This document shows positions 1-64,000 of a stretch of DNA of 64,000 bases, piece after piece. The position numbers and the translations under genes were made by a program. The notes below the pieces were generated by a model, which was not told the origin of the DNA, did not search any database, and was given only the letters and a program-made list of their open reading frames with translations. Numbering within the stretch: position 1 is the first letter of the stretch; every line of letters begins with the position of its first letter. The stretch is taken from positions 1 through 64,000 of IMG/VR virus record IMGVR_UViG_3300035698_009252. One strand, given 5' to 3'. Source of the DNA: a virus.

Positions 1-677
1 ACCCACTTATTCCCAAACTTCCTCTGCGTGGGATACATTAGCAACCGTCGCTCATCACTCTTCAGGACCCGAACCCACGAATAGTACGACTCATACGTGT
101 GCAGCTTTTCCAGCACGGCGTCCCTGGCCCGTATAAAGGCATTCTTGCCAAGCACCTGCATCAACTTCCTGCCACCTTTCTTCATCAGGATGACGACCAT
201 TTCCTTTGTCGGAATGTCTTCAGAAATCTCCTCCATCCCGGAAATTTCCTCGGTCACTGGGATATCGACACCCGTCTTGGATGCTACCTCCCGGCGCTTC
301 TCCAGGAACTTCCGGCCATGCCCACCATGCGGCTCCGAAAGTCCCAAAACCCCCATAACGTACACATGACACATCTCGTGAAGCAAAATAGAGTCAAGGT
401 ACTCAGCATCCCTCTTGAGGAAATTCGATATCTCCAGCTTCTTGAGGGTAATCGTCGCGCCCTCGCCCGTTATCCGATACAACATCGGATTCTCAACCCT
501 TGCCGTAGCCCGCACCCGACCACCTACCGTTTTTGAGCGCGTCCACCCTATCGGTATGTTCGGCAACTCCCCACCAAAGGCTCGGGCATTCCAATGCCGG
601 TACCTGCCCTTCAGGTCATAATCCGTATCTGCCGCCAATTCACGGGCAAGAACCAGAATCTCTCGAATTTCATCCAT
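1..677 (-). CDS. SprT-like zinc metalloprotease with N-terminal leader (3'-partial; absent from the ORF track)
   Basis: Manual translation from ATG at 677 (GGGAG upstream): MDEIREILVLARELAADTDYDLKGRYRHWNARAFGGELP...LDSILLHEMCHVYVMGVLGLSEPHGGHGRKF. The frame is open to the window edge. HExxH plus a downstream HG..F is the SprT signature. Confidence 0.85.
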   Translation of the reverse strand, partial: MDEIREILVLARELAADTDYDLKGRYRHWNARAFGGELPNIPIGWTRSKTVGGRVRATARVENPMLYRITGEGATITLKKLEISNFLKRDAEYLDSILLHEMCHVYVMGVLGLSEPHGGHGRKFLEKRREVASKTGVDIPVTEEISGMEEISEDIPTKEMVVILMKKGGRKLMQVLGKNAFIRARDAVLEKLHTYESYYSWVRVLKSDERRLLMYPTQRKFGNKW

Positions 678-694
678 TCAGGCTCCCTGGGCGG

Positions 695-1834
695 CTACTC
701 GTAGCCCTTGGATTCTTTCCTACGCTGCTTGCCCCTGACGATGTTCTCAACACTTGAGAGACTTAAACCACGGGCAATCATCATAATCCTCGGAGTCATA
801 CCGATGCGGCCATAAGCATTGCCACCGACATACACAACGTCATCGTTGGCATCCCTATAACCGAAGACCACAAAATAGTGGAACTTGTTACTGCGCTCAT
901 CAATGAGTGTCAGGAATTCCGAATATTCCACGTCACCCGCACCCATGCCCTCAGTCAGAATCTCTTCCATATCTCCGAGCACGTGGGATTTCCACTGCTC
1001 CGTCACGGGCTTGCGGTCAATCGCCACCTTGGTCTGCTTGGTTTTCTCGGGCTTCGACTCGACAGGCTCCACATCCTTCATGTCGACGACTTCACTGGCC
1101 GGAAAGATTTCCCGGCGCATAGCCTCGGCATAATCATCCGGCGTTCCGAACTCACGAACAAACCCCTGTTCCATGCGTTGAATCTTGGCAAATGCCTTGA
1201 AAGACAAGCGCTCCAACTGCTCTTTGACGTTCATAATGACATCACGCATCCCAGCGGCTGCCGCCTCGCCTGGCTTGCCGTTGTATGACGCAGCGATGTC
1301 GTAATCGTGAGCCGCATTCTCCAGGCCACTCTCGATATCGTGCAATACATTCCATGCAGATTCCGAATGCCTTGCGTCAAGGGCCTCCTCCACGGGGCCT
1401 TTATGAGCCGCAACCACGCTTTTGGCAACCCGGTCAATTAAATTGTCTCTGTCTTTCATAGCTTTTTTCTTCCTGTCTCTGTTCACATGATTCTTTGCAA
1501 TCCCAACGCCCTCTTCAATCTTACCATTGCCCTTCACAGCCTTGTAAATGGCCCGTATGACGGCCTTTGCCGCATCCTTGCCTGCATGTAGCTCAAGAGT
1601 CTCTACGGCGTTCTCAATAGCCTTGGAGCCCTTACCGTCCGCATATCCACTAACGGCCTTCTCTAACCGGTCAACCCCACGCTTTACCGTGAGGTCATCA
1701 AACAGCTCTTCCTTCTCGTCCGGGTCTCCTTTGCCATCACCAGGCCGGTCATTGGTCCATTTCTTCGACCCAGAGTCATAAGTGACCCGCCAGTCCAGCT
1801 TACTGCCAGGCTTCGTTCTCTCAGTCTTGGTCAT
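695..1834 (-). CDS. Multi-module putative head/internal protein with C-terminal WGR-like domain
   Basis: Likely start MTKTE at 1834 (ATGA overlap with the upstream stop). C-terminus ERSNKFHYF...AYGRIG...RRKESKGY resembles WGR. Contains an internal leader-like segment LIDRVAKSVVA. Confidence 0.65.
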   Translation of the reverse strand: MTKTERTKPGSKLDWRVTYDSGSKKWTNDRPGDGKGDPDEKEELFDDLTVKRGVDRLEKAVSGYADGKGSKAIENAVETLELHAGKDAAKAVIRAIYKAVKGNGKIEEGVGIAKNHVNRDRKKKAMKDRDNLIDRVAKSVVAAHKGPVEEALDARHSESAWNVLHDIESGLENAAHDYDIAASYNGKPGEAAAAGMRDVIMNVKEQLERLSFKAFAKIQRMEQGFVREFGTPDDYAEAMRREIFPASEVVDMKDVEPVESKPEKTKQTKVAIDRKPVTEQWKSHVLGDMEEILTEGMGAGDVEYSEFLTLIDERSNKFHYFVVFGYRDANDDVVYVGGNAYGRIGMTPRIMMIARGLSLSSVENIVRGKQRRKESKGYE

Positions 1835-2490
1835 CTTTCTGAAACCAGTACACTGAGCACACCCTTGTTGCCCGTCTGTTCCCACTCAAGCTCCTCAGCC
1901 TGACTGATTTCAACCTGGTTGCCGGGAATATAAGACGCATAGCCGGAGGGCTCATCGTATTCCATGCCTCGACCTTTTGGAGTCGCAGCAAGCAGACCGT
2001 CAGCAATTAGGTCTTTCACGGTCTTTGCCGCCTGCTCGATGGCTTCCCCGACACGCTCTTCCTGTTTCGGAGTCATGCCCTTGGCCGTGAACTGAGAAAG
2101 TAGGACCGGACTCGCGTTAAGCACCTTCACCACGGCCTTTTTCATCGCCGCCGCGCTGGGATACCCCTTTGTGCTCAGGTTGTTGCTTTGGTCGTAGCCA
2201 CCATCCCCATAAATGAGCATCTCTGTGCGCTCTCCCGAGTAGCCACCAGGACGGCCTGAGAGTTTGTATACGATGAAACGATTTGAGCCCGCCCAAAGGC
2301 TCTTTTCCCAGATGGCGTCACCAATCTGCCGGTCTTCGACACGGAACCTCTGCTTGCGGAACTTGGACTGGAGCCACCCCACGAGCGCATCCCAGTCCTT
2401 GTTGGCGTCATATGAGAAGCCGTAAGCCACCCGGTCGCGGCCTGTCAGCTCACGGGCCACGTTCAACAATTCAAAGGCAATTTTGTCCAT
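1831..2490 (-). CDS. Leader-bearing hypothetical protein (putative head cargo)
   Basis: 219 aa, begins MDKIAFELLNVARELTGRDRVA. Confidence 0.7.
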   Translation of the reverse strand: MDKIAFELLNVARELTGRDRVAYGFSYDANKDWDALVGWLQSKFRKQRFRVEDRQIGDAIWEKSLWAGSNRFIVYKLSGRPGGYSGERTEMLIYGDGGYDQSNNLSTKGYPSAAAMKKAVVKVLNASPVLLSQFTAKGMTPKQEERVGEAIEQAAKTVKDLIADGLLAATPKGRGMEYDEPSGYASYIPGNQVEISQAEELEWEQTGNKGVLSVLVSER

Positions 2491-2501
2491 TTCCAGGTCC
2501 T

Positions 2502-3683
2502 TCAGCGACGGTTGCTCTTATTGGCAGCCAATGCCTGTTCAAAGACACCACGCCCAAATACCTTGTCATAGGCTTTACGCATCAGACTTTTGACACCGAT
2601 GGCCTTGCCACGAGGAGCCAACTCCCGGAACTTGCTCAGGAATGCCGGATAATCCTTCCCGAAGTATTTCTTCGAGATGGCATCTGAGATGTTGTAGTCC
2701 AACGAGCCAAGAAAGACGTTCACCGGGTCATCAAAGTTATGCCGCCGGAGATAGGCTTCAATGAAGTCCGAATACTCCGCCGCTACATCCCGACGTATTT
2801 TGACCACTTCGTCACGGATTTCATCGCGACGCTCACTGGACTGGCCCTTCTCCCAATACTCGGTGTACAGTTCCACGAACTGGCGCAAAGCCCGGTCTCC
2901 GGCCACACGGCTGGCCGACGCTTTCATGTCCCGCTTCCACAGCTTGTCTCCCCTCAACCTGGCAATGTGTTCCAAGTCAGCCCACATCTTAGGCTTGGAC
3001 GAGTAGTGTTGGTCGGAAAGTTCAATCCCTCCTACCACCTTGGCAACCCAATGAGGAGCGGGACTTGTCTTTCTGACCGCCTCAATCTCAACGCCCCCAA
3101 TGGTCTTTTTCTCTCCAGCAGTACGGTCAGAACCACGCCGGTCCTTTTCCCACCGCCGGTACGTAGAATCATCACTCTTCTTCACGAAAAAGCCAACCGG
3201 CATCATGCCCAACCGGACTTGGCGCTCGTTGAGCCGGATACCCTGCTTCCGGGCAAACTTGATAATGCCCTCAGCAATCTCCTCCAGGCTTCCAAACTTG
3301 CCAATCACCACGTCATCGGAGGTATCCTGGTCCTTGTCCGCCACATACATCACCCGGACAGAGCCGGTCGTCGCACGAGGAGTCAACCGTTTTAAGTAAC
3401 CCCCAACGAACCCCATTTCGAACCCGGCACCTTCCATCAAGTCCTTGATAGCATAGGTCGTATCACTGGAACCAAAGCCTTCACCCTCACCCCAGGAATC
3501 ACGCAAGCGTTCTGCTACATCCTGAGCCGATTCCCGAACCTCACGGGAACGTGCTTCCTCGCGGTCAAGGAAGTTTAACGAAAGAGTGCGGTCAATCAGA
3601 CTCTTCGGGGAAATCACCCATTCGTCATTCGCACCCTTCAACTCGTGAGCCAGGGAAATCAACTGTTTTGCTATCTTTTCCAT
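2502..3683 (-). CDS. Leader-bearing multi-module hypothetical protein (putative head cargo)
   Basis: 393 aa, begins MEKIAKQLISLAHELKG. Internal DRTAG, SRVAG and MYVAD junctions. Confidence 0.7.
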   Translation of the reverse strand: MEKIAKQLISLAHELKGANDEWVISPKSLIDRTLSLNFLDREEARSREVRESAQDVAERLRDSWGEGEGFGSSDTTYAIKDLMEGAGFEMGFVGGYLKRLTPRATTGSVRVMYVADKDQDTSDDVVIGKFGSLEEIAEGIIKFARKQGIRLNERQVRLGMMPVGFFVKKSDDSTYRRWEKDRRGSDRTAGEKKTIGGVEIEAVRKTSPAPHWVAKVVGGIELSDQHYSSKPKMWADLEHIARLRGDKLWKRDMKASASRVAGDRALRQFVELYTEYWEKGQSSERRDEIRDEVVKIRRDVAAEYSDFIEAYLRRHNFDDPVNVFLGSLDYNISDAISKKYFGKDYPAFLSKFRELAPRGKAIGVKSLMRKAYDKVFGRGVFEQALAANKSNRR

Positions 3684-4054
3684 CAGGATGCTCCCGTTAT
3701 CTCTTCGGTGACTATCTTTTCAATTTGGCCGTCACGCTCCAACCGCCGAACAAGGGGATTGGACAAATCCTGTTTCTTTCGGCCATCCAGGTCGAGATGG
3801 GCATCGGTGATGTTCCAGTTATCCAAACTCACATCCAAAGAACTTTCAGTCGTGATGTCGTATTCAACCTCGATAACCAGTTCAACCCATCCGCCATCGT
3901 CATTCAGCGCATCATCCAGCATCTGAAGAAGCCGACGACCCAGGATGTCCGGGTCAATCCTGATTTCCTTGATTCCCGAATCCCGGTCACGCCGGGCTAC
4001 CCGCAAGGCTACCCGCAAGGCTACCCGACTCGCTATTCTCTCAAATCTGTTCAC
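3683..4054 (-). CDS. Leader-bearing acidic hypothetical protein
   Basis: GTG at 4054 with AGGAG RBS gives MNRFERIASRVALRVALRVARR. The longer ORF-track start overlaps the neighbouring gene. Confidence 0.65.
   Translation of the reverse strand: MNRFERIASRVALRVALRVARRDRDSGIKEIRIDPDILGRRLLQMLDDALNDDGGWVELVIEVEYDITTESSLDVSLDNWNITDAHLDLDGRKKQDLSNPLVRRLERDGQIEKIVTEEITGAS
3995..4027. repeat. 12-bp tandem repeat (GGCTACCCGCAA x2.75) encoding RVAL-RVAL-RVA
   Basis: Directly visible in the sequence. Confidence 0.9.
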
Positions 4055-4268
4055 ACTTGCTCCTATCGGGACACTTGGAACAGAATTTCTGTCGGAACCG
4101 CTTTGCATTTCCTGGCAACAACCTCGACTGGTAATCCTGTTTTGCCTTCTCATACGTTACCGCGCCCTGTTTCTTCTCCATCCGACGTTGATTCGCGGCA
4201 ATCCCACCCCGAATCATCCGAATCTCGGCCAGAAGATACTCGTGAAACCTTGTGCAACTCCGGGACAT
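4041..4268 (-). CDS. Small hypothetical protein with C-terminal CxxCx5C
   Basis: 75 aa, GGAG RBS, ends FCSKCPDRSKCEQI. Confidence 0.55.
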   Translation of the reverse strand: MSRSCTRFHEYLLAEIRMIRGGIAANQRRMEKKQGAVTYEKAKQDYQSRLLPGNAKRFRQKFCSKCPDRSKCEQI

Positions 4269-4331
4269 GATAGTCTCCCTGCCCCGAAAAGCATTTTAAG
4301 GTGGACAATTTGTCCACCCTAAACTCTCCCG

Positions 4332-4754
4332 TTACCCCAAGTCTTCCAATACCTCACCGACCGACGCCTCAACGGCCTTTATCTGGTCATCCGAGAGTGG
4401 ACAATTTCTGGTGTAGACAACTGCCGACTCATCCGCGACGAAATTCACGGAGAATGACGAACCAGATACTCTCGTTTTCCGAGAAATGCCACGCTCCACC
4501 GCATTTACCTTGCCTTGTGCCGCTTCGAGCGTACGAACAAGGTCCACCACCGGCATGTCTTTCACTTCCACCGGAAGCGAGACCGTGAAACCTTTATTTG
4601 TGACCTTGACCGTCGCGTTGAGCTTGGCCTTCGGCTGAATGATACCCTCACTCACCGGACCTGGCGTTACCACCGGCCCCGTCACATCCGCCTCATCCCG
4701 AGAGGTTTCTTCTCTGTAGTCAGTCATCATGGGCCTCCTCTTTTTCTTACTCAT
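4332..4754 (-). CDS. Hypothetical protein
   Basis: 140 aa, tiles with neighbouring genes. Confidence 0.6.
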   Translation of the reverse strand: MSKKKRRPMMTDYREETSRDEADVTGPVVTPGPVSEGIIQPKAKLNATVKVTNKGFTVSLPVEVKDMPVVDLVRTLEAAQGKVNAVERGISRKTRVSGSSFSVNFVADESAVVYTRNCPLSDDQIKAVEASVGEVLEDLG

Positions 4755-4769
4755 CTTTTTCAGGGCTCC

Positions 4770-5246
4770 TTAATCCTCGTTGACTTCAACAAGGTCGACC
4801 TTGTTGAATTCCCTCTTCATGCCCCCGAGTTTGTACTTGAGTTTCTCCATTTCCCGGACAATTTTCTCAACCGCCCCTGGGTCTGACAAAAACTCCCGGT
4901 ACCGGGCCAACATCTGAGCCTCACGTTGGCCCAGAAACACATCATCCCAGGCACTAACAATCGCCTGCTCCACATCACTATACATCTGCTCCGCATCATT
5001 GCTGTATGCCGCACTCCGGCCACGCACCCACTCATTACCACTGTCCACAACCCGTTTCAACGCCAATTCAGCTCCCAATAGCTCATTGATGGCCGTCGAA
5101 ACCTCACTACCCACCGGCTCAAGATACTTCACTTTGCTGCCAAGACGTAAGAAATCTTTGAGGCGTGTCAAGGCCCCACGGATTTTGCTGGTGCCATCTA
5201 CCAAATCCTCGACGTTCCTATCTTTGTTCCCAGCGGTTTTCATCAT
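4770..5246 (-). CDS. Two-module hypothetical protein (putative head cargo)
   Basis: 158 aa, MMKTA|G at the start and GRSA|A internally. Confidence 0.6.
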   Translation of the reverse strand: MMKTAGNKDRNVEDLVDGTSKIRGALTRLKDFLRLGSKVKYLEPVGSEVSTAINELLGAELALKRVVDSGNEWVRGRSAAYSNDAEQMYSDVEQAIVSAWDDVFLGQREAQMLARYREFLSDPGAVEKIVREMEKLKYKLGGMKREFNKVDLVEVNED

Positions 5247-5512
5247 TTCTGCCGTATCACAAATCCCATTTCTCTAATCTCACGCTTTTTCTTGTTCAAC
5301 TCCCGACGCACCAAGTCTTCCAGGTGCCGGAATTGTGAGCCCATTGCCTTATAGAGCACGTCTTTCAACTCTTCAATCGCGTCCCCTTCAATCCACCGAC
5401 TACCATCGGCAGGCTCGAAAAAATCACTTATATTGAAGTAATACGGCACATCCCCGGAATCAGCTACCACGCTGCGGGCCAATCGCTCTGCTATTTTTGC
5501 TTCTCTTTGCAT
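5243..5512 (-). CDS. Leader-bearing small hypothetical protein
   Basis: Begins MQREAKIAERLARSVVA|DSG. Confidence 0.65.
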   Translation of the reverse strand: MQREAKIAERLARSVVADSGDVPYYFNISDFFEPADGSRWIEGDAIEELKDVLYKAMGSQFRHLEDLVRRELNKKKREIREMGFVIRQK

Positions 5513-5516
5513 GGTT

Positions 5517-5933
5517 CTACCTTTCAAATCCCAGACGTTCCATTTGTTTGCCTAACTTCCCCGCCGACGCCTTTGCGCCCCCAATAAAAGACGTGTACCG
5601 CGTATGCGCATCAAGATAATCGGATTCTGCCGCCCGTGCCTGGCGTAATAGCCCATCCAGGCGCTGTGTCGCCACCACTACGGCCCGTTCTCGCTTCGAG
5701 GCACCCGGTACCCCGGTGATGGCACCCTCGGCCTCCTGTAGCCGTTTCAGGGCCTTGGTTAGAAGGACACTGGGCAATTCCCTTTCGAGAACCCCTCTTT
5801 CTGTCATAGCGTAAGCTTCCAACCATCCCGCCGCCAAACTAAGCACACTGTCGAAATCCCCACGAGCATCATCATTGCCCGATTCAGGATACCCCTTTAC
5901 CAGTTTTTCAGCAATACGCTCCATCCGTGACAT
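5517..5933 (-). CDS. Leader-bearing hypothetical protein
   Basis: Begins MSRMERIAEKLVKG. AGGAGG lies 8 nt upstream of ATG 5933. Confidence 0.65.
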   Translation of the reverse strand: MSRMERIAEKLVKGYPESGNDDARGDFDSVLSLAAGWLEAYAMTERGVLERELPSVLLTKALKRLQEAEGAITGVPGASKRERAVVVATQRLDGLLRQARAAESDYLDAHTRYTSFIGGAKASAGKLGKQMERLGFER

Positions 5934-6153
5934 TCGCATGCCCTCCTACCCTTGACCCTAGTATCAAAAAAAACGCAGACTTTCAGCCCTTTCCCAGCCC
6001 ACTCCCTGGACAAACAGAGAGGGAATGTAAGCCCCTATATAGATATCCCCGGCTCCGGCCCTGTTAAACTATACGCCCGTGGGCTTTTCAGAGAAGGCCA
6101 TGTCACTGCAAATCCCACATTTTGTAGCTGCAAATCCTGTTCTAAGTGTATAG

Positions 6154-7125
6154 TTGGACATGAATACAGTTCAGGAGGTGAAGCATCTTGTGCGTCGGGT
6201 TCGTTCGGCGAAGACTTATCAGGATTGGGTGAAGCGGAATCGGGCCGCATGGTGTTTCCGGTGTGACGCAGGCTCAGAGTTGGAGTGCCACCACATTGTC
6301 ACGCTCTACCACATTGTGCTGGGCATCTGGAACCTGTATGGAGACTCCAACGAGGTATTCAACCACACCCTATCCATCCACCAGGACGACAAGGTAGAAT
6401 GTGTCACCTTATGCTCCAAATGTCACGGAAAACGGCATCCGGGTAGGATTGCCGTCTCATCTGCCAAGAACCTCCGGGCACAGGCATGGGCAGCAATCCC
6501 CAGGGTTTTCTGGTTCCCCGTCAGTTACTCCACCAAGGACAAGAACCGGGATGCCCTTAGATTGGTCAGTTTGCAAGCCCTTTACGGGGTAGGATGGTAC
6601 ATCCTCAGTGGCAGGATGGAGGACCGTATCATCGAGTTTGACAGGAGACGTTTCGCCGAATTGCTGGGCAAGGAGCCGGGAATGTCGTTCAACCGGTCAT
6701 TCGACAAGGCCCTGCATGCGCTTGAGCGCATCGATGTGTTGGTGGGTAAGCACCGTTCCAAGAATCATGTGGAAGTCCACATTGCTCCGGCCTACATTGA
6801 GCGGCTCATGGATAATCCATGGTTCTTTCCGTTGGAGGAAGTCCGTACGGCCAACACATTGACGCTCATGTTGCGGTGGCAACTCAGTCACCAGAGCCGT
6901 CGTAAATTCTACCGCATAAGCCTGGATAAGCTGAAAATAGGCTTGGGCTTCAGGACAGACAGGCCATCGTTAGTCATCAAGTCGCTTCAAAAAGCGTGCG
7001 AAGGCATTCCCTGGGCCGACTTGACGGTTGAAGACGATATGATGTGCCACTTTGAAATGAAGCGTCGTTCGGCTATTCCGGTCTTTACGCTTCGAGAGGT
7101 CATGGCCGACTGTCTGGAGCAATAG
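6154..7125 (+). CDS. HNH-type zinc-finger domain fused to Rep_3-like tandem winged-helix domains
   Basis: N-terminal CFRC...ECHH...VTLCSKCH (HNH-like). C-terminal IEFDRRRFAELLG...ALHAL and RISLDKLKIGLG...SLQKACEGI resemble WH1/WH2 of plasmid initiators. Only convincing plus-strand gene in the window. Confidence 0.6.
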   Translation: MDMNTVQEVKHLVRRVRSAKTYQDWVKRNRAAWCFRCDAGSELECHHIVTLYHIVLGIWNLYGDSNEVFNHTLSIHQDDKVECVTLCSKCHGKRHPGRIAVSSAKNLRAQAWAAIPRVFWFPVSYSTKDKNRDALRLVSLQALYGVGWYILSGRMEDRIIEFDRRRFAELLGKEPGMSFNRSFDKALHALERIDVLVGKHRSKNHVEVHIAPAYIERLMDNPWFFPLEEVRTANTLTLMLRWQLSHQSRRKFYRISLDKLKIGLGFRTDRPSLVIKSLQKACEGIPWADLTVEDDMMCHFEMKRRSAIPVFTLREVMADCLEQ

Positions 7126-7126
7126 G

Positions 7127-7324
7127 TCATCCGGGTAAGAAACCAGCAAGAGCAGCGGACTCGTGCCACACAACAACCGTACCCTCCGGGATACGGCCAT
7201 TCACATCCATTTCGGCCCCGCATTTACACCACAAGTTGCCGAATGCCGAAGTTGAAAGCATGGAGAGCAAACGGCGCTTCCAGCATTTCCGGCAAATATA
7301 AATGCCTGTTTGTCTATCCGACAT
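7127..7324 (-). CDS. Small zinc-ribbon protein
   Basis: 65 aa, CRKC...CKCG. Confidence 0.45.
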   Translation of the reverse strand: MSDRQTGIYICRKCWKRRLLSMLSTSAFGNLWCKCGAEMDVNGRIPEGTVVVWHESAALAGFLPG

Positions 7325-7340
7325 GGCTCATCCCACGGTT

Positions 7341-7874
7341 TCAACTCTCCTGAATAATCGTCCCTATTAGCTTTGCGATTGCCTCGTTCCCTGGCCGTAG
7401 CGGGTGGATGTCGCGCCCGTCGAAATGAGCAGACGTTAGACATTCATCCGTATCTGCAAACAGCACGGGCAACCCGTTGCACGCCCACCGCATTGCTCCT
7501 TTCAGCAATGGCACCGCAATACGGGACTGCGGATTGTTCCCGCAGAAGGGGTCGGCATAAAGGAGCACAATCGTCATCGGACGCAGAAGTGCCTCGACTA
7601 CGGCTCTCATGTTTCGCAGTCCAGCGACGAATTCGTCGTCGGTAACAATCCCATCGTTCTTTAATGCTTCAAAAAGATCGTTACCCAGTACCGAAATCAC
7701 GACCACATCTGAAGGGGTGTTGATTGCCTTTGTCAGCCATCCGTTGTGGTCTGACGCCCATTGTGCGGCGGTGCTGCCGTCAACTCCCTGTCGCAACTCG
7801 GCGGGGACACCCATGATTTCGGGCCACTCCCGCGTCCACGAATCACAGACTACGAGTGTGGTAGTTGTTTTCAT
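7341..7874 (-). CDS. SGNH/GDSL hydrolase
   Basis: Block I VCDSW, block III LGND, block V DIHP. Start MKTTT at 7874. Confidence 0.8.
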   Translation of the reverse strand: MKTTTTLVVCDSWTREWPEIMGVPAELRQGVDGSTAAQWASDHNGWLTKAINTPSDVVVISVLGNDLFEALKNDGIVTDDEFVAGLRNMRAVVEALLRPMTIVLLYADPFCGNNPQSRIAVPLLKGAMRWACNGLPVLFADTDECLTSAHFDGRDIHPLRPGNEAIAKLIGTIIQES

Positions 7875-8110
7875 GTCTTTTCTCCTCCTTTCTCGTTGGT
7901 GTACTCCAGCCTGTAGCTGCAACCTTTTGAGCACTCGGGGCACAGGATGTCACCGCTATATGGTGTGGTGATGGTCACCTTACGGCCACAGCCACCCTGG
8001 CAGTCCACCTCCACGCGCTCCCGCTTGACCTTGACCACGACATCCCTGCTGTCACCTGTTACGAATTTCCTTGGCATTATTTCCTCCCTACAGCCATCTG
8101 AGGGCTGCAT
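7871..8110 (-). CDS. Small Cys-rich hypothetical protein
   Basis: CQGGC...CPEC. True start is probably MPRKF. Confidence 0.45.
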   Translation of the reverse strand: MQPSDGCREEIMPRKFVTGDSRDVVVKVKRERVEVDCQGGCGRKVTITTPYSGDILCPECSKGCSYRLEYTNEKGGEKT

Positions 8111-8474
8111 AATTTACGATTAAGTGAATGGTATTATCCGCGATAATCATCAGCCAGACTGCCAGCCATGCCGGGGTATCACTCGGGTAGCCAGTGCCCT
8201 CGCAATCCTCCCATGTCATGTCGTTCGGTTTGGAGATAGGACCAAGAATAGAATTCTTGGCAAAAATGACATAGCGGACGAGCCGGAACCTGTCCATGAA
8301 AAGATGTGTCACCATGATAACCGACACGGCCAATGGTGAGCCTATCAACAGGAACGGCATAGAGTAGATGAATACATGACACAGCGCAGGCCATGAGCGC
8401 TTCGTCTTCTCCGTGGCCATCCAGTGGCTTTGGGTGATATAATCGCCTATCAGGTGAAGCAATAGCTGTTCCAT
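8088..8474 (-). CDS. DUF3307-like membrane protein
   Basis: HLIGDYITQSHWMATEK, H..D and DNTIH pattern with hydrophobic segments. Confidence 0.75.
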   Translation of the reverse strand: MEQLLLHLIGDYITQSHWMATEKTKRSWPALCHVFIYSMPFLLIGSPLAVSVIMVTHLFMDRFRLVRYVIFAKNSILGPISKPNDMTWEDCEGTGYPSDTPAWLAVWLMIIADNTIHLIVNYAALRWL

Positions 8475-9118
8475 TAGCTCTCCACTTTCTCAAGAACGTT
8501 GTATGATTTTCCGTCGGAAAGCAACTTGTCTACACATTCAACCTGAAACTTCGGATAATCATCAGGACAACCGGCGAGACCTTCTGCCAGAAGCATTAGC
8601 CCGTATGCGTCTGCCTGGTTATCATCCCCGCATTCAACGCCATATCTCTTATACACTTCCTTGATAATCATACTCTTCTGTGCGTTGCCTTTCCCCGTTA
8701 TGAATTTCTTCAAAGTTCCGGGAGCAACGACGTAGAAGGGGAATCCGGCTTCAAAGAGGGCCATACGTGTGATAGTGCCGAGGGCGACCAATTTCAGAGC
8801 TGAGCCGATTTGTCCACGGTTGGACGGTGTGAAGTAGTCCTCAATACAAATCATCCGAGTGTTTTGTGGGATACGTTTCATCACCTCGCTACAGATATGG
8901 CGCAGGCGGGCAAGGTCGTTGGCACACGTCCTTGGCGTTGTCTTGATGGTGTCGACCGTGAGGGTGCTTCCTTCCTTGCAGCAGAAGCCGGTGGAGGACA
9001 GGGACATATCCAGGCCGACATAGTTCGGGGCGGCAACAGGAGTTCTTACGATATTCTTCACTGAACATTCAGGGCATGAGCCGTCACCAACTATTCCATG
9101 TGGACATTCTTCATTCAT
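8474..9118 (-). CDS. ruvC: RuvC-like Holliday junction resolvase
   Basis: GLDMSLSSTG, IED, LKKFITGKGNAQK, DDNQADA. Confidence 0.85.
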   Translation of the reverse strand: MNEECPHGIVGDGSCPECSVKNIVRTPVAAPNYVGLDMSLSSTGFCCKEGSTLTVDTIKTTPRTCANDLARLRHICSEVMKRIPQNTRMICIEDYFTPSNRGQIGSALKLVALGTITRMALFEAGFPFYVVAPGTLKKFITGKGNAQKSMIIKEVYKRYGVECGDDNQADAYGLMLLAEGLAGCPDDYPKFQVECVDKLLSDGKSYNVLEKVES

Positions 9119-9147
9119 AACTGGTCCTTTTTCTCATTATACCCGTT

Positions 9148-9903
9148 TTAGCCTCTTCTGCGTTGAAATCTTTTCTTCACGCCTTCATGTGCTGCCGGGC
9201 AATTGCTGTATGCCGGGCACCAGGGGCACAACCCGGAAGGGGTGTAATCCGGCGTTGTGACGGCCCGTATCTCGGCTCCCTTGGCCATGAGGTCATCAAT
9301 TGTGCACTTGGCATCGTCTGAAGTCAGCCAGACGGGTTGAACCTGATGCCGCAGCACCCAGAAGGACACCTTGACTTTACCTTTGATGGTATTGACCAGG
9401 TCACGGGCTGCCATGTTGTAGGTACGGGCCTGCCAGTTGCTAGGGAGCGTGGCCGAATCGAACGCCCGTTTCTGGGTCTTCAAATCAATGACTTCGCCCA
9501 GGTCTTCCCACACGTCAAGCCGGTCAATGATACCCCGGACGAGAGTCTTGTCCGGCAACACAACATCGAACTTCACCTCGGCACCGACACACCGATTGAT
9601 GTTGCGGAAGTAACCCCAGTCAACGGCATTATCTGCCAGTTCTCGGGCCAATTGGACAAGCGCCGGGTCAACCTTTTCTTCCTTGATGGCGAAGTCTTGA
9701 TACCAGAGGGGGTCAACCGATTCACAGTCTCCCTTCCCAAGGAATGTGTTCGTGGCCTTCTCAAACATCAAATGCACGGCGGAGCCCATATTGGTCAGGG
9801 GGTGAATCTTACCACGAAGCCCTTCCACGTATTGGGCATGGTACTTGCCTTGGCACTGGTCAAACGTGCCAATTCTGCTTGGTGATAGATGTTCCAATTC
9901 CAT
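9148..9903 (-). CDS. PD-(D/E)XK RecB/Cas4-like exonuclease
   Basis: LSPS..., GSAVH, GIIDRL, IDLKT, Q..Y and C-terminal CPWCPAYSNC. Confidence 0.85.
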   Translation of the reverse strand: MELEHLSPSRIGTFDQCQGKYHAQYVEGLRGKIHPLTNMGSAVHLMFEKATNTFLGKGDCESVDPLWYQDFAIKEEKVDPALVQLARELADNAVDWGYFRNINRCVGAEVKFDVVLPDKTLVRGIIDRLDVWEDLGEVIDLKTQKRAFDSATLPSNWQARTYNMAARDLVNTIKGKVKVSFWVLRHQVQPVWLTSDDAKCTIDDLMAKGAEIRAVTTPDYTPSGLCPWCPAYSNCPAAHEGVKKRFQRRRG

Positions 9904-9922
9904 TATTTGAAATCCTTGAGAG

Positions 9923-10363
9923 CTATGCCACTCTCCTTTGCGTCCGCTTGCTGTACCGTTTCTTCTTCGGTACGGGTTCCTCGTTCCACAGAAATACTGC
10001 TCCTCCCATCCGGGTCCGGGCGGGCGGGTCCGGCGGGTACTCTTTCTCCACGTAAGGGCGAACCTTCACCCTCAATGCCCAAGCAAGGTTCCGGCCCGAC
10101 CCTTGGTAGCACAGGCCCTCAAGATTCATCCGGTGCATCACCCAGATGATGTCCTTGGTGGACCACTTCGGGAAATCCTTTTCAAGAAGGAAGAGAACCG
10201 AATGAGGATGAGACAAGCAATAGCCTATCCCCGCGTTGTAATTCTCAATCTCCTTCTGGATGCGCTTCCGTATCGCAGGTAAGAGAGCTGTCTCTCGTGT
10301 CTGCCTCGACCGGCTCTTGCCCGTCTTCCCGCAATTTCTCTTTGTACGTGTGTAGCAGTTCAC
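9923..10363 (-). CDS. Hypothetical protein (start uncertain)
   Basis: Fills the gap 9923-10245 but overlaps the upstream gene by about 120 nt. Confidence 0.4.
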   Translation of the reverse strand: MNCYTRTKRNCGKTGKSRSRQTRETALLPAIRKRIQKEIENYNAGIGYCLSHPHSVLFLLEKDFPKWSTKDIIWVMHRMNLEGLCYQGSGRNLAWALRVKVRPYVEKEYPPDPPARTRMGGAVFLWNEEPVPKKKRYSKRTQRRVA

Positions 10364-11168
10364 GTATCCGTTCCTTTGCTTCCGGCAGCTCTATGCCAAC
10401 CTCTTTTAATTTCTTCGTACTGAGCGTCACATTGGAACGCCCGGCCTTGATAATACCCCGCTCCTTCAAGCTCTCAACTGACGAAATCCTAAACATGTGG
10501 TTCATGTCCACAATCTCCATGTACATCTCCATAATTTCCACGGGAGATACTGCTCCAGGGTTCACGATATTGTATACACCACGAGCATTCAGAGAAATAA
10601 GCCTTTGCATGGCCGGAAGTATATCCTCGATAACCGACACCGAGTTGGGAGCGTCCAGAACGTCCGTGTACCCGGCCAGCTTGGTGATGAGGTTTCTCGG
10701 ATGGGGCGTTCCGCTCACCGGCATCCTCAACCGGAGAATCAAACACCCTTCCGGGGGCAAACGGTATTCCCCTTCCTTCTTCGTCCATGAGTAATAGGAC
10801 GGAGGCTTGGGAGGTGTGTCCTCGGTAACATCGGTGCCCCATTCCCACAAGCATCCACTTGAGAGGTGGACAAAGCTCATGGGGCGATGAATCTTACGGC
10901 TAACCCCTTCCACCATGTGATAGAGGACAACCGGACCGAACGTGTTAACATACTTCGTCAACCGCTTGTTGTCTTCGGACAGCTCGCACCAATCGATATT
11001 GGGCTTGCCGCATTTGCCCGCAGCGTTAATGACGACATCGGGTTGCAAAGTGAGTAATTCCCCACTCACAGCTTCGCAATCAAGGATATCCATAGAGGAC
11101 ATCTGAAAGCCGAAAGCTTCTGCAATCTGATTGCCTAACCAACCATTGCCAAAAACGAGTCCCGTCAT
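10245..11168 (-). CDS. NDP-4-keto-6-deoxyglucose 3,5-epimerase/4-reductase (NRS/ER, RmlD-like SDR)
   Basis: GNGWLG Rossmann motif, NAAGKCGKPNIDWCE, SSGC, YSWTK (YxxxK), LRLRMP...PRNLITKL. Confidence 0.85.
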   Translation of the reverse strand: MTGLVFGNGWLGNQIAEAFGFQMSSMDILDCEAVSGELLTLQPDVVINAAGKCGKPNIDWCELSEDNKRLTKYVNTFGPVVLYHMVEGVSRKIHRPMSFVHLSSGCLWEWGTDVTEDTPPKPPSYYSWTKKEGEYRLPPEGCLILRLRMPVSGTPHPRNLITKLAGYTDVLDAPNSVSVIEDILPAMQRLISLNARGVYNIVNPGAVSPVEIMEMYMEIVDMNHMFRISSVESLKERGIIKAGRSNVTLSTKKLKEVGIELPEAKERIRELLHTYKEKLREDGQEPVEADTRDSSLTCDTEAHPEGD

Positions 11169-11467
11169 ACCAACGGCCCATCCGGGTCATCGTCTTCACT
11201 AGCAACCGTCTCTTCGACGCCGCCACTGATTTCGAGGATGTTCTCCGCCTGGCTCAGTTCTTTCGTGGCAATGCCCTTGAACTCGTCAATGAGTTCCCCC
11301 AGGCCACTTACTTTGCAATCGAACTTTTCCTGGCACTGACTCCCCACCTCATCGCGACGCTTCTTCGCGCTTGTCAGCTCACCCTCAATCCGGCTTCCCT
11401 CCGCCGCCATCTGCTGCGCCTTTGTCCGGGCTGTGTTTAGCCTTTCCATTTGCTGTTCCACCTGCAT
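11165..11467 (-). CDS. Small coiled-coil protein (possible split-SbcC accessory)
   Basis: MQVEQQMERL..., heptad-rich, 100 aa. Confidence 0.55.
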   Translation of the reverse strand: MQVEQQMERLNTARTKAQQMAAEGSRIEGELTSAKKRRDEVGSQCQEKFDCKVSGLGELIDEFKGIATKELSQAENILEISGGVEETVASEDDDPDGPLV

Positions 11468-11912
11468 GTTTCTTTTTCCCTTTCTTTGGATATTCCCCAA
11501 ATCGTGTATCGGCCAACATTTCCCGAAGAAGGCCACCATCCAGACTTCTCAACTCTCCTGAACTCCCAAACCGGCAAGACTCTTCCTTGCAGGGGCATTC
11601 GTCCATGAACAATCCGAAATCGGATTGTTTGAAGCCCGGCCCCTCCTTGATGAACTGTACACCCGGACACTTGGATGCCTGGTTGGAACACCTCAACACC
11701 AGGAACGGGACGTAATCCGTTGTCTCGTCATCCGTGGAAGAGTACGAAAACGGGCCAACCTTGCCCTTGGGCACGCGCCAGATGGTGCCCTCCTTGTCCT
11801 TGACAAGAAGTGTTCCCTTCTCATCCCCCGCACCTTCCCCAAGGAACTCCCCCTCTACTTTCTGTCCCTCTATGAGGAACCGCATTTGATGTCCAATGAA
11901 TTTTCTCATCAT
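11385..11912 (-). CDS. Hypothetical protein
   Basis: 175 aa, Cys-containing C-terminal half. Confidence 0.55.
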   Translation of the reverse strand: MMRKFIGHQMRFLIEGQKVEGEFLGEGAGDEKGTLLVKDKEGTIWRVPKGKVGPFSYSSTDDETTDYVPFLVLRCSNQASKCPGVQFIKEGPGFKQSDFGLFMDECPCKEESCRFGSSGELRSLDGGLLREMLADTRFGEYPKKGKKKHAGGTANGKAKHSPDKGAADGGGGKPD

Positions 11913-13231
11913 GTCTCCTTGGTAACGGGTGTTCTAACGCCTTTCAGGCAATCCGCCGACACGGGATGAGCCGGGTTCAGTGGACACACCTTGATATCCC
12001 TCAACAATCGGTCTTGCTCGACAAGCACCTTGGTCAATTCCTCCCGTTTCTCCTCTCCCCGACGGCCCAATTCCCTAACGTCGTCATCATGCGTTGTCCA
12101 CAATGTCATCGTTATCTGGGCCAACTTTATATTCTCAATCGCCTGCTCCGCCGCTTCAAGGTGTTTGGACACCTTAGATGCTTTGACGACTTTTTGCAAC
12201 CGGAGTTGTTTGTCGTCGATATCGGTCTGACATTTTATCGCCTCATTCAGAACCGCTTCCGCCTCATTCGCCCGGTCAATAGCTTCTTGGGCTTTGCTTA
12301 GATGGCTTGTCGCCTTGACATGGTCAGGGACCTGGGACATGGCTTTTGTGAGCCGGACAACCTCTTGCTCGGCAGATACGGCACTTGTCCGCATCTCCTC
12401 TGCTGTGGTTTTCACATCAAGGGCCTCTCGAACGTTGTCGAGGTGTTGCTCTGCCAGCTTTGTGTTGGGGATGGCCAATAACTGCCGTTGCAAGGCCCCT
12501 ATTTGCCCCTCAAGGGCCGTTCCCTCGGTAAGCATGGCCTCCGCATTGACGGTAGCGTCAAGGGCCTCCTGGTGGCTTGTGAGGTGTTTTTCGGCCTCTC
12601 CCAATACTTGGCCTTCGGCTTCTAGCTCTTGTTTGTCGTGGAGATGGGTTTTTAGGTCCTCCATCTGTTTCTCGGACTGCTTGATTTCGCGCCCGGAGCG
12701 GTGGTTGTCAAGGCTCACGGCCTTGATAATGCCCTCAATACCGGAAAGCCCGGAGATTTCATCGATGATTTGTGCTCGAATGGAGCCACTTGCTTTTTTG
12801 TCCCCGATGCCCGCCAGCATGAAATGGGATTCGAGCTGGTCCATGATATTGACGGGGACTTTCGCGTCACCAAGCGTCACCACACCCATACCGAGAATTT
12901 CGATTGCCTGGGGAGGAGCCGCGACTTGACCAATCTTATCCAGATGGAGGGTGTTGCCGCCCTTGGGAGTGATTTCCCATAAGTTGTCATTCGGCCCACG
13001 GGTAACTTGAACGGAACCCTTATCGGTTTCTACGAGCACCTTGCAGAACTTGGCACCGACGCGAACCGACTTCGGGTCGAAATCGTTATAGGCAGGCAGC
13101 TTGAGGGCTCGCACGATGCTGGTCTTGCCCGCATTGGACAAGCCGAAGATGACGTTCAGCCCGGCGGACAGGTTCTCAATGCGGGTATGCTCGTGTGCCT
13201 CGAAGTTCCAGATTTCAATTGCTTGCAACAT
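11909..13231 (-). CDS. sbcC: SbcC/Rad50-like ATPase, N-terminal half only
   Basis: NFEAH...GLNVIFGLSNAGKTS (Walker A), coiled coil, ends at CPLN...C. No signature or Walker B motif. Confidence 0.8.
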   Translation of the reverse strand: MLQAIEIWNFEAHEHTRIENLSAGLNVIFGLSNAGKTSIVRALKLPAYNDFDPKSVRVGAKFCKVLVETDKGSVQVTRGPNDNLWEITPKGGNTLHLDKIGQVAAPPQAIEILGMGVVTLGDAKVPVNIMDQLESHFMLAGIGDKKASGSIRAQIIDEISGLSGIEGIIKAVSLDNHRSGREIKQSEKQMEDLKTHLHDKQELEAEGQVLGEAEKHLTSHQEALDATVNAEAMLTEGTALEGQIGALQRQLLAIPNTKLAEQHLDNVREALDVKTTAEEMRTSAVSAEQEVVRLTKAMSQVPDHVKATSHLSKAQEAIDRANEAEAVLNEAIKCQTDIDDKQLRLQKVVKASKVSKHLEAAEQAIENIKLAQITMTLWTTHDDDVRELGRRGEEKREELTKVLVEQDRLLRDIKVCPLNPAHPVSADCLKGVRTPVTKET

Positions 13232-13288
13232 ACAAAAGCCTCCACCGTCATTATACACGGGTGAAGGCCCTTGGTGTCCCTTTTTCTG

Positions 13289-13957
13289 TTACCACACCTC
13301 TTTTCCCCACAATGTTCCGCAATCCTTGCACTCGTGAGCACGGCGCATATTCGCACTCGCCTTCTTGATATTAGTTCCTCCGCATTGGGGATTCGGGCAT
13401 TTGTCCCCCGGCTTGTTGTCAATGCCCCATACGCGGGGCATCAACACAATCAAAGTGTCCACGAAATCCATAATCCGCTTGATGGACGCACCTGTCTTGA
13501 GCCGGATAGCCTTAACCATATCAGTCTTGTCGCCATCCCGGAATCTCACCCTCAAGACAACGTCCCAGTCCTCAAAGGGTGTTACCTTCAAAGAATCCAA
13601 GGCGTCTTCTGTAATGTCGGTGGGATTGAGCCTGCCCTGGTCCTTGAGTTTCTTCGCCGTGGGGCAGCGGTCAAAAATGCTGACCTTCTTGCGGTCCCAC
13701 GGTGCCCCCGACTGGCTTGGGTCATCTTTGGAGCCATCCGGGAATGGCACCTTGAAGTCCCTGTCATCAATATATGGCCGGACAGAAGGTGTCCAATCGT
13801 TATCGTAAATCCATTTTTCCAACTCCTCGACAGCCACCGCAAGGCAGCAAGCGACAACATGGTCCTCCATATCCGGTTCGCCAACCATGACATCCTCGGC
13901 CAACTTGTTCAGCCGGTCACGCATGGCAAGCGCCTTGTCTTTGCCGTCCTGACTCAT
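13289..13957 (-). CDS. Hypothetical protein with C-terminal zinc ribbon
   Basis: CPNPQC...CKDC at the C-terminus. Confidence 0.6.
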   Translation of the reverse strand: MSQDGKDKALAMRDRLNKLAEDVMVGEPDMEDHVVACCLAVAVEELEKWIYDNDWTPSVRPYIDDRDFKVPFPDGSKDDPSQSGAPWDRKKVSIFDRCPTAKKLKDQGRLNPTDITEDALDSLKVTPFEDWDVVLRVRFRDGDKTDMVKAIRLKTGASIKRIMDFVDTLIVLMPRVWGIDNKPGDKCPNPQCGGTNIKKASANMRRAHECKDCGTLWGKEVW

Positions 13958-14529
13958 AGCTTCTTCAGCCCTTCTGCTCGTTTGGCATCCTCGGTAGGGG
14001 AGATGGAGGACATGCGCTCCACAAAGCACTCCCTGGGGTCGCCAAAGCGGTCATAGACCAAGAGGACACCCTTTTCTCCGGTTGTCAGGGCAACGTACTC
14101 AACCCCCACGTCAAAGTATTCGTCGATGCCGACCACATCCTTGAAAACCACGTAACGCTCGCGACGGGCTTCCTTAACAAGCCGTATCATCTCCATCGGG
14201 GACACTTTTATGTCCGGTGGCATCTCCAAGAAAGGTGCTACCTTCTCGGGGACATCGTTGATGGGGATTTCGGCAAAGCCCTTCTTGCGGATTTTGGTCT
14301 TGGCCAAGGTGCGGCAACGCTCCGTGGCGGCACCCTCCGTCTCGAAAGGCCCGTCCTTGCTGGTCGTACGCAGTTTGCCCTCGGGCGAAACGTACTTCCC
14401 GAGAACAAAGTATTTCGGGCCATGTTGAACACAGGCAAGGTAGAACTCGACAGGTTTACCGGTTGAGGGTCGGTTGGCGGCGGCGTCGTTCTCTCCCACG
14501 ACGGTCTGGCTTGTCAATACGATGTTCAT
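13954..14529 (-). CDS. Hypothetical protein, WGR-like N-terminal region
   Basis: FETEGAA...KIRKKGF resembles the WGR C-terminal helix. Confidence 0.5.
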   Translation of the reverse strand: MNIVLTSQTVVGENDAAANRPSTGKPVEFYLACVQHGPKYFVLGKYVSPEGKLRTTSKDGPFETEGAATERCRTLAKTKIRKKGFAEIPINDVPEKVAPFLEMPPDIKVSPMEMIRLVKEARRERYVVFKDVVGIDEYFDVGVEYVALTTGEKGVLLVYDRFGDPRECFVERMSSISPTEDAKRAEGLKKL

Positions 14530-14542
14530 AGGTCTCTGGCAT

Positions 14543-14749
14543 CTACACCCGCACTAAATCCTGCACGTTCCAGAACTGGCATCCGTGCAAGTCACGCTCA
14601 AGCATCATAGCCCCAGGTCCTATGCTCGGGCACCGATTCCGTACTTTGGCCGTTCGGTTGTCTTCACGCCCTTCAGGGCATGTCTGGGTGCGCCTTGCGG
14701 CGGCACTGAGCTTCACCGTGTCCCCGTACATGAATCCACGCTTCTTCAT
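14543..14749 (-). CDS. Small hypothetical protein
   Basis: MKKRGFMYGD..., ATGA overlap with the upstream gene. Confidence 0.5.
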   Translation of the reverse strand: MKKRGFMYGDTVKLSAAARRTQTCPEGREDNRTAKVRNRCPSIGPGAMMLERDLHGCQFWNVQDLVRV

Positions 14750-15033
14750 ACCAATTTCTCCGGCTTTTCTTTTCCGTATGACTGTTCTGTCCGCCACACT
14801 CCCCGTTCGGGAGTGATGCCTTCCATTGCATTACCCCAACAGTCTTTGTGCCAGTAAATCTTTACTTCGTGAGCCGTAACAGCGGTGATATCCGGTCTAT
14901 CAGTGAGTCCCTTCTTCCGGCGATACGCTTCGTTCGCCAAATCTACGGCATCCCGAACTGAATGCGCGGCCACGTAAAGGTGTCCACCCCTGCAATCCCA
15001 ATCCCGGCCATTCCATAGCTTGAGCTTCTTCAT
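14746..15033 (-). CDS. Hypothetical protein
   Basis: 95 aa, translationally coupled. Confidence 0.55.
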   Translation of the reverse strand: MKKLKLWNGRDWDCRGGHLYVAAHSVRDAVDLANEAYRRKKGLTDRPDITAVTAHEVKIYWHKDCWGNAMEGITPERGVWRTEQSYGKEKPEKLV

Positions 15034-15632
15034 GCTACCGCCAGTTCCATCTGTTCGGGTTTCGGTTCGGGCTTCGGGATGCGGAACAAGCCCTTGGGGC
15101 CTTTGCCGTACTTACCACTGAAGAACTCTCGCAGGAGGTTCCACAGGGCGGTCTTCTGGCTCATCGGGATATAGTTGAGCCGGTTGCGGTAGCGGCGACC
15201 GGGAATCTTGCGCCATGCGGCAATAAAGGCTTCTTTGTCGCCACGGCGGAAGGGCGTCTTCACCTTGAAATACACACCCTCAACCTCAATGGTGATGTTG
15301 GTTTCGCGCTGCGCTGCCTTCTTGAATCGGCGACGAATCTTGTCGGCCAAGGTGGTCAGGCCCATACCTTCGATGGTCTTGGCGCACTCCATGACCTTTT
15401 CAATTCGGCCTTCCTGGGCCGCAATTGCCGCGTCATAGACATACTCGTTGGCAACCTTGCGGGTGCCTTCGTCAATGCCACCCGTGGTGTCCACGTCAAC
15501 GTGCTTCACGCACTCGGGACCAATGCCCATCTCAACCGAGCGGGCATCCACAAGGGCTTTTCCGCAGCAAACGCAATGGGTTGCAAGCATCTTCGTTGCC
15601 GGGGCTGCTAAGTAACTGTCACTCATCCTCAT
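15030..15632 (-). CDS. DUF6011-like zinc-finger protein with HARP-like C-terminus
   Basis: CVCCGKALVDARSVEMGIGPEC; FIAAWRKIPGRRY. Confidence 0.65.
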   Translation of the reverse strand: MRMSDSYLAAPATKMLATHCVCCGKALVDARSVEMGIGPECVKHVDVDTTGGIDEGTRKVANEYVYDAAIAAQEGRIEKVMECAKTIEGMGLTTLADKIRRRFKKAAQRETNITIEVEGVYFKVKTPFRRGDKEAFIAAWRKIPGRRYRNRLNYIPMSQKTALWNLLREFFSGKYGKGPKGLFRIPKPEPKPEQMELAVA

Positions 15633-15650
15633 CTCCTTTTGTTGCTCTCT

Positions 15651-15684
15651 ACCCTTTCATTGCGAAAGGAGCCGTGGATTCTGA
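15651..15684 (-). promoter_or_regulatory. Repeated promoter-like motif CAGAATC-N12-CGCAATG (copy 1)
   Basis: TCAGAATCCACGGCTCCTTTCGCAATGAAAGGGT, intergenic, just upstream of an RBS. Confidence 0.7.
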
Positions 15685-15694
15685 GAGAAAATCG

Positions 15695-15952
15695 TTACTT
15701 CGTAGGAAAATCATACATCGGGTCATTCTCATACCCCATTGGGTCAACCCGGAACACCTCAAAGTCCACCCTTGTCGCGGGTCGACAATCAGTTCCGTCC
15801 GTTCGAAGGGGATAGGGGCCATCTTTCCACCCGTGAGACGCACCCCGAATCACCGAGCTGGCCAAAATACCCGCCGTGTATGGTGCCGTCGAAGGGCCTA
15901 CATAACCCAGCATGTTCTCATTAATCACAATAAACTTGGTTTTCATCGCCAT
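15695..15952 (-). CDS. Hypothetical protein
   Basis: 85 aa. Confidence 0.55.
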   Translation of the reverse strand: MAMKTKFIVINENMLGYVGPSTAPYTAGILASSVIRGASHGWKDGPYPLRTDGTDCRPATRVDFEVFRVDPMGYENDPMYDFPTK

Positions 15953-16125
15953 TACTCCACGGTTATCGTTATCTTGATGTCCCTCGTAATCACAACGTCG
16001 AGGCTGTAGGTGTCTCCGTCAGCATGGTCCCACCAGTCACCGCCAGCCAGCCCCTGAATCGTGTAAATATCATCAAGAGCAACTACCTGACCCTCTTTGT
16101 ATTTGTACGTCTCCTTCTTGGTCAT
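15952..16125 (-). CDS. Small hypothetical protein (below ORF-track cutoff)
   Basis: MTKKETYKYKEGQVVALDDIYTIQGLAGGDWWDH...TVE*, 57 aa, GGAGG RBS. Confidence 0.6.
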   Translation of the reverse strand: MTKKETYKYKEGQVVALDDIYTIQGLAGGDWWDHADGDTYSLDVVITRDIKITITVE

Positions 16126-16157
16126 CCGTGTTCCTCCGTTCCGTTGTGTTGCTCTCT

Positions 16158-16191
16158 ATCCTTTCATTGCGCAAAGGGCTTGGGATTCTGA
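16158..16191 (-). promoter_or_regulatory. Repeated promoter-like motif (copy 2)
   Basis: TCAGAATCCCAAGCCCTTTGCGCAATGAAAGGAT. Confidence 0.7.
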
Positions 16192-16192
16192 G

Positions 16193-16232
16193 AAAAGCAG
16201 AGCCACTCGGGGTTTTAATTCCGAGTGGCCCT
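16193..16232 (-). terminator. Rho-independent terminator
   Basis: GCCACTCGG...CCGAGTGGC stem followed by CTGCTTTT on the minus strand. Confidence 0.6.
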
Positions 16233-16253
16233 AGCAGGAGGATGTCGCGCACC

Positions 16254-16961
16254 TCACGCGGCGAGCGTTTCGTTGATAATCTCTACCAAATCTGGGTATT
16301 TTACCCGAATCTTGTCGGCAAGTTTTTGGCTATACGGTGTCTTCACAATCCAGTAGCGGCCAGGGGCATCCCCTTCAAGCCGGTACAGGGTCTTGGTCTT
16401 GCACTGGCGCTTTAGGTAGGACAATTCCCTCTTTTTGCGGAGCCGTTCAACCTCGTCGTCGTCCACAAACTTCGTGTTCAGGATGCGCACCAGCTTGTCG
16501 CCGTACTTGGCCTCCAATTCGGCCTTGATTTCGGGGGTATACGGATGATTCATGGCGTATTCGTGCTCGTCGCCGTTTTCGAGGACGATAAAACCGGTTT
16601 TGCCCTTCAGGCGCTTTTCACGCTCCACGGCGTCACACAGGTCACAAACGACCCATCCGGCGTCCTTGCGGAGCGTTTTGCCGTGAAAATCTTCGGTTAT
16701 GGCATTGGCGTGTTCGACGAGCAGCTTTTCCTCGGGGGTGCCCTTGTACGTCCATGGCACTTCCTTGTGGTCCCTCGTGATAAGGATGTTGATTTCAACG
16801 GTTGAGCCGGTTGAGCTACGGTCGGCCCATGTGAAGTGAACTTCGCCGCCATTGCCATCATCAAGGACTCGGGCAACTTTCTTACCGTCACGGTAGAGGG
16901 AACATTCTGTGCCCACCCCTTCCATGCCGTCCCAACGCTTTATTCCCTTTACTGTCCACAT
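16254..16961 (-). CDS. Hypothetical protein
   Basis: MWTVKGIK..., GGAGG RBS, internally duplicated PY(T/S)...KY(G/P)D.V.I(L/I)N segment. Confidence 0.65.
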   Translation of the reverse strand: MWTVKGIKRWDGMEGVGTECSLYRDGKKVARVLDDGNGGEVHFTWADRSSTGSTVEINILITRDHKEVPWTYKGTPEEKLLVEHANAITEDFHGKTLRKDAGWVVCDLCDAVEREKRLKGKTGFIVLENGDEHEYAMNHPYTPEIKAELEAKYGDKLVRILNTKFVDDDEVERLRKKRELSYLKRQCKTKTLYRLEGDAPGRYWIVKTPYSQKLADKIRVKYPDLVEIINETLAA

Positions 16962-16985
16962 ATTCTTTCCTCCATTGTTACTCAC

Positions 16986-17019
16986 ACCCATTCATTGCGG
17001 ATAGGGGCAAGGATTCTGA
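16986..17019 (-). promoter_or_regulatory. Repeated promoter-like motif (copy 3)
   Basis: TCAGAATCCTTGCCCCTATCCGCAATGAATGGGT. Confidence 0.7.
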
Positions 17020-17026
17020 AAATTCT

Positions 17027-17449
17027 TCAGCGATGGGGCGTTTTCCACGGACGCAAACCGTTGAATGCATCAATGACTACCTGACACTGCTCCTCGTCCA
17101 GCCGGGCAATGTGGGCATCTTTCTCGAAGAGTTCTGGTGGGATTCCAAGGATATCGGCCAATTTACGGTAAGCTTCCGTCCGGCTCATCCTCCGGGACTT
17201 CCAGGCCCAGTCAAATGCTTTATGGGCTTTCCTTCGGGCCAAGCGCAAGTCCGACCCCGCCATTGTGCCCAGGGGCAAGTCGGTTCTTGGGTGACAGCCG
17301 ACATAAGTATCGCAAGCCGGATAGCCGGGGCAAACATAGACCCAGTCATTCGATGATTTGCGAGTCCATCTCTTAAGAGCCCAACGGCGTTGCTTCTTTG
17401 CAAACTTGCCACACTCCGGGCATACGAGAATGTTCTGGAAAGGATTCAT
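17027..17449 (-). CDS. DUF3268-like zinc-finger protein
   Basis: CPEC...C...CDTYVGCH...PLGT.A...LR.AR..AH.AFD..W...R.EAY..LA. Confidence 0.8.
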   Translation of the reverse strand: MNPFQNILVCPECGKFAKKQRRWALKRWTRKSSNDWVYVCPGYPACDTYVGCHPRTDLPLGTMAGSDLRLARRKAHKAFDWAWKSRRMSRTEAYRKLADILGIPPELFEKDAHIARLDEEQCQVVIDAFNGLRPWKTPHR

Positions 17450-17459
17450 GTCGTCTTAC

Positions 17460-17486
17460 CATTGCGCAAATCTCTTTCGATTCTGG
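17460..17486 (-). promoter_or_regulatory. Repeated promoter-like motif (copy 4)
   Basis: CCAGAATCGAAAGAGATTTGCGCAATG. Confidence 0.6.
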
Positions 17487-17491
17487 ATTTC

Positions 17492-18709
17492 TTACACCTC
17501 TATCGTCACCGTGCAATGCGACTCGGTGGATTGTTTTTGCATCCCCAACCGGAAGAAGGATGGCTGTTGGCTAGGGTTCCACACAAAATCATCGACATCT
17601 AACTCCAAAAGCCGCTCGTGAATCCGACCATCGTATTGAATAGAGAGGTACCTCACAAGCCGCTGAATCTCCTGGTTGCGGGTTTGGGAGGTGTTCCCAT
17701 CTTTATTGCGGTACTGGACGTATGCCATCTTTGGGATATGCCCCATCCGTGTCGCCAGGAACGTCCTAACCATAAGTTCATAGTCATCGGCAACATGAAT
17801 TTTGGGGCCATGTCCCCCTATCGTGCGATACACTTGCGTTCTCCACGAACGGACATGGTTCGGAGCCGCAACAATGTGTCGAATGGTTTTGGCGTTAATG
17901 TGGGGGCAATTCACAACGGAATACTTCATTCCGTTATGCATCTCTTCTCTATAGGTGCCATACCCAAGCCCCCATCCTGGTTCATACTTTACCGGGGCTC
18001 CTCCCTCATAACATTCAGCAAAGTCTGTGTATATAAACCCAACCTCCGGGTGCTGAGCATATCCACTCACAAGCCATTCCAGGCATTGAGGCGTCAACTG
18101 GTCGTCATGGTCCAACTCAACAAGGAAATCTCCTCTCGCCAAATCGAAAGCTGTTCTCTTGACATTGCCAATACTGCCAGAGTGCCTGCTCTCCTTATAC
18201 ACCCTGACCCGGTAATCCATTTTCGCAATCTCGGAGAGCCGGTCAAACGTCTCATCCCCATCATCGGAATCATCCAAAACAACCCACTCCCAATCCGCAT
18301 GCGTTTGCGCTAAGAGAGAATGGAATGGGCGTAAAATCTTGTCCCCGGTTTTGTAGGAGGTAGTAATTACACTGACAAGAGGGACGGGTCTCCCGAACTC
18401 CATAGCATTGCAGAGGAAGCAATGGAAAGCATTGCTTCCTATAACATCGGGATTCTCGTCCGGCTTGAAATGAGTCCACATTTGCCGGATGAAGGATGGG
18501 GCCTGCACCAAGTTTGGGAATTTCTCATGAGATTCCCCTATAGAGACTATCGCGACTGGCCTCTCTTTAGCCAGAACCCGGTTGAGGTCGTCATCGGTTT
18601 TGTAACAGCGGCAATCGAGGGCAGATGTTTCAAACTGTGGCACCGGATAGGGACTTTTGAGAGAGATTTTTTCTACCCCAAAAACCACTATCACGAGCGA
18701 ATCAGCCAT
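17492..18709 (-). CDS. Glycosyltransferase family 2
   Basis: LVSVITTSY, SLLAQTHADWEWVVLDDS, ARGDFLVELDHDD, DDYEL. Confidence 0.9.
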   Translation of the reverse strand: MADSLVIVVFGVEKISLKSPYPVPQFETSALDCRCYKTDDDLNRVLAKERPVAIVSIGESHEKFPNLVQAPSFIRQMWTHFKPDENPDVIGSNAFHCFLCNAMEFGRPVPLVSVITTSYKTGDKILRPFHSLLAQTHADWEWVVLDDSDDGDETFDRLSEIAKMDYRVRVYKESRHSGSIGNVKRTAFDLARGDFLVELDHDDQLTPQCLEWLVSGYAQHPEVGFIYTDFAECYEGGAPVKYEPGWGLGYGTYREEMHNGMKYSVVNCPHINAKTIRHIVAAPNHVRSWRTQVYRTIGGHGPKIHVADDYELMVRTFLATRMGHIPKMAYVQYRNKDGNTSQTRNQEIQRLVRYLSIQYDGRIHERLLELDVDDFVWNPSQQPSFFRLGMQKQSTESHCTVTIEV

Positions 18710-19097
18710 CGATTACTTCCTCGGGTCCACCAACGATGACCCTCTTTCCCTCTTTACTTTCAACAAACCGGACCGGTTGAACTGATTGCTCCACAATCGT
18801 CACTACGGCAAAATCCGCAGGTTCTTTGCCGCACCGGATGAGCTTGCCCAATTGCGTTAGGGCTAAAATGACCAACTCGCCGGTCTTATCATCGACATGG
18901 TGGCTCAGAATATAGACATCCCTTCGCAGGGACACCACACTAAATGACGTGTCCTGTGGCAAGGAGATAGCAATCCCTGTCCCAACCTCCCAAATACCAT
19001 TCCCCAAGAACTTCACCCTTACGGTTTTTGCCTTGAATGAATTGCCAATGGGTCTACCCGCCTTCTCATTTAACACTTTGAGGGTCAAGGAATTCAT
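18702..19097 (-). CDS. Degenerate dUTPase-fold protein
   Basis: VGTGIAISLP resembles IPTGIAVELP of the neighbouring dUTPase. RSG and GTID motifs absent. Confidence 0.45.
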   Translation of the reverse strand: MNSLTLKVLNEKAGRPIGNSFKAKTVRVKFLGNGIWEVGTGIAISLPQDTSFSVVSLRRDVYILSHHVDDKTGELVILALTQLGKLIRCGKEPADFAVVTIVEQSVQPVRFVESKEGKRVIVGGPEEVIDG

Positions 19098-19996
19098 TTC
19101 CCACCTCTCCTCGTTTTAAGGCGGGCAAACTTCGAAAGCCCCGCCCTGGGAAGCCGTACTTCCTGCCGAAGCACGCCGTTATGATAATGGTCCTCGGGAG
19201 GTCTAACCGTTGCCGTGCCTGGGGCGATTATGGCCACCTTTGCCCTTTTCCATAAAGTCACCAAGCGTTGATCCCTCTGTACCCCCTCTAAGTCGTGCTG
19301 CTCTAACACGAACTTCTCGGCATAGACTCCCACCCCTAAAGATTTCGCTGGGGGGCGGAACAGGGTAATGTCGGGCTGCAATCCAACATCAATCTCCCCA
19401 ATCCTGTGAAGGAAATCTTCGGCCACAACGCATGTGTCGTGCAGAAGGACGTGAAAATCCACACTCTCGTTACGGGATAGAAGAGGAGTAAAGCCCTTCA
19501 AGTTCCTCGTATCCGATATATACCGGACCTCGTTCTTGACAGTGTCGAATTCTTCGGTAATCGGCACGCTGCCCACAACGACGGTCACCTTGGACATATC
19601 GACATTCGCTTGCCGCAGCGACTTGAGGAGTTTTGGCATCACCTCTTTCTGGTTTGCCGGACAAGACGCCACACAGATTCCCCAGTCACTCCCCGAGAGT
19701 GGCTTCTTCTCGGCCATCACAATTCGCTGGACAATGGAGTCCACGTGGGAAGTGCCAACTGCCACGACAACTCCGTTGACCGACTCGACACCCCGAAACT
19801 CGTAGACCGTCTCTGCATTATCGAAGAGGCTCAAGAAGGACAGGATGCCATCATTAACCTCCCATTGATAACCCTCCGCCGTCTTGCCATCGGCCATAAG
19901 GGTCAACTCCCCCAAGGCGCAGAACTTGTTTGCCCTCCAGTCGTTCGTATAGATGGCGAAGGACCCCGTCAAAGTATTTGAGAATGGAAAATTCAT
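19094..19996 (-). CDS. Putative GT-A fold glycosyltransferase-like protein
   Basis: ICVAS...LLKSL...VTVVVG...VLLHDTC pattern in the C-terminal half. Confidence 0.45.
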   Translation of the reverse strand: MNFPFSNTLTGSFAIYTNDWRANKFCALGELTLMADGKTAEGYQWEVNDGILSFLSLFDNAETVYEFRGVESVNGVVVAVGTSHVDSIVQRIVMAEKKPLSGSDWGICVASCPANQKEVMPKLLKSLRQANVDMSKVTVVVGSVPITEEFDTVKNEVRYISDTRNLKGFTPLLSRNESVDFHVLLHDTCVVAEDFLHRIGEIDVGLQPDITLFRPPAKSLGVGVYAEKFVLEQHDLEGVQRDQRLVTLWKRAKVAIIAPGTATVRPPEDHYHNGVLRQEVRLPRAGLSKFARLKTRRGGK

Positions 19997-20481
19997 ACTT
20001 TTCCTCCTGTTTTCGTTGTTTGTAGCCCTGTAGAGCCGAAACCACCCGACCCACGCGCCGTGTCAGACAGCTCGGACACCTCTTCAATATCAAAGGATAG
20101 TACCTGTTTTAGGCATGCTTGTGCAATCTTCATTCCGGGCTCGACATCGAACGCTACTCGGCTGCTGTTGAACAAGATGACACCGACTTCTCCGCGATAC
20201 CCCTCATCGATGGTCCCTGGGGTGTTGAGCACCGTAATTCCGTGCTTAAGGGCCAAACCACTACGAGGACGGATTTGAAGCTCGGTCCCTGGAGGCAACT
20301 CCACCGCAATCCCCGTCGGAATCAATGCCCGGCTCCCCGGCAGAATCGTATAGTATGGGGTTGTTATGCAGGCCGTAAGGTCGATACCCGCGTCTCCAGG
20401 ATGGACCGCTTTGGGTACATGCGCGGCTTCACACAATTTCTTGATTTTCAGTATCATTTTGTCCCTTAAGAGTTGAAACAC
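19993..20481 (-). CDS. dut: Trimeric dUTP diphosphatase
   Basis: All five motifs: AGIDL, RSGLA, GTIDEGYRGE, KIAQ, RGSGGFGSTG. Confidence 0.97.
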   Translation of the reverse strand: MFQLLRDKMILKIKKLCEAAHVPKAVHPGDAGIDLTACITTPYYTILPGSRALIPTGIAVELPPGTELQIRPRSGLALKHGITVLNTPGTIDEGYRGEVGVILFNSSRVAFDVEPGMKIAQACLKQVLSFDIEEVSELSDTARGSGGFGSTGLQTTKTGGKV

Positions 20482-21368
20482 GATTCATGTGTTTTCAGGT
20501 GCTCCAGTATTCCGGCATACATCCACTTCATCTTGTAAGCCGTCACTTCTTCCTCCCGGTCAAATTGATAGACGTGGCTGTTGCCTTCCTCAAGCACCCA
20601 TTCTGCGCCTCGGTGTCTCAGAGTTTTTTCGATAGCCTCCCGATATAACTCGGACGGGTCTATGTCGTTACCCACGACCTTTCTTGATGCCCCTCCGACA
20701 TGAAACATCTTATCCCCGTACATCACACACAGCAAGCGATTGAATTCGTTATCAAACGCACTGGCGTATGACGCCTTGGCACACCGAGTGGGCATCCACC
20801 CACACATCTGTTTCCCCAACTCATTCGCCTTGTCGATAAGAGAGAAGCCGGTATCTTCGACCTTCCCCCCATACGACAACCCGAAATCCTGGATAAAATT
20901 GGTGTGAACCAACTGGCAAGCCACCCACGAGTTGTCCCAGTTGTGGTATTTGCGAATCTTCCACTCCATATCTTTTTCTTGAACATTCGGCATCGGTGGT
21001 TCCCAAGGCCACAAGATACCAGGGAGAAGATACCCCTGGTCATCCAACTTGACCAATTCGGACAGCCAGCCAGGTGCCACCGGGAAGCAATCACAATCCA
21101 AAGTAAGGACAAGCCCTTGTTCCCGCTTCATCCCCTCATCCAGAAGGTACATGTGCCGGAAACTTGCCGTGCCCTCTGGCACCGGCATCGAGACCCTCTC
21201 GACACCCTCATGCAATTTGAGGATGCCATTAAGTTCCGGGGCTGCCACATCGTCGGAATAGACACAAACCCGGCTATCACACCCCGCATCGTGCCGTGCC
21301 AAAGCAGATAAGCACGTCCTCAAGGTTCGTTCCATACCAACCGCATATGTTACAAGGATTGTTACCAT
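20466..21368 (-). CDS. GT-A fold glycosyltransferase-like protein (paralogue A)
   Basis: LTLDCDCFP (DxD), EDTG, FHVGGAS. Confidence 0.65.
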   Translation of the reverse strand: MVTILVTYAVGMERTLRTCLSALARHDAGCDSRVCVYSDDVAAPELNGILKLHEGVERVSMPVPEGTASFRHMYLLDEGMKREQGLVLTLDCDCFPVAPGWLSELVKLDDQGYLLPGILWPWEPPMPNVQEKDMEWKIRKYHNWDNSWVACQLVHTNFIQDFGLSYGGKVEDTGFSLIDKANELGKQMCGWMPTRCAKASYASAFDNEFNRLLCVMYGDKMFHVGGASRKVVGNDIDPSELYREAIEKTLRHRGAEWVLEEGNSHVYQFDREEEVTAYKMKWMYAGILEHLKTHESCFNS

Positions 21369-21380
21369 TTCTATTTCCTT

Positions 21381-22304
21381 TCAAGATTGTCTGAGGTTCC
21401 GGCCATCAGGGCTTATCCCTAGCACTTGGTTCATCTTGCGCTCCGCGACCTCCTCCTCCTCGTCAAACCGGTACTTGTGAGTTAGCCGGTCCTCAAGAAG
21501 AAACTCGGCCCCACTCTCCCCAAGCATACGCTCGATAGCCCATCCGAAGTGTTCAGAATCCCACTTCTTTTCTCCGCAACCCATCAGGGTATACGACCCG
21601 ACGTGGCAGACACTATCGCCATACACCACACTGTGTGTACGATTATGTTCCGGGTTGAAGGACTGCTCGATGTCCATCCCTTCCCTAACGTCATACGAAG
21701 AGGCTGGCAATGGGCACCGCGTAGGCATGAGCCCTGCAATTTTCCACCCCTTTTCCTTAGCCCTCAAAGGAATGAGCAACCCCGTGTCATCACCACCTGC
21801 ATAGTTAACCTCACAGGACTCCTGCAACTCCTTGTAATCGGCCAAGCGAAGCATCTGGCAAGCGACATGGGTATTGTTCCAGCAATGCTGGGAACGGATG
21901 CGCAATTCCAGCTTGTTCTTAGCCATACCCTCGGGAGGGGGTGCCCAGGGATGCAGTATGCCCACAAGCCGGGCCTCTGTTGTCATATCGAGCAGATTTT
22001 GTAACCACCCATCCGCAATCGGGAAACAGTCAGAGTCCAGTGTGAGTACAAATTCCGTCGTAATCTCGGCAGGGATTATCTTGTCGAGGATGTTCCCATG
22101 AATTCGTGTCCAGGGCTCTGCCGATACGGCCACCTCTATAACGGTAAACATATGTTTTTCTTGAAGTCCCTCCAAGCCATCATCGACACCCGTCGTTGCG
22201 ACAACACACGCGACTTCCTGCTTCGTGTGACGTTGTAGGCTGGAGAGGCATACGTCCAGCATCTCGGATGTTCCTGGCCGGTAGCATATTACGATTGTGA
22301 CCAT
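21381..22304 (-). CDS. GT-A fold glycosyltransferase-like protein (paralogue B)
   Basis: LTLDSDCFP, DDTG, CHVGS. Aligns by eye to 20466-21368 over its full length. Confidence 0.65.
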   Translation of the reverse strand: MVTIVICYRPGTSEMLDVCLSSLQRHTKQEVACVVATTGVDDGLEGLQEKHMFTVIEVAVSAEPWTRIHGNILDKIIPAEITTEFVLTLDSDCFPIADGWLQNLLDMTTEARLVGILHPWAPPPEGMAKNKLELRIRSQHCWNNTHVACQMLRLADYKELQESCEVNYAGGDDTGLLIPLRAKEKGWKIAGLMPTRCPLPASSYDVREGMDIEQSFNPEHNRTHSVVYGDSVCHVGSYTLMGCGEKKWDSEHFGWAIERMLGESGAEFLLEDRLTHKYRFDEEEEVAERKMNQVLGISPDGRNLRQS

Positions 22305-22895
22305 CTATTTCCCCTTTCGAACCATTATCTTCTTCGCATCGACAACCCACTTTCGGACTGCCGGGTCAGCCTGAAGAGAGTACAAGTCTATGTCGAAGTT
22401 CCGGTCTTCCGGGATAGACAGGAACATCTGCAATTCCCTTTTCTCACTTTTAAGGGTGCCCCTGTCCCATTCCGCACGACTTGCATAGAATACCACATTC
22501 TGCCCATTAAGGACATGCGCAATCACGCACAAGCCCCACGGCAAGCAAAATAGGTCATAGTTAAGACCGAAGGTGAGCTGCCCATCCCCGCTGCGCATCT
22601 TCATGGGAACCACCTTAACGGCGAACAAGACCCCCTTGTCCAACAGGAAATGGTACGGATACGGGATTGTAACCGTACCAACGTCGCGGTCCTTCCCCTT
22701 GACAACCATCTCAACATGGCCATCAGAGGGGATGGTTAGTGAGTCCGTATACGCACGGACATGCTCAAACACACTTGTTTGCCCTGTAGGTGTCTCTGCC
22801 TCTGCCCGGTACAACACCGACCCCGGCACATCGAAGACCTTAGTCAGCGACGAATGGGAAACAAGATTGTCTTGAGTTACTGGGTCTGTTTCCAT
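22305..22895 (-). CDS. Hypothetical protein
   Basis: 196 aa, translationally coupled. Confidence 0.6.
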   Translation of the reverse strand: METDPVTQDNLVSHSSLTKVFDVPGSVLYRAEAETPTGQTSVFEHVRAYTDSLTIPSDGHVEMVVKGKDRDVGTVTIPYPYHFLLDKGVLFAVKVVPMKMRSGDGQLTFGLNYDLFCLPWGLCVIAHVLNGQNVVFYASRAEWDRGTLKSEKRELQMFLSIPEDRNFDIDLYSLQADPAVRKWVVDAKKIMVRKGK

Positions 22896-23251
22896 TATTC
22901 CATCTCCACGACCCCAGTGCTACCCGTTACACGACGAGGGGTCCCGTCCTTGGCCTTGTCCTCATAGTAGTCCACGATTCCCTTCCGCTTCTCATCCGAA
23001 ACGATTTCCGTGATACCTGTACGGATGTTGGCCTCGATGACGGACGCCCGGTCCATTACCACGAACCCCTTACGAGCTGACGGCCCCGAGCCGCCCAGCA
23101 TGACACACTTGACGCCATCGGTAATGGTCGCATCGCCTCCACTGGGATTCGACATCGAGATGTCCGTCTCGACGATTTCGAACAGGCAATCCCCGAACAC
23201 GTCTTCCTTGGTCTTCGTCTGCACCCTAATCAATGTACCTTGCTTCAGCAT
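22895..23251 (-). CDS. Hypothetical protein
   Basis: MLKQGTLIRV..., GGAGG RBS. Confidence 0.6.
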   Translation of the reverse strand: MLKQGTLIRVQTKTKEDVFGDCLFEIVETDISMSNPSGGDATITDGVKCVMLGGSGPSARKGFVVMDRASVIEANIRTGITEIVSDEKRKGIVDYYEDKAKDGTPRRVTGSTGVVEME

Positions 23252-23285
23252 CTTCCGTCCTCCTGTTTTTGGGGCTATGCCCCGT

Positions 23286-24500
23286 TTACTCCAACATCTG
23301 TATGTCCCGCTTATCGTCAAAGAACCGAGTCTCCGAGTCATCGAACTTGTCCATCGGAAAAGCACCCACTGCTCCGATTTTCACGTTGTCCCGGAAAAAC
23401 TCCATCGCCGCCTTGAACACGAAAAACTTCATTGTGTCCAACCCATCTCCGAGGGACACGATAAGCATAGAGTTTCCAGCCCTGGACGTGTGGGGTGTCA
23501 CCGCCTCTATCTGTCCGAACAAAAGCACCTTTCCCCGGTCGCCCATCCCGTGAATCGGCGTCCATTTCTTCTGTTTGATAAGCTTCTGGTGCTGCTTATA
23601 CAATGGCTCCCTGGACAGGCACAAGCCTATGGCTTCCTTCTCCAACTCCACCCACTTGTCATCCGTCCTCACGGGTGGCTCTCCATCCTTCTTGTTCTTC
23701 CTCACTCGAAAGTATTCAGCAATCACTTCGTTGCGCGTGCCGAATTTTACAAAAGCATCAGCAGCGATAAGAGAAAGCACTTGCCGCTTGTCCGGCCTAC
23801 GACTGGATTTCTTTCCGGTCTTCCCTATCGTTGTAACCTTCACCCGCTCGTGGAAGTCCTCTATGCTCTCGATTGGCTGGAAAGACTCGATGACGGCAGC
23901 CTTTGATGCCACAAACTTGATATGGCTCATGGAGAACCGGATAGCCCCATCCGCGTTCATAGTGAAGCCTTCGCGGCTCTTGTTGACATGCGGCCCAAGG
24001 ACCTCCACACCCCTGCGACGGGCATAATTGATGTAGTTCACCATGATATTGCTCGACCCGTGCTTTTTCTTACCAGGGTCGGTATTGCTGATAAGGGCAC
24101 ACATGTACTCGGGCAGGAAATTGTGTTTGAGCCACAACTGCGCCGTACTAACAGCACTATATGCTGTCGCATGGGATTTGTTAAAACCATACCCGGCAAA
24201 CGTCTCAAGCAGACTCCAAATCACCTCTACGTCCTTAAGGGTACACTCTCCGGCATCAATGTGGCCTTGTGCCCCCGAAATAAACTTTGGCTTCAAGGCC
24301 GCCATCTTCTCTGGAATCTTCTTCGCAATCGTCTTCACAAATTTGTAGGACTCGCCGGGACTGAACCCAGACAACTGCTGTGCAACCTGCATACAGTTGT
24401 GGACAACTACCCCGTTCGCGATGAAGTTATGGTGTTCTTCAACGGTGAGGTCGTACACAGGATGCTCACCGAGACAGTCAAATGAAACCAGTTTCGCCAT
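23286..24500 (-). CDS. dnaE: DNA polymerase III alpha, C-terminal part, with N-terminal split-intein IntC
   Basis: 35-aa IntC ...VYDLTVEEHHNFIANGVVVHN, then CMQVAQQLSGFS, FAGYGFNKSHATAY, HhH and OB regions. Confidence 0.93.
   Translation of the reverse strand: MAKLVSFDCLGEHPVYDLTVEEHHNFIANGVVVHNCMQVAQQLSGFSPGESYKFVKTIAKKIPEKMAALKPKFISGAQGHIDAGECTLKDVEVIWSLLETFAGYGFNKSHATAYSAVSTAQLWLKHNFLPEYMCALISNTDPGKKKHGSSNIMVNYINYARRRGVEVLGPHVNKSREGFTMNADGAIRFSMSHIKFVASKAAVIESFQPIESIEDFHERVKVTTIGKTGKKSSRRPDKRQVLSLIAADAFVKFGTRNEVIAEYFRVRKNKKDGEPPVRTDDKWVELEKEAIGLCLSREPLYKQHQKLIKQKKWTPIHGMGDRGKVLLFGQIEAVTPHTSRAGNSMLIVSLGDGLDTMKFFVFKAAMEFFRDNVKIGAVGAFPMDKFDDSETRFFDDKRDIQMLE
24396..24500 (-). mobile_element. 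Split intein, C-fragment (35 aa)
   Basis: Block F (VYDLTV) and block G (HN) followed by Cys+1. Confidence 0.92.
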
Positions 24501-25396
24501 TATAAATCCCTAGCCAATTCCGCAGTTGAACCCATCAATACCTTCTCGATGTCGTCCACCACCTTGCCAATCCGAGCCATGATGTCGCTCTCCCAATACC
24601 TAATGACATTATACCCTGCCCTCCTGGCCAGAAGCGTGTAATTTGTGTCAATATGATATTGACGCTTCTGATTCGGAGTGAGGGCAAATTTCTTCGGATT
24701 TCCGTGCCAGTAGTCCCCATCCACTTCAACAACCAAGCGGCCATCAATCAAAAAATCATAACAGTGATTGCTAATCGAAATGTCGTTGAACTGTTCGTCA
24801 AAAGCAATGCCCCTCTTTTCTAGCCATTTCCTCATCCGAATCTCGGGTTTCGTGTTCTGTCCCGCCCCGATTCCCGCTTTCAGCCTCCTAATATTCCCAG
24901 CTCGGACACCAGTCTTGATGTCTTTCCTTGCCTTCTTATTCTCATCTGTGTTGATACACCATACTTGGTGCCTCTGAAGGCCCGCCAACCCTTTAAATTC
25001 TCTTCCACAATTATAACACCTCAGCAACAACCTATCGTGATGGCAATGAGCCTTGTGGGCGCGGAGTGACGTATTGCTCTCAAAATCTTCACCACACCTT
25101 TCGCACTCGAATACTCCCTGGACTCGGATGTTCTTTTGCCCCTCCGCTATCTTTTTTTTATGTTCTGCCGTGAACTTCCTTCCGAGATTGTGCCTTCTCC
25201 CACACTTGGGGCCACAATACTTCGTACCTATTTTCGTGCCGGAATTTTTCTTGATGTACGGCTTGCCGCATCCTTGGCAGACATACTCCCTTTTTACATC
25301 CCGGTATCGGTAAGAATTCGCACAAGCCCTTGAACAAAATCGGCTACCTCTCGCCCTTTGCTTCTCAGTCAGTGGCTTTCCACAAAAACAAGTCAT
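24500..25396 (-). CDS. Free-standing Vsr/DUF559-like homing endonuclease with several zinc fingers
   Basis: TKPE..M, YDF, VEVDGDYWHG, RYWESDI. N-terminal FCSRAC, YCGPKC and two C2HC-like fingers. Confidence 0.85.
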   Translation of the reverse strand: MTCFCGKPLTEKQRARGSRFCSRACANSYRYRDVKREYVCQGCGKPYIKKNSGTKIGTKYCGPKCGRRHNLGRKFTAEHKKKIAEGQKNIRVQGVFECERCGEDFESNTSLRAHKAHCHHDRLLLRCYNCGREFKGLAGLQRHQVWCINTDENKKARKDIKTGVRAGNIRRLKAGIGAGQNTKPEIRMRKWLEKRGIAFDEQFNDISISNHCYDFLIDGRLVVEVDGDYWHGNPKKFALTPNQKRQYHIDTNYTLLARRAGYNVIRYWESDIMARIGKVVDDIEKVLMGSTAELARDL

Positions 25397-25445
25397 AGCA
25401 TCCTCCACACTTGGTGTTATCACTTATGTAGAGAATATCAAACAA

Positions 25446-25760
25446 TTATGCCACTTCGTCGTAACCTATATCTTCAGTTGTAACAATATCATCTTCAGGT
25501 GTCAAGTATTGAGCCTCAACCCATCCTCGATTGTTGGTCATCAACAAATGGTCTTCCGTACATTTTAGGACAAACCCGTTATCAAGAGTCAGCCGATATA
25601 CATCCTTGATTCCATTCCTGTGCTTTGTAATTATCGCCCTCTCTACCACATCGCCCTTGTCATTCACGCACAAAACTGAATTTGAAGCATCATGTTCGAC
25701 AATGTCCCCAATCTTCACATATCCAGAAGGAGTCAAGACCCCAACGTCGGCAGGACAACA
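25446..25760 (-). mobile_element. Split intein, N-fragment (104 aa)
   Basis: Begins CCPADVGVLT after YQEQ. Block B CTEDH, then GWVEAQYL. Confidence 0.92.
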
Positions 25761-28256
25761 CTGCTCTTGGTAGGTGATAACGCCATACGTGTCAGCCAGC
25801 AGATTCTTCAGGAACTCCGGCATGTTGTAGGGTTGCCCATGCTTGCGCTTGGCATACTCCATGTCCATCCCCATGTCACGAGGGCCAGGCCGGATAAGGG
25901 AAGTCAACGCGGACACATCACCCAACGTTTCAAGGCCAACTTCCGTAGCAACGGGCATCGTCGCCGGGTTCTCAAGCTGGAAAATGCCTACGAGGTCACT
26001 GTGGGCGCACTGCCGAATGGCTTGACGGTTGTCAATCGGCAAATCGGCTCGGGTAATCTTTCGCCCCCTGGTCTTCTCCACAAGTGCCACGCAATCACCA
26101 ATGACGGGCAGATTGTTCAGCCCAAGGATATCAAACTTAACAAGCCCAACCGCGCTGAGTTCCTCATTCTTGCCAGGAGCTTCGGCCCATGCCGAGATAA
26201 CCTTCCGGGTATCACTACCGGGCTTGTCATACAGAACGGGGATTCGGCCTTGCAAGTTCATATCCGAGATAATGACGCCGCCCGCGTGAGTGCTCATATT
26301 CTTGACCTGATTCCGCAAAACCCGTGCGTGCCGCAAGACGTCCTGATGTTTGTCGAGATACTCCTTCAAATCGGGATAGTGGTCAAACAGGTCCTCAAAA
26401 CTCATGTCGTCGACCTTGTGCTCCTGGCCCTCCTCGTCCTCAAACGTCTGCAAAGAATCAATCTTTTTAGTGATGGCCCGAACCTCGTGGATATCATAAC
26501 TAAGAGTGCGTGCCACATCAGCTATGACCGAGCTGGTGCGATACATCTGATACGAGCCAATAGAACATACCTTCTCTTCTCCGAACAGTTCCACGATATG
26601 CCTCTTGATGGCCTCCCGGTATCTCGGGTCGAAATCGTTGTCAATATCGGGTGGGTCAGGACGGTCAACTGACAGGAACCTCTCAAACAGGAGCCCATGG
26701 ACAAGCGGGTCCACGTCGGTGATGCCCAAGCAATAGCACACCACACTGCCAGCGCCACTCCCCCTTCCATAACCAATAACCCACTCTCCGTATGTGTCGC
26801 GAGCATCTGAGCAAATCTTTTCAGTGATAAGGAAGTAATCTGTCCATCCCAACTTGGTGATAACACCAAACTCGAACTTCAACCGGTCAATGTACGCTTG
26901 CGCATCAATCTTGACCTTGTTCCCACCCTGGTCAAGGTGAACCGTACCCTTTTCGAGCTTTCTCCATGCGAACCCCTCATTGACCCGCTTACGGAGTATT
27001 TGCTTGCCGTCCGGGTACAACGTAGGCAAATGAATCGTAGAATCTAGCTCAATCTGTTCAGTGGACATGGCAATCAATCGGGTGTTTTTGAGGGCTTCCT
27101 CAAACACGACTTCTGTGAACACGTCATCCAGGAATGGCTCCTTCTTCCCGCCACCCTTCTCCACAAATCCATTCTGGAACGTCCCACGCACTTGGTCAGC
27201 CCGACGATAGTACAAGTTGCCGACATCAAACTCCCAAATGTCATCCTGCTCCTTCTGGTCCATAATCGTTTTGTTTTGCCGGATGCACATCAGGATGTTG
27301 TGAGTCTCGTCGTGTTCGGGCTCAAGGTAATGGCTGTCGCAACCAATAACCAGGGGTGCCCCAACAGATTGAGCAAATTTGATGAGCCGCCGGTTGGCTT
27401 CCCTCTGAGCATCGTACTCAATAATCTGCACCTCAATATAGAATTGGTCAAAGTGCTTCGCGTAGAACTCATACAGCTCGCGAGCCTCTTTTTCCTTGTC
27501 CTCCATGAGTAGCTGGGGTATCTCCCCCTTCATACAGGCCGACGTTGCGATAATCCCCTTGCCCCACTTTTTGACCGCTTCTCGGTCCATCCGAGGACTG
27601 TAATAGAAGCCACTGAGCTGAGCGTCGTTGTGGATGCAAATGATGTTGTCAAAGCCCTGCCGGGTGTGTGCGATTAGAAGGAGGTGGTTCGCCTTGCGGT
27701 GTTTTTTCTTCTCATCGGGGTCATCACCCCTGTAGGGGGATACGTAAGCCTCCATCTCGAAGACGGCCTTGATTCCGGCGTCCTTGCACGCCCGGTACTG
27801 CTTAACCCATCCACCAACCGTCCCATGATTTGAAACACAACAAAATGAACGACGTTGCTTCTTCAACAACTCGACAAGATGGTTGACCGTCCCAAGGCCA
27901 TCCCGGATGCTAAACTCGTCGTGGTGATGAAGGCCCACAAATGAATCCGCTGTAGCCGTCAATGCCCTGTCCCGAAAAACATCGAACTCGACATCCATCT
28001 CCGCTGCCGGGAACTTACGAGTGATATTCTGGCCACACTGAAGCACAAACTTCGGTTTCATCTCGCATATCTCGGCGAACATATCGATAGATTCCTTGGG
28101 CCACGTCACGGCCACCTCAAACCGGGACAGCCCTAAACCGTTCAGAGCCGGTTCCACGTCATAGTCCGGGCCAGGAACCAGCAGTAAAACGTTCTTTTCC
28201 AATGGTATCCTGTCCTTAACGGGCACAGCGTATTTCTCGTAGAACTCTTCCATCAA
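25446..28256 (-). CDS. dnaE: DNA polymerase III alpha, N-terminal part, with C-terminal split-intein IntN
   Basis: PHP LHHHDEFS..DG, GRGSGAGS, PDIDND, HAGG, KFDILGL, GIFQLE, RPGP, YQEQ, then the intein. Confidence 0.95.
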   Translation of the reverse strand: MMEEFYEKYAVPVKDRIPLEKNVLLLVPGPDYDVEPALNGLGLSRFEVAVTWPKESIDMFAEICEMKPKFVLQCGQNITRKFPAAEMDVEFDVFRDRALTATADSFVGLHHHDEFSIRDGLGTVNHLVELLKKQRRSFCCVSNHGTVGGWVKQYRACKDAGIKAVFEMEAYVSPYRGDDPDEKKKHRKANHLLLIAHTRQGFDNIICIHNDAQLSGFYYSPRMDREAVKKWGKGIIATSACMKGEIPQLLMEDKEKEARELYEFYAKHFDQFYIEVQIIEYDAQREANRRLIKFAQSVGAPLVIGCDSHYLEPEHDETHNILMCIRQNKTIMDQKEQDDIWEFDVGNLYYRRADQVRGTFQNGFVEKGGGKKEPFLDDVFTEVVFEEALKNTRLIAMSTEQIELDSTIHLPTLYPDGKQILRKRVNEGFAWRKLEKGTVHLDQGGNKVKIDAQAYIDRLKFEFGVITKLGWTDYFLITEKICSDARDTYGEWVIGYGRGSGAGSVVCYCLGITDVDPLVHGLLFERFLSVDRPDPPDIDNDFDPRYREAIKRHIVELFGEEKVCSIGSYQMYRTSSVIADVARTLSYDIHEVRAITKKIDSLQTFEDEEGQEHKVDDMSFEDLFDHYPDLKEYLDKHQDVLRHARVLRNQVKNMSTHAGGVIISDMNLQGRIPVLYDKPGSDTRKVISAWAEAPGKNEELSAVGLVKFDILGLNNLPVIGDCVALVEKTRGRKITRADLPIDNRQAIRQCAHSDLVGIFQLENPATMPVATEVGLETLGDVSALTSLIRPGPRDMGMDMEYAKRKHGQPYNMPEFLKNLLADTYGVITYQEQCCPADVGVLTPSGYVKIGDIVEHDASNSVLCVNDKGDVVERAIITKHRNGIKDVYRLTLDNGFVLKCTEDHLLMTNNRGWVEAQYLTPEDDIVTTEDIGYDEVA

Positions 28257-28915
28257 GTCACCTTGTATGCCCGATTATACCTCCACCGGAGGGGCAAGTG
28301 TCCTGGAAACTTCTCAAGAGGCACAGAAAACACCCAGTCATTGCCCGAAAATAGCTTGTAGAAACGCATGAAGGTTACAATCCGTGGGATATAATCTGTT
28401 GCCAACAACACGGCAATTTCGTCTTCTGGGCAACCCGTTTTCTCCTTAAAAGCGTCTGTATTCCCAAGTAACACCGGAACAGTTGTCATGGCGTACAATT
28501 TAGCCGAAAGAGGCTCGCACGGAAACATAGTGTCCACTTCGCCACATCTCAAGATAGCCACTGCCCCCGGCACCCATTTCGGAACCAACACCTGGCCATA
28601 AAAAGCGTTTTCGCATGGACATGACATCGTTTCATTCAGAACGGGGCTTCCGTGATGTAAGGCATCCGCCATCGTCCCAAAGGCATCATCCTTCAGCCGG
28701 TCATAAAATTCAATGCTCTCCCCTTCAACCTCTTCTGTGTTAGGAGAACAAGGGAACAGCCGATTTGGCTTGCCCCTGTTAACTTTCAAATTTGCCCTTA
28801 GCTCCTCACCCGTCGTCACCCATGGAAGGGCATAGACTTCGTTGTGATGATTGTCCCGACATACCTTAGCAATCTTCTCCGGCACCAAAGCATTCTTGCC
28901 ACAAATGACTATCAT
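28253..28915 (-). CDS. Hypothetical protein
   Basis: 220 aa, coupled to dnaE. Confidence 0.6.
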   Translation of the reverse strand: MIVICGKNALVPEKIAKVCRDNHHNEVYALPWVTTGEELRANLKVNRGKPNRLFPCSPNTEEVEGESIEFYDRLKDDAFGTMADALHHGSPVLNETMSCPCENAFYGQVLVPKWVPGAVAILRCGEVDTMFPCEPLSAKLYAMTTVPVLLGNTDAFKEKTGCPEDEIAVLLATDYIPRIVTFMRFYKLFSGNDWVFSVPLEKFPGHLPLRWRYNRAYKVT

Positions 28916-29004
28916 AACGAAAGAGGCAGGGCAACTCGGCTGTTTTCAAGTGGTAACTTTTACCACTTGATTCTGCCCTGCCTCCGAGTCCCATTTGGGC
29001 GCTT

Positions 29005-30309
29005 TTACGACCGCATCTCTACGGTCAGGGCTTCGTAAGTAGCTTCCGACTTCTGTCGGCCAATCTCTCCCAGGGCCACAATGATTTTCGCCACTTTCGG
29101 AGCCTGGGGAGCCGCATCCTTGCCGATGAGTTCCCGATAGCCCTTGTACCACTTGCCGATGGCCGAGAGGGTCATCGAGGCGAGATGGTGACTGGAATCG
29201 AACTTCTCCTCCTCCTGCATGGCCTTCACCAGCTCGTTCAAGAACTGGATGGACGACTTGAGAGCGCCATCGAACTTCTTCCACGGCGTTTCCTTCTCCC
29301 ATGCAAGGGCTGCCGACCAGAAGTTCTCAACATTGCTCACCGTCGTCAAACTGCCACCCTTGCGAGATGAGGTGCTGGACACGGGGAACTGGAACTTGAT
29401 GGGGTGCCCCTTCTCAAAGACGCTGTACACGCAATACTTGCGAGCCCTGGCTTTGGTTGTAGCCGTGGCCTCGTAAAGCGCCTTCTGTTGGGCGTCAGCA
29501 TTGCCCCCTACGGCCCCCAGAACGGCGTGTTCGGCCCGCTCAAGGGCACGGGTAGGCCGAGCCTGGTTCGCCACGACAACGGCATCCCTGGCCTCGTTAA
29601 GGGTCATGCTCTCGATATAGACCGGGATGGACACTTCTGTCCCATAAGCCAGGACGATAAATGCCAGCCTATGCCGTCCACTGGTGCATTGCAGGTCATC
29701 CTCAACTGAGGCGTCCCCTTCATCGGGCTGCCGGATAGCAGCAACCTGAATCGGCTGGAACATACGTCCGGCCCGGAGGATATCGGTACCAACCGAAACA
29801 ACCCGGTTCTTTCCCACTTCCGCGCTCAAGTTGACAATATTCTTGAGGGGAAGCTTCTCCGCCAACTCGGCCAAGACCTCATCCTCCGGCTCCCCGATGA
29901 ACAGGGCGATGCTTTTAACCGGCATCGAAACACCTGCCTTGTCTCGCATGAGAGTGCTCAGCTCGGGCAATTCCTCAATCCCGGCTCGCCTGAGCATGAC
30001 CCGGATAACCTTCTGACGCTTTGTAAGGGGCTTCCTGGCCCGCTTCTTGGGCGTCGTGTCTGTGCCGGATTCTTCCTGATTTCCGGCATCCTCATCGCCG
30101 CCCTCTTCATCTCCTGAAGGGGTTTCTTCCACAGGCGCTTCCTTCTGAGGCACACCCGAGGCAGTCGGAGGGTCTTCGGATGCGTCGGGCTCGTTTCCGG
30201 GTTCTTCCTCATCGGACTTTCCGAAATCCAACTCAAACCCACCAAACTCGTCCCCGCCGCTTCCGAATTCTTCCTCTTCGCCTCCGTTTTTGTCGTCTTT
30301 GTCACTCAT
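29005..30309 (-). CDS. ParB/DndB (DGQHR)-like domain protein with acidic N-terminal tail
   Basis: QPIQVA...TSGRHRL...IPVYI...EA..AVVVANQARP. Confidence 0.55.
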   Translation of the reverse strand: MSDKDDKNGGEEEEFGSGGDEFGGFELDFGKSDEEEPGNEPDASEDPPTASGVPQKEAPVEETPSGDEEGGDEDAGNQEESGTDTTPKKRARKPLTKRQKVIRVMLRRAGIEELPELSTLMRDKAGVSMPVKSIALFIGEPEDEVLAELAEKLPLKNIVNLSAEVGKNRVVSVGTDILRAGRMFQPIQVAAIRQPDEGDASVEDDLQCTSGRHRLAFIVLAYGTEVSIPVYIESMTLNEARDAVVVANQARPTRALERAEHAVLGAVGGNADAQQKALYEATATTKARARKYCVYSVFEKGHPIKFQFPVSSTSSRKGGSLTTVSNVENFWSAALAWEKETPWKKFDGALKSSIQFLNELVKAMQEEEKFDSSHHLASMTLSAIGKWYKGYRELIGKDAAPQAPKVAKIIVALGEIGRQKSEATYEALTVEMRS

Positions 30310-31253
30310 CCTATTTCTCCTTCTTTGCCCTCTGTGGGCCTCTTTGTTGCCAGATAGTCAAGAACGGGTTTTCTAACTCCCTTTACTGCTCCCACTTTCT
30401 GTATCAAATCGTGAACATCGACAGCATCCGCCTCGAACTTCATCAGTTCTTCCGCGAATTCGTGCCCGTCAAAATCCTCTTTCGTCAAAGCCACTTCGGC
30501 GGCACCCTCTCCGAACACCTCATCATGGGGTTGCGCCGTCTTGAGCTTCACCAGGTCAAAGACCGGGGGAATGCCCTTCTCGATGTCAATAACTGCCATT
30601 GTAGGCCACCACATATCCGATATGGCCCGTCGGGCAATAGAACCGGGATTGCAGAACCACGTATCGTTCACCTCGTGCGGCTTATAGCCCATATGAAGGT
30701 CACCCGACACCACAAGGTCAAACGGGCTATCTTGAAAATCATTAGTGCTGGTCACGTCAAATGGGGCACGCTGGTTGGTAATAAGTTCGTGGCAGACAAG
30801 GATGTTGTACTTTGCCGGGTCCACCTCCCGGCCCACTCCGTTAATGTCAGCAACAGGTTCCCACTCGTGCTTCCCGTGCAGCACCACCCCATCACCCATA
30901 TCTATCGGGTTGAAAAGGATGGTGAATTGGGGGCATCGCCGGACGAAAAATGCGAGAGTCGAGGATGGGTAAGTCTTTGGGCTGTGCCCATATAGGTCAT
31001 GTTCCCCCACACAACCGTAAGTAGGAAGAGGTGATTCGCAGATGATATCCATCGCGTCGCCGATAATTTCGTAGGAAAAAACCCGGTGGGTATTGAAGAA
31101 GTCCCCGCCAAAGGCCATAAACGAACATCCGGCCTCTTCTGCTACAGCGTAAATTTCCCGAAGCTTTCCTAGGAGAGAGCGGGGGAAATCATCTACCCTG
31201 TGTTTCGGGCTGACGCCGCTCAAATGGATGTCCGTATAAAAGCCGAATCTCAT
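30306..31253 (-). CDS. sbcD: Mre11/SbcD-like metallophosphoesterase nuclease
   Basis: TDIH, GGDFF, GEHD, CH, SGDLH, NPGS. Confidence 0.85.
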   Translation of the reverse strand: MRFGFYTDIHLSGVSPKHRVDDFPRSLLGKLREIYAVAEEAGCSFMAFGGDFFNTHRVFSYEIIGDAMDIICESPLPTYGCVGEHDLYGHSPKTYPSSTLAFFVRRCPQFTILFNPIDMGDGVVLHGKHEWEPVADINGVGREVDPAKYNILVCHELITNQRAPFDVTSTNDFQDSPFDLVVSGDLHMGYKPHEVNDTWFCNPGSIARRAISDMWWPTMAVIDIEKGIPPVFDLVKLKTAQPHDEVFGEGAAEVALTKEDFDGHEFAEELMKFEADAVDVHDLIQKVGAVKGVRKPVLDYLATKRPTEGKEGEIG

Positions 31254-31309
31254 ATTTCCCTCTCCCGTATTATACACGGGGGAGGACGCGCAAAGTCAGA
31301 GAAATCTTC

Positions 31310-31579
31310 TCAGGCTTTGCCAGGCGTATCAAAACGGTGGGGATGGTCGTTGTGCGACCCGATTCCACCCGCGACACTGCCAGACACCATTTTCTTAGCA
31401 TCGGTTGTGCCTTGAGCCGTGTTGTTCCCTTGTGCCTGGAGGTCAAGCGCCCGGAAACTCTTCATTTCGCCGGTTTGTTGCGCCTTCCCATCAAACCAGG
31501 GGACACGAATTGCAGAATCATCTTCTGCCCGCTCAATATCTACCTGCTGCTTGTCCGTTACATTTGCTCGATAAGCCAT
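31310..31579 (-). CDS. Small hypothetical protein
   Basis: MAYRANVT..., AGGAG RBS. Confidence 0.55.
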   Translation of the reverse strand: MAYRANVTDKQQVDIERAEDDSAIRVPWFDGKAQQTGEMKSFRALDLQAQGNNTAQGTTDAKKMVSGSVAGGIGSHNDHPHRFDTPGKA

Positions 31580-31611
31580 TAGATGTCTCCTTCTACTGAA
31601 GGACCTCTTTA

Positions 31612-32175
31612 TCAAAGAATTATCGTACCCAGCTTTTCGACAATGGATTTCACTCGCTGCTCCGTGCCCTCCACTTCCACAACGGTAAATTCGCACCCCC
31701 ACGTGTCAAGAATCCCCATCTCAAGGGCATGTATCTTGAACTGATACCACGGGTTGAGGGTCCGTTTCTCGTTCATTTCGAAGGTCTTATCACTCCACGG
31801 ACAAAAGAACAAGTGCGTATAGAAGGACACTCGTTTCTGGCATGTCTCGAAAATGTGTCGCAATCCCCTAGTATCTACGCCGTGAAGTTCGGTAACGACA
31901 TAGGCGGCCAAGTCTACAACAGTTCGGTCAGTCACGAAGCCACCATCTGCCGCATCTTCCATCTCTATTGTGCGCCGGAGAATTTCATTTTGCCTCCCGG
32001 TATGGGCCAAGAACCGCTCAACCTGAATGCCGGACATATAGTCGTAGCCATCCCGCGTGAGGATGTCCTGGGTAATAACCTTGCCCTCCAAGGCTTTTAT
32101 CTCAAGGGCCTGCGCCAGTGCACGAGCCAAAGAACTCTTACCAGTCCCCGCGCATCCCATTATTCCGATTTTCAT
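31612..32175 (-). CDS. P-loop nucleotide kinase (AAA_28/NadR-like)
   Basis: GCAGTGKS, FVTDRT. Confidence 0.8.
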   Translation of the reverse strand: MKIGIMGCAGTGKSSLARALAQALEIKALEGKVITQDILTRDGYDYMSGIQVERFLAHTGRQNEILRRTIEMEDAADGGFVTDRTVVDLAAYVVTELHGVDTRGLRHIFETCQKRVSFYTHLFFCPWSDKTFEMNEKRTLNPWYQFKIHALEMGILDTWGCEFTVVEVEGTEQRVKSIVEKLGTIIL

Positions 32176-32861
32176 TTTTGGCTCCTGAGAATCAATACGA
32201 TATCCGGCTCACTCGACCATACATCTTCCAAACAATAACCCCTTTTCTCAAACAACTCAAGCATCCATAAATCAAGATGAATGCGTTCACCATGAATTCG
32301 GTAATCCCTGGCGATGGCGCAAACCAGACCGCCATGTGCAATACGAGTCTCGGCTTGGTCCATCACCATCCCCAAACTACGCAAATAGTTAGCCCTATGC
32401 ATGTTCAGGACCACGTCCCTCGGGTTATCCAACGCAGGGGCAGAGGCGTAATAGGGAGGATGGAATAGAACTCCGCCGATATCACGGTCCGGCCCAGTGA
32501 CTGTTGAATCGGCAGCCACAATACGGCTATCTATGGGATTGAGGGTTTGAGACAGAAGTTGAATGCCAATTTCTTCAGCAAAATCCAGGAACCAGCTCCT
32601 TCCAACACGACCCGCAAATGGCTCCCAGATGACCGGCTCCCCCTCTTCTTCCAAGACAACCCCCACAAACTCTTCAAAGATAACAGGATTCATCTGGGAC
32701 GCAGCCAGGCTGTAACCACCTTCATCCCGAAGAATGGTTGCAACGCGCCTCATCTCGTAATACGTCTTCTTCACACCAACCGAGCAGCTTCTTTTAGCAG
32801 GCTTGCAAACCCCCACTCCAAAAAGAATGCCTTCAAAGCGTCCACGTCTTTCGGTGGACAA
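32172..32861 (-). CDS. Amino-methyltransferase-like protein (true start probably near 32774)
   Basis: WEPFAG (motif I-like) and FHPPY (motif IV-like). Confidence 0.6.
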   Translation of the reverse strand: MSTERRGRFEGILFGVGVCKPAKRSCSVGVKKTYYEMRRVATILRDEGGYSLAASQMNPVIFEEFVGVVLEEEGEPVIWEPFAGRVGRSWFLDFAEEIGIQLLSQTLNPIDSRIVAADSTVTGPDRDIGGVLFHPPYYASAPALDNPRDVVLNMHRANYLRSLGMVMDQAETRIAHGGLVCAIARDYRIHGERIHLDLWMLELFEKRGYCLEDVWSSEPDIVLILRSQK

Positions 32862-33715
32862 CGGGGTTTGGGGACTTCGGGCAAGATGTCCATCTGCTTG
32901 AGAGACTTGGCCAACCGGAGCCGGGGTATCTGGTCGAGAAGCACTTGCTCCTTTTTGCCTCGTTTCGGCTTGCTTTCAATGAAGGCTATGATGGCGTCAA
33001 TGTCGCCGTGCTCCATTACGTACTGGCAAGCCGTTTTCGGTCCCCACCCGTCCACACCAAAGATGTTATCCTTGGAGGGGCCGATTTCACCCATAAGGGC
33101 ACCCGCATCCACCCATAAGTGAGGCGCAAAGCCGAACTCCAACTCAAAACGTTGATTGCTCCAAATCTCCTTTTTCATCGCGTCATAGACAATGGTGTTG
33201 GCATCCATAATCTGCATGAAGTCCTTGTCTGTAGACACAACCACGCTGTCAGCGTCCCAGTCGGCATACGTCCGGGCATACGTGTAGATGATATCGTCCG
33301 CCTCAGCACCCGGCACCGCCACCTCAAGGCAACGCACCAGTGGCAAGCCGTACAGAAGTTCCCGCATCTGTTCCCGGAAGCTAACCATATCAGGGTCGTC
33401 CTTCTTCTCTTCCTGGGCTTCCTTGCGGGGTTGCTTATACGACGATGGGATAAGCCCAGTCTCTACGGCAGCCTGGGATTCATTCAACCGCCGCTCGTAT
33501 CCACGGTCCCAACAAATGACCCGAAAGTGTTCCGGGTACTTCTTGTGAAGGTGAATGAGTTGCCGGAAGAACCCAAAAATCATATTCACCTCCTTGCCGT
33601 GATGAGACAAGGAAGCGACAGATGTTCCATCGGGCCTTCGTTTGCGACCGGCCCAGAAGACCCGATGGGCCATGTTGTTTCCGTCAATCAGTAGTAATTT
33701 GGGGCCATTAGGCAT
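32771..33715 (-). CDS. 5'-3' exonuclease / flap endonuclease (PolA N-terminal-like)
   Basis: LLLIDGNN, EADDII, STDKDFMQ, DNIFGVDGWGPKTA. Confidence 0.93.
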   Translation of the reverse strand: MPNGPKLLLIDGNNMAHRVFWAGRKRRPDGTSVASLSHHGKEVNMIFGFFRQLIHLHKKYPEHFRVICWDRGYERRLNESQAAVETGLIPSSYKQPRKEAQEEKKDDPDMVSFREQMRELLYGLPLVRCLEVAVPGAEADDIIYTYARTYADWDADSVVVSTDKDFMQIMDANTIVYDAMKKEIWSNQRFELEFGFAPHLWVDAGALMGEIGPSKDNIFGVDGWGPKTACQYVMEHGDIDAIIAFIESKPKRGKKEQVLLDQIPRLRLAKSLKQMDILPEVPKPRCPPKDVDALKAFFLEWGFASLLKEAARLV

Positions 33716-34868
33716 CTTGCACTTCCACTACTGCTGGTGTGTCGATGGCATCCTGGTCCACAGTATCCGCTACCGGCGTCCTTGTAGGCCGCTTGACTTC
33801 CTTGCCTGCGGTTTTCTTATTGTCGACCACCGTCGGGGCATCTTTCGCCCCGCCAGCCAACAGCGCCTTGTGAGCCTCCAAAGCCGTGCGAATCTTTTCT
33901 GTCATTTTCTCGTCCTGACGCATCATGTCCAGAACGTAAGCGCGGCCCTGTCCAAGCTGTTCGCCGTCATACGAGAACCACGAACCACGCCTCACAACCA
34001 AATCGTAAGAAATGGCGTCGTCGAGAATGGCCGCAACGGTATCAATTCCAATGCCATAGGTGATACAGAACTCTGCCACCCGGAACGGAGGGGCAACCTT
34101 GTTTTTCTTCACCTCGGCCTTGGTCTTGGAGGAAACAATAACGTCCCCTTCCTTGATAACCCCCGTGCGGACAAAACGGACACGAATGGAAGCATAATGC
34201 TTGAGAGCGTGACCCGCCGGAGTTGTCTCCGGGCTGCCCCACTTTACCCCAATCTTTTCACGGACCTGATTCGTCCAGATAATTGAGGCTTGGCGACGAC
34301 CGGCTTCCGTGGTCAACCTGCGAAGGGCTGCCGACATCATACGGGCTTGTGCACCCACCTGGACGTCACCAATATCACCTTCCAGCTCTTCCTTTGTGGT
34401 CAAGGCTGCCACCGAGTCGACAACCATAAGGCCCACGCCTTGCTTGACCAGCTTGTCAAGCACGTTCAGGGCCTGAACACCGTGTTCCGGCTGATTGACG
34501 ATAAGGAAGCGGGTATCCACACCGATTGCCTGGGCATACTCCTCGTCAAAGGCATACTCCGAGTCAATGAGCCCTACGTCCTCGTTAGGAAACAGCCGTT
34601 GGTGCCCGGCAATTGCATGCAAAGCTGCCGTGGTCTTGCCTCCCATTTCCGGCCCATAGAACTCAATAAATCGGCCTTTCGGCCATCCACCGCCCGTGGC
34701 ATCATCCAACTGGGGACAACCAGACGGCCATCGGGTAATAGACACGGTATCCCGCGACCCGAGCCATGTAACAGCGTTGTGGTCTTCCCCACCAAAGTCG
34801 CCGTTGTTTATCGCCCCACATATCCGGGAGATTCTTTCTTCTCGGGTTTCTTCTTTCTTCTTAGCCAT
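33708..34868 (-). CDS. recA: RecA recombinase
   Basis: GPEMGGKTT, VVDSVAAL, QARMMSAALR, KNKVAPPF. Confidence 0.97.
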   Translation of the reverse strand: MAKKKEETREERISRICGAINNGDFGGEDHNAVTWLGSRDTVSITRWPSGCPQLDDATGGGWPKGRFIEFYGPEMGGKTTAALHAIAGHQRLFPNEDVGLIDSEYAFDEEYAQAIGVDTRFLIVNQPEHGVQALNVLDKLVKQGVGLMVVDSVAALTTKEELEGDIGDVQVGAQARMMSAALRRLTTEAGRRQASIIWTNQVREKIGVKWGSPETTPAGHALKHYASIRVRFVRTGVIKEGDVIVSSKTKAEVKKNKVAPPFRVAEFCITYGIGIDTVAAILDDAISYDLVVRRGSWFSYDGEQLGQGRAYVLDMMRQDEKMTEKIRTALEAHKALLAGGAKDAPTVVDNKKTAGKEVKRPTRTPVADTVDQDAIDTPAVVEVQDA

Positions 34869-34877
34869 AACAATTCC

Positions 34878-34910
34878 TTAAAAAGAAGGGGCAGCCCGAA
34901 GGCTGCCCCA
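34878..34910 (-). terminator. Rho-independent terminator
   Basis: GGGGCAGCC-TTCG-GGCTGCCCC followed by TTCTTTTT. Confidence 0.9.
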
Positions 34911-34913
34911 TAG

Positions 34914-35120
34914 TCACAACAACTCCACTCCGGCCTTCTCTGCGCACTTCTCGCGCAATGGGCACTCCCTGCACTCCGAGTGTTCGGGCTGAATAGTGCC
35001 AAAACACATATAGTCTTCCGGTTTTGCCTTGGAGAAGTCATAGTCAGCGCCCGGCTTGGGTGTTGCCTTTGCCTCCTCCGTAGTCGACCTCCCCTCCGGC
35101 GCGGGAGAGGCCGGAATCAG
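34914..35120 (-). CDS. -1 frame extension of SSB (68 aa, 4-Cys domain), reached by a putative frameshift
   Basis: LIPASPAPEG...YMCFGTIQPEHSECRECPLREKCAEKAGVELL*. Ends directly before the terminator. Confidence 0.7.
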   Translation of the reverse strand: MIPASPAPEGRSTTEEAKATPKPGADYDFSKAKPEDYMCFGTIQPEHSECRECPLREKCAEKAGVELL

Positions 35121-36133
35121 TTTTTTTCCGGTCCCCCTTCGACCGGCGTGCGTGTTATCTTCTTGGCGGGTACTGTCCCGGCCAACAAGGAGTCGTCATC
35201 GACCTCATCCTCGGCGACGGCGGCCTTTACGGCTGCTTCCTCGGCATCTGTCGGGGCGGCATCTGCCGGAACGGCATCTACCGGGGCACTCACGGCTGCT
35301 GGTGCTGCGGCGGGTGCTTCCTCCTCCGGGGCCTCGTTGATTTCGAGCAGGTCCCTGTAGTCGGAATGTAAGGCGTCGATGATGCGGGACACCTCAACGT
35401 ACTTGCCGCAAATGACTTTCAGGTCATGCCGCGTGAGTTGCTTTTCCTCATCCGTGAGAGGCGTCACCTTCGCCGAAGGCGGCTTCGTGTTCTTGTCAAT
35501 CACGGCCTGCGCCGAGTACGCCGTACGCGTCCCGTTGTGGCCCTTATTGACACAGATGTCCAGCCCTTCCTCCACGTCGGAGATGTCAAAGCCCATCTGG
35601 TCAAAGATGCCTTCGATGTCGTCCCACGCTTCCATGCCAATGCTGGCAATCTTGAAGCCGAGCACTTTCTGCTCGTTGCCGTCTTCCACGGACAGGACAA
35701 ACGGGTCGTCCCGGTCGAGGATGTTCCACTTCAATTGCGTGCGGGCGTTGCAATCCCGACGCAGCTTCTCGAAGATTTTCTTCTCCTCTTCGGTGCATTC
35801 GTCCTTGAGGACCTCATGGGCAATCTTGTTGAGGCGGCAAATGGGGCATCCGCCGCGCTTGCCTTCCTCCGCCTGGATATCCCAATCCAAACAGTTGATT
35901 ACCTGGGGCATCTTGTCGCTGCCCGTAAATGCCACCGGCTGGCACAACCCCCGCTCTGACCGCTTGGGTGCCGGAGCGATGAAGTGTGTCTTGGTCTCAA
36001 GGAATTCTCCCGCCAGCCGGACGATATTCTCGCCGTCCTTCCAGGTGTGAAAAATACCCCTCAACCTGCTTCCGCCGCCGCCCTTTGGACGACTAGCCCT
36101 AAGTTTCCTGATTTTATCTACTGTCGTGCTCAT
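35117..36133 (-). CDS. Single-stranded DNA-binding protein (gp32-like)
   Basis: DGENIVR, C...CPIC zinc site, G.DI.V.K...RTAY, acidic/Ala-rich tail, adjacent to recA. Confidence 0.75.
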   Translation of the reverse strand: MSTTVDKIRKLRASRPKGGGGSRLRGIFHTWKDGENIVRLAGEFLETKTHFIAPAPKRSERGLCQPVAFTGSDKMPQVINCLDWDIQAEEGKRGGCPICRLNKIAHEVLKDECTEEEKKIFEKLRRDCNARTQLKWNILDRDDPFVLSVEDGNEQKVLGFKIASIGMEAWDDIEGIFDQMGFDISDVEEGLDICVNKGHNGTRTAYSAQAVIDKNTKPPSAKVTPLTDEEKQLTRHDLKVICGKYVEVSRIIDALHSDYRDLLEINEAPEEEAPAAAPAAVSAPVDAVPADAAPTDAEEAAVKAAVAEDEVDDDSLLAGTVPAKKITRTPVEGGPEKN

Positions 36134-36140
36134 TCCTACT

Positions 36141-36190
36141 GCCTCCTTGGCCTTTATTGCCTTTTCGCCTTAACAGCGCCTACGCTGCCT
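36141..36190 (-). promoter_or_regulatory. Six-copy AGGC array in the SSB 5' leader
   Basis: GCCT at 36141, 36150, 36159, 36167, 36178 and 36187. The last copy in transcript order overlaps the SD. Confidence 0.7.
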
Positions 36191-36211
36191 CACAACTACC
36201 TACTATACTCC

Positions 36212-36856
36212 TCATCCAACCTGCCGTGCCCGATTTTTTCGGATGACCTGCCGAACTCTATCCATCCGGGATGATGATAACTCTCCCGGCGTACTCCTGC
36301 CTCCTCCTTTCTCCTTGTCGTCACCCATGATGCTTCCGCTTCCACTCCGCCGTTCATCGCTATCGATGGAGACGTACTCCCTCAACGAGAATGACTTCTG
36401 CTTCCACGCCTCGCACCACACATCCAAAGTGTCATACTCTTCCCGTGCCTTGTCTTCTCTGGCTTCCCACTTCTCAATCTCGGGCTCATTGTCCACGATA
36501 AATCGGGCTTTTACGTCTTCAACTTTGATGTTTGATTTCGCGGTTGTGCCCGACTCAACTGCTGCCTTGGCCAGCGCGTATTGCTTTTTCTCCCACCGGT
36601 CCTTGGCTCTATGGATATTGTCAAAACGCCTCTTTGCTGCTTTCTTGAGGGTGAGGAAGTATGCCATTGCTGCGGGCTGCATGGCTACGTGCTGGTCAAG
36701 CGAGCCCTTCGTTATGTCAAGAAGGTCCCGATGTGCCATTTCCAACTTGATACCGGAAAGTTCTACATCCCCCAACCCGTCACATGTCGCCGCGATATTC
36801 TTAAGTACTGTCATTCTCTGCCTCCTTGCCTTCTGTTGCCCATTTTGCCGATTCAC
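36212..36856 (-). CDS. Coiled-coil protein, possibly UvsY-like recombination mediator
   Basis: All-helical, lies upstream of SSB and recA. Confidence 0.45.
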   Translation of the reverse strand: MNRQNGQQKARRQRMTVLKNIAATCDGLGDVELSGIKLEMAHRDLLDITKGSLDQHVAMQPAAMAYFLTLKKAAKRRFDNIHRAKDRWEKKQYALAKAAVESGTTAKSNIKVEDVKARFIVDNEPEIEKWEAREDKAREEYDTLDVWCEAWKQKSFSLREYVSIDSDERRSGSGSIMGDDKEKGGGRSTPGELSSSRMDRVRQVIRKNRARQVG

Positions 36857-37526
36857 GCTCGAATGTTTCTATACGCCTTCTGAACTCACCCAATATTATA
36901 CGCTTGGAGCCGTACCCGGTGAGCAAGTTTTTTACCTCTTCGCGTTTTTTTTCGTTCCCGGCCTCTTTTGCCGTCCTCAAAAGGACACGTCCGCGACTAA
37001 TCAGAGCCATCCCCTCTTTGCGATTCAGCTCTTCGCGGTGCCGTTTCTTCATTTTGTCCCGGTTTGCAAACCTGAACTTTTCTATTACAAAATTGCTGCA
37101 CGCTTGCTTGATGTTCGGCGGACAGAACTTGGGATTTTCAATGTAAAAGTCCTCAAACGCCCACTCCAGGAACTCGTCAATGGTGAACCCATCAACCTCA
37201 AGACCCGCGACTGTCTGGTTTATCAACCGGCTATCGACAGGCGTAATGGAATGAACGTACTCGTAATCCGTAAACTGTAAATACCGGGACTTAAAGATGA
37301 CGATGAACCGTCGACGGTCCTTATCCGCCTTTTTCTTTGGAGAAATTTTGTGGGTCTCCTCAAAGACTTGCCGGTCACAAGCATCCGTCAGAAGCTCTAC
37401 GTAATGATAGATTTCCGGCACCTTGTCTATTCCCATCTGCCGAGCCAATATACAGACAGTTGTCTCGAACCCGCTAACGGGGCTCTCTGGTACCGGATTC
37501 CTCGTCTTGACATCTTTTTTGTTCAT
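36801..37526 (-). CDS. Hypothetical protein
   Basis: 241 aa. Confidence 0.6.
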   Translation of the reverse strand: MNKKDVKTRNPVPESPVSGFETTVCILARQMGIDKVPEIYHYVELLTDACDRQVFEETHKISPKKKADKDRRRFIVIFKSRYLQFTDYEYVHSITPVDSRLINQTVAGLEVDGFTIDEFLEWAFEDFYIENPKFCPPNIKQACSNFVIEKFRFANRDKMKKRHREELNRKEGMALISRGRVLLRTAKEAGNEKKREEVKNLLTGYGSKRIILGEFRRRIETFERESAKWATEGKEAENDST

Positions 37527-37959
37527 AAATGTACCGCTTGACCCTTTTTACCAGGGCATCGTCCTTGTCAAAAAGCAACGGGAGAAGGGAATCTGCGTTT
37601 CCCGACCGACGCAACATGGAAATGGCCTCCTCCCGGACAAGGCCATCCTCGGAGCTAATCATTCTTCCAAGAGCCATGGCCCCCTCTCCTCGTTCTCCAA
37701 AAACGTGAAGCATCTCCCGCAAAACGACAGAATCTTTCTCCCTTAATGCGGCATCCAGAAGAGGCGTAACATCTCCCAATTTTCCAATAATCCTCGCAAC
37801 AGCCCGACGAGTCATCGAGTCCCCCGAGCCAAAGTGCTTGGCCAAGAACTGCACGTTGACATTCTTACACCTTAACACGTCTCGGACATGCCGCTCGGAA
37901 AGGGTTCCATCAGACATGGCCCGGTCACAAGCTATCACGGCTCTCTCAGCAAATCCCAC
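37474..37959 (-). CDS. HEAT-repeat protein
   Basis: Repeats such as DSMTRRAVARIIGKLG and EDGLVREEAISML. Confidence 0.7.
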   Translation of the reverse strand: MGFAERAVIACDRAMSDGTLSERHVRDVLRCKNVNVQFLAKHFGSGDSMTRRAVARIIGKLGDVTPLLDAALREKDSVVLREMLHVFGERGEGAMALGRMISSEDGLVREEAISMLRRSGNADSLLPLLFDKDDALVKRVKRYIYEQKRCQDEESGTREPR

Positions 37960-38953
37960 GTGTAATACTCCTCAGTGCTCGCCAGAACAAATCGTCCACT
38001 TCCCCTTCAAGGTTCTTATACTCCTCAACCAGCTTTTCCTGCGTGGTAATTCCTTGTTCGTACAAAAAAGAAGCCCGGCCCTTGTTGATACCGGGGAGTC
38101 GGCACAACGGAACCAGGTGAGATGGAATCCCGCGCTTACACCTCCAGCCCAGTTCATCAAGAAAAGCGCCCTTACCCCACTTCATCACCTTGTTCAAATC
38201 ACACAATGCTTGACAAATACGCTCACTATCGCGCCTGAGTGCGAGAGCCTGATTCCGCATCTTGCCGACCGGGTGACCACCCAGAACGTACTTCCACAGT
38301 GTCGCGGTTACGAGTGTTCCCTTGGACTTTTTCAGAGCAGGAGGAATTGCGTTCCGGCACTCTTCTACAACACCCCAATACCCATCCCCGAAATCTCCGG
38401 CCATCCTGGTACAAGGAACCGTCCCCAAGGCCCATGCGACGGCCATATCATCTCCCTCCAGGCCCAGATTGAAGATGGTGTCAAAGTTATCCCTCCATGC
38501 CCAAATATCTGCCGGGTGGAAATAAAGCCGGACTGCAATCTGCCCCAAGGGAGTAATCTCTGTTTCTCGACCCTTCCGAACAACAGCCTTTACCTCCCGA
38601 AGCACCGAGAACACCTCGTCGAAATGGGGTTTTATTCCTTGTACAGACCCCAGGCTTCTCCGGTACCACGCATCCGCCGTTTTCTCATCCACAACCACTT
38701 GAGATTGTATCTCGGGTAGAACGTGAAAAGCCATTACCCCAGCATCTCCCAAGGAAGATATGACTTGGAAGCTTTCGCTGCTGTCCATCCCCTGCCGGAC
38801 ATCGTCTTCTAGTTCAGATTCAACGACAACCGTTGCGCGGCAGACGGCCCCACCATGCTTCCTGCCCCCTCGGCCCACCATCTGTTTGATTTCCGATACG
38901 GGGACAGCTTGCCTTGCACGTTTCGCCCCTACAACTATAACTCTATCTGCCAC
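37946..38953 (-). CDS. Hel308/Ski2-like helicase, C-terminal part
   Basis: GTG 38953 gives MADRVIVVG...QMVGRGGR (motif VI), then ITPLGQIAVRLY (winged helix) and LCRLPGINKGRA (HhH). Confidence 0.8.
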   Translation of the reverse strand: MADRVIVVGAKRARQAVPVSEIKQMVGRGGRKHGGAVCRATVVVESELEDDVRQGMDSSESFQVISSLGDAGVMAFHVLPEIQSQVVVDEKTADAWYRRSLGSVQGIKPHFDEVFSVLREVKAVVRKGRETEITPLGQIAVRLYFHPADIWAWRDNFDTIFNLGLEGDDMAVAWALGTVPCTRMAGDFGDGYWGVVEECRNAIPPALKKSKGTLVTATLWKYVLGGHPVGKMRNQALALRRDSERICQALCDLNKVMKWGKGAFLDELGWRCKRGIPSHLVPLCRLPGINKGRASFLYEQGITTQEKLVEEYKNLEGEVDDLFWRALRSITRGIC

Positions 38954-39381
38954 TACCAATGCCTCGATTCACCCTCTGTCATTCCCACCATGTGTTGTCC
39001 TGCTGTGGCATAGACACCGTCGGGATGGTCACTGTCGGCCCCCAAACACAATTTCTCTTGCAGGCTCTTCTTGTTGGTCTCCCGGACATTCTCGACTCTT
39101 GTCATCCTGTCCTGTGCATCACCATAGCCGATCATCCCGAAAACAAGATGGATAGGAGTTGCCCACTCCATGAGGTCTAACAGCTTCTCCCTCCACCACC
39201 ATTGCCCCCAGATACCCAGGAAGTGCCTCCAGCCGCCAATACAGCGACACCAGTACCGAAGCCGGGTATACTTCCACCAATGTGAGAAGTCGCCTTCTAC
39301 GTGCCTGTAACACCCGCAGGGGCGTTGTTCTAACAGGTCAATCCAAGCCTGGGCATTCTCTACCGGCATCCAAGGCATCAA
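38953..39381 (-). CDS. Trp-rich hypothetical protein
   Basis: Fills the space between UDG and the helicase C-part. Its TAG overlaps the GTG start. Confidence 0.5.
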   Translation of the reverse strand: MMPWMPVENAQAWIDLLEQRPCGCYRHVEGDFSHWWKYTRLRYWCRCIGGWRHFLGIWGQWWWREKLLDLMEWATPIHLVFGMIGYGDAQDRMTRVENVRETNKKSLQEKLCLGADSDHPDGVYATAGQHMVGMTEGESRHW

Positions 39382-39940
39382 GACTCTCCTTTACGACGAT
39401 TAACCCCTTCATAAACATCTTACTCTTCTCGGGATGGTTTGTGTTCACCGGACTTGGGTGAAGTAGCGGAATAATTGGGATGCCATACCGAATAGAGAGA
39501 ATCGGCTTGCCATGGTGCTTCATAATCCCATTCATGCCAGTGAGTTGCCGGAATGCCAGGGACCCCAAAGCAACAATCAGCCGAGGTTTCAGAATGGTCA
39601 CCTCCCGGTCGAGAAAGAAGCGGCAATTCTCCATCTCTGAGAGATTCGGCGGTCTATTCATCGGAGTGAAGCACCGTACGATATTGCTAACGTAAAAGTC
39701 TTTCCGAAAAAGCCCAACCTTCTCCGCAGCCTCATTGAAGAACTGGCCGGATACCCCCACAAATGGGATACCCTGTCCTACTTCGTCCCGGCCAGGATTC
39801 TGGCCAACAGCCATAACACGCGCCTGGGTGTTCATGTCAGAGAAGACATTGGACAGGTGCCCATTTATCATCTGCCCACCGACACTACACTTCTGGCAAT
39901 TGAGGCATTCGGCTTTTAGAGATTCGAGATTATCCAACAT
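39338..39940 (-). CDS. Uracil-DNA glycosylase, family 4 (Fe-S)
   Basis: CQKC, GQNPG..E, PFVG.SG, NIVRC, NRPP, HPS. Confidence 0.92.
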   Translation of the reverse strand: MLDNLESLKAECLNCQKCSVGGQMINGHLSNVFSDMNTQARVMAVGQNPGRDEVGQGIPFVGVSGQFFNEAAEKVGLFRKDFYVSNIVRCFTPMNRPPNLSEMENCRFFLDREVTILKPRLIVALGSLAFRQLTGMNGIMKHHGKPILSIRYGIPIIPLLHPSPVNTNHPEKSKMFMKGLIVVKESLDALDAGRECPGLD

Positions 39941-40835
39941 TTACTCCTGCTCCCAATGTAGAGGTACTCACTAAAACATTCAGCCCCGATGTTCTATCGT
40001 TGAACGCATCTTCCATCTTCGCCCTGACTCCACTCTTGACTGATGCGTTATGAAATGCCGCCCGAATCCCAGCACCTCTCAGCTTTTTGACGATTGATGT
40101 TCCCGTTATCTTCGAGTGCACAAACACCAAGACCTTCCCCGACGACTCCCCAACCAAACGGACGGCCTCGTTTTCTTTTTCCTGATTGTCCCCCACAGGC
40201 AAATAGTCCACTTCTATCTTTGATGGCCTCCACGAACTCACGATACATTTGGTTTGCTTCCCGTTGAGAGTCTTCACCCATCGGGCCAACTCCATCGCGT
40301 TACCCATCGTTGCCGATAGCAAAACGAGCCGGACGGATGGGTTGATAGATGTAAGTCTCATCATTGACACCTCTACGGCCCCTCCCCTGCTCTTGTCATT
40401 CATCAAATGTGCCTCGTCATAGACAACACAAGACAGGCTTCTCATCCAACTCCGATAGGCCCTAGAACGGGTCTTCGCGTCGAAAGATTCACATGTCACA
40501 ACAGCGAGCCGTGCCGCTTCGTGGTCTTCCACCCCGGAACGCGAATCGGTAGACGACAGGACAACGCCATCGCCGTTAAGCTGTGGATTGTCCTTCCACT
40601 CCTGAAACTTCTCAGAGGCCAGACTTTTGAATGGGCACACGTAGGCAACCCGGCAATCCGCCCCCGTCTGGAGGTGAAAGCCGAAGCAACACTCCGCGAG
40701 CACAGTCTTCCCCGCCGCCGTAGCGAAGGACACAACGAGATTTACATCCTCATCCAAGAATGGCACAACCGCCTGTTGCGCCACGTTGTATTCTGCGAAG
40801 GGCGGCGTATAGTAAGAGAACGCCGTCGATTTCAT
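39930..40835 (-). CDS. Hel308/Ski2-like DEAH helicase, N-terminal part
   Basis: Q motif, ATAAGKT, PFKSLASEK, DEAH, LSAT, FVHS, FHNA, STSTLGAGVN, then stop. Confidence 0.88.
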   Translation of the reverse strand: MKSTAFSYYTPPFAEYNVAQQAVVPFLDEDVNLVVSFATAAGKTVLAECCFGFHLQTGADCRVAYVCPFKSLASEKFQEWKDNPQLNGDGVVLSSTDSRSGVEDHEAARLAVVTCESFDAKTRSRAYRSWMRSLSCVVYDEAHLMNDKSRGGAVEVSMMRLTSINPSVRLVLLSATMGNAMELARWVKTLNGKQTKCIVSSWRPSKIEVDYLPVGDNQEKENEAVRLVGESSGKVLVFVHSKITGTSIVKKLRGAGIRAAFHNASVKSGVRAKMEDAFNDRTSGLNVLVSTSTLGAGVNVG

Positions 40836-41260
40836 TACGATAGAGCCGCGAGAACCTCCTCCGCCTGCTCCACAGACTCGATGGAATCAAAGATTCTCTC
40901 GTAGTCCTTTGCCTCGATTTTCACGCGCCCGGTAGCGTTAGACTCCGTCACGAGCACCATCGTCTTGCCGTCTTTGACGAAGAAGTACCCAACGGCCTGC
41001 TTCCCGACTCTATCGGAACGGTCATACTTGCCCTCAAGGCTCTTAAGCAAATGCTTCAACGGCGAAATGGGCTCTTGTTCCTCCGTCCCGGCAGGTTGGG
41101 AATCCGCAGCACTTACAGGCTCTTCTGCGACAGACTCTCCACTCTCGCGTCTACCTGTAGAACGTTCGCATTCTTTCCTGATGTAACACCCCGCGCATTC
41201 CGGCGCAGACATGTCCCACATAACCCCGAAACAATCGGGCTGTTTACCTGCTGTTTCCAT
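40835..41260 (-). CDS. Hypothetical protein with N-terminal CFG-x8-ECxxCx5C motif
   Basis: PDCFGVMWDMSAPECAGCYIRKEC. Confidence 0.65.
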   Translation of the reverse strand: METAGKQPDCFGVMWDMSAPECAGCYIRKECERSTGRRESGESVAEEPVSAADSQPAGTEEQEPISPLKHLLKSLEGKYDRSDRVGKQAVGYFFVKDGKTMVLVTESNATGRVKIEAKDYERIFDSIESVEQAEEVLAALS

Positions 41261-41269
41261 ATCTCCTCC

Positions 41270-41995
41270 TTATCTGAACCTCTTCTGCATGAACGGCTGT
41301 ACCTTCTGGTGATAGAAGTTCATTGCCGTACCCCTTCCGACTTCCGAGACCAACGCTGCATGCGCTACGCAAACCCCACCCGGTATTGTCTTATCCTCCG
41401 GGTTGCCGAGTAAAGCATATACGAACGTTTTCCACTCCGGGTATTTCTCCCCCAACTCTCGTACGGCATCGGCAAACTCGCACGACAAGATAGCCCCGTA
41501 ATGAGTCTCCTCCGCTGGCTTGCGCTCCATATCCTCATCAGGATGGGAAACCAAATGGCTCGTAAGCTTCTGCGAACGCCGGTATTCCCTGTTGAGGACG
41601 TTGGAACAAAGACGCCACGCCCAGGTCGAGAACTTAGCCCTCTTGGAATCGTAGGTGTGCAGCTTCTTCCAAATCCGCTGGAAGCACTCCTGTGCCAAGT
41701 CCTCTTGATGCTCGATACAGGTTGTGGAGTACCGCGACGCCAACATCCCGACCATGCGTTCGATAGACTTGCAGAGTGCATCCGCGAAGTATTGCCTTGC
41801 GGGGTGAGGGGGAGCCTCCCCATTACGCTCTGCCACGATGGCAGAGACCATGAACTCTTGTGTGACGGGGAATCGAGTCCCGGCTTCCGGGCAATCGCCC
41901 AGTGAGAACTCCTGGAGACGAATGTCATCCAGCCATGTTTCCAGAATCTCATTTGCTTCTTCTGTGAAGCTGCATACGGTGCCTTTACGCTCCAT
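41270..41995 (-). CDS. Phage RNA polymerase sigma factor (sigma70/ECF-like)
   Basis: Region 2 EDLAQECFQRIWKKLHTYDSKRAKFSTWAWRLCSN. Divergent region 4. Confidence 0.85.
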   Translation of the reverse strand: MERKGTVCSFTEEANEILETWLDDIRLQEFSLGDCPEAGTRFPVTQEFMVSAIVAERNGEAPPHPARQYFADALCKSIERMVGMLASRYSTTCIEHQEDLAQECFQRIWKKLHTYDSKRAKFSTWAWRLCSNVLNREYRRSQKLTSHLVSHPDEDMERKPAEETHYGAILSCEFADAVRELGEKYPEWKTFVYALLGNPEDKTIPGGVCVAHAALVSEVGRGTAMNFYHQKVQPFMQKRFR

Positions 41996-42077
41996 AGCGC
42001 CTACCTCCAGTTCGCCGATAATCGGCAGTTGTGTTTGGCCATAAATGGCCGAGCCTAGTTAGTTGCCTACAGTGGAT

Positions 42078-42116
42078 AAGTTACCCATTCATTGCCTGGG
42101 TGTCAACAAAATCTGG
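42078..42116 (-). promoter_or_regulatory. Sigma-gene promoter: motif copy 5 overlapping TTGACA-N17-TAACTT
   Basis: CCAGATTTTGTTGACACCCAGGCAATGAATGGGTAACTT. Confidence 0.65.
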
Positions 42117-42124
42117 AATAAAAA

Positions 42125-43252
42125 TTATCGTCCTCCCAGAAAAGCCGAAAAGTCGGCATTCGCAAGGTTTTTCGGGTCCTTTCCCAGTGGAACGTGGCAC
42201 CGAATCAGGGTCCCCTTCCCATAGTTTCTGCTCAACCGTTCCTGCACCCGGTCGGTAATCATGCGCCCGGCACTGTCCCCATCAAACATTAGAGCAACCC
42301 GCTTCGGGGTTATTTCCGTAATAAGTGTGAATTGTCCCTCCCCCAAATAACCGCCCAGAATAGCCACGGCATTCGGGTAGCCCTCCTGCCACAACTTCAT
42401 TACCTCCCTGGGACCTTCTGTAATGAACAAGACATCGCATCCTTTCTCGCAATCGTCAAATCCAAACAGACAACCATCCGGCATGTGAGAATGAGGCCCA
42501 CCTCCCGCTATGAAATTGTCAGCATTGACGGATTTGCGGTAATCCTTGTCCTCCTTGAGGGGGTGCTCATCCAACCACCGCTCTTTGCCAAGGATGTCGA
42601 CGGCACAGTATCCAATCACTTCTCCCTTTTGCACGAAGGGGATAATTACCCGATTCGTATACCTTCCATACGTTCTTAGGAAAATCTTGTGATGGTCAAC
42701 TGTCGCGGATTGTATGTTCGTGGGATTCTTGCCTGGGGGATGCATGAAGAACTGATAAGCCTCGGGCGGCATGTACCTGTTCCCCATATCCCTCTTCACA
42801 CTCGATAGCCCCCGCACAGCTTTTACGTCCTCCCCTTCGACCCCGTGCTCCGAATACATAGATGGAGCAATTCGCTGTCGGAATTTTTTATTCTGTGCTA
42901 ACTGAAGAGACACCTCCGAGACATCCGCATCGGTTTGCATCAAGAATTTGACTGCCTCACGAGGGTGGCAGTCAAGCATCCTGCTTGCTATCCAGACAAG
43001 GTTGCTTCCACGCCCCTCCGTGAAGCAAATGGATTCGCCCGTTTCGGTATTGACGAACCAATTCGGGTCCGAGGACTCCCGGCCAACAAACATGGCATGG
43101 TCCGGGCACTTGGCCCGAACCTCACCGCCATGAGTGGATATCTCTTCAACGCCCAGCTTGTGAAGAATGGGAATAACGTCAACCGATGGCATGAGCCAAT
43201 CGATTTTCTTATACCGCAACCGTTCCCGGACGCTGAGATTATGTTCGGACAT
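42125..43252 (-). CDS. dnaG: DNA primase (zinc-binding domain + TOPRIM)
   Basis: CPDH...CF, RVIIP, ITEG, FDGDSAG, KDP. Confidence 0.88.
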   Translation of the reverse strand: MSEHNLSVRERLRYKKIDWLMPSVDVIPILHKLGVEEISTHGGEVRAKCPDHAMFVGRESSDPNWFVNTETGESICFTEGRGSNLVWIASRMLDCHPREAVKFLMQTDADVSEVSLQLAQNKKFRQRIAPSMYSEHGVEGEDVKAVRGLSSVKRDMGNRYMPPEAYQFFMHPPGKNPTNIQSATVDHHKIFLRTYGRYTNRVIIPFVQKGEVIGYCAVDILGKERWLDEHPLKEDKDYRKSVNADNFIAGGGPHSHMPDGCLFGFDDCEKGCDVLFITEGPREVMKLWQEGYPNAVAILGGYLGEGQFTLITEITPKRVALMFDGDSAGRMITDRVQERLSRNYGKGTLIRCHVPLGKDPKNLANADFSAFLGGR

Positions 43253-43271
43253 TTCAGCCCCTCATGTGGCC

Positions 43272-44249
43272 TCAGCAGCCCGTGTAGTAACGACGGCGCA
43301 ATACCGGGTCATAAGCCGTGAACTCGTCATTCTCGTTTACGTCCTGCTCGATGAACTCGATAGCGTCCACCATATCCACATCCATACGGACGATGGACTG
43401 AAGAATAAGGGCCTCACGAGTCGCCGGAGTAACCCCATTCCCATCAAAAGACGTAACCGCGTGCAACAGCCGGATAACGACTTCCTGGCTTGGAGCGTTA
43501 CCTTGCTTGTTCAGGGCCGTAATAACCCGCTTGAGGGCCGACGAGACACGGGTCATGGTCAGGTTGTTCAGCCCGAGCAAAACACCGCGCTTGGTTTCAA
43601 CCGGGACACAATCCTGAAACTCGTAAGCATCAATAGCCCCGATGCGATACAAGAGTGACGATGCGAGGAGAATCACCTTGTCTTCGTCCTCCAGCCGATA
43701 ACCGCCCATCGTCTTCAAACACACGTCGGCAACCCGAACAGTACAGGCTAACAAGCCGCCTTGCCGCCCGTAGTGCGTTCCGATACCACCCGGCGCGACC
43801 ACAAACTTGTCGAAGAACTTGGAATTGCCATAGACTTCATCCACGAGCATACCCGCCGTTTCGTCCCCCGTCGACGTTTCCAGTTTCTTCAGCTCCTCCC
43901 GGATTTCATCGAAGCGTTCGGCGCACTGGTCCATGTCATCGTAGACTGGGATGTAGTCGGAAAGGTCGTCCGGCTGCGCCACAATCTCGATATTCTTGGC
44001 GATAATGCTCGGACTACCCATGTACTCCTCGACATTGGCCACCACGAATACCCAGTTCCCTTTCAAGAGCCCATCAATGGTTCCCCAGAACTTCACGAAC
44101 CGGGAGCCGGACTTGTCCCTCAAGACAAGGTCCAGGTAATCCTTTTGTGTTTTGGTCTGCTTGACGAACGCCTTCTCGACGTAATAGACTCCCTCAAACG
44201 TTGTCCCGATGTTTTGATGCCCGATAAGGGCATGCGCCTGTGTTGTCAT
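43272..44249 (-). CDS. YhaM/Cbf1-like OB-HD protein lacking the HD metal ligands
   Basis: OB region YLDLVLRDKSG...KFW. HD-domain scaffold GGLLACT, LLYRIG and EALILQSIVRMD with His/Asp replaced. Confidence 0.75.
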   Translation of the reverse strand: MTTQAHALIGHQNIGTTFEGVYYVEKAFVKQTKTQKDYLDLVLRDKSGSRFVKFWGTIDGLLKGNWVFVVANVEEYMGSPSIIAKNIEIVAQPDDLSDYIPVYDDMDQCAERFDEIREELKKLETSTGDETAGMLVDEVYGNSKFFDKFVVAPGGIGTHYGRQGGLLACTVRVADVCLKTMGGYRLEDEDKVILLASSLLYRIGAIDAYEFQDCVPVETKRGVLLGLNNLTMTRVSSALKRVITALNKQGNAPSQEVVIRLLHAVTSFDGNGVTPATREALILQSIVRMDVDMVDAIEFIEQDVNENDEFTAYDPVLRRRYYTGC

Positions 44250-44252
44250 CCT

Positions 44253-44303
44253 GCCTCCTTAGCCTAGTTTTGTGCCAACATTGCCAACATTGCCCGCATT
44301 GCC
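44253..44303 (-). promoter_or_regulatory. Six-copy GGC array in the 5' leader of the YhaM-like gene
   Basis: GCC at 44253, 44262, 44274, 44283, 44292 and 44301. Includes GGCAATG x3. Confidence 0.7.
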
Positions 44304-44322
44304 TTATTATACACTCCAGCCC

Positions 44323-45909
44323 CTATCCGGTGTTGCCCTTTTTTGCCCGAATCTGTCGGATTTTGGATATCATCGTAAAGGAAGCCTTCCTGTGCTCCAT
44401 GGGAATCTGGTCCAGCACCTGGGGTGGCTCTTTTTCCGGGGCAACAACCCCGTCAGCGTCGTCCTGAATCGCAGAAGCCACCTCCGCCGCCTGGGAGTCA
44501 TCCGCGACTCCCCCATCCTTCTGAATGAGATTTTCGGCATCGGCCTCGTTTTTCGGGTCGCCCTTTGCCCCTTCGCCTGGGATTTCCTCAATTCTGCCGA
44601 TTCTTACGCGATGCTTGGCCCGATACCAGAAGGGAGGCCCATCACGATTCTTCTTAACATCACACAGCCAATACACATCCCGCTCCCATTCCTGCCGGTC
44701 AACCTGTTTCTCATCCTTGCCGGTTTCGGTAATGAGCATGAATGTATTAGCCACATGCACTTGGGCCTTGGAGCCGTATACGTCCAGCCTATTTCCTCGT
44801 TTTCCACGCTCCTGTTTCTTCATCACCTCTGTTGCGGCCTGGGTCGGGACAAGAACCGGTAAGCGCAACATACGAGCCAGCTCCTTACAATCGGCAGCCG
44901 CCTTCTTCTGCTCATCGTTCTCTCCCCACGTCTTCTCGATAGGCTTTACGTTAGGCAGATGGTCAATGATGATGAGTCCAATCTTGATGCCTCGGGCTTC
45001 ACACTGCCTGTATGCCTGTTCCGCAAGCGTAATCTCGGTAAACGCAGGAACCTCTTTGATGAAAACACGGCCATGTTTCCAGCTCTGCATAAACCTGCGC
45101 CACTTCTCAAGGTTCTCGTCTGTAATCTCGCCACGCTTGAAGTCCAGATACGGAATCTCCGTGAAGTTTGCATCAAATTTGTGCTCAACTTGCTCCAAGT
45201 ATTCCTCATTAGCCACGTGGAGAACATTTGCTCCAGGATTGAGCATGACCACGTTCATTTCCACTTGCCGAACGAACGTAGATTTCCCGGTACCGGTAAG
45301 CCCGGCAACAAGGGTCAACTCCCCTGGGAATAGTCCTCCCGTCGTATTGTCGAACATGTCGAAGCCAGTCGCCAGGCCCTTGTACTTGTCCGGGTTTTTC
45401 CTCTTATCCAGAAGCGTTTGCTCCCGCTTCTTATAGTCCGTCAACTCTACCAACGGCCTCTCATCCTTGACCCCACTGATAGCAAGAGACTGTCTCTTAA
45501 GAAGGGTCAATGCATCTGCTATCTGCCCTCCCTCAAGAAGAACGTCGACATTCGCCCCGAGCTTCAGGATTTCGCGCCCCGTATCTGCCTCTTCCAACTT
45601 TTGAAGAAGCACCTCTGGTGGGTCTTGCGTCGTTACACCATCAACAAGATTCCATTCCCCAATGAAATACTGCTGGTCACTACCCTCTACCCGCTTTCCC
45701 ACCTCATACTCAAACACCTTCTTGGTTGCTAATTGGCCCGCTGTGTTAATAGACGAGGTTAACACCTCTAGAATGAACTTCCGTTCCACGCTTGTGAAAA
45801 GGTTTTCCTTAACACGGTGAATATAGCGTCGAGACTGAATGACGCTTGTGATAAGAATCTTGAGTAAAGAGCGCTCAAGTTCAACGGTGTAGTCAAATGA
45901 TGTAGGCAT
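44323..45909 (-). CDS. dnaB: Replicative DNA helicase, DnaB-like
   Basis: TGF..FD..TGGLFPGEL, GLTGTGKS, IIIDHL, PTQ, KKNRDGP. Confidence 0.9.
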   Translation of the reverse strand: MPTSFDYTVELERSLLKILITSVIQSRRYIHRVKENLFTSVERKFILEVLTSSINTAGQLATKKVFEYEVGKRVEGSDQQYFIGEWNLVDGVTTQDPPEVLLQKLEEADTGREILKLGANVDVLLEGGQIADALTLLKRQSLAISGVKDERPLVELTDYKKREQTLLDKRKNPDKYKGLATGFDMFDNTTGGLFPGELTLVAGLTGTGKSTFVRQVEMNVVMLNPGANVLHVANEEYLEQVEHKFDANFTEIPYLDFKRGEITDENLEKWRRFMQSWKHGRVFIKEVPAFTEITLAEQAYRQCEARGIKIGLIIIDHLPNVKPIEKTWGENDEQKKAAADCKELARMLRLPVLVPTQAATEVMKKQERGKRGNRLDVYGSKAQVHVANTFMLITETGKDEKQVDRQEWERDVYWLCDVKKNRDGPPFWYRAKHRVRIGRIEEIPGEGAKGDPKNEADAENLIQKDGGVADDSQAAEVASAIQDDADGVVAPEKEPPQVLDQIPMEHRKASFTMISKIRQIRAKKGNTG

Positions 45910-47660
45910 TAGAGAAGTTTAGCCAAATCTTTAGGGCCAAGCCGTCGCAAAACCGCATCTTCGGTATTGTCGCCAAGGACTTGAGCCGTGACCCTGTTTT
46001 TATGATAGATGACAGACCTGATACGCTCTTCAATCGTATTCCGGCAAACGAAATTCACCACAGTGACAACCTCTTTCTGTCCGATTCGATGCGCCCGGTC
46101 CTCCCTCTGAGACATAATCGAGGGGGACCAGAAATCATCATAGTTGATAACGTAACTCGCAGCTTGAAGATTCAATCCGGTAGACATCGCATCTGTGCCA
46201 ACCATCATATCGATAGCCAGGTCATCCTTAAAAGTGGCCTGCATATCGGCCCGCTCTTTCTTCGGAGTATCACCATCAATTCTAAGGTAATTCAGACCCA
46301 TGTCATGCATCAAAACCACAAGGATGTCCAGCATCCCCTTATATTGACTGAAAAGTAGGGCTTTGTTCCCATTATGGAGTACTATTTCTTCCAGAATTTC
46401 CTTCAAAGCATCCATCTTTGAGGTTTTCTTGCAAGTGTCATCCACCATTGCCGGGTAGTTACAAAACTGCTTACACCGGATAAGGGCGACGATGGCCTGG
46501 GCATCCTCGGTTGCCTTGTGGCCACCATCAGCAATGGCTTTGTATATCTTCCGCTCCGCCGGGGACAAGAGCACTATACGGTTCTCGTAAATCTTGTCCG
46601 GCAAGTCCTTAAGCACCTCTTTCTTCATACGTCGAATGAAAAACGGCTGAATACGCTCTGTTACTTCGCCCAGCCGCCTATACCCTGTCACCTTGCCCCA
46701 GAAATCAGTTTCCACATGCCGTTGGAAGAAACGGGTTTTTGAGCCAAGAAGTCCGGGAGCTACCCAATCCATGATACTGTGCAGCTCCTCCAGCTTGCCA
46801 TCCATAGGTGTGCCTGTCAGCGCCATTCTAAAATGCGACCGGAGCCTCTTCACATTCCGGGTGCGCTTGGAGGCATGGTTTCTGATAGCCTGCGCCTCGT
46901 CCACGGCCACGAAATCCCACATTCGCCTGCGAACTGCCCCAAGAATTCTACCCCTTTTCTCCGCTGCCGCCTTCATTTTGAGTTTCCGAGCAACCACTTC
47001 CGGCTTGTCGGACTTCTTTGGTTCGTAATTACGGCCCCCAAAGAGGTCCTCCAGAATCAGTTCGAAGTTGACCACGTAGAAAAACACGTCATCCCGAAGC
47101 CACTGTGCGATGCGCTCGTCCGGGGAGCCGTCAATCACTACATACTTCTCATTCGTGAATTTCTCTATCTCTAGGGGCCAGTTGTACTTAAGGGAAGCCG
47201 GGGTGATGCACAAGGCATTACGGGCCATCCCCTTGTCCTTCAGGTAGAGAGCCGTGGCAAGGGCCTGGAGAGTTTTCCCCAGTCCCATTTCGTCGGAATT
47301 AAGGACACCGGTGCCATTGATGATGGCGAACATGATACCATAACGCTGGTAGTTGTACGGGGAGCCGGTCAGCCCCGGCACTCGGAGCCGAATGGGAACG
47401 TCCTGCTTGGACATCTGGTGGAGCCGAATCAGGTGGGCCTCTTTCCCTTCCTGGACCTTGACATGCTCTTCGATATCCGGGGCAACCCCCACGGATGGCA
47501 TGTGTTTCAAAAGGAAACGAAGGTTATAGAGGGTAAATGTGATGCGCCAAACCTTCGATATGGGGTCCCAGTGTCCCCCGATATCGCTAACGATTTTGCG
47601 CTCGTCGTAACAATCCTCTATGACAATTGTGTTGGCACCATCGACGGACAAATACGGCAT
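45909..47660 (-). CDS. SNF2-family helicase with N-terminal HARP-like domain
   Basis: DEMGLGKT, DEAQ, LTGTP, FSQY, GLNLQAA, QREDRAHRIGQ. Confidence 0.93.
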   Translation of the reverse strand: MPYLSVDGANTIVIEDCYDERKIVSDIGGHWDPISKVWRITFTLYNLRFLLKHMPSVGVAPDIEEHVKVQEGKEAHLIRLHQMSKQDVPIRLRVPGLTGSPYNYQRYGIMFAIINGTGVLNSDEMGLGKTLQALATALYLKDKGMARNALCITPASLKYNWPLEIEKFTNEKYVVIDGSPDERIAQWLRDDVFFYVVNFELILEDLFGGRNYEPKKSDKPEVVARKLKMKAAAEKRGRILGAVRRRMWDFVAVDEAQAIRNHASKRTRNVKRLRSHFRMALTGTPMDGKLEELHSIMDWVAPGLLGSKTRFFQRHVETDFWGKVTGYRRLGEVTERIQPFFIRRMKKEVLKDLPDKIYENRIVLLSPAERKIYKAIADGGHKATEDAQAIVALIRCKQFCNYPAMVDDTCKKTSKMDALKEILEEIVLHNGNKALLFSQYKGMLDILVVLMHDMGLNYLRIDGDTPKKERADMQATFKDDLAIDMMVGTDAMSTGLNLQAASYVINYDDFWSPSIMSQREDRAHRIGQKEVVTVVNFVCRNTIEERIRSVIYHKNRVTAQVLGDNTEDAVLRRLGPKDLAKLL

Positions 47661-47692
47661 CTCATTCTCCTCCCCCGATTATACACCGGGGG

Positions 47693-48160
47693 TCAGCTTC
47701 CGGGCTGAAGAAGATTGAGTATTCCTTCCAAAACCGTATATGTCTTGACTGCCACCGTGGTCAGGGCGACATCGAAGATGTACTGGTCCTCCAGGGAAGC
47801 CGTATCCGCCGGGAGGATATAGAAGAAGCACTCTCCCTCGTCAGCAGCCCCGATGGCCCCCTCCGCAGCAACAGCCGTACTCTTGGTGAAGATGACGGCC
47901 CCACCGGCTTCCTTCCTCACGGTCAAGACAAGCGTGGTTCCTGTCAGGTCCACGACATTAAGGTCTTCGTCTTTGATGTACACCCGGAGCGTCCGGTCGT
48001 TACCAATATACAAGTCTACTCGGAAATGAGGCACGTTCTTCCCTCCTTCTGTCGAATGAAAATAGTTCACCGTCCCGCACATCTGTGTCTCAGGAACGGC
48101 AATGCCTGTCAGCTCCCCCGGACGGAGGAGGCTGGTGTCATAAATGACGTTCGCTCCCAT
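47693..48160 (-). CDS. BppU-N-like virion protein
   Basis: VVDLTGTTL.LTVR...G...F.I.PADTASL...Y.FDV...YTVLEG. Confidence 0.6.
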   Translation of the reverse strand: MGANVIYDTSLLRPGELTGIAVPETQMCGTVNYFHSTEGGKNVPHFRVDLYIGNDRTLRVYIKDEDLNVVDLTGTTLVLTVRKEAGGAVIFTKSTAVAAEGAIGAADEGECFFYILPADTASLEDQYIFDVALTTVAVKTYTVLEGILNLLQPGS

Positions 48161-48173
48161 AATCGGCTCGCTC

Positions 48174-48464
48174 CTATTCCAAAACCTGTAGTTCCTCGGG
48201 GATGTACTGCTCCAGCGCCTCCTCCAACTTCTGTTGGGCCTGGACGAACTCTTGCTGGGTCTTCCGGGTCTCGTCCCGCAATCTTTCGATTTTCTTCTGG
48301 ATACCTCCTGCCGTATCAGACAGCGCCCGCACCTTCGGGTCATCCTTGTGCTGATATTCAGCCATTACAAGGGCCGAATGCCTGATTTTACCCATCTGGT
48401 CGCCCCTCTGGCGTCCTCGCAAGATGGAAACTTGTTCCGCGTCGTCAATCTGTTGTGGCTGCAT
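48174..48464 (-). CDS. Small coiled-coil protein
   Basis: MQPQQIDD..., GGAGG RBS. Confidence 0.55.
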   Translation of the reverse strand: MQPQQIDDAEQVSILRGRQRGDQMGKIRHSALVMAEYQHKDDPKVRALSDTAGGIQKKIERLRDETRKTQQEFVQAQQKLEEALEQYIPEELQVLE

Positions 48465-48561
48465 CTCTCCTCCATTCTGATTTCTTCTCGGCTTCCATTC
48501 TATTATACCCCTTCCACCGGATTTACAATCACTTTTTATCACAAATCATCGGTTTCCATAA

Positions 48562-48819
48562 TCACGAACTGGCAACGGCGAGGTCGGAAATCGTCGTTCC
48601 TTCGAGTGTCTTCAGGTCTGCTATGTCGGGCTCTGGGGGAGGAGCGGGCGGATTAGTGTTTGCAATATCCGCAGCATCTTGCTCGACCTTCCATGCTCTC
48701 AGCAAATCGGGCAGTGCTTTCTTTGTTGTGTCTGCCGGGAATACGGGCTGGGCATGGGGATATTCTTCTAGCTCTACTTCTATCCCTAAATCCGATTGTG
48801 TTATTTTGTTTATTTTCAT
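48562..48819 (-). CDS. Small tail-fibre-associated protein
   Basis: 85 aa, follows the fibre genes. Confidence 0.5.
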   Translation of the reverse strand: MKINKITQSDLGIEVELEEYPHAQPVFPADTTKKALPDLLRAWKVEQDAADIANTNPPAPPPEPDIADLKTLEGTTISDLAVASS

Positions 48820-49400
48820 TATGATACCTTTGTTACGCTAAATGAATTATAGCTATCACCTGTACCCTCTAAAACTTCATTTCCACCGCTGTCCTGATAA
48901 ACCCTTGCTTTGACCGTTTCCCCTACCGCTAAAGCAAAGCTATGAGATAAACTTAATGGAGTATATCCGGGGTTAGAATTAGGCAAACTAGCAATATAGG
49001 GGTCTTGCCCCGTTCCCGAACACTCCAATTTTAAGTAATATCTTTTACCTGTATTTGTAGCTTGCCAAACAACACTCACACTTGCCTGATAAACCCCCGC
49101 TTCTGTGGCTGTAAAAATACCCGTTGCAGGATTATATTCTCCTAAAACATCTTTTTGTTCTTCGTCAAAAAGTATCGTTGTCCATGTATTATTAGCAACA
49201 GTAAAATCTCCTGTTGAAGAATTTATGTTAGCAAATATATGGGATTGTCTAAGCATGCTTACTAGACCACTATCACCATGTACTTGGATAGCTGTTCTGA
49301 CCGTACCACCATCGTTTACCTTTACGAGAACATCTTTATCCTCGATTGGGTTGGATAAAACCAGATCGCCATTACCGTCAAGCACTACACTATAAGACAT
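48819..49400 (-). CDS. C1q-like domain fibre/receptor-binding protein
   Basis: ILFD....D..GEYNPATGIFTATEAGVY, LAVGETV...VYQ. Confidence 0.7.
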   Translation of the reverse strand: MSYSVVLDGNGDLVLSNPIEDKDVLVKVNDGGTVRTAIQVHGDSGLVSMLRQSHIFANINSSTGDFTVANNTWTTILFDEEQKDVLGEYNPATGIFTATEAGVYQASVSVVWQATNTGKRYYLKLECSGTGQDPYIASLPNSNPGYTPLSLSHSFALAVGETVKARVYQDSGGNEVLEGTGDSYNSFSVTKVS

Positions 49401-50085
49401 ACCACACACTCCCGTTACAGATCACGTTCACGTTCTGATATTGTGTTGACAAGATGTAGGTTGCTCTGCCGTCTATCGTTTCAGCAGCGTTCCCGTCAAC
49501 TGTTATTACTCCTGTTCCAATGTTCTTTACAGAAAACGCCGCATTCGAGCTGGTAGCAACTGCTGTGAGCGTGACCGTAAAGGTACCATTGCAAAGAATC
49601 GCATCGTCTTCCGCATCCACTGTGTAGGTGCTGGTTTCTGTTCGCTGTGTACGACTGGCAGTGACGTTAGTTATTCCCGCGCCATCGCCATAGTAGATAG
49701 CATTGGTGAGGGTATTATTGCTTAGGTCGATACCTCCTATGTAATCCCAGAACTCGCCATTCCACTCTATAGAGCCAAACGCAGACTCAAATCCCGCAGA
49801 AATGCGTGGGCGCTTGTCTGGAGTAATGAATACAAACTCTATGGAATTTCCACCGCCAGCCTGATACACTCTAAAGGGGGTGTTATTTGTGATGGTAATC
49901 CCCTCAGTCGTACTAGCTCCATTACCCGTTACTATTTGCAAAGTAACGTTAGTCAACCCCGTAGAAATGTCTATATTTAGTACGCCCGTGTTGGTATTCC
50001 ACTGAACAATCTTCCAATCACTCGCATAGAGAGTCGCACAAGTAACAAAGTAAAGGTAAACCAAAACTAGAAGAGTCTTTTTCAT
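49390..50085 (-). CDS. Fibre-like protein with N-terminal signal-peptide-like segment
   Basis: [22 protein letters not shown]-terminal beta domain TVTL...VKNIGTG.ITVDG..ETIDG...NGSVW. Confidence 0.6.
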
Positions 50086-53000
50086 ACGTCCTTCCCAAGT
50101 ACCTGTACTTCTTTAGTACCACCCGATCCATCTGGCACTTCTATAGTCATAATAGCCCAAGAATCATCGTTCACGAATATTCCGCCTTCAAATAGGTTGC
50201 CTTCATCTTGTCCAACATTGCCGTGAATGTTGTACGTCTCCCCCGGACTGGCAACATCAATAGTCCCGTCCGCAATGAGTACATCGCCTGTTGCGTAAAC
50301 AGCGTAAGTGCCATCACATAACCCGACACTTTCCCCTGCGCTGATAAAATATCCCGCGTAACCCGAGCCCCCTAACGCGGCATTGTTGGTGCCACTGACG
50401 AAAAACCCAGCATCGCTCCCGTTTGCTAACGCGGCTGTTTGAGCACCATCGTCAAAATAGCCAGCCTGAGTTGCTCCCCCTTTGTCTGCATACACGCCAT
50501 GTAGAGCGTAAATGCCACCCGTAGTGCTAATGGCTGTGAGCGAGGGATTCTCTATCTCCAGTGTTCCGGTTGTCTTGTAATCGTAAGCGTTCGTACCGCC
50601 GTGAGTAGTGTTGAACCAATACCTAACATCGTGGTCTGGGTTAACCCCGCTAGTATCCCGTGGACTTCCCGCCGAAACGAAGTCTAGTAGGTTATGCTTA
50701 AAATTGTCATCCCCAATAATGTCATTCCAATCACAATCCAAAGCCAGAAGATCAGCACAGGTAACCTTGGGGCACAAGGCGGGCACGTCTCCCGGTAGTA
50801 CATAAGCAATACTGGATAAATCAAGATACTCCAAATCGTGCTTCTGTGAGCTTACCTGTTGACGTACCAATACAAGGTACTTTCCGTCAGCGGTACCTGA
50901 ACCAGAAAAATCAGTTGGCGTATCATCTGCCGTAGTTGTAATGAAATTGTAGAGTCGTAGCTTTGACTGTCCTATCTCGATAGACCTAGATGTAGTAGTC
51001 CACGAACCAGCATCATTAGAATCAATCCGCGCATACGCCTTCGGAGTAACGCCACCTGTACTATAATGGTAATAGGGTATGGCATAATCATTTGCGTACC
51101 TAGTAATCGAATTACTCACTATCAGAGACTCGTATGCACCCGCGTCCTGTAACGCTCCCTCGTTGCGCGAAGCTGCATCAGTAATAAAGTCTAGGCCCTC
51201 TATCCTTTGTATTTCCAAATCTATGTTAGCTATGCCTGACGCCTTACCGTCGGGTCTTACAAAGTCATGGCGAATCTCACCGCCCTTCCAGTACGGCTGA
51301 AACTGTACACAATCCATCGTATTGCCGCCGTCACCAACGGCCTGCCTTTGCACGTCAAACTTGAATAGCTTATGGTATACCAACCCATAGTAATCGGTAA
51401 CCGGGGTGTCGTCCCAATCTTCATGGTCCCATGTGAGTTCATTCACAACCCTGCACGCTACAGGCTCAAGCGACGGGTCATAAGTCATTGATGCTATATC
51501 GGCTGTGTCCGGGGCAATCGTAACGTATACTTCATCATACCCCGCATCGTAATCTGTGTAATCTGTAGTAAACAATGGCGATGATGTAAGGTGCACGTCT
51601 CGCTGTTGCCAATGGCCTTCATGGACATACAGTATTGCCGCCATTGTCGCATGACTGGTTAAAGGCCCATCGGAATCGTAACTAACAACCGTGTGGAAAT
51701 CCAACGCTGTATCAACAATCCCGTAAATAGGATTTATGTCATGGAACATACCATTCTGGTGTTGCGTGACTCCAGTAATCTCGCCCGTGTCATACGCGAT
51801 AGTAGCGATATGTCGAAGCTGCCCAAACGAGTCTGCCTTAAAACCTGTGCCCAGTACGAAACCCCTGCCAAGCATTACCTTGCTATATAGAATCTCGACA
51901 CCGTTTGTGCCGTCACCGCCCTCATCGTAGTCTGTCGATTCGTTGGAGATATCCAGCCAAGCCGAGGTACGCTGGTTCACCCCGTCACTATTCATAAGCA
52001 CGGCATAGACTTCGAGGTTGCCCGTGTAGTCTGATGCAATACTTCCCGCTCCTACTGGGTCGTACTCGTAATCGTATTTCTCTCCGTTGCCACTCATCCT
52101 CCCATTACGAACCCATATGCCCGGACGCACTGTGAACTTTTCTGCGTCGATTGTGCTCTCCTCGACATCCCACATCCGGTCGTTCCCACCCTGGAAGCCC
52201 TGGAGACCCTGGAAGCCCTGGAGACCCTGAAAGCCCTGGAAGCCCTGGAAGCCCTGAAAGCCCTGAGAGCCCCGAAAACCCTGGAAACCCCGATTCCCTT
52301 GGAAACCCTGGAAACCCTGGAGACCATCATTCCCTCCCGAACCCTGGAAACCCTGCAAGCCCTGCAAGCCCTGCAAGCCCTGCAAGCCCTGGAAACCCTG
52401 GAAACCCTGGAAGCCCCGATTCCCTTGGAAACCTTGGAAACCTTGTATGCCTTGAGGCCCTTGAGGTCCTTGGAAACCCTGAGAACCCCGACCCTGAAAA
52501 CCTTGGAAGCCCTGGAATCCCTGGAAGCCCTGGAGACCCTGAAAGCCCTGGAAACCCCGATTCCCTTGGAAACCCCGATTCCCTTGGAAACCCTGGAAAC
52601 CTTGGGGACCCCGCAAGCCCTGGAAACCCTGCAAGCCCTGGAAACCTTGGGGACCTTGCAAGCCCTGCAAGCCCTGGAAACCCTGGAAGCCCTGGAAACC
52701 CTGGAAACCCTGGAAACCTTGGGGACCTTGCAAGCCCTGGAAACCCTGGAAACCATCATTCCCTTGTATGCCTTGAGGCCCTTGAGGTCCTTGGAAACCT
52801 TGAGGCCCTTTAGGCCCTTGAGGCCCCTGGAAACCCTGGAAACCCCGTGGCCCAGGCGGTCCCGGCCCCCCTCCCCCGCTCTCATACCACCCATCTGTTA
52901 TCAGGCCAGGAAGGTCACCAACTTCGGGAGTCTCGAAGTTAGTGATTATTACCGGGCGAGTGAAAATAGGGACAATGTCGAACTGGGGGTCATTGAACTG

Positions 53001-53606
53001 GGGATTGAGTTGAGTACCCTGCAATCCGTACTGGATACCGATATACGGCTGAATGAATCCGCCCGTAACCCACCAGTGTCCCAGGTGCCCCACTGCAAGA
53101 CACAACACTCGTTTGCACAGGTTCTTTTTAACGTCATAATTACTGATGCCGATGGGAAAGATTTCATCTTCGTCGTATACTGTACCCTCATAGGTCTTGT
53201 TGACATTCGTCCAAAACCAAAGGTGAAGGACATTGCTTGTGCGGTCATACGTCAAGCGTGGAGCGTACACCTCGCGCAAGGGCAAAATTGCTTCCGTATC
53301 AAGCGTTGGGCCTTCTTCCGTCTCGTCGGTGACATATGGAACCCAACGATACCCTGAAACAAGTCCCCGGAAATCCTTTCGTGCCCACATCAAGACCCGA
53401 CTGGTCTCATCTACCTCTTGGAGTGGGCTAGATTTCCACTGAAGGCTGTCTTCCCTCGCGTAGCGACGGATTTCCATCCCATCCGTCGCGTCCATCGTAG
53501 TCATCTCGGGAATGAATACCATCGAGTCCCGGTCACTGATTACGACACACTCGGAATGCCGGGACATGTGATAGAAGCTACTCGGGTTTGGATTTATCCA
53601 AGCCAT
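50082..53606 (-). CDS. Collagen-like tail fibre
   Basis: 1174 aa with a long Gly-X-Y tract. Confidence 0.85.
52190..52870 (-). repeat. 9-bp tandem repeats encoding about 75 Gly-X-Y triplets (mostly GFQ/GLQ/GPQ)
   Basis: CCCTGGAAA-type units visible on the plus strand. Confidence 0.95.
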
Positions 53607-53618
53607 GAATTACACCAT

Positions 53619-54374
53619 TTATTGACAGAACACTAATGCTCGTAGAGGGATACCATCGTCGCCCGAATTGTAGACCCTCACATTTTGACCATCTTCAACA
53701 GTCTCATCTGTGCCATAATACCCCACGGCCACCTCTCCGAGTTTCCCCGTCAAGTCGCCTTCGTACATTCGGGATACTTGTACAAAAGAAATCTTGCGAG
53801 TGGAAGAAAGAAGAAAACCTTTCTTTCCTTCGGACCTGAAATCTACCATTTGGGGGCGCAGCATCGTTCCAGAAGTGGCCATGCTATCCGCATAGACTTT
53901 CCCCTCGGGGCTCTTATCCAGCTTCGGAACATCTCCTGTCAAATCCAGGATAGCCATGAGCATTGCATCATTCACAGTATGTCGCCGGTCCTGGCTATAG
54001 GTGCGAATGGATTGCGGGTTTAACCGAGTTTCCCGAGTCGGGCTCAAGTACAAAAAGTGTTTTTTCTTCCCACTCAGGCCCTCCCAGGAAATATTGGCCC
54101 CTCCACAAAAGTAAACACCCCTCATCACACCCGACGCGGACAAGGCGGACTGTGACGCATTTGCATGCAAATGCACGATAAAGGAGCCTGCCCCCTCATC
54201 AGTCACTTGCCATGCCCCTTCATCAAAAACGCAATTCCGTAAAGACCTGGTTGCGGCCAACAAGATATTCTCCACAAGCTGCCACTTTCGCATCTCCACT
54301 TCCGGGAAGATGCCATCCTTGAGTCCATGGACAGGGATGCCCAGGACCTTTGTTCTGTGCTTATACTTTCTCAT
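53619..54374 (-). CDS. Putative virion/baseplate protein
   Basis: Position within the tail module. Confidence 0.5.
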   Translation of the reverse strand: MRKYKHRTKVLGIPVHGLKDGIFPEVEMRKWQLVENILLAATRSLRNCVFDEGAWQVTDEGAGSFIVHLHANASQSALSASGVMRGVYFCGGANISWEGLSGKKKHFLYLSPTRETRLNPQSIRTYSQDRRHTVNDAMLMAILDLTGDVPKLDKSPEGKVYADSMATSGTMLRPQMVDFRSEGKKGFLLSSTRKISFVQVSRMYEGDLTGKLGEVAVGYYGTDETVEDGQNVRVYNSGDDGIPLRALVFCQ

Positions 54375-54571
54375 AATGCCACCTCTTCTCCTCCAACAAG
54401 GCTTTCGCCCACAATGAAAGGTTTGTATTCCTTGGCCCCTTTTGTTGCCTCTTCCTTACGATTCGGCCTCGTCGTGTTAGAACGAACGAAAACGGGGACA
54501 TGAGGCAAATCCCGCAAAACAGCCTGATTCGAATTCTTCCGAAACCATCTCTCACTTCTTAGCCCTCTCAT
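54371..54571 (-). CDS. Small hypothetical tail-module protein
   Basis: ATG overlaps the TGA of the upstream gene; 66 aa. Confidence 0.45.
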   Translation of the reverse strand: MRGLRSERWFRKNSNQAVLRDLPHVPVFVRSNTTRPNRKEEATKGAKEYKPFIVGESLVGGEEVAL

Positions 54572-57183
54572 CAGAATCCTGCCATCTCTAAATCGGTTGT
54601 CCAAGTCTTCGCCACGAAATCTACGTTGTGTGAGACATTTGTGATAACCAGCAAGCCCCACCGATGGTAAGGCTTGATGTCGGCATTACCAGGAACCGAT
54701 GTCCTCCCCATCGTCATATAGTGAGACGCTTGTGCCTGTGTCCTGTCGGCATAATCAGAAAGCATCTCCTCGTTTACGTACCCCGAAACAGGTAACACCG
54801 CAGCCTTTTCCCAGGGCACTACAGGATTCGTCACCGTACTTCGGATTTGTGTTCTAATTACAGAGGGGGGATTGTCAATTTTTGAGCCCTCCCCCTGGTA
54901 AATCACCTCTTGCCCCATCACGACAATCTTGTTTCGAAGGTTCCCGAACTCCGGCTGCTGGTCATCCGTGACAATCTTTGTATTCGGATAAGACGGCTCC
55001 CAATCAGTCGCCCCTTCGCTATAGATGGGCAATCCTACACTGTTCAGTTCGTAGAAGTAAATCAACCCATCTATCACCAAATAGTTGTGGTTCGTATCCT
55101 CCATCACCTCTTCAAGTGCTGTTCTGACCGTTGTCCCCGATTTCCAATCAAAACGAGCCACATTCACGTCCTCCGAAACAGAAAGCCGGATAGCAACATC
55201 CGCATTGGCCGTGTTGGTAACAAGTCCGGCATACCGGCAAAGGTAGTCGATAGCCGTCCCAAGGGTCTCTCCATCCATAAATGGGGCGTTGATAAGCATG
55301 ATGTCGTCTAACTTCTTCTCCAGTCCCACCAGGGGAACACTCCAAATTGCACCCTGAGAAGACTTGGAATCGGATATGCCCATACCTAATCCCTTAAAGA
55401 TAACTCCTCCGGTACACCCAGAGGGGACGCCCGTCATATCAAAAACAATAGCCCCGATACTTTGCACTGTTGCCGCACCTTGCCCAGCAGGTCCATACTT
55501 ATCAACAACCATTGTTCCACTGGAGCCATCCGTAGAAATCGATACACTGATGTTCTGGACATACTCTTTCCAATTCCCCGAAGTACTCTTATCCCCCGGC
55601 ATCCCTGCTGGAGTCCAGTTGATTTCAAAATTGCCATTGTCATTCAAGACAGGAGACTCTCTCTCTTCTATTATCTCGATGATGGAACCAAACACTTCGC
55701 CATGACGACGACGGAAAAGGGCATCCGGGAACCTCAAATCCCACGAGATGTAATTGTAATGGGTGTCTGTCGGGGAGATAGGTACATACCCGGAATCCAT
55801 CACAGATGGTGCTGGGTCCAACATGCTCGTAGCATTCCTTGTCCAAATGGGATAAACAGCATAGGAAATTGTGATTTCGCCAGGGATATCGTCTGATGAC
55901 AGGAACCACTCGTCAAACGCTCCCCATGGCGAGAAAAACGCCGGGACGTATCCTATTTCGTATTTGCAATTCTTTGCAAAAACCACCAGTTCTGTACCAA
56001 AGTCCACCACTGTGCTCTCTGCCGGGTCAAGCGGAGAATGGGTCTCCTCGTCGCTGGACCATACAAACACTTCGTCTGGCGAAGACGGGTCAAAACCATC
56101 TGACCAGGGCTCTTGCAAAACAGCAGCATCTTTCAGCTTCGGGACATAAACACTGGCCGCCTGAGTCGTTACAATATTGAATGCATTCGTCCGGGCTTCC
56201 TGAATACCACTTGCCACAATAATGCCATTCCAACAAGGATATACCACAACGATGTAAGGGACTTTGCCGTCAATAGCCTCTTGTTGGACAGGGCCTCCCT
56301 TCGTACGCCCCTCCATTAGATTGACACTTACCCAGTTCTTATCATCTTCAACATCCGGCCCTGTCCCTACTCTTACCCTCATTTCGCCAACATCGACCAT
56401 CTCCATTTGAACTTCACCAAATGTAATTGTGAAATCCCACCCCCTTTGGGACACAAGGTGGGGATCGGATACACCGGGCCGCTGTGGAACGACATTCAAC
56501 AAGAGAACAAATGCACCCGTCACCACAAGTGATTCTTCATCGTCCCATCCGTGAAGTAACGGAGGATTGTCTGGGGAATTAAGCGTCATCAAAACAGTAT
56601 TCTCGTCTTCTTTGTCGTCTTTTGGGTCAACAGACACGTAATTGATGCCAGGATACTTTCCCCACGTAGCCCAGTCGATACCCTCCGTTTTACCTACCGG
56701 ACTACCATTGTGCTCTTCAATCAACCAATTAAAGAGTTCCTCCTTCGTGCCCACGACGGAGTCGGAATCCGCGACATAGTAGGCAGCGAAGTTCCCATCT
56801 AAAACAGATTCCTGTGTGTACAATCCATTTTCAGGAAGAATCCATGACGGGATGACAAGCTTTGGCATAACAGAGTACACAGCATTCACAAAAACCGATG
56901 GTGACCGTTTGATGGAATCCCACGCATCCTCCGTGATGAACTCGGGCCGGGGTGATGGGTCGGGAGAAGAGCCGTTTGCAAACGCCCAGGCTTCATCTAC
57001 AGACACTGTCATAAAGAACCGGTCACCCTTGCCTGTCGGGTCAAAAGTATCATGGCTTTGCCCCTCCGAATACATGTAAAATCTCTGGGATTCATACACG
57101 ATTCTCGTAAACGTCTTACGGGTGACCTGGGGGTCGCTCGCCTTGTCAATGACATTTGTGATTGTAGTAACCGGATTCGCCAT
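54571..57183 (-). CDS. Putative baseplate hub/tail protein
   Basis: Directly follows the tape measure gene. Hub-like C-terminus (NLRNKIVVMG...VPGNADIKP...ITNVSH..D...WTT.LE). Confidence 0.55.
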   Translation of the reverse strand: MANPVTTITNVIDKASDPQVTRKTFTRIVYESQRFYMYSEGQSHDTFDPTGKGDRFFMTVSVDEAWAFANGSSPDPSPRPEFITEDAWDSIKRSPSVFVNAVYSVMPKLVIPSWILPENGLYTQESVLDGNFAAYYVADSDSVVGTKEELFNWLIEEHNGSPVGKTEGIDWATWGKYPGINYVSVDPKDDKEDENTVLMTLNSPDNPPLLHGWDDEESLVVTGAFVLLLNVVPQRPGVSDPHLVSQRGWDFTITFGEVQMEMVDVGEMRVRVGTGPDVEDDKNWVSVNLMEGRTKGGPVQQEAIDGKVPYIVVVYPCWNGIIVASGIQEARTNAFNIVTTQAASVYVPKLKDAAVLQEPWSDGFDPSSPDEVFVWSSDEETHSPLDPAESTVVDFGTELVVFAKNCKYEIGYVPAFFSPWGAFDEWFLSSDDIPGEITISYAVYPIWTRNATSMLDPAPSVMDSGYVPISPTDTHYNYISWDLRFPDALFRRRHGEVFGSIIEIIEERESPVLNDNGNFEINWTPAGMPGDKSTSGNWKEYVQNISVSISTDGSSGTMVVDKYGPAGQGAATVQSIGAIVFDMTGVPSGCTGGVIFKGLGMGISDSKSSQGAIWSVPLVGLEKKLDDIMLINAPFMDGETLGTAIDYLCRYAGLVTNTANADVAIRLSVSEDVNVARFDWKSGTTVRTALEEVMEDTNHNYLVIDGLIYFYELNSVGLPIYSEGATDWEPSYPNTKIVTDDQQPEFGNLRNKIVVMGQEVIYQGEGSKIDNPPSVIRTQIRSTVTNPVVPWEKAAVLPVSGYVNEEMLSDYADRTQAQASHYMTMGRTSVPGNADIKPYHRWGLLVITNVSHNVDFVAKTWTTDLEMAGF

Positions 57184-57185
57184 TC

Positions 57186-60100
57186 TTACCCCATCACCAT
57201 CGGATTGTAACCCGCCTTGCTTAAAGACGCCCTCACCTCAGCAGAGTTGATAACCTCTGCCACCATAGTTGCCATTCTGCCATTCAACGTCGGGTCCTGG
57301 GAGTTAATTCGCAAGTCGCCGGTAATCTTCAATGTCGTTGCCCCACCCGCTACGCCACCTTCTCCGGGTGTCGCCATATGTGCATAATTGGATGTCGACG
57401 AGATTGCCCCTTCAGTCATTCCCGCTCTAGCTTCTCGGCCTTCCATCGTTGCCTGCGAACCAGAAACGTTAGCGGATTCTTTCGCCCCCGCAACTTTCTG
57501 CCAATTCCCCTGAAAGACACCAGCACCCCTGGCAGCGCCACTACTCCCCAAGCCGCTCCCCAGGCCGCCACCACTCCCCATAGTCTTACTGCCCCGGCCC
57601 CCCAATCGGCTGGAAGATGCCCCAAATCGGCTTGGCCCCTTACCTTCCAACATTATACTCGGGCGTCCCGCCTTCGCCTTTGCGATACCACCTATCTCGT
57701 GTCGTGCCAGGAAAGCCTTCCTATCCGCATCAGTAAGAGGCTTCTTCCCTGTCGCCGCTTTCTTCTCATACTTCTCCATTTCGACACGTGCTTTTTCAAC
57801 CCGCTCTGCCTGGTCTAGATGTTTCCACAGTTCTATCTCGGTACCTCTTTCCTGCATCGCGTCAAAGGTTGCCGTCTCCTTCTCATACCGCCGACGAGCT
57901 TTGCTTGGAGGCTCTGATTTAGATAACTGTTTGCCAGGTAACTGTTTGCCCTCAAGAGTCGAAGTTCTCCCGGCAAATGGATTCTGCATCTCCTGGCTAC
58001 GAAGGAAATTACTCGATTTGGAAACCTCCTTCGCACCGTCCTTTGTGTTCTTCTCTATCTTCTTGAGGGCAGCTTCATTCTTTGCAGCAGCCTTGCCCGT
58101 TTTTGCCTGACCCTCTTTGATGGCAGCCTCGACACGCTCGCTTGCACCACCTTCTCCCCCTTCACCTTTCGAGTCAAGGAGGGCAATGGCAATTTCCCTT
58201 GCCACCCCAAGAATGCCGCCGAGTAAGCCATGAGCCCCTTCGTCATGCGTAAACAAAGAACCACTAACGGAAGAATTCTTGTCTATGTTCGTCACGGCAT
58301 CAGCCGTATCCTCGGTATGCTCTTCCGTGTTGTGCATATCCCGCGCCAGTCTCTCCTCTCCCGACAACCTCTTAGGGCCACCCCCTCTCAATCCCTGCAA
58401 CTGTCGCATAATAGACCGGTCTGCTAGATTCCTCACTCCACCCGGACCAGCAGCCATCGGCATCCCCGCCGCATTGTAAGCCCGGCTCCCGGCAACTCCA
58501 CGAATCGCGGATACCCGGTTGACGCCCTTTATCGCACCCATATCACGAAGCTGTCCGAAAGCTGCCCCTAGAATCTTGTCCATCACGTCCTTTTGGACAC
58601 CCACAGACTTCTTCTGCATCACAAACCACGCCTTGCGCACAGCAGTCTCTTGTCGGAGCAAGTCCTGAGAACTATCGCCCGCAGCCCTCATACTCTCAAG
58701 AGTCTGCTGTTCAATGTTATACTTCTCACGAGCAAGAGAAACCATATCTCCCTGGATATCCAGCATTTTGCTGTAATGGGCACCTATAAAACTGAGGTAA
58801 TCCAGTTCATCGGAAAGTCCCTCTTCCTGCAAGGAGATGGTCTGCATTTGGATTGCAGCCCCCTTCTTAATGGCTTCAACCTGAGACTTGATTTCCGTTG
58901 TCTTGATTTTTTCCATCTGGACTTGGGCTTCAACCTCCGCAGTCCTCAGCCGCTCATCAGCCTCAGCCCCCTGATTCGCAGCCCTCAATATGGCCGCATT
59001 CTTCTTGTGCTGTTCAAGCTGGTCCCTTACTGCGTCTCGTTCAATCTTGGCACGAGTCTTCGCTGCCCTTTGCGCCATAGCAACCGTTGCTCCCAAAGAA
59101 TCCATCGCCGCATCTGAAAATTCGGCTAACTCAAACCGGACCTCTGCCATATCCAGGCCCGCCGTTGCCCGGCGTCCCCCAGCGCTACGCATTGCCGAGT
59201 CTATCGCTTCCTGGAGCCCGTCAAAGACTCCATAGAGTCTTTCCTTCGCCGCTGCCGACTCTTTCTCTAGTTCTGCGGTTGATTCGTCTGCCGCCTCAAT
59301 CATACCGGCATAGTAATTCTTCAGTGCTTTTGTAGGAGCATTTCTCTTCGCCTCCTCAAGCCCTGCTTTCTCCCTCTCATTGTCCTGAATCATTCCCTCG
59401 TTATTTTTCAGGATTTCCAAGGAGAGCTTCCTATTCACCTCGTTGCGTTCTGCAATGTTCTTAAGCCCCTTGCCCGTATCCTTATCTACCTCGGCCCTCG
59501 CCTCAATGACCGCAAGGTTACGGCTCGCAATCTTGTACTCCTGGGTATTCGTAGCACTCCTCTTTTCGAACACAGCGATGGCTTCCTTCGCACCTCCCAA
59601 CAGTTTTCCCTCAGCATCGAGCTGTTCTTTCAAATCTATATTTCGTGTGTCTTGTGCCTTTGTTGTGGCACTCCCAGCAGCGACAAGAGCCTCGTATAAA
59701 TCCTTACCCTTCTTCGCCAAATCACCTTGCTTGGCTAATGCCTCTATGGCTTCTTCTTCCCGCTTGGTCACATTGTTAATAATGGAATTGGCACGGATAG
59801 CGATTGTCTCGTGCTCCGCCATGACAGCCGCCGCACCCTCAACGTCACCCTTTAATTGAAGCTCCGCCGCATATGCCGCCCTTTGCGTCATCGCAGTATT
59901 TTTTGTCCACTTTAGCTTTACGGCGGATATCTCAGCCTGCTTCCTCGTCCAAGTGGAAATCTTCTCTTCGTTTTCCCTAATGTTCTTTCCAAGGGAACTT
60001 TGACGTTCTGACAACTTCTTGCGTAACGCCAAGTTTTCCGTTTCCTTCTTGGTTCCGGGAACTAAATCCTTCGATTTCTTATTGGCCTTATCGAGTTCAT

Positions 60101-62924
60101 CGGTGACACCGGCAAGAGAATGTTTCAGGCCAGCAGCATTCCCGCGAAGGCCCCTAATGCTTCCGCCCTCCAAAACTGCCAAACCATCAGACAATCCTTC
60201 AATCTCGTCATTAAGCGCATCCAGTTGGGTTTTTGCGGATTTGCCGATTTTTTCAAAGTCCCCTTCGTTTAACCTGCCCAAGTCCGCTCCACTCCCTCTG
60301 AAGTTTTTCTTGGCGTCGGCAGACAGTCCATTGAAAAGGTCCTTACCAGCCTTCCTGGCTTCCGCTGCATACTTCTCCAATTCATCCCGGCGGCTTTTTT
60401 GCTGCTCTTTAATCTTGGGGAACTGAGCCACGACCTGATTAACCACGTCTATCGCAGCGGAAGCCTCTGCTTTCAATTCCCTCCGCAAATCTGCCCCAGA
60501 CATCGCTCCCGTTTCGCCCGCGTAAGAAGTCCTCTGTCCCTTTATCTGGGACAACATTTCAGCCTGGGCAATCCCTGGCGTTTTCAAAAGCTGTTGTATA
60601 ACCGCACTGATTCCATTGACGAAGGTTTCGGCAGCTTCTAACTCATACTGCTTGAGCTGCGTAAGAGAAATCCGACGTTCCTCATTCGTCATATCGGCGT
60701 CTTTTGCTATTTCCCGACGCCTTTCGGAAAGCCCCTTGTTCAGAAGTTCGAAACGGGATGACGTTGCCTTTGTCGAGTCGGACACAGCCTGATTGAATTC
60801 TCCGAGTGCTCCCCCGAACTCTGTCAGGCTCCGCAAGCTAATCCCCGCAACTTCCTTCTCCATTTCGGACAATTGGACTTTTGTCGTCTCTGCAACCTTG
60901 CCCAAGGCCATTAATTGATGCTCAAAGGCCAATGATGATTTGCGGAATCGGTCCTGGGACGCCTTTACAGCAGCCGCGAGTTTCTCATTGGGCTGTATAG
61001 CCCGTGTCATGGAATCTCTGAACTCGCGTGTTGCCGCAGTATGAAGCATCTCGGCCTTCGCAGCCTCCGTCTTGGCGGCATTGGCCTTTTTCAGATTCTT
61101 CATGTCGAAAATCAGCCATTTGCCAAATCCTACAAGCCCTCCCACGATAACCCCAACAATCCCTCCTACTACCGTTCCCAGAACCGGAACGAATGACCCA
61201 ATAGCCGCTCCGGCAGCGCCCAAGCCCGCAGCAAAACCCGTAATGTTCGCGCCAAGGGTCTTATATTCTGCGGTTACGTCAGCACTCGCCGCCTTCAAAT
61301 CGTGTCCAGATGTACGGTATTCATCCGCCATCTTTTTTGAGCTTCTCGCAGATTTGGCAAAGGCCCAAGACGCAATAGCAAGAGCCGCAATCAAGGTCGT
61401 AACAGCCACTGCTGCCGCAGTCATGCCTGTGACTAATCCCTTTGCCCCCTTCATCATCTTGGCGAACATCGGGCCTATTTTCTTCAGAACCATGGACGTT
61501 GCACCTTTTGGGCCACCACTGGTAATAGACTGCGCTCCACCCGTGGCTAATACTGCCGCCGTCGTAGCATTTTGTGACGCAATCTGGGTACCCATAAGAA
61601 GGTTTGTTGCCCCTATCAATGCCAGACTTCCACCTACTGCCGAGAGGGTCCCCATTGCGTACTTGGAAATCATTGCCAACTTGGGACCAAAAGTTGGCAT
61701 CAAGTTGTTAACCAGGAAATCCTTAATATCTTCCTGTGTCTTATTTGACTTCTGCTGTTCATTCAGCATTTTGACGTCGTCAGAATTTGCAATTCCGGCG
61801 TTTATGCCACCCAACAATCCCGCCGACTGCAACTCCAAGGCAGCGGATATCTTACCAGACTTCGCCAGTGAAAACAGGGAGGCCGCCTGGTCATCCAAGC
61901 TGGCCGTCACACTCAAGTCCGCCTCAAGAGTCGGAATGCTTTCGACAAGTTCTACAAATTCCTTTAGCTTCTCAGTTGGGTCTCCTCCAAATGCTTTTTG
62001 AAGTTTCTTCGCTGCATTCGCCATCCCGGCGACACTGACTACTCCCGTTTCTGCCCCTGACCTGAGAACCTGGTAGAAATCTTTTGACTGTTCCTTTGTG
62101 AGACTCAGTTCGTCGCGAAGCCCTTCCAGTTGCTTGTAATCCGCGCCAACCGTGGTTGCCCCCATAACTTGAGCTTGGACGTTGAATTTGGCAAGAGCTT
62201 TGGCGGCATCAAGATAGCCATCAACAAGCTTCCCGACCTTGTCGAGCAAGTAAACCATCGCGATACCTGCCGCCATCGCTCCCGTTGCGTTCTTTCCGAG
62301 TCCCCCGGCGAAACGCTCCGCCTCTTCTCTCCCCGAGACCATAGATTTCTTGGCTAAATCATAGACACTCGCAACACCGTCGACCTCCCCCGCCAAACTC
62401 TTACTAGATGCCGCGAGTTCATCATTCGCCTTTTTGACGCGGTCCAGCTCTCCCTTCAAATCACTGTTGGAATCCCCCAAATCCCTTTCCGCTTTCGCCG
62501 CCCTCGTCGCCTCCCCGGCCACTTCCCTCATCGAAGAAGCAGCCTGGCCTCCCGATTTCTTAACACTCCCCAGGTCTGACGCGAATGTACCGCTCCCAGC
62601 AGCCGCCCGGCTAAAAGCCATAGACGCGGCGTCCGTAGTTGACGCCAAGTCCATCATGCTGCCCGAAGTGCTCGAAATAACCTTCTTCGCAGAGGTTAAC
62701 CCAGACACAGCTCCCGCAAGATTCTTCGTGTAATCGTCAGTCGCCTTGGCAAAGGTGCTGCTAATTTTAGCCGCATCCTCTTGGGTCTTCGAGAGCTTCG
62801 CTTGCGCCTCATCCGCCTCTTTGGCGGCGGACACAATGCCTCGCAAACTCTCTTCTACCTGATTCGAACTGGCAGAGACAGCATCAGCGACATCTTTTGT
62901 TGCGGGTGCGTTTTGTCTGGGCAC
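57186..62924 (-). CDS. Tail tape measure protein
   Basis: 1912 aa, Ala/Lys-rich helical, Gly/Ala hydrophobic segments, follows the chaperone. Confidence 0.85.
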   Translation of the reverse strand: MPRQNAPATKDVADAVSASSNQVEESLRGIVSAAKEADEAQAKLSKTQEDAAKISSTFAKATDDYTKNLAGAVSGLTSAKKVISSTSGSMMDLASTTDAASMAFSRAAAGSGTFASDLGSVKKSGGQAASSMREVAGEATRAAKAERDLGDSNSDLKGELDRVKKANDELAASSKSLAGEVDGVASVYDLAKKSMVSGREEAERFAGGLGKNATGAMAAGIAMVYLLDKVGKLVDGYLDAAKALAKFNVQAQVMGATTVGADYKQLEGLRDELSLTKEQSKDFYQVLRSGAETGVVSVAGMANAAKKLQKAFGGDPTEKLKEFVELVESIPTLEADLSVTASLDDQAASLFSLAKSGKISAALELQSAGLLGGINAGIANSDDVKMLNEQQKSNKTQEDIKDFLVNNLMPTFGPKLAMISKYAMGTLSAVGGSLALIGATNLLMGTQIASQNATTAAVLATGGAQSITSGGPKGATSMVLKKIGPMFAKMMKGAKGLVTGMTAAAVAVTTLIAALAIASWAFAKSARSSKKMADEYRTSGHDLKAASADVTAEYKTLGANITGFAAGLGAAGAAIGSFVPVLGTVVGGIVGVIVGGLVGFGKWLIFDMKNLKKANAAKTEAAKAEMLHTAATREFRDSMTRAIQPNEKLAAAVKASQDRFRKSSLAFEHQLMALGKVAETTKVQLSEMEKEVAGISLRSLTEFGGALGEFNQAVSDSTKATSSRFELLNKGLSERRREIAKDADMTNEERRISLTQLKQYELEAAETFVNGISAVIQQLLKTPGIAQAEMLSQIKGQRTSYAGETGAMSGADLRRELKAEASAAIDVVNQVVAQFPKIKEQQKSRRDELEKYAAEARKAGKDLFNGLSADAKKNFRGSGADLGRLNEGDFEKIGKSAKTQLDALNDEIEGLSDGLAVLEGGSIRGLRGNAAGLKHSLAGVTDELDKANKKSKDLVPGTKKETENLALRKKLSERQSSLGKNIRENEEKISTWTRKQAEISAVKLKWTKNTAMTQRAAYAAELQLKGDVEGAAAVMAEHETIAIRANSIINNVTKREEEAIEALAKQGDLAKKGKDLYEALVAAGSATTKAQDTRNIDLKEQLDAEGKLLGGAKEAIAVFEKRSATNTQEYKIASRNLAVIEARAEVDKDTGKGLKNIAERNEVNRKLSLEILKNNEGMIQDNEREKAGLEEAKRNAPTKALKNYYAGMIEAADESTAELEKESAAAKERLYGVFDGLQEAIDSAMRSAGGRRATAGLDMAEVRFELAEFSDAAMDSLGATVAMAQRAAKTRAKIERDAVRDQLEQHKKNAAILRAANQGAEADERLRTAEVEAQVQMEKIKTTEIKSQVEAIKKGAAIQMQTISLQEEGLSDELDYLSFIGAHYSKMLDIQGDMVSLAREKYNIEQQTLESMRAAGDSSQDLLRQETAVRKAWFVMQKKSVGVQKDVMDKILGAAFGQLRDMGAIKGVNRVSAIRGVAGSRAYNAAGMPMAAGPGGVRNLADRSIMRQLQGLRGGGPKRLSGEERLARDMHNTEEHTEDTADAVTNIDKNSSVSGSLFTHDEGAHGLLGGILGVAREIAIALLDSKGEGGEGGASERVEAAIKEGQAKTGKAAAKNEAALKKIEKNTKDGAKEVSKSSNFLRSQEMQNPFAGRTSTLEGKQLPGKQLSKSEPPSKARRRYEKETATFDAMQERGTEIELWKHLDQAERVEKARVEMEKYEKKAATGKKPLTDADRKAFLARHEIGGIAKAKAGRPSIMLEGKGPSRFGASSSRLGGRGSKTMGSGGGLGSGLGSSGAARGAGVFQGNWQKVAGAKESANVSGSQATMEGREARAGMTEGAISSTSNYAHMATPGEGGVAGGATTLKITGDLRINSQDPTLNGRMATMVAEVINSAEVRASLSKAGYNPMVMG

Positions 62925-62937
62925 GGCCTCGTCTCCT

Positions 62938-63726
62938 TTATGTCAATAAGATATCCTTCTCCAGGATGGTGAGAACGACATCCAAGATGGTCGTATGCGT
63001 TTTATAGACCTTCTTGAGCGCTTCGTCACTCAAAGAACCATTCTCATCATGCGAAAGTTCAACCTTCTCCCCGTCCGGGCCACGAAGGCTCCAATCCTTG
63101 AGGTGCCACACCAACATGAAATTCCTGAGCTGGAGCCTGTCGATGAGCACCTGCTGGGCTTCTTGCCGGTACACGCCACAACGCTGCCGGTACGATGACA
63201 TATCCTCATAACTTGGCACCGTAAATTCAAACCACTCCTGGACATGGGTAAGGTACTTGAACTCCTTATAGTCGATGCCAAGCCCCGTCCGGGAGACGCT
63301 GAGCACCTGGCCGTCTTTACGGCCACAAAGGATATCCACCTCCACCTTGTGTCTCTTGTCCTCATCGACGAAGAAAGAAGGCGCTGCCGGTTCCCCTTCG
63401 AGGTCCCCATCTTCGGCGTCTTTCTTAGCCATAGCCATCGCTTCCGGGTTCTCCGTGGACTCCTTTACTCCCAATCGGGAGGCATCATCCTTGTCCTTCG
63501 GAACCGCCAAGTCCTTTTCCGCCCCGGCAAGGGCCTCAGAAGGCTCAGGAACGGCCTCTTCCGGCTCTACGGGTGTACTTGTGCCTTCTGCCGAGTCTTG
63601 CGGTTCTGCGGCATCCTGGGGCGTTTCCGGGGTCTCTAACGCCACCTTTTCGGTGTCTGGAGCCGTTTCCTCGGGGGTGTCCTTGGTTTCCTGTTGCACC
63701 TGGTCTTCTTTATCACTCATTTTCAT
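62938..63726 (-). CDS. Putative tail assembly chaperone
   Basis: Immediately upstream of the tape measure gene. LKDWSL.GPDG motif and acidic N-terminus. Confidence 0.55.
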   Translation of the reverse strand: MKMSDKEDQVQQETKDTPEETAPDTEKVALETPETPQDAAEPQDSAEGTSTPVEPEEAVPEPSEALAGAEKDLAVPKDKDDASRLGVKESTENPEAMAMAKKDAEDGDLEGEPAAPSFFVDEDKRHKVEVDILCGRKDGQVLSVSRTGLGIDYKEFKYLTHVQEWFEFTVPSYEDMSSYRQRCGVYRQEAQQVLIDRLQLRNFMLVWHLKDWSLRGPDGEKVELSHDENGSLSDEALKKVYKTHTTILDVVLTILEKDILLT

Positions 63727-63733
63727 CTCCTTT

Positions 63734-64000
63734 TTATGATATGACAATGCCATCCGAAGCATCTGAGATTGAAGCCGTCTCGAATGAGTGGCTAAACATC
63801 CCCAAATCACTTGGACCATTGAATGTGTATCCCTCTGCCGTTGTAACTCCCGTCAACGAGAAAGTCTGCGTCATTATCTTGATGACGTTGTAGGACAGTT
63901 CCGAATAGGTAGTCACCTGGAGAGAGTAAGACACAAGCCCTGCTCTCATATATTTCGGTTCCTGCCCTGCCGTGTTGCCATACATTGGTACCACATCTTG
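63734..64000 (-). CDS. Tail tube-like protein (5'-partial)
   Basis: Open to the window edge, beta-rich, precedes the chaperone and tape measure genes. Confidence 0.4.
   Translation of the reverse strand, partial: QDVVPMYGNTAGQEPKYMRAGLVSYSLQVTTYSELSYNVIKIMTQTFSLTGVTTAEGYTFNGPSDLGMFSHSFETASISDASDGIVIS

Follow-up and report, generated by a model that had tools for sequence, protein, structure and literature searches.

Why do neighbouring genes of a phage, whose products are otherwise unrelated, begin with a related short helix? The question is raised by the genes between positions 5933 and 3 of the window, i.e. the stretch of 64,000 nucleotides that was analysed (positions 1 to 64,000 of the IMG/VR virus record IMGVR_UViG_3300035698_009252). 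The complete record has 139.6 kb and represents a genome that is 43% complete. At this fragment end of a giant uncultured phage, nine genes are tightly packed on the minus strand. Their modules are mutually unrelated, and most of these modules have at their start a short helical tag, of which two versions exist. A preliminary description had noticed six related leaders as well as a seventh, internal copy, and had read them as a portable, cleavable label by which proteins are loaded into the phage head. The features of the cluster are as follows.

5942..5968, minus strand: promoter-like half motif (TTTGATAyT, spacer, AAGGGTAGGAGG), directly 5′ of g5933
5517..5933, minus strand: g5933, 138 aa; short-form tag at residues 1-14 (nt 5892-5933), cargo without assignment
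5243..5512, minus strand: g5512, 89 aa; short-form tag at residues 1-17 (nt 5462-5512)
4770..5246, minus strand: g5246, 158 aa, no tag; bipartite, its modules meeting at residues 80/81 (nt about 5007)
4332..4754, minus strand: g4754, 140 aa, untagged
3683..4054, minus strand: g4054, 123 aa, GTG start; short-form tag (nt about 3995-4054)
2502..3683, minus strand: g3683, 393 aa; divergent long-form tag at residues 1-17 (nt 3633-3683)
2895-2927, minus strand: internal Met and short tag in g3683, opening its C-terminal module (residues 256-392)
1831..2490, minus strand: g2490, 219 aa; long-form tag at residues 1-17 (nt 2440-2490), followed by R-D-R-V-A
695..1834, minus strand: g1834, 379 aa, N-terminus untagged; module A at residues 2-126
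1409-1459, minus strand: internal Met and short tag in g1834
695-934, minus strand: WGR-like domain of g1834 (residues 301-379)
3..677, minus strand: g677, truncated at the contig end (at least 225 aa); residues 1-16 (nt 630-677) possibly a divergent tag
261-602, minus strand: SprT-like metalloprotease domain of g677 (residues 26-139), HExxH intact

The long form of the tag has about 18 residues and ends with L-x-A/G, the short form has about 11 residues with the core I-A-x-R-V-A, and no Pfam family covers the tag. It reads as a two-heptad amphipathic helix which, according to the alignment, is broken by charged residues (R, E, K/R, E/D) at nearly invariant positions. These charges inside the helix rule out a reading as Sec signal peptide. 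The RR-x-F-L-K motif does not occur in the tag, and neither an uninterrupted hydrophobic core nor a twin-arginine motif is found ahead of A-x-A, as Sec or Tat signals would require.

Start codons are in place for all six genes with a proposed leader (ATG at 677, 2490, 3683, 5512 and 5933, GTG at 4054), and most of these starts are preceded by a Shine-Dalgarno-like sequence, e.g. AGGAGG 5′ of the g5933 start and AGGAG 5 nt before the GTG of g4054. A short pattern, x-R-[FML]-x-[RK]-I-A-x-[RK]-[VLM], is common to g4054, g5512 and g5933; it has six matches across the whole proteome, all of them N-terminal. The short-form HMM assigns 18.5 bits to g5933 and 19.2 bits to g4054, both of which served as seeds for that HMM. 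The tag of g4054 is lengthened by a 12-nt unit in triplicate; a hairpin and a CTTGAAAACAGCCGAG element were looked for upstream of this gene and were not found. g2490 is a firm member of the long form, with the genome-derived HMM (26.7 bits, E 3.5e-8) as well as with an HMM built from public proteins only (E 4.7e-7), and has no match in the ESM Atlas. For g3683 the HMM gives a marginal match (E 0.12) whose alignment begins at residue 1, and the gene is grouped with g2490 in the tag cluster (blastp-short, E<0.01). The tag likeness of g677 lacks statistical significance (E about 2). Four of the six proposed leaders (g2490, g4054, g5512 and g5933) are supported, g3683 is a borderline case, and g677 has at most a possible one.

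Conservation acts on the tag peptide rather than on the DNA. Where tag residues are identical, the codons differ in 547 pairs and agree in 434, and nucleotide identity is 0.62 within the tag compared to 0.27-0.30 in the flanks. When N-terminal windows of 28 aa were compared, the 33 tagged genes of the genome yielded 145 similar pairs, while internal control windows yielded a single pair. Beyond the tag, the proteins are unrelated, as had been described: in an all-vs-all blastp, the similarity between tagged proteins ends after about 19-25 residues. The sole exception is the WGR-like end of g1834, which matches the C-terminus of gene 86205-87179 (37% identity, E 2e-11). While g1834 itself has no direct Pfam match, gene 86205-87179 passes the Pfam WGR cut-off (23.3 vs 22 bits), and the WGR assignment of the module that had been listed as cargo is an indirect one by way of this gene. 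The SprT cargo proved correct directly, with a Pfam SprT-like match of g677 well above the cut-off (E 9e-10, 38.8 bits vs 25.6).

Comparison with relatives indicates where modules may have been joined. When the plus-strand anchor gene was used as query for syntenic clusters, L015 was the only one found among viral contigs, and none was found among metagenome contigs. The homology of g1834 to L015 stops at residue 126, just ahead of the internal tag; this is the seventh copy already reported, preceded by an in-frame Met at nt 1459. A second internal copy, after a Met at nt 2927, was detected in g3683. Residues 256-392 of that protein have 64% identity to a module found at the N-termini of protein P0001 and of an L015 gene product, each of which opens with its own Met and short tag; close relatives of g3683 were not found in INPHARED phage records or viral contigs. 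Residues 3-80 of g5246 have 61% identity to an L015 ORF that ends there, the rest of the protein being missing from that ORF, and the 19-aa tag of g5512 has 63% identity to the tag of an L015 gene that carries other cargo. Judged from these breakpoints, tag boundaries appear to be the places at which modules were fused and separated; this would account for the internal tag copies and for the junctions that had been noticed. In public data, 17 proteins carry multiple copies, and multi-tag proteins of polyprotein-like build occur. As to the junctions themselves, DRVA (g1834), SRVA (g3683) and GRSA (g5246) match homology breakpoints against L015 and P0001. The MKTA at the start of g5246 is not conserved in the L015 orthologue, and the general motif [KR]-x-A, from which a processing system had been deduced, occurs at chance level (31 observed vs 26.2 ± 4.2 in shuffles). 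The pattern [DS]-R-[VT]-A, which was chosen after seeing the data, is enriched (5 observed vs 0.2 expected) and corresponds to the short-tag core.

Not one of the 33 tagged genes is found among the 74 replication and tail genes at 6-72 kb (Fisher p = 4e-9). Six-frame HMM matches are restricted to the coding strand and lie directly after start codons. Tagged cargo elsewhere in the genome includes a CCA-adding enzyme. In public data, 248 protein clusters carry the tag at E <= 1e-3, and it begins at residues 1-4 in 125 of 148 cases (84%). Internal sites and C-termini are also occupied, and some small proteins are tagged at both ends; for one double-tagged protein, P0047, AlphaFold without alignment gave a pLDDT of 44. 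With a 73-aa tagged protein as query, a word-indexed search returned 3 proteins only, and a 25-aa tag had no tblastn match in phage records. The top profile matches, P0005 and P0007, were discarded as false positives: they are surface proteins of bacteria, and their repeat is unrelated.

The two forms occur on one orthologous family. Among DUF5661 orthologues, one and the same N-terminal slot holds the short form in 12 cases and the long form in 7, while others are untagged there, and from this family the long and short forms appear to be interchangeable. AlphaFold models the tag of DUF5661 as a separate helix of lower confidence that precedes a well-folded domain (pLDDT 92), and the model had no match when compared to the PDB by Foldseek. 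Tags are exchanged between phages as well. The nearest huge-phage relative, LR745208, has a capsid protein which is 69% identical, and two cargo families are common to both phages. The LR745208 versions bear their own, different tag of 29 aa, and homology starts right after the tags. Long and short tags are both absent from LR745208, and the long tag is absent from Tunturi_5 and phage G. In phage G, which is cultured, 19 proteins bear a tag particular to this phage (M-K-R-L-x-K-K), always at the N-terminus and with no internal copies. Several of these proteins are ADP-ribosyltransferase-like, and the main texts of the phage G papers make no mention of the tagged gene products. The tag is an address module, specific to each phage, that can be separated from the unrelated proteins on which it sits. 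The portability that had been ascribed to it is borne out: it is selected as a peptide, is kept off replication genes, is exchangeable between forms and phages, and is attached to unrelated cargo.

The surroundings of the tagged genes connect them with the head genes. A regular expression scan of the genome with the promoter-like motif found 5 matches, all on the coding strand. Besides the half motif 5′ of g5933, these are four copies of the full 19-nt motif, two of them 5′ of head operons (131523, 118305), one at 97895, and one at 91095, where a tag array starts. Some non-structural genes (25451, 31625) have the motif ahead of them as well. Some of the tagged genes sit within head modules, and L013 has five of them directly upstream of the protease. 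A conserved small protein that follows the protease (114257-114565) has a C-terminal tag-like helix, here and in L013. Scaffold-like proteins are encoded at 112323-113450 and 113453-114154. The protease itself (114556-115620) matches the head-maturation family phrog_18299 (E 3e-11). It matches no Pfam peptidase family and, by sequence, no PDB chain, and for this reason no cleavage rule can be given for it. Similarity of the tag to the C-termini of protease and scaffold is not significant. The capsid protein N-terminus was also considered as tag-like, and this resemblance is not significant either. An R-V-A at the protease N-terminus is probably a longest-ORF artefact, as the L013 orthologue starts 25 residues later.

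Peptides that direct proteins into capsids are known from other phages. The capsid-targeting sequence (CTS) of phage T4, found on IPI-III and Alt, is the only conserved part of otherwise variable anti-defence proteins and directs them into the scaffolding core (PMC3012670). Like the CTS, the tag is a short N-terminal peptide common to otherwise diverse proteins, and the tags on ADP-ribosyltransferase-like proteins of phage G recall T4 Alt. In contrast to the CTS, to which it has no sequence similarity, the tag is an 11-18 aa helix that ends with Ala or Gly, not with Glu; where the T4 site is (L/I)-x-Glu, the tag ends with L-[TVM]-[AG] (LTA in 81 of 139 copies, a terminal Glu in none). There are 33 or more tagged genes here compared to about four in T4, the tag has two forms with internal and C-terminal copies, no protease recognisable as the T4 gp21 type is found in the 43% of the genome covered, and packaging is proposed from sequence. 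For DarB of phage P1 (Dar anti-restriction system), the N-terminal 30 residues are enough for a reporter to be taken into the capsid, and the delivered cargo counters host defence (PMC9024508). That signal belongs to a single protein, whereas the tag is family-wide, and no sequence relationship is seen. Giant phages such as phiKZ and SPN3US are reported to have many packaged proteins that are processed at short motifs (PMC10052503, PMC7411985). Their propeptides, unlike the tag, are not one shared portable element, and tag cleavage in the phage analysed here is putative. Head cleavage motifs of phiKZ-like phages end in Glu, whereas the conserved tag boundary is a small residue. The C-terminal tail of the HK97 maturation protease, the C-terminal helices of the P22 scaffold and the cargo-loading peptides of encapsulins bind HK97-fold shells, a short terminal peptide or helix being enough for docking to the inner capsid surface. 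A C-terminal position is possible for such peptides, as for the small head-module protein here. We know of no sequence similarity between any of them and the tag and, to our knowledge, none recurs on dozens of unrelated proteins within a single phage.

As the best explanation we tentatively suggest that the cluster is a cassette array of tag and cargo modules. By way of the tag, proteins would bind to one shared partner that is produced along with the head genes, most probably within the procapsid as it assembles. These cargo proteins (SprT-like protease, WGR modules, CCA-adding enzyme) would be packaged and then delivered with the DNA, and the prohead protease may trim the tag after its terminal small residue. 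Capsid loading combined with Ala-specific cleavage, as originally put forward, we consider possible rather than probable. The number of tagged proteins, 33-45 in the 43% of the genome that is covered, is high for cargo of a capsid and counts against loading. Because the tag is also internal and C-terminal, removal after Ala would not be its whole logic, and C-terminal tags go beyond a simple N-terminal propeptide model.

The two-heptad amphipathic helix would also suit docking or oligomerisation with a partner that is not in the capsid interior, such as a hub or coiled-coil bundle complex, or the virion exterior. Tags at N-termini, C-termini and internal sites fit this role, the small proteins tagged at both ends suggest bivalent linkers, the small head-module protein is tagged at its C-terminus, and the swap of tags between phages is compatible with any phage-specific partner. 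However, a CCA-adding enzyme, which acts on tRNA, and a SprT-like protease make an exterior location unlikely, and the embedding of tagged genes in head modules favours head assembly, so that we are inclined to doubt such a role. It is still less probable that the tag, instead of being a sorting label, is a leader recognised by an enzyme that modifies the protein or by a protease that processes it, or that it signals degradation or timing. Conservation does end sharply at L-x-A/G, with small and acidic residues thereafter. Yet the radical-SAM family PF04055, to which the radical-SAM/SPASM maturase of a RiPP-like leader would belong, is absent from the 139.6-kb record (43% of the genome) while controls were positive, no candidate enzyme co-occurs in L013, L014 and L015, and internal and C-terminal copies are a poor fit to a degron or leader. 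Finally, the shared N-terminus might have no addressing role and be a remnant of duplication or 5′-end recombination in a fast-evolving multigene family, given the tandem gene arrays and the frequent fusion and fission. This reading was already disfavoured, and we consider it very improbable: the flanks are at random identity, so there is no DNA-level cassette, the cargo sequences are unrelated, the same cargo has different tags depending on the phage and is untagged in some, and the tag has been retained across all 248 public clusters.

Returning to packaging by a partner made with the head genes, this could be one case of an ancient programmable cargo-loading system shared by phage-G-like megaphages. 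A short basic-hydrophobic helix at the N-terminus, diverged into dialects of the individual phages, would be read by head assembly. Tens of proteins, among them a tRNA-repair enzyme, the SprT protease, ADP-ribosyltransferases and many without assignment, would be loaded, some of them as multi-tag polyproteins cut at L-x-Ala, and each virion would inject a large, rapidly reshuffled arsenal. We regard this wider scheme as speculative and rather unlikely.

Should the tag prove to be a loading signal, the principle known from T4 and P1 would no longer concern a few proteins but a quarter of the genes of a giant phage. This would help to explain the role of many small orphan genes in huge phages and would provide a simple sequence rule that predicts virion-delivered proteins in metagenomes. 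Being portable, such a packaging tag could also serve to bring foreign proteins into large capsids. The two forms and the phage-specific tags represent a natural experiment on the co-evolution of tag and receptor. With its own tag on 19 proteins, phage G makes the idea accessible to direct bench testing, partly with existing proteome data. It was the missing tags in LR745208, Tunturi_5 and phage G that led to the discovery of the tags which these phages have of their own.

The amphipathic helix that opens six genes of the window is much more common than these six copies, as became evident from a listing of all N-termini of the whole genome. For the six genes, the start codons and peptides of the preliminary description are correct, and SD-like sequences lie upstream of most of them. 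For the genome-wide scan that the preliminary description had proposed, a tag HMM was iterated from a seed of 18 clear copies; at E<0.01 it matched 28 genes. All significant matches of a six-frame search are on the coding strand, and nearly all lie 1-3 residues past a start codon. An unbiased comparison of N-terminal 28-aa windows gave 145 similar pairs among 33 genes versus a single pair for internal windows, and in all-versus-all blastp the similarity between tagged proteins stops after ~19-25 residues. Between 6 and 72 kb none of 74 genes is tagged, versus 33 of 108 elsewhere (p = 4e-9).

The tag is a portable, phage-specific label at the peptide level, carried by unrelated cargo, and modules are joined at tags. 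Among 14 ungapped tags, identical residues are encoded by different codons in 547 pairs versus the same codon in 434, and nucleotide identity drops from 0.62 within the tag to 0.30 and 0.27 over the flanking 54 nt on the two sides. What is conserved is therefore the peptide and not a promoter-RBS-start cassette.

There is a long form of the tag (~18 aa) and a short form (~11 aa). That both kinds of N-terminus belong together, as originally proposed, is supported by the exchange of forms among homologues of one gene, and by its structural model:

125457-125870, head module, short-tagged gene with a Pfam DUF5661 domain.

Its 73 homologues, several of them on contigs of 150-340 kb, have one N-terminal slot before the domain, which holds the short form in 12 (by HMM) and the long form in 7, the others being borderline or without a tag. 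The AlphaFold model (52 sequences, mean pLDDT 92) shows the tag as a short helix of its own, modelled at lower confidence, with a coil between it and the domain.

When 1.84 billion representative proteins were searched with the long-form profile, 248 clusters were found at E <= 1e-3; the two top matches were rejected as unrelated repeats of surface proteins. Of the 148 genuine matches (median protein length 113 aa), 125 have the tag beginning at residues 1-4. Two or three copies are present in 17 proteins, in some of them at both termini. It ends with L-[TVM]-[AG], followed by small and then acidic residues, and no Pfam family covers it. The cargo is almost entirely unannotated. Many long tags are followed by a small module, [IM]-[ED]-F-P-[TS]-x-D-A-x-D-K-Y-[ML]-K-x-H-P-D-A-D-K (public proteins P0021, P0044, P0123, P0010, P0048), which may be a second portion of the tag or else its most frequent cargo.

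In the window cluster of nine minus-strand genes (named by start coordinate), the six proposed leaders fared differently. The long form is firm in g2490 (E 3.5e-8, or 4.7e-7 when the HMM comes from public proteins only) and the short form is found in g4054, g5512 and g5933; support is marginal for g3683 and lacking for g677. The short-form pattern has six matches in the proteome, all N-terminal. One of these tags has undergone a recent slippage event:

Window 3995-4054, minus strand, tandem triplication of a 12-nt unit in the g4054 tag, encoding three L-R-V-A repeats.

A relative, L015 (IMGVR_UViG_3300001533_001980), is syntenic with the window over ~50 kb, including the cluster-bordering gene 6154-7125, with 50-77% protein identity. 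Its equivalent cluster holds several short-form tags. In the 52-kb L015 record the long-form HMM has no match at E<=1; read by eye, L015 gene 9986-10885 has a long-form-like stretch at its end. Homology to L015 is patchy and breaks off at the junctions that had been postulated in g3683, g1834 and g5246. Residues 256-392 of g3683 correspond to a standalone L015 gene, which opens with its own Met and a short tag. In g1834, residues 2-126 are kept, and homology stops just ahead of the internal Met and tag. Residues 3-80 of g5246 are kept, and the L015 ORF ends at that point. These breakpoints mark the internal tag copies as scars, or as functional joints, where tag-bearing modules fused in frame. 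Each of the two internal Mets is preceded by a weak SD-like sequence, and translation may also start there. As a distinctive junction motif [KR]-x-A has to be abandoned, its frequency being at chance level; [DS]-R-[VT]-A, the core of the short tag, is enriched 25-fold. The L015 homologue of g1834 module A (12093-12421) is split across two reading frames, either by a frameshift or through a sequencing error. Within ~1-2 kb of this gene the L015 contig and the window's contig both terminate, so this region may be hard to assemble or close to a genome end.

The source record (139,603 bp, one virus, with the window as its first 64 kb) is classed as linear in IMG/VR, with a CheckV completeness estimate of 43%. 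Gene calling by codon usage gave 183 genes, 176 on the minus strand. The window encodes a collagen-like tail fibre and a replication and recombination module with a split DnaE-type polymerase, helicases, primase, UvsX-like recombinase and RuvC-like resolvase. The head module, outside the window, encodes the large terminase, a topoisomerase IB-SprT fusion, head maturation protease, acidic scaffold-like proteins, an HK97-type capsid protein and a likely portal (653 aa), the last assigned from its size and position alone.

Genome 126490-127569 (L012:2490-3569), minus strand, topoisomerase IB of eukaryotic/poxvirus type (Pfam E 4e-31) with a C-terminal SprT-like module.

The fusion gene is directly downstream of the large terminase, and its SprT part and g677 both match phrog_6361.

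The capsid protein is 69% identical to that of the uncultured 485-kb phage LR745208, 48% to that of Tunturiibacter phage Tunturi_5 and 38% to that of Bacillus phage G; by this sequence the source phage belongs with these three. Both tag forms are absent from LR745208. There, 11 proteins carry a different N-terminal tag of 29 aa, and two of them adjoin the capsid gene on either side. This tag consists of two helices around an N-P turn, and a 594-aa ORF contains an internal copy. In phage G a short basic tag (M-K-R-L-x-K-K-A/S or M-S-R-L-R-K-L-A) opens 19 proteins and is never internal; we found no mention of it in the phage G papers examined. Examples are:

LR745208.1 398171-398575 and 389893-390948 (among loci L023-L047), LR745208 tag.
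NC_023719 16055-16369, 28218-28733 and 35181-36314 (among loci L048-L072), phage G tag.

Four phage G carriers are placed among head genes. Several of the tags open an ADP-ribosyltransferase-like domain (gp53 has a weak Pfam PARP match), and four run into an H-G-T-S/D start typical of such folds. Two cargo families are common to the source phage and LR745208 (39% and 42% identity); in each phage they bear that phage's own tag, and homology starts directly after the tags. The CCA-adding enzyme is tagged in the source phage and untagged in Tunturi_5 and phage G. A basic-basic-aliphatic-aliphatic-basic-aliphatic-Ala pattern is common to the first helix of the LR745208 tag, the phage G tag and the short form; this suggests common descent, for which the stretch is too short to be proof.

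Two classes of promoter-like sites were found by motif scan:

Genome 131523, 118305, 114209, 97895, 91095, 76031, 75315 and 69245; window 25451, 31625 and 5968; all minus strand.

The phage-specific class is a 19-nt motif, TGATAATTCTTTGATATTC, followed ~6 nt further on by ATAGGTGGA (A-T-A-G-G-T-G-G-A). This pair occurs ~40 nt upstream of head operons, the scaffold-like gene, a structural block and the position where the big tag array begins. The window cluster is preceded by a half-copy (5942-5968), and the motif is also upstream of two non-structural genes. The sigma-70-like class has an extended -10 (TGnTATAAT) upstream of several replication genes, e.g. primase and helicases.

As to the destination of the tag, we infer a link to the head. 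In the relatives L013 and L014 (96% identical capsid protein), five tagged genes are directly upstream of the protease; there as well as in the source phage, the small protein after the protease has a tag-like helix at its end (E 5e-6 in the source phage). We tentatively regard procapsid loading as the single most likely reading, because of the embedding in the head module and the promoter-like motif shared with head operons, the kind of cargo in some cases, and the T4 and P1 precedents (PMC3012670, PMC9024508). Docking of the tag to a non-capsid partner is a serious rival. Less likely is a leader recognized by an enzyme, since the 139.6-kb fragment, estimated as 43% complete, contains no radical-SAM gene. 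Putative cleavage after the terminal Ala/Gly is possible. The head protease could not be assigned to any family of known specificity, and C-terminal and internal copies need an explanation other than such cleavage.

Three further features were noted:

Window 6154-7125, plus strand, HNH-like gene (C-x-x-C...H-H / C-x-x-H N-terminus, weak PHROG HNH match).
Window 24500-25423, minus strand, 307-aa gene between the halves of the split DnaE-type polymerase, with the phage-specific promoter-like motif upstream (3 mismatches).
Window 28950 and genome 105469, minus strand, two exact intergenic copies of a hairpin followed by CTTGAAAACAGCCGAG.

The HNH-like gene, with the RuvC block on one side and the tag cluster on the other, is the sole sizeable plus-strand gene of the region and is antisense to all its neighbours; its L015 counterpart is 65% identical over the full length.

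Follow-up and report, generated by a model that had tools for sequence, protein, structure and literature searches.

Translational self-control of a single-stranded DNA-binding protein (SSB) through a repeat-rich leader has, to our knowledge, been shown experimentally essentially only in T4-like phages. Control by T4 gp32 is confined to its own mRNA, whose operator depends on a 5' pseudoknot for nucleation. Periodic short sites on RNA are also read by TRAP, which recognizes 9-11 (G/U)AG triplets that lie 2-3 nt apart. In T4, gp32 represses its own mRNA via an unstructured region of >40 nt that features UUAAA/UAAA repeats and includes the ribosome-binding site (RBS; PMC535899), and the occluded site of the protein is about 7 nt (PMC10484735). 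The gene 32 leader of RB49 has been reported to be without a pseudoknot (PMC535899). The autogenous translational operator of T4/RB69 gene 32 is the closest known system to the arrays of GGC units described here, which lie in a 64,000-nt window (the whole stretch of phage DNA that was analyzed) of a 139.6-kb contig.

All array-bearing genes are on the minus strand, and the GGC units are read on the coding strand (Table 1). A sequence-only reading of the window had described six units in each of two leaders, that of a YhaM-like gene (array 1) and that of the SSB gene (array 2). Both sets are present on the minus (coding) strand at the positions in Table 1, and the spacings given for the SSB leader have the same values, listed in reverse of the 5'->3' order. 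Units 1-3 of array 1 are tandem copies of GGCAATGYK, and in both arrays the last unit lies within AAGGAGGCAG, the Shine-Dalgarno sequence (SD). Array 2 spans 49 nt directly 5' of the SSB start codon, and its units 1-2 are held in a small local 7-bp hairpin, GGCAGCG-UAGG-CGCUGUU. The shared array end with the sixth unit inside the SD, also described earlier, is equally real: the 14-mer GGCYAAGGAGGCAG ends arrays 1 and 2 and has no third copy in the contig. An additional array is found in the leader of a further gene, designated X. Its units read GGCAAAATG GGCAACAGAA GGCAAGGA GGCAGAGA-ATG, with GGCAAGGAGGCAG as the array end, and it overlaps the final codons of ORF 36801-37526 and precedes gene X. 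The background on the minus strand is 1.26 GGC per 53 nt, and a count of 6 is reached at only six places in the window. In the whole contig there are four runs of at least 6 units (6-12 nt spacing), two of them being the SSB and YhaM-like leaders and two lying within coding sequence, where one is in the complement of a Gly/Ser-type coding repeat; the remaining leaders of the contig are without long GGC runs, two 4-unit runs excepted.

Table 1. Genes, promoter-like elements and GGC arrays at the loci; array spacings are given in nt.
Feature	Position	Strand	Evidence or detail
RecA homologue, downstream of SSB	33708..34868	-	Pfam RecA, E 3.6e-80
gp32-like SSB (predicted fold)	35117..36133	-	PHROG 1192 SSB, E 3.3e-10
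GGC array 2 (SSB leader)	36141..36189	-	six units, spacings 9,11,8,9,9 (5'->3')
-10-like TATAGT ahead of SSB leader	36202..36207	-	read in sequence
Gene X, 200 aa	36212..36814	-	long helical hairpin, UvsY-like candidate
GGC array 3 (gene X leader)	36815..36849	-	four units, spacings 9,10,8
TATAAT within 3' part of ORF 36801-37526	36895..36900	-	Ile-Ile codons ATA-ATA
DnaG-type primase (Toprim)	42125..43252	-	Pfam Toprim_4, E 2.7e-10; PHROG 47 DNA primase, E 3.9e-22
YhaM/Cbf1-like protein, OB fold and degenerate HD domain	43272..44249	-	PDB 9o7t, E 5.4e-5
GGC array 1 (YhaM-like leader)	44253..44303	-	six units, spacings 9,9,9,12,9 (5'->3')
-10 element TATAAT, YhaM-like/primase promoter	44306..44311	-	context GTGTATAAT; no -35 match

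The SSB features a basic N-terminus, a Cys/His cluster and an acidic Ala/Pro-rich tail, and Pfam PF08804 (gp32) is found in one of its homologues. On the basis of an AlphaFold model (pLDDT 81), whose best PDB matches are the RB69 and T4 gp32 cores (E 2.5e-5 to 1e-4, probability 1.0), the protein is gp32-like in its predicted fold. Gene X lies directly 5' of the SSB gene in all relatives, in the gene order X-SSB-RecA. Sequence-family searches with its product gave no match; for the AlphaFold model (pLDDT 77), the top Foldseek matches are all T4 UvsY, with TM up to 0.72 by target and probability 1.0 at an E-value of only 0.1. The modeled fold makes the product a UvsY-like candidate recombination mediator, and the UvsY-like, gp32-like and RecA genes stand in a row. 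The YhaM-like protein gave no match in Pfam and PHROG searches, and phmmer against the PDB aligned it with 9o7t over residues 11-296, nearly its full length. Pfam PF01336 is present in some homologues, which JGI annotates as YhaM. The HD motif is YR in this phage, and in each of the 49 unique relatives it reads xR or xK. In the family alignment R202, at the D position, is invariant, as are the OB-fold residues W55 and Y76. The earlier identification of this protein as a YhaM homologue is borne out by the PDB match, and the alignment shows the HD-motif aspartate to be lost. Its gene lies between those for a DnaB-type helicase and the primase, which makes it more likely that the protein handles ssDNA in replication without catalytic activity. 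The primase gene starts 19 nt downstream and is probably co-transcribed with the YhaM-like gene.

Orthologous leaders were compared across about 90 related metagenomic loci; a search of 50,697 deposited phage records gave no relatives. In these leaders GGC is the top over-represented trinucleotide (70 observed vs 16 expected in SSB leaders, 99 vs 32 in YhaM-like leaders), units conform to the consensus (A/G)GGCAA, and their spacing is 7-12 nt overall with a peak at 8-10 nt. Repeated (A/G)GGCAA is found with unrelated spacers in orthologous SSB leaders, where SSB identity is only 50-80% and GC content ranges over 40-64%. Among the unique leaders of all fetched loci, runs of at least 4 units occur in 4/18 SSB, 5/57 YhaM-like and 2/19 X leaders and in 2/766 others, and every run of at least 5 units belongs to the SSB, UvsY-like (X) or YhaM-like family. 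When counted by genome, at least 4 GGC per leader are found in 16 of 25 SSB leaders, 6 of 25 X leaders and 3 of 22 YhaM-like leaders. The SSB leader is the most constant array carrier among the relatives. Periodic GGC leaders on orthologues, proposed as a check in the sequence-only reading, are found for SSB and are mostly missing for the YhaM-like gene.

The number of units across relatives ranges from 0 to 8. In the SSB leaders, locus L030 has seven GGC units with an 8-nt period, five being GGCAACTA, and L004, L021 and L025 have six each. The X leaders feature 7-8 units in L021, 6 in L025, 4 in L006 and 2-3 in L004, L026, L031 and L082. The minority of YhaM-like leaders with arrays have six units (L006/L033/L061), five to six (L040), five (L043/L063) or four (L037, L036); in the closest relatives the YhaM-like leaders have 0 (L011) and 3 (L014) units, while the SSB leaders there keep their arrays. 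In L085/L062, L013, L091 and L018, the same three genes are present and the arrays are absent. Tandem expansion of units is seen as GGCAATGYK x3 in this phage, as the GGCAACTA run in L030 and as GGCTTGTTTTG x3 in L055.

Both leaders had been read as starting at an extended -10 element (TGnTATAAT). The promoters instead read TATAAT/TATAGT, preceded by a conserved G at -13 and lacking a match to the -35 box, and in this phage a TATAAT-like element stands 10-50 nt before each of the three arrays. G-TATAAT is found 45-60 nt 5' of the YhaM-like start codon in nearly all orthologous loci, and a TATAAT-like element occupies the matching SSB-leader position in L014, L011, L006, L026, L052 and L004. 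For L021, L025, L015, L030 and L058, no -10 element is seen within about 110 nt of the SSB array, which is situated between X and SSB in the intercistronic gap. The TATAAT inside ORF 36801-37526 is kept at the nucleotide level and in the same place in L025, L011, L015, L008, L091, L093 and L062, and may represent an internal promoter for X and SSB. GGCAATG had been suggested to match the promoter box, which was not substantiated: there are 25 copies on the coding strand vs about 6 expected, most of them apparently intragenic as judged from coordinates without tabulation.

When folded against shuffled sequence the leaders give z-values of -1.35 to +0.63, i.e., no significant structure. No conserved 5' structure is evident in the SSB leaders of relatives, a weak negative given that the folding method cannot predict pseudoknots. 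The GGC motif is always on the sense strand, and the arrays run into or flank the SD. Because the leaders are purine-rich (71%) and not significantly structured, and because several arrays are intercistronic with no nearby promoter, we infer from sequence that the arrays would act on RNA. For these conserved cis-elements that run into the RBS, the best general reading is still a translational operator to which an RNA binder attaches cooperatively or at several sites, as the sequence-only reading proposed in general terms.

As to the ligand, we tentatively favor, at somewhat short of an even chance, the possibility that the GGC(AA) arrays are translational operators bound by the gp32-like SSB, which would thereby limit its own synthesis and that of its partners. 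The SSB, named earlier as an alternative ligand, fits better than a YhaM ring and matches the T4 gene 32 precedent; the analogy with T4 and the high conservation of the SSB leader both point to it. Free SSB in excess over the available ssDNA would bind the leaders cooperatively, with about one monomer per 8-10-nt unit and with the GGCAA cores fixing register and specificity, and the resulting filament would cover the RBS and turn translation off. The SSB mRNA would be the core, ancestral target. In some lineages, including this phage, the repeat code may have been copied by tandem duplication onto the UvsY-like and YhaM-like/primase leaders, whose output would then track the free-SSB pool. Several points count against the SSB as ligand. 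Proteins of the gp32 type are regarded as largely sequence-independent, which leaves the GGC-specific register unexplained, and the usual period of 8-10 nt exceeds the 7-nt site of T4 gp32. The restriction of T4 gp32 to its own, pseudoknot-nucleated mRNA and the array-free relatives L085/L062, L013, L091 and L018 also speak against it.

A different phage or host RNA-binding protein could co-regulate SSB, UvsY-like and YhaM-like/primase mRNAs with a CsrA-like logic of short sites, one of which is at the SD. Multiple copies of a short, specific motif, with the last at the SD, typify dedicated regulators and not non-specific SSBs; many genes of the module have no assigned function, and since the contig is only about 43% complete, such a regulator could be encoded elsewhere. 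This explanation is unlikely, though it keeps a real chance of being correct: the CsrA and RegA families are absent from searches of the 139.6-kb contig at that level of completeness, regular phasing through as many as 8 units fits cooperative binding along a lattice, and the targets center on SSB. There may also be no dedicated repressor at all, with purine-rich repeats of slippage origin keeping the leader open so that it enhances translation, or offers ribosomes a standby site, for highly expressed replication proteins. The A/G-rich leaders without significant structure are consistent with this, as are units that plainly multiply by tandem duplication (this phage, L030, L055), but the conservation of GGC amid drifting spacers, the constant 8-10 nt spacing and the near confinement of long runs to three gene families among about 860 leaders would be left unexplained, which makes it distinctly improbable.

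T4 origins pair a promoter with a downstream unwinding element, and direct repeats near replication genes resemble iterons. The position of all three arrays just after TATAAT-like elements is compatible with action on DNA, either through a phage protein that would bind them as an iteron-like operator or origin element, or by forming an origin prone to R-loops just downstream of a promoter. Against this, the 7-12-nt spacing is variable and does not match the helical repeat of DNA, the core of the motif spans no more than 3-5 nt, the orientation is invariably that of the sense strand, several SSB arrays of relatives have no nearby promoter, and the last unit invariably abuts the SD; we regard a DNA-level role as very unlikely. 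Equally doubtful is the central proposal of the sequence-only reading, that the nuclease-dead YhaM-like protein and not the SSB reads the GGCAA code, an exonuclease scaffold having been converted to an oligomer that wraps RNA and represses translation. Here the OB folds of an HD-degenerate ring or oligomer would bind the GGC units and repress its own operon, SSB and X. YhaM hexamers are indeed reported in the literature (PMC12107432), the protein is a YhaM/Cbf1 homologue with both aromatic residues retained and the HD aspartate lost, and its own leader has six units here as well as in L006/L033/L061. The equation of six units with a hexamer fails because unit number is not fixed at six; the protein's own leader has no or few units in most relatives, including the closest ones, and the loss of the HD aspartate is family-wide and does not follow array presence. 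In addition, mutating the HD motif of B. subtilis YhaM leaves it almost exclusively dimeric, and the B. subtilis protein is a far poorer binder of ssRNA than of ssDNA (PMC12107432). Such a reader, if it existed, would govern the amounts of SSB, recombination mediator and primosome across a widespread uncultivated giant-phage lineage.

A distant, uncultivated giant-phage lineage uses GGCAA and not UUAAA, kept across a GC content of 40-64%, and the repeat code is present on UvsY-like and YhaM-like/primase mRNAs besides that of SSB. With SSB as the ligand, it would follow that proteins of the gp32 type are able to recognize a sequence register on RNA and that one sensor of free SSB can keep several ssDNA-handling proteins in stoichiometric balance. 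The natural range of unit numbers and spacings provides a ready series for relating lattice phasing to repression.

Several known systems share features with these leaders. Like the targets of TRAP and HutP, they present periodic short triplets on single-stranded RNA overlapping the SD. The only candidate encoded nearby for a ring-forming RNA binder would be the YhaM-like protein. A TRAP-like operator has a fixed triplet count equal to the subunit number and 2-3 nt gaps, unlike the 0-8 units found here, mostly 8-10 nt apart within an overall range of 7-12 nt. CsrA/RsmA leaders likewise contain several short G-rich motifs with the last one at the SD, but the motif here is GGC(AA) and not A(N)GGA, is regularly phased and reaches 8 units; CsrA-type regulation is not supported, the motif being GGC in place of GGA and PF02599 having no match in the contig (about 43% complete). 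The YhaM-like protein has the N-terminal OB fold and C-terminal HD domain of YhaM/Cbf1 (9o7t) and retains the OB-fold W and Y, while R or K replaces the HD-motif D throughout the phage family and the intact metal-binding motif, which serves catalysis and hexamer assembly, is absent. The likeness to the T4/RB69 gene 32 operator is broader. In both, the gap before a gp32-like SSB gene contains a region of at least 40 nt, without significant predicted structure, in which a 4-5-nt element recurs several times and runs into the RBS, and the repeat period here approximates the site size of T4 gp32 (about 7 nt). The repeat itself differs, being (A/G)GGCAA here and UUAAA/UAAA there; in place of the conserved 5' pseudoknot of T4 gene 32, only the local hairpin was found in this phage. 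The upstream gene is UvsY-like here and gp59 in T4, and whereas T4 gp32 acts on its own mRNA only, the array here extends to up to two further mRNAs, the UvsY-like and the YhaM-like/primase transcripts.

Read on the coding strand, the leaders of the SSB and YhaM-like genes each hold six GGC units at the spacings given in the sequence-only reading, and the two share the 14-mer GGCYAAGGAGGCAG, which occurs at these two sites only in the whole contig. The background of GGC on the coding strand averages 1.26 per 53 nt, and runs of at least six units (6-12 nt apart) occur four times in 139.6 kb: two are the SSB and YhaM-like leaders and two lie within coding sequence. The same contig scan located a third array in the leader of gene X, where it overlaps the final codons of the upstream ORF, and weaker three-unit runs before the primase gene and before gene 29005-30309. 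The GGC trio at the YhaM-like/primase junction (spacings 9 and 12 nt) spans the YhaM-like stop codon and the primase start. Gene 29005-30309, whose 434-aa product has no assigned family, adjoins a calcineurin-like phosphoesterase gene (Pfam Metallophos); the run preceding gene 29005-30309 could be due to chance or could add a weak fourth array to the set. Outside the window, a repeat of 17 GGC units with a 6-12-nt period lies opposite a Gly/Ser-type coding repeat, as its complement, and has no connection with the leader arrays.

Genes and leader elements of the replication/recombination region, and other features of the contig
Feature	Position	Strand	Remark
SNF2 helicase		minus	first listed of module
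DnaB-type helicase	44323-45909	minus	
YhaM-like array	44253-44303	minus	TATAAT-AA-GGCAATGCG-GGCAATGTT-GGCAATGTT-GGCACAAAACTA-GGCTAAGGA-GGCAGG-ATG
YhaM-like gene	43272-44249	minus	
Junction GGC trio	43253-43290	minus	GGCTGCTGA-GGCCACATGAGG-GGCTGAA-ATG
DnaG-type primase	42125-43252	minus	
Palindrome/hairpin GGCCATTTATGGCC	42037-42050	minus	conserved before orthologous sigma-like gene
Palindrome/hairpin GCCGATTATCGGC	42014-42026	minus	conserved before orthologous sigma-like gene
Sigma-like gene	41270-41995	minus	leader elements at 42014-42050
DEAD-box helicase, UDG and others		minus	between sigma-like gene and ORF 36801-37526
PHROG 6819 match, profile 23-302	39930-40835	minus	branch-migration helicase
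PHROG 6819 match, profile 585-627	37946-38959	minus	branch-migration helicase
ORF	36801-37526	minus	
TATAAT within ORF	36895-36900	minus	Ile-Ile codons ATA-ATA, motif IILGEF
X-leader array	36815-36849	minus	GGCAAAATG-GGCAACAGAA-GGCAAGGA-GGCAGAGA-ATG
Gene X	36212-36814	minus	
SSB array	36141-36189	minus	TATAGT-N12-GGCAGCGTA-GGCGCTGTTAA-GGCGAAAA-GGCAATAAA-GGCCAAGGA-GGCAGTAGGA-ATG
SSB	35117-36133	minus	
RecA	33708-34868	minus	
5'-3' exonuclease		minus	listed after RecA
Three-unit run	30313-30351	minus	GGCAACAAAGA-GGCCCACAGAG-GGCAAAGAAGGAG
DNA polymerase III alpha-type gene	25446-28256	minus	PHP, NTPase and finger domains
GGC repeat, full contig (G000)	102565-102687	plus	17 units

The arrays lie in a replication/recombination module defined by gene calls and Pfam/PHROG assignments. 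The IMG/VR viral contig, with the window as its first 64 kb, measures 139.6 kb at an estimated ~43% completeness and thus belongs to a giant phage. Against deposited phages, a DNA similarity search and an SSB tblastn search were both without match, and the YhaM-like protein gave a single weak match to an unannotated faecal phage fragment; bar that match, the lineage is without relatives among deposited phage genomes, and no cultured relative offers a handle for experiments. Elsewhere in the region, the polymerase gene may be split or intein-interrupted, its C-terminal end carrying a Pfam intein-splicing match (E 1.2e-6, 28.8 bits) below the 35.8-bit cut-off. Similarly, the two PHROG 6819 matches, separated by the UDG gene and small ORFs, may represent one split or interrupted helicase gene.

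Neither SSB nor the YhaM-like protein had a Pfam match at E up to 10. SSB matches PHROG 1192, and one homologue has Pfam gp32. The structural model of SSB is confident (pLDDT 81), and the PDB entries closest to it are the gp32 cores of RB69 and T4 (E 2.5e-5 to 1e-4, prob 1.0). The PDB sequence-search matches of SSB were set aside as low-complexity tail matches only. The model of X is a long helical hairpin for which all top PDB matches are T4 UvsY (TM 0.72 by target, but E 0.1), giving the gene order UvsY-like, gp32-like, RecA. For the YhaM-like protein, the alignment to YhaM/Cbf1 (9o7t, E 5e-5) is full-length and shows the OB-fold Trp and Tyr retained. The sequence part of the proposal that it is nuclease-dead stands, with the HD aspartate replaced by Arg/Lys in 49 of 49 unique relatives; as the loss is seen with and without arrays, HD-motif state and array presence are uncorrelated.

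Metagenomic homologues number more than 120 for each of the YhaM-like protein and SSB, at 45-80% identity, and ~90 related loci were fetched via alignment-based scans, a single YhaM-like protein query having yielded none. In relatives the YhaM-like and primase genes are followed, after ~7 kb, by X and SSB. Every relative with enough flank has the SSB and YhaM-like genes in this syntenic arrangement, so presence or absence cannot separate the two candidate ligands. Periodic GGC leaders on orthologues, which the sequence-only reading had proposed to look for, were found, especially before SSB. GGC is the top over-represented trinucleotide in orthologous leaders (70 observed vs 16 expected for SSB, 99 vs 32 for YhaM-like), with the unit consensus (A/G)GGCAA and a spacing peak at 8-10 nt, and the spacers between units show no relation from lineage to lineage. 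The SSB leader holds seven units at an 8-nt period in locus L030 (five being GGCAACTA), six in L004/L012, from a phage of 46% GC, and six each in L021 and L025, whose X leaders carry 7-8 and six units, respectively.

Among unique leaders from all loci, runs of at least four units occur in 4/18 SSB, 5/57 YhaM-like and 2/19 X leaders as compared with 2/766 others (Fisher p 3e-6, 2.5e-5 and 3e-3, indicative only because leader sequences share ancestry), and in the fetched loci all runs of at least five precede SSB, YhaM-like or X family genes. Across 25 distinct genomes, at least four GGC are found in 16/25 SSB, 6/25 X and 3/22 YhaM-like leaders. The closest relatives have zero (L011) or three (L014) units in the YhaM-like leader and still five before SSB, and a few distant relatives (L085/L062, L013, L091, L018) have all three genes with the arrays absent.

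The supposed extended -10 elements proved not to be canonical: the promoters consist of TATAAT/TATAGT and a conserved G ahead of it, and lack a -35 match, and a sigma-70 consensus scan of the coding strand gave no full -35/-10 promoter at the SSB or YhaM-like leader. An Rfam scan of 33000-46000 returned a single chance lncRNA match, below threshold. Many relatives preserve the very nucleotides of the TATAAT within the ORF upstream of X; this element, buried in coding sequence, probably serves X and SSB as an internal promoter. The palindromes in the sigma-like leader could form an RNA hairpin or a putative site for a dimeric DNA-binding protein; GCCG[AG]N2-5[CT]CGGC is matched in 18/36 unique leaders of sigma-like orthologues, and other such leaders have two-sided changes preserving pairing (GTCGAtatTCGAC and CACCGATTATCGGTA).

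Several features of the arrays together favour action on mRNA. Without exception the motif occupies the sense strand and its final copy touches or overlaps the SD. Purines make up 71% of the leaders, whose predicted folding is no stronger than that of shuffled controls (z -1.35 to +0.63). Furthermore, the SSB arrays of L021, L025, L015, L030 and L058 are intercistronic, between X and SSB, and lack a nearby -10 element (none within ~110 nt), and spacing varies over 7-12 nt, off the DNA helical repeat. Set against this, all three arrays of this phage lie downstream of a TATAAT-like element. A DNA-level operator or origin is highly doubtful, and the idea that GGCAATG is a promoter box was dropped as unsupported. 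It appears quite unlikely that the repeats work without any protein, as an unstructured enhancer or standby site.

Our tentative preference is for a gene-32-type translational operator with another repeat code, in which the SSB mRNA would be the primary target and the UvsY-like and YhaM-like/primase copies secondary. Free SSB would bind the leader, with roughly one monomer on each unit, and so block the RBS, and the array may have spread by tandem duplication from SSB to the UvsY-like and YhaM-like/primase leaders. The earlier proposal of an HD-degenerate YhaM-like ring binding six units is very unlikely. The equation of six units with six subunits fails because unit count differs between relatives, and the model is further weakened by how rarely relatives keep an array before the YhaM-like gene itself and by the family-wide HD loss, with or without arrays. 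In B. subtilis, YhaM assembles as a trimer of dimers, a hexamer with a preference for ssDNA and weak binding of ssRNA, but the HD-motif mutant H193A/D194A occurs almost only as a dimer (PMC12107432), which also argues against a ring. Some other dedicated RNA-binding protein, phage or host, is an unlikely reader of the repeats; neither a CsrA nor a RegA homologue is encoded in the 139.6-kb contig, an absence that covers only ~43% of the genome.

Autogenous repression by T4 gp32 acts through a 5' pseudoknot of its mRNA together with an unstructured region of >40 nt. Located in the gap before gene 32, this region takes in the RBS and carries several UUAAA/UAAA repeats, which are presumed to lend specificity to cooperative gp32 binding; in RB49 the repeats are retained while the pseudoknot apparently is not (PMC535899). 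The occluded site of gp32 is ~7 nt (PMC10484735). The candidate operator described here is like that of T4 in kind, being translational and placed before SSB, whereas its repeat code differs. Compared with known gene-32-type control, the array has a G/C-containing sequence register and has apparently been extended to partner genes.
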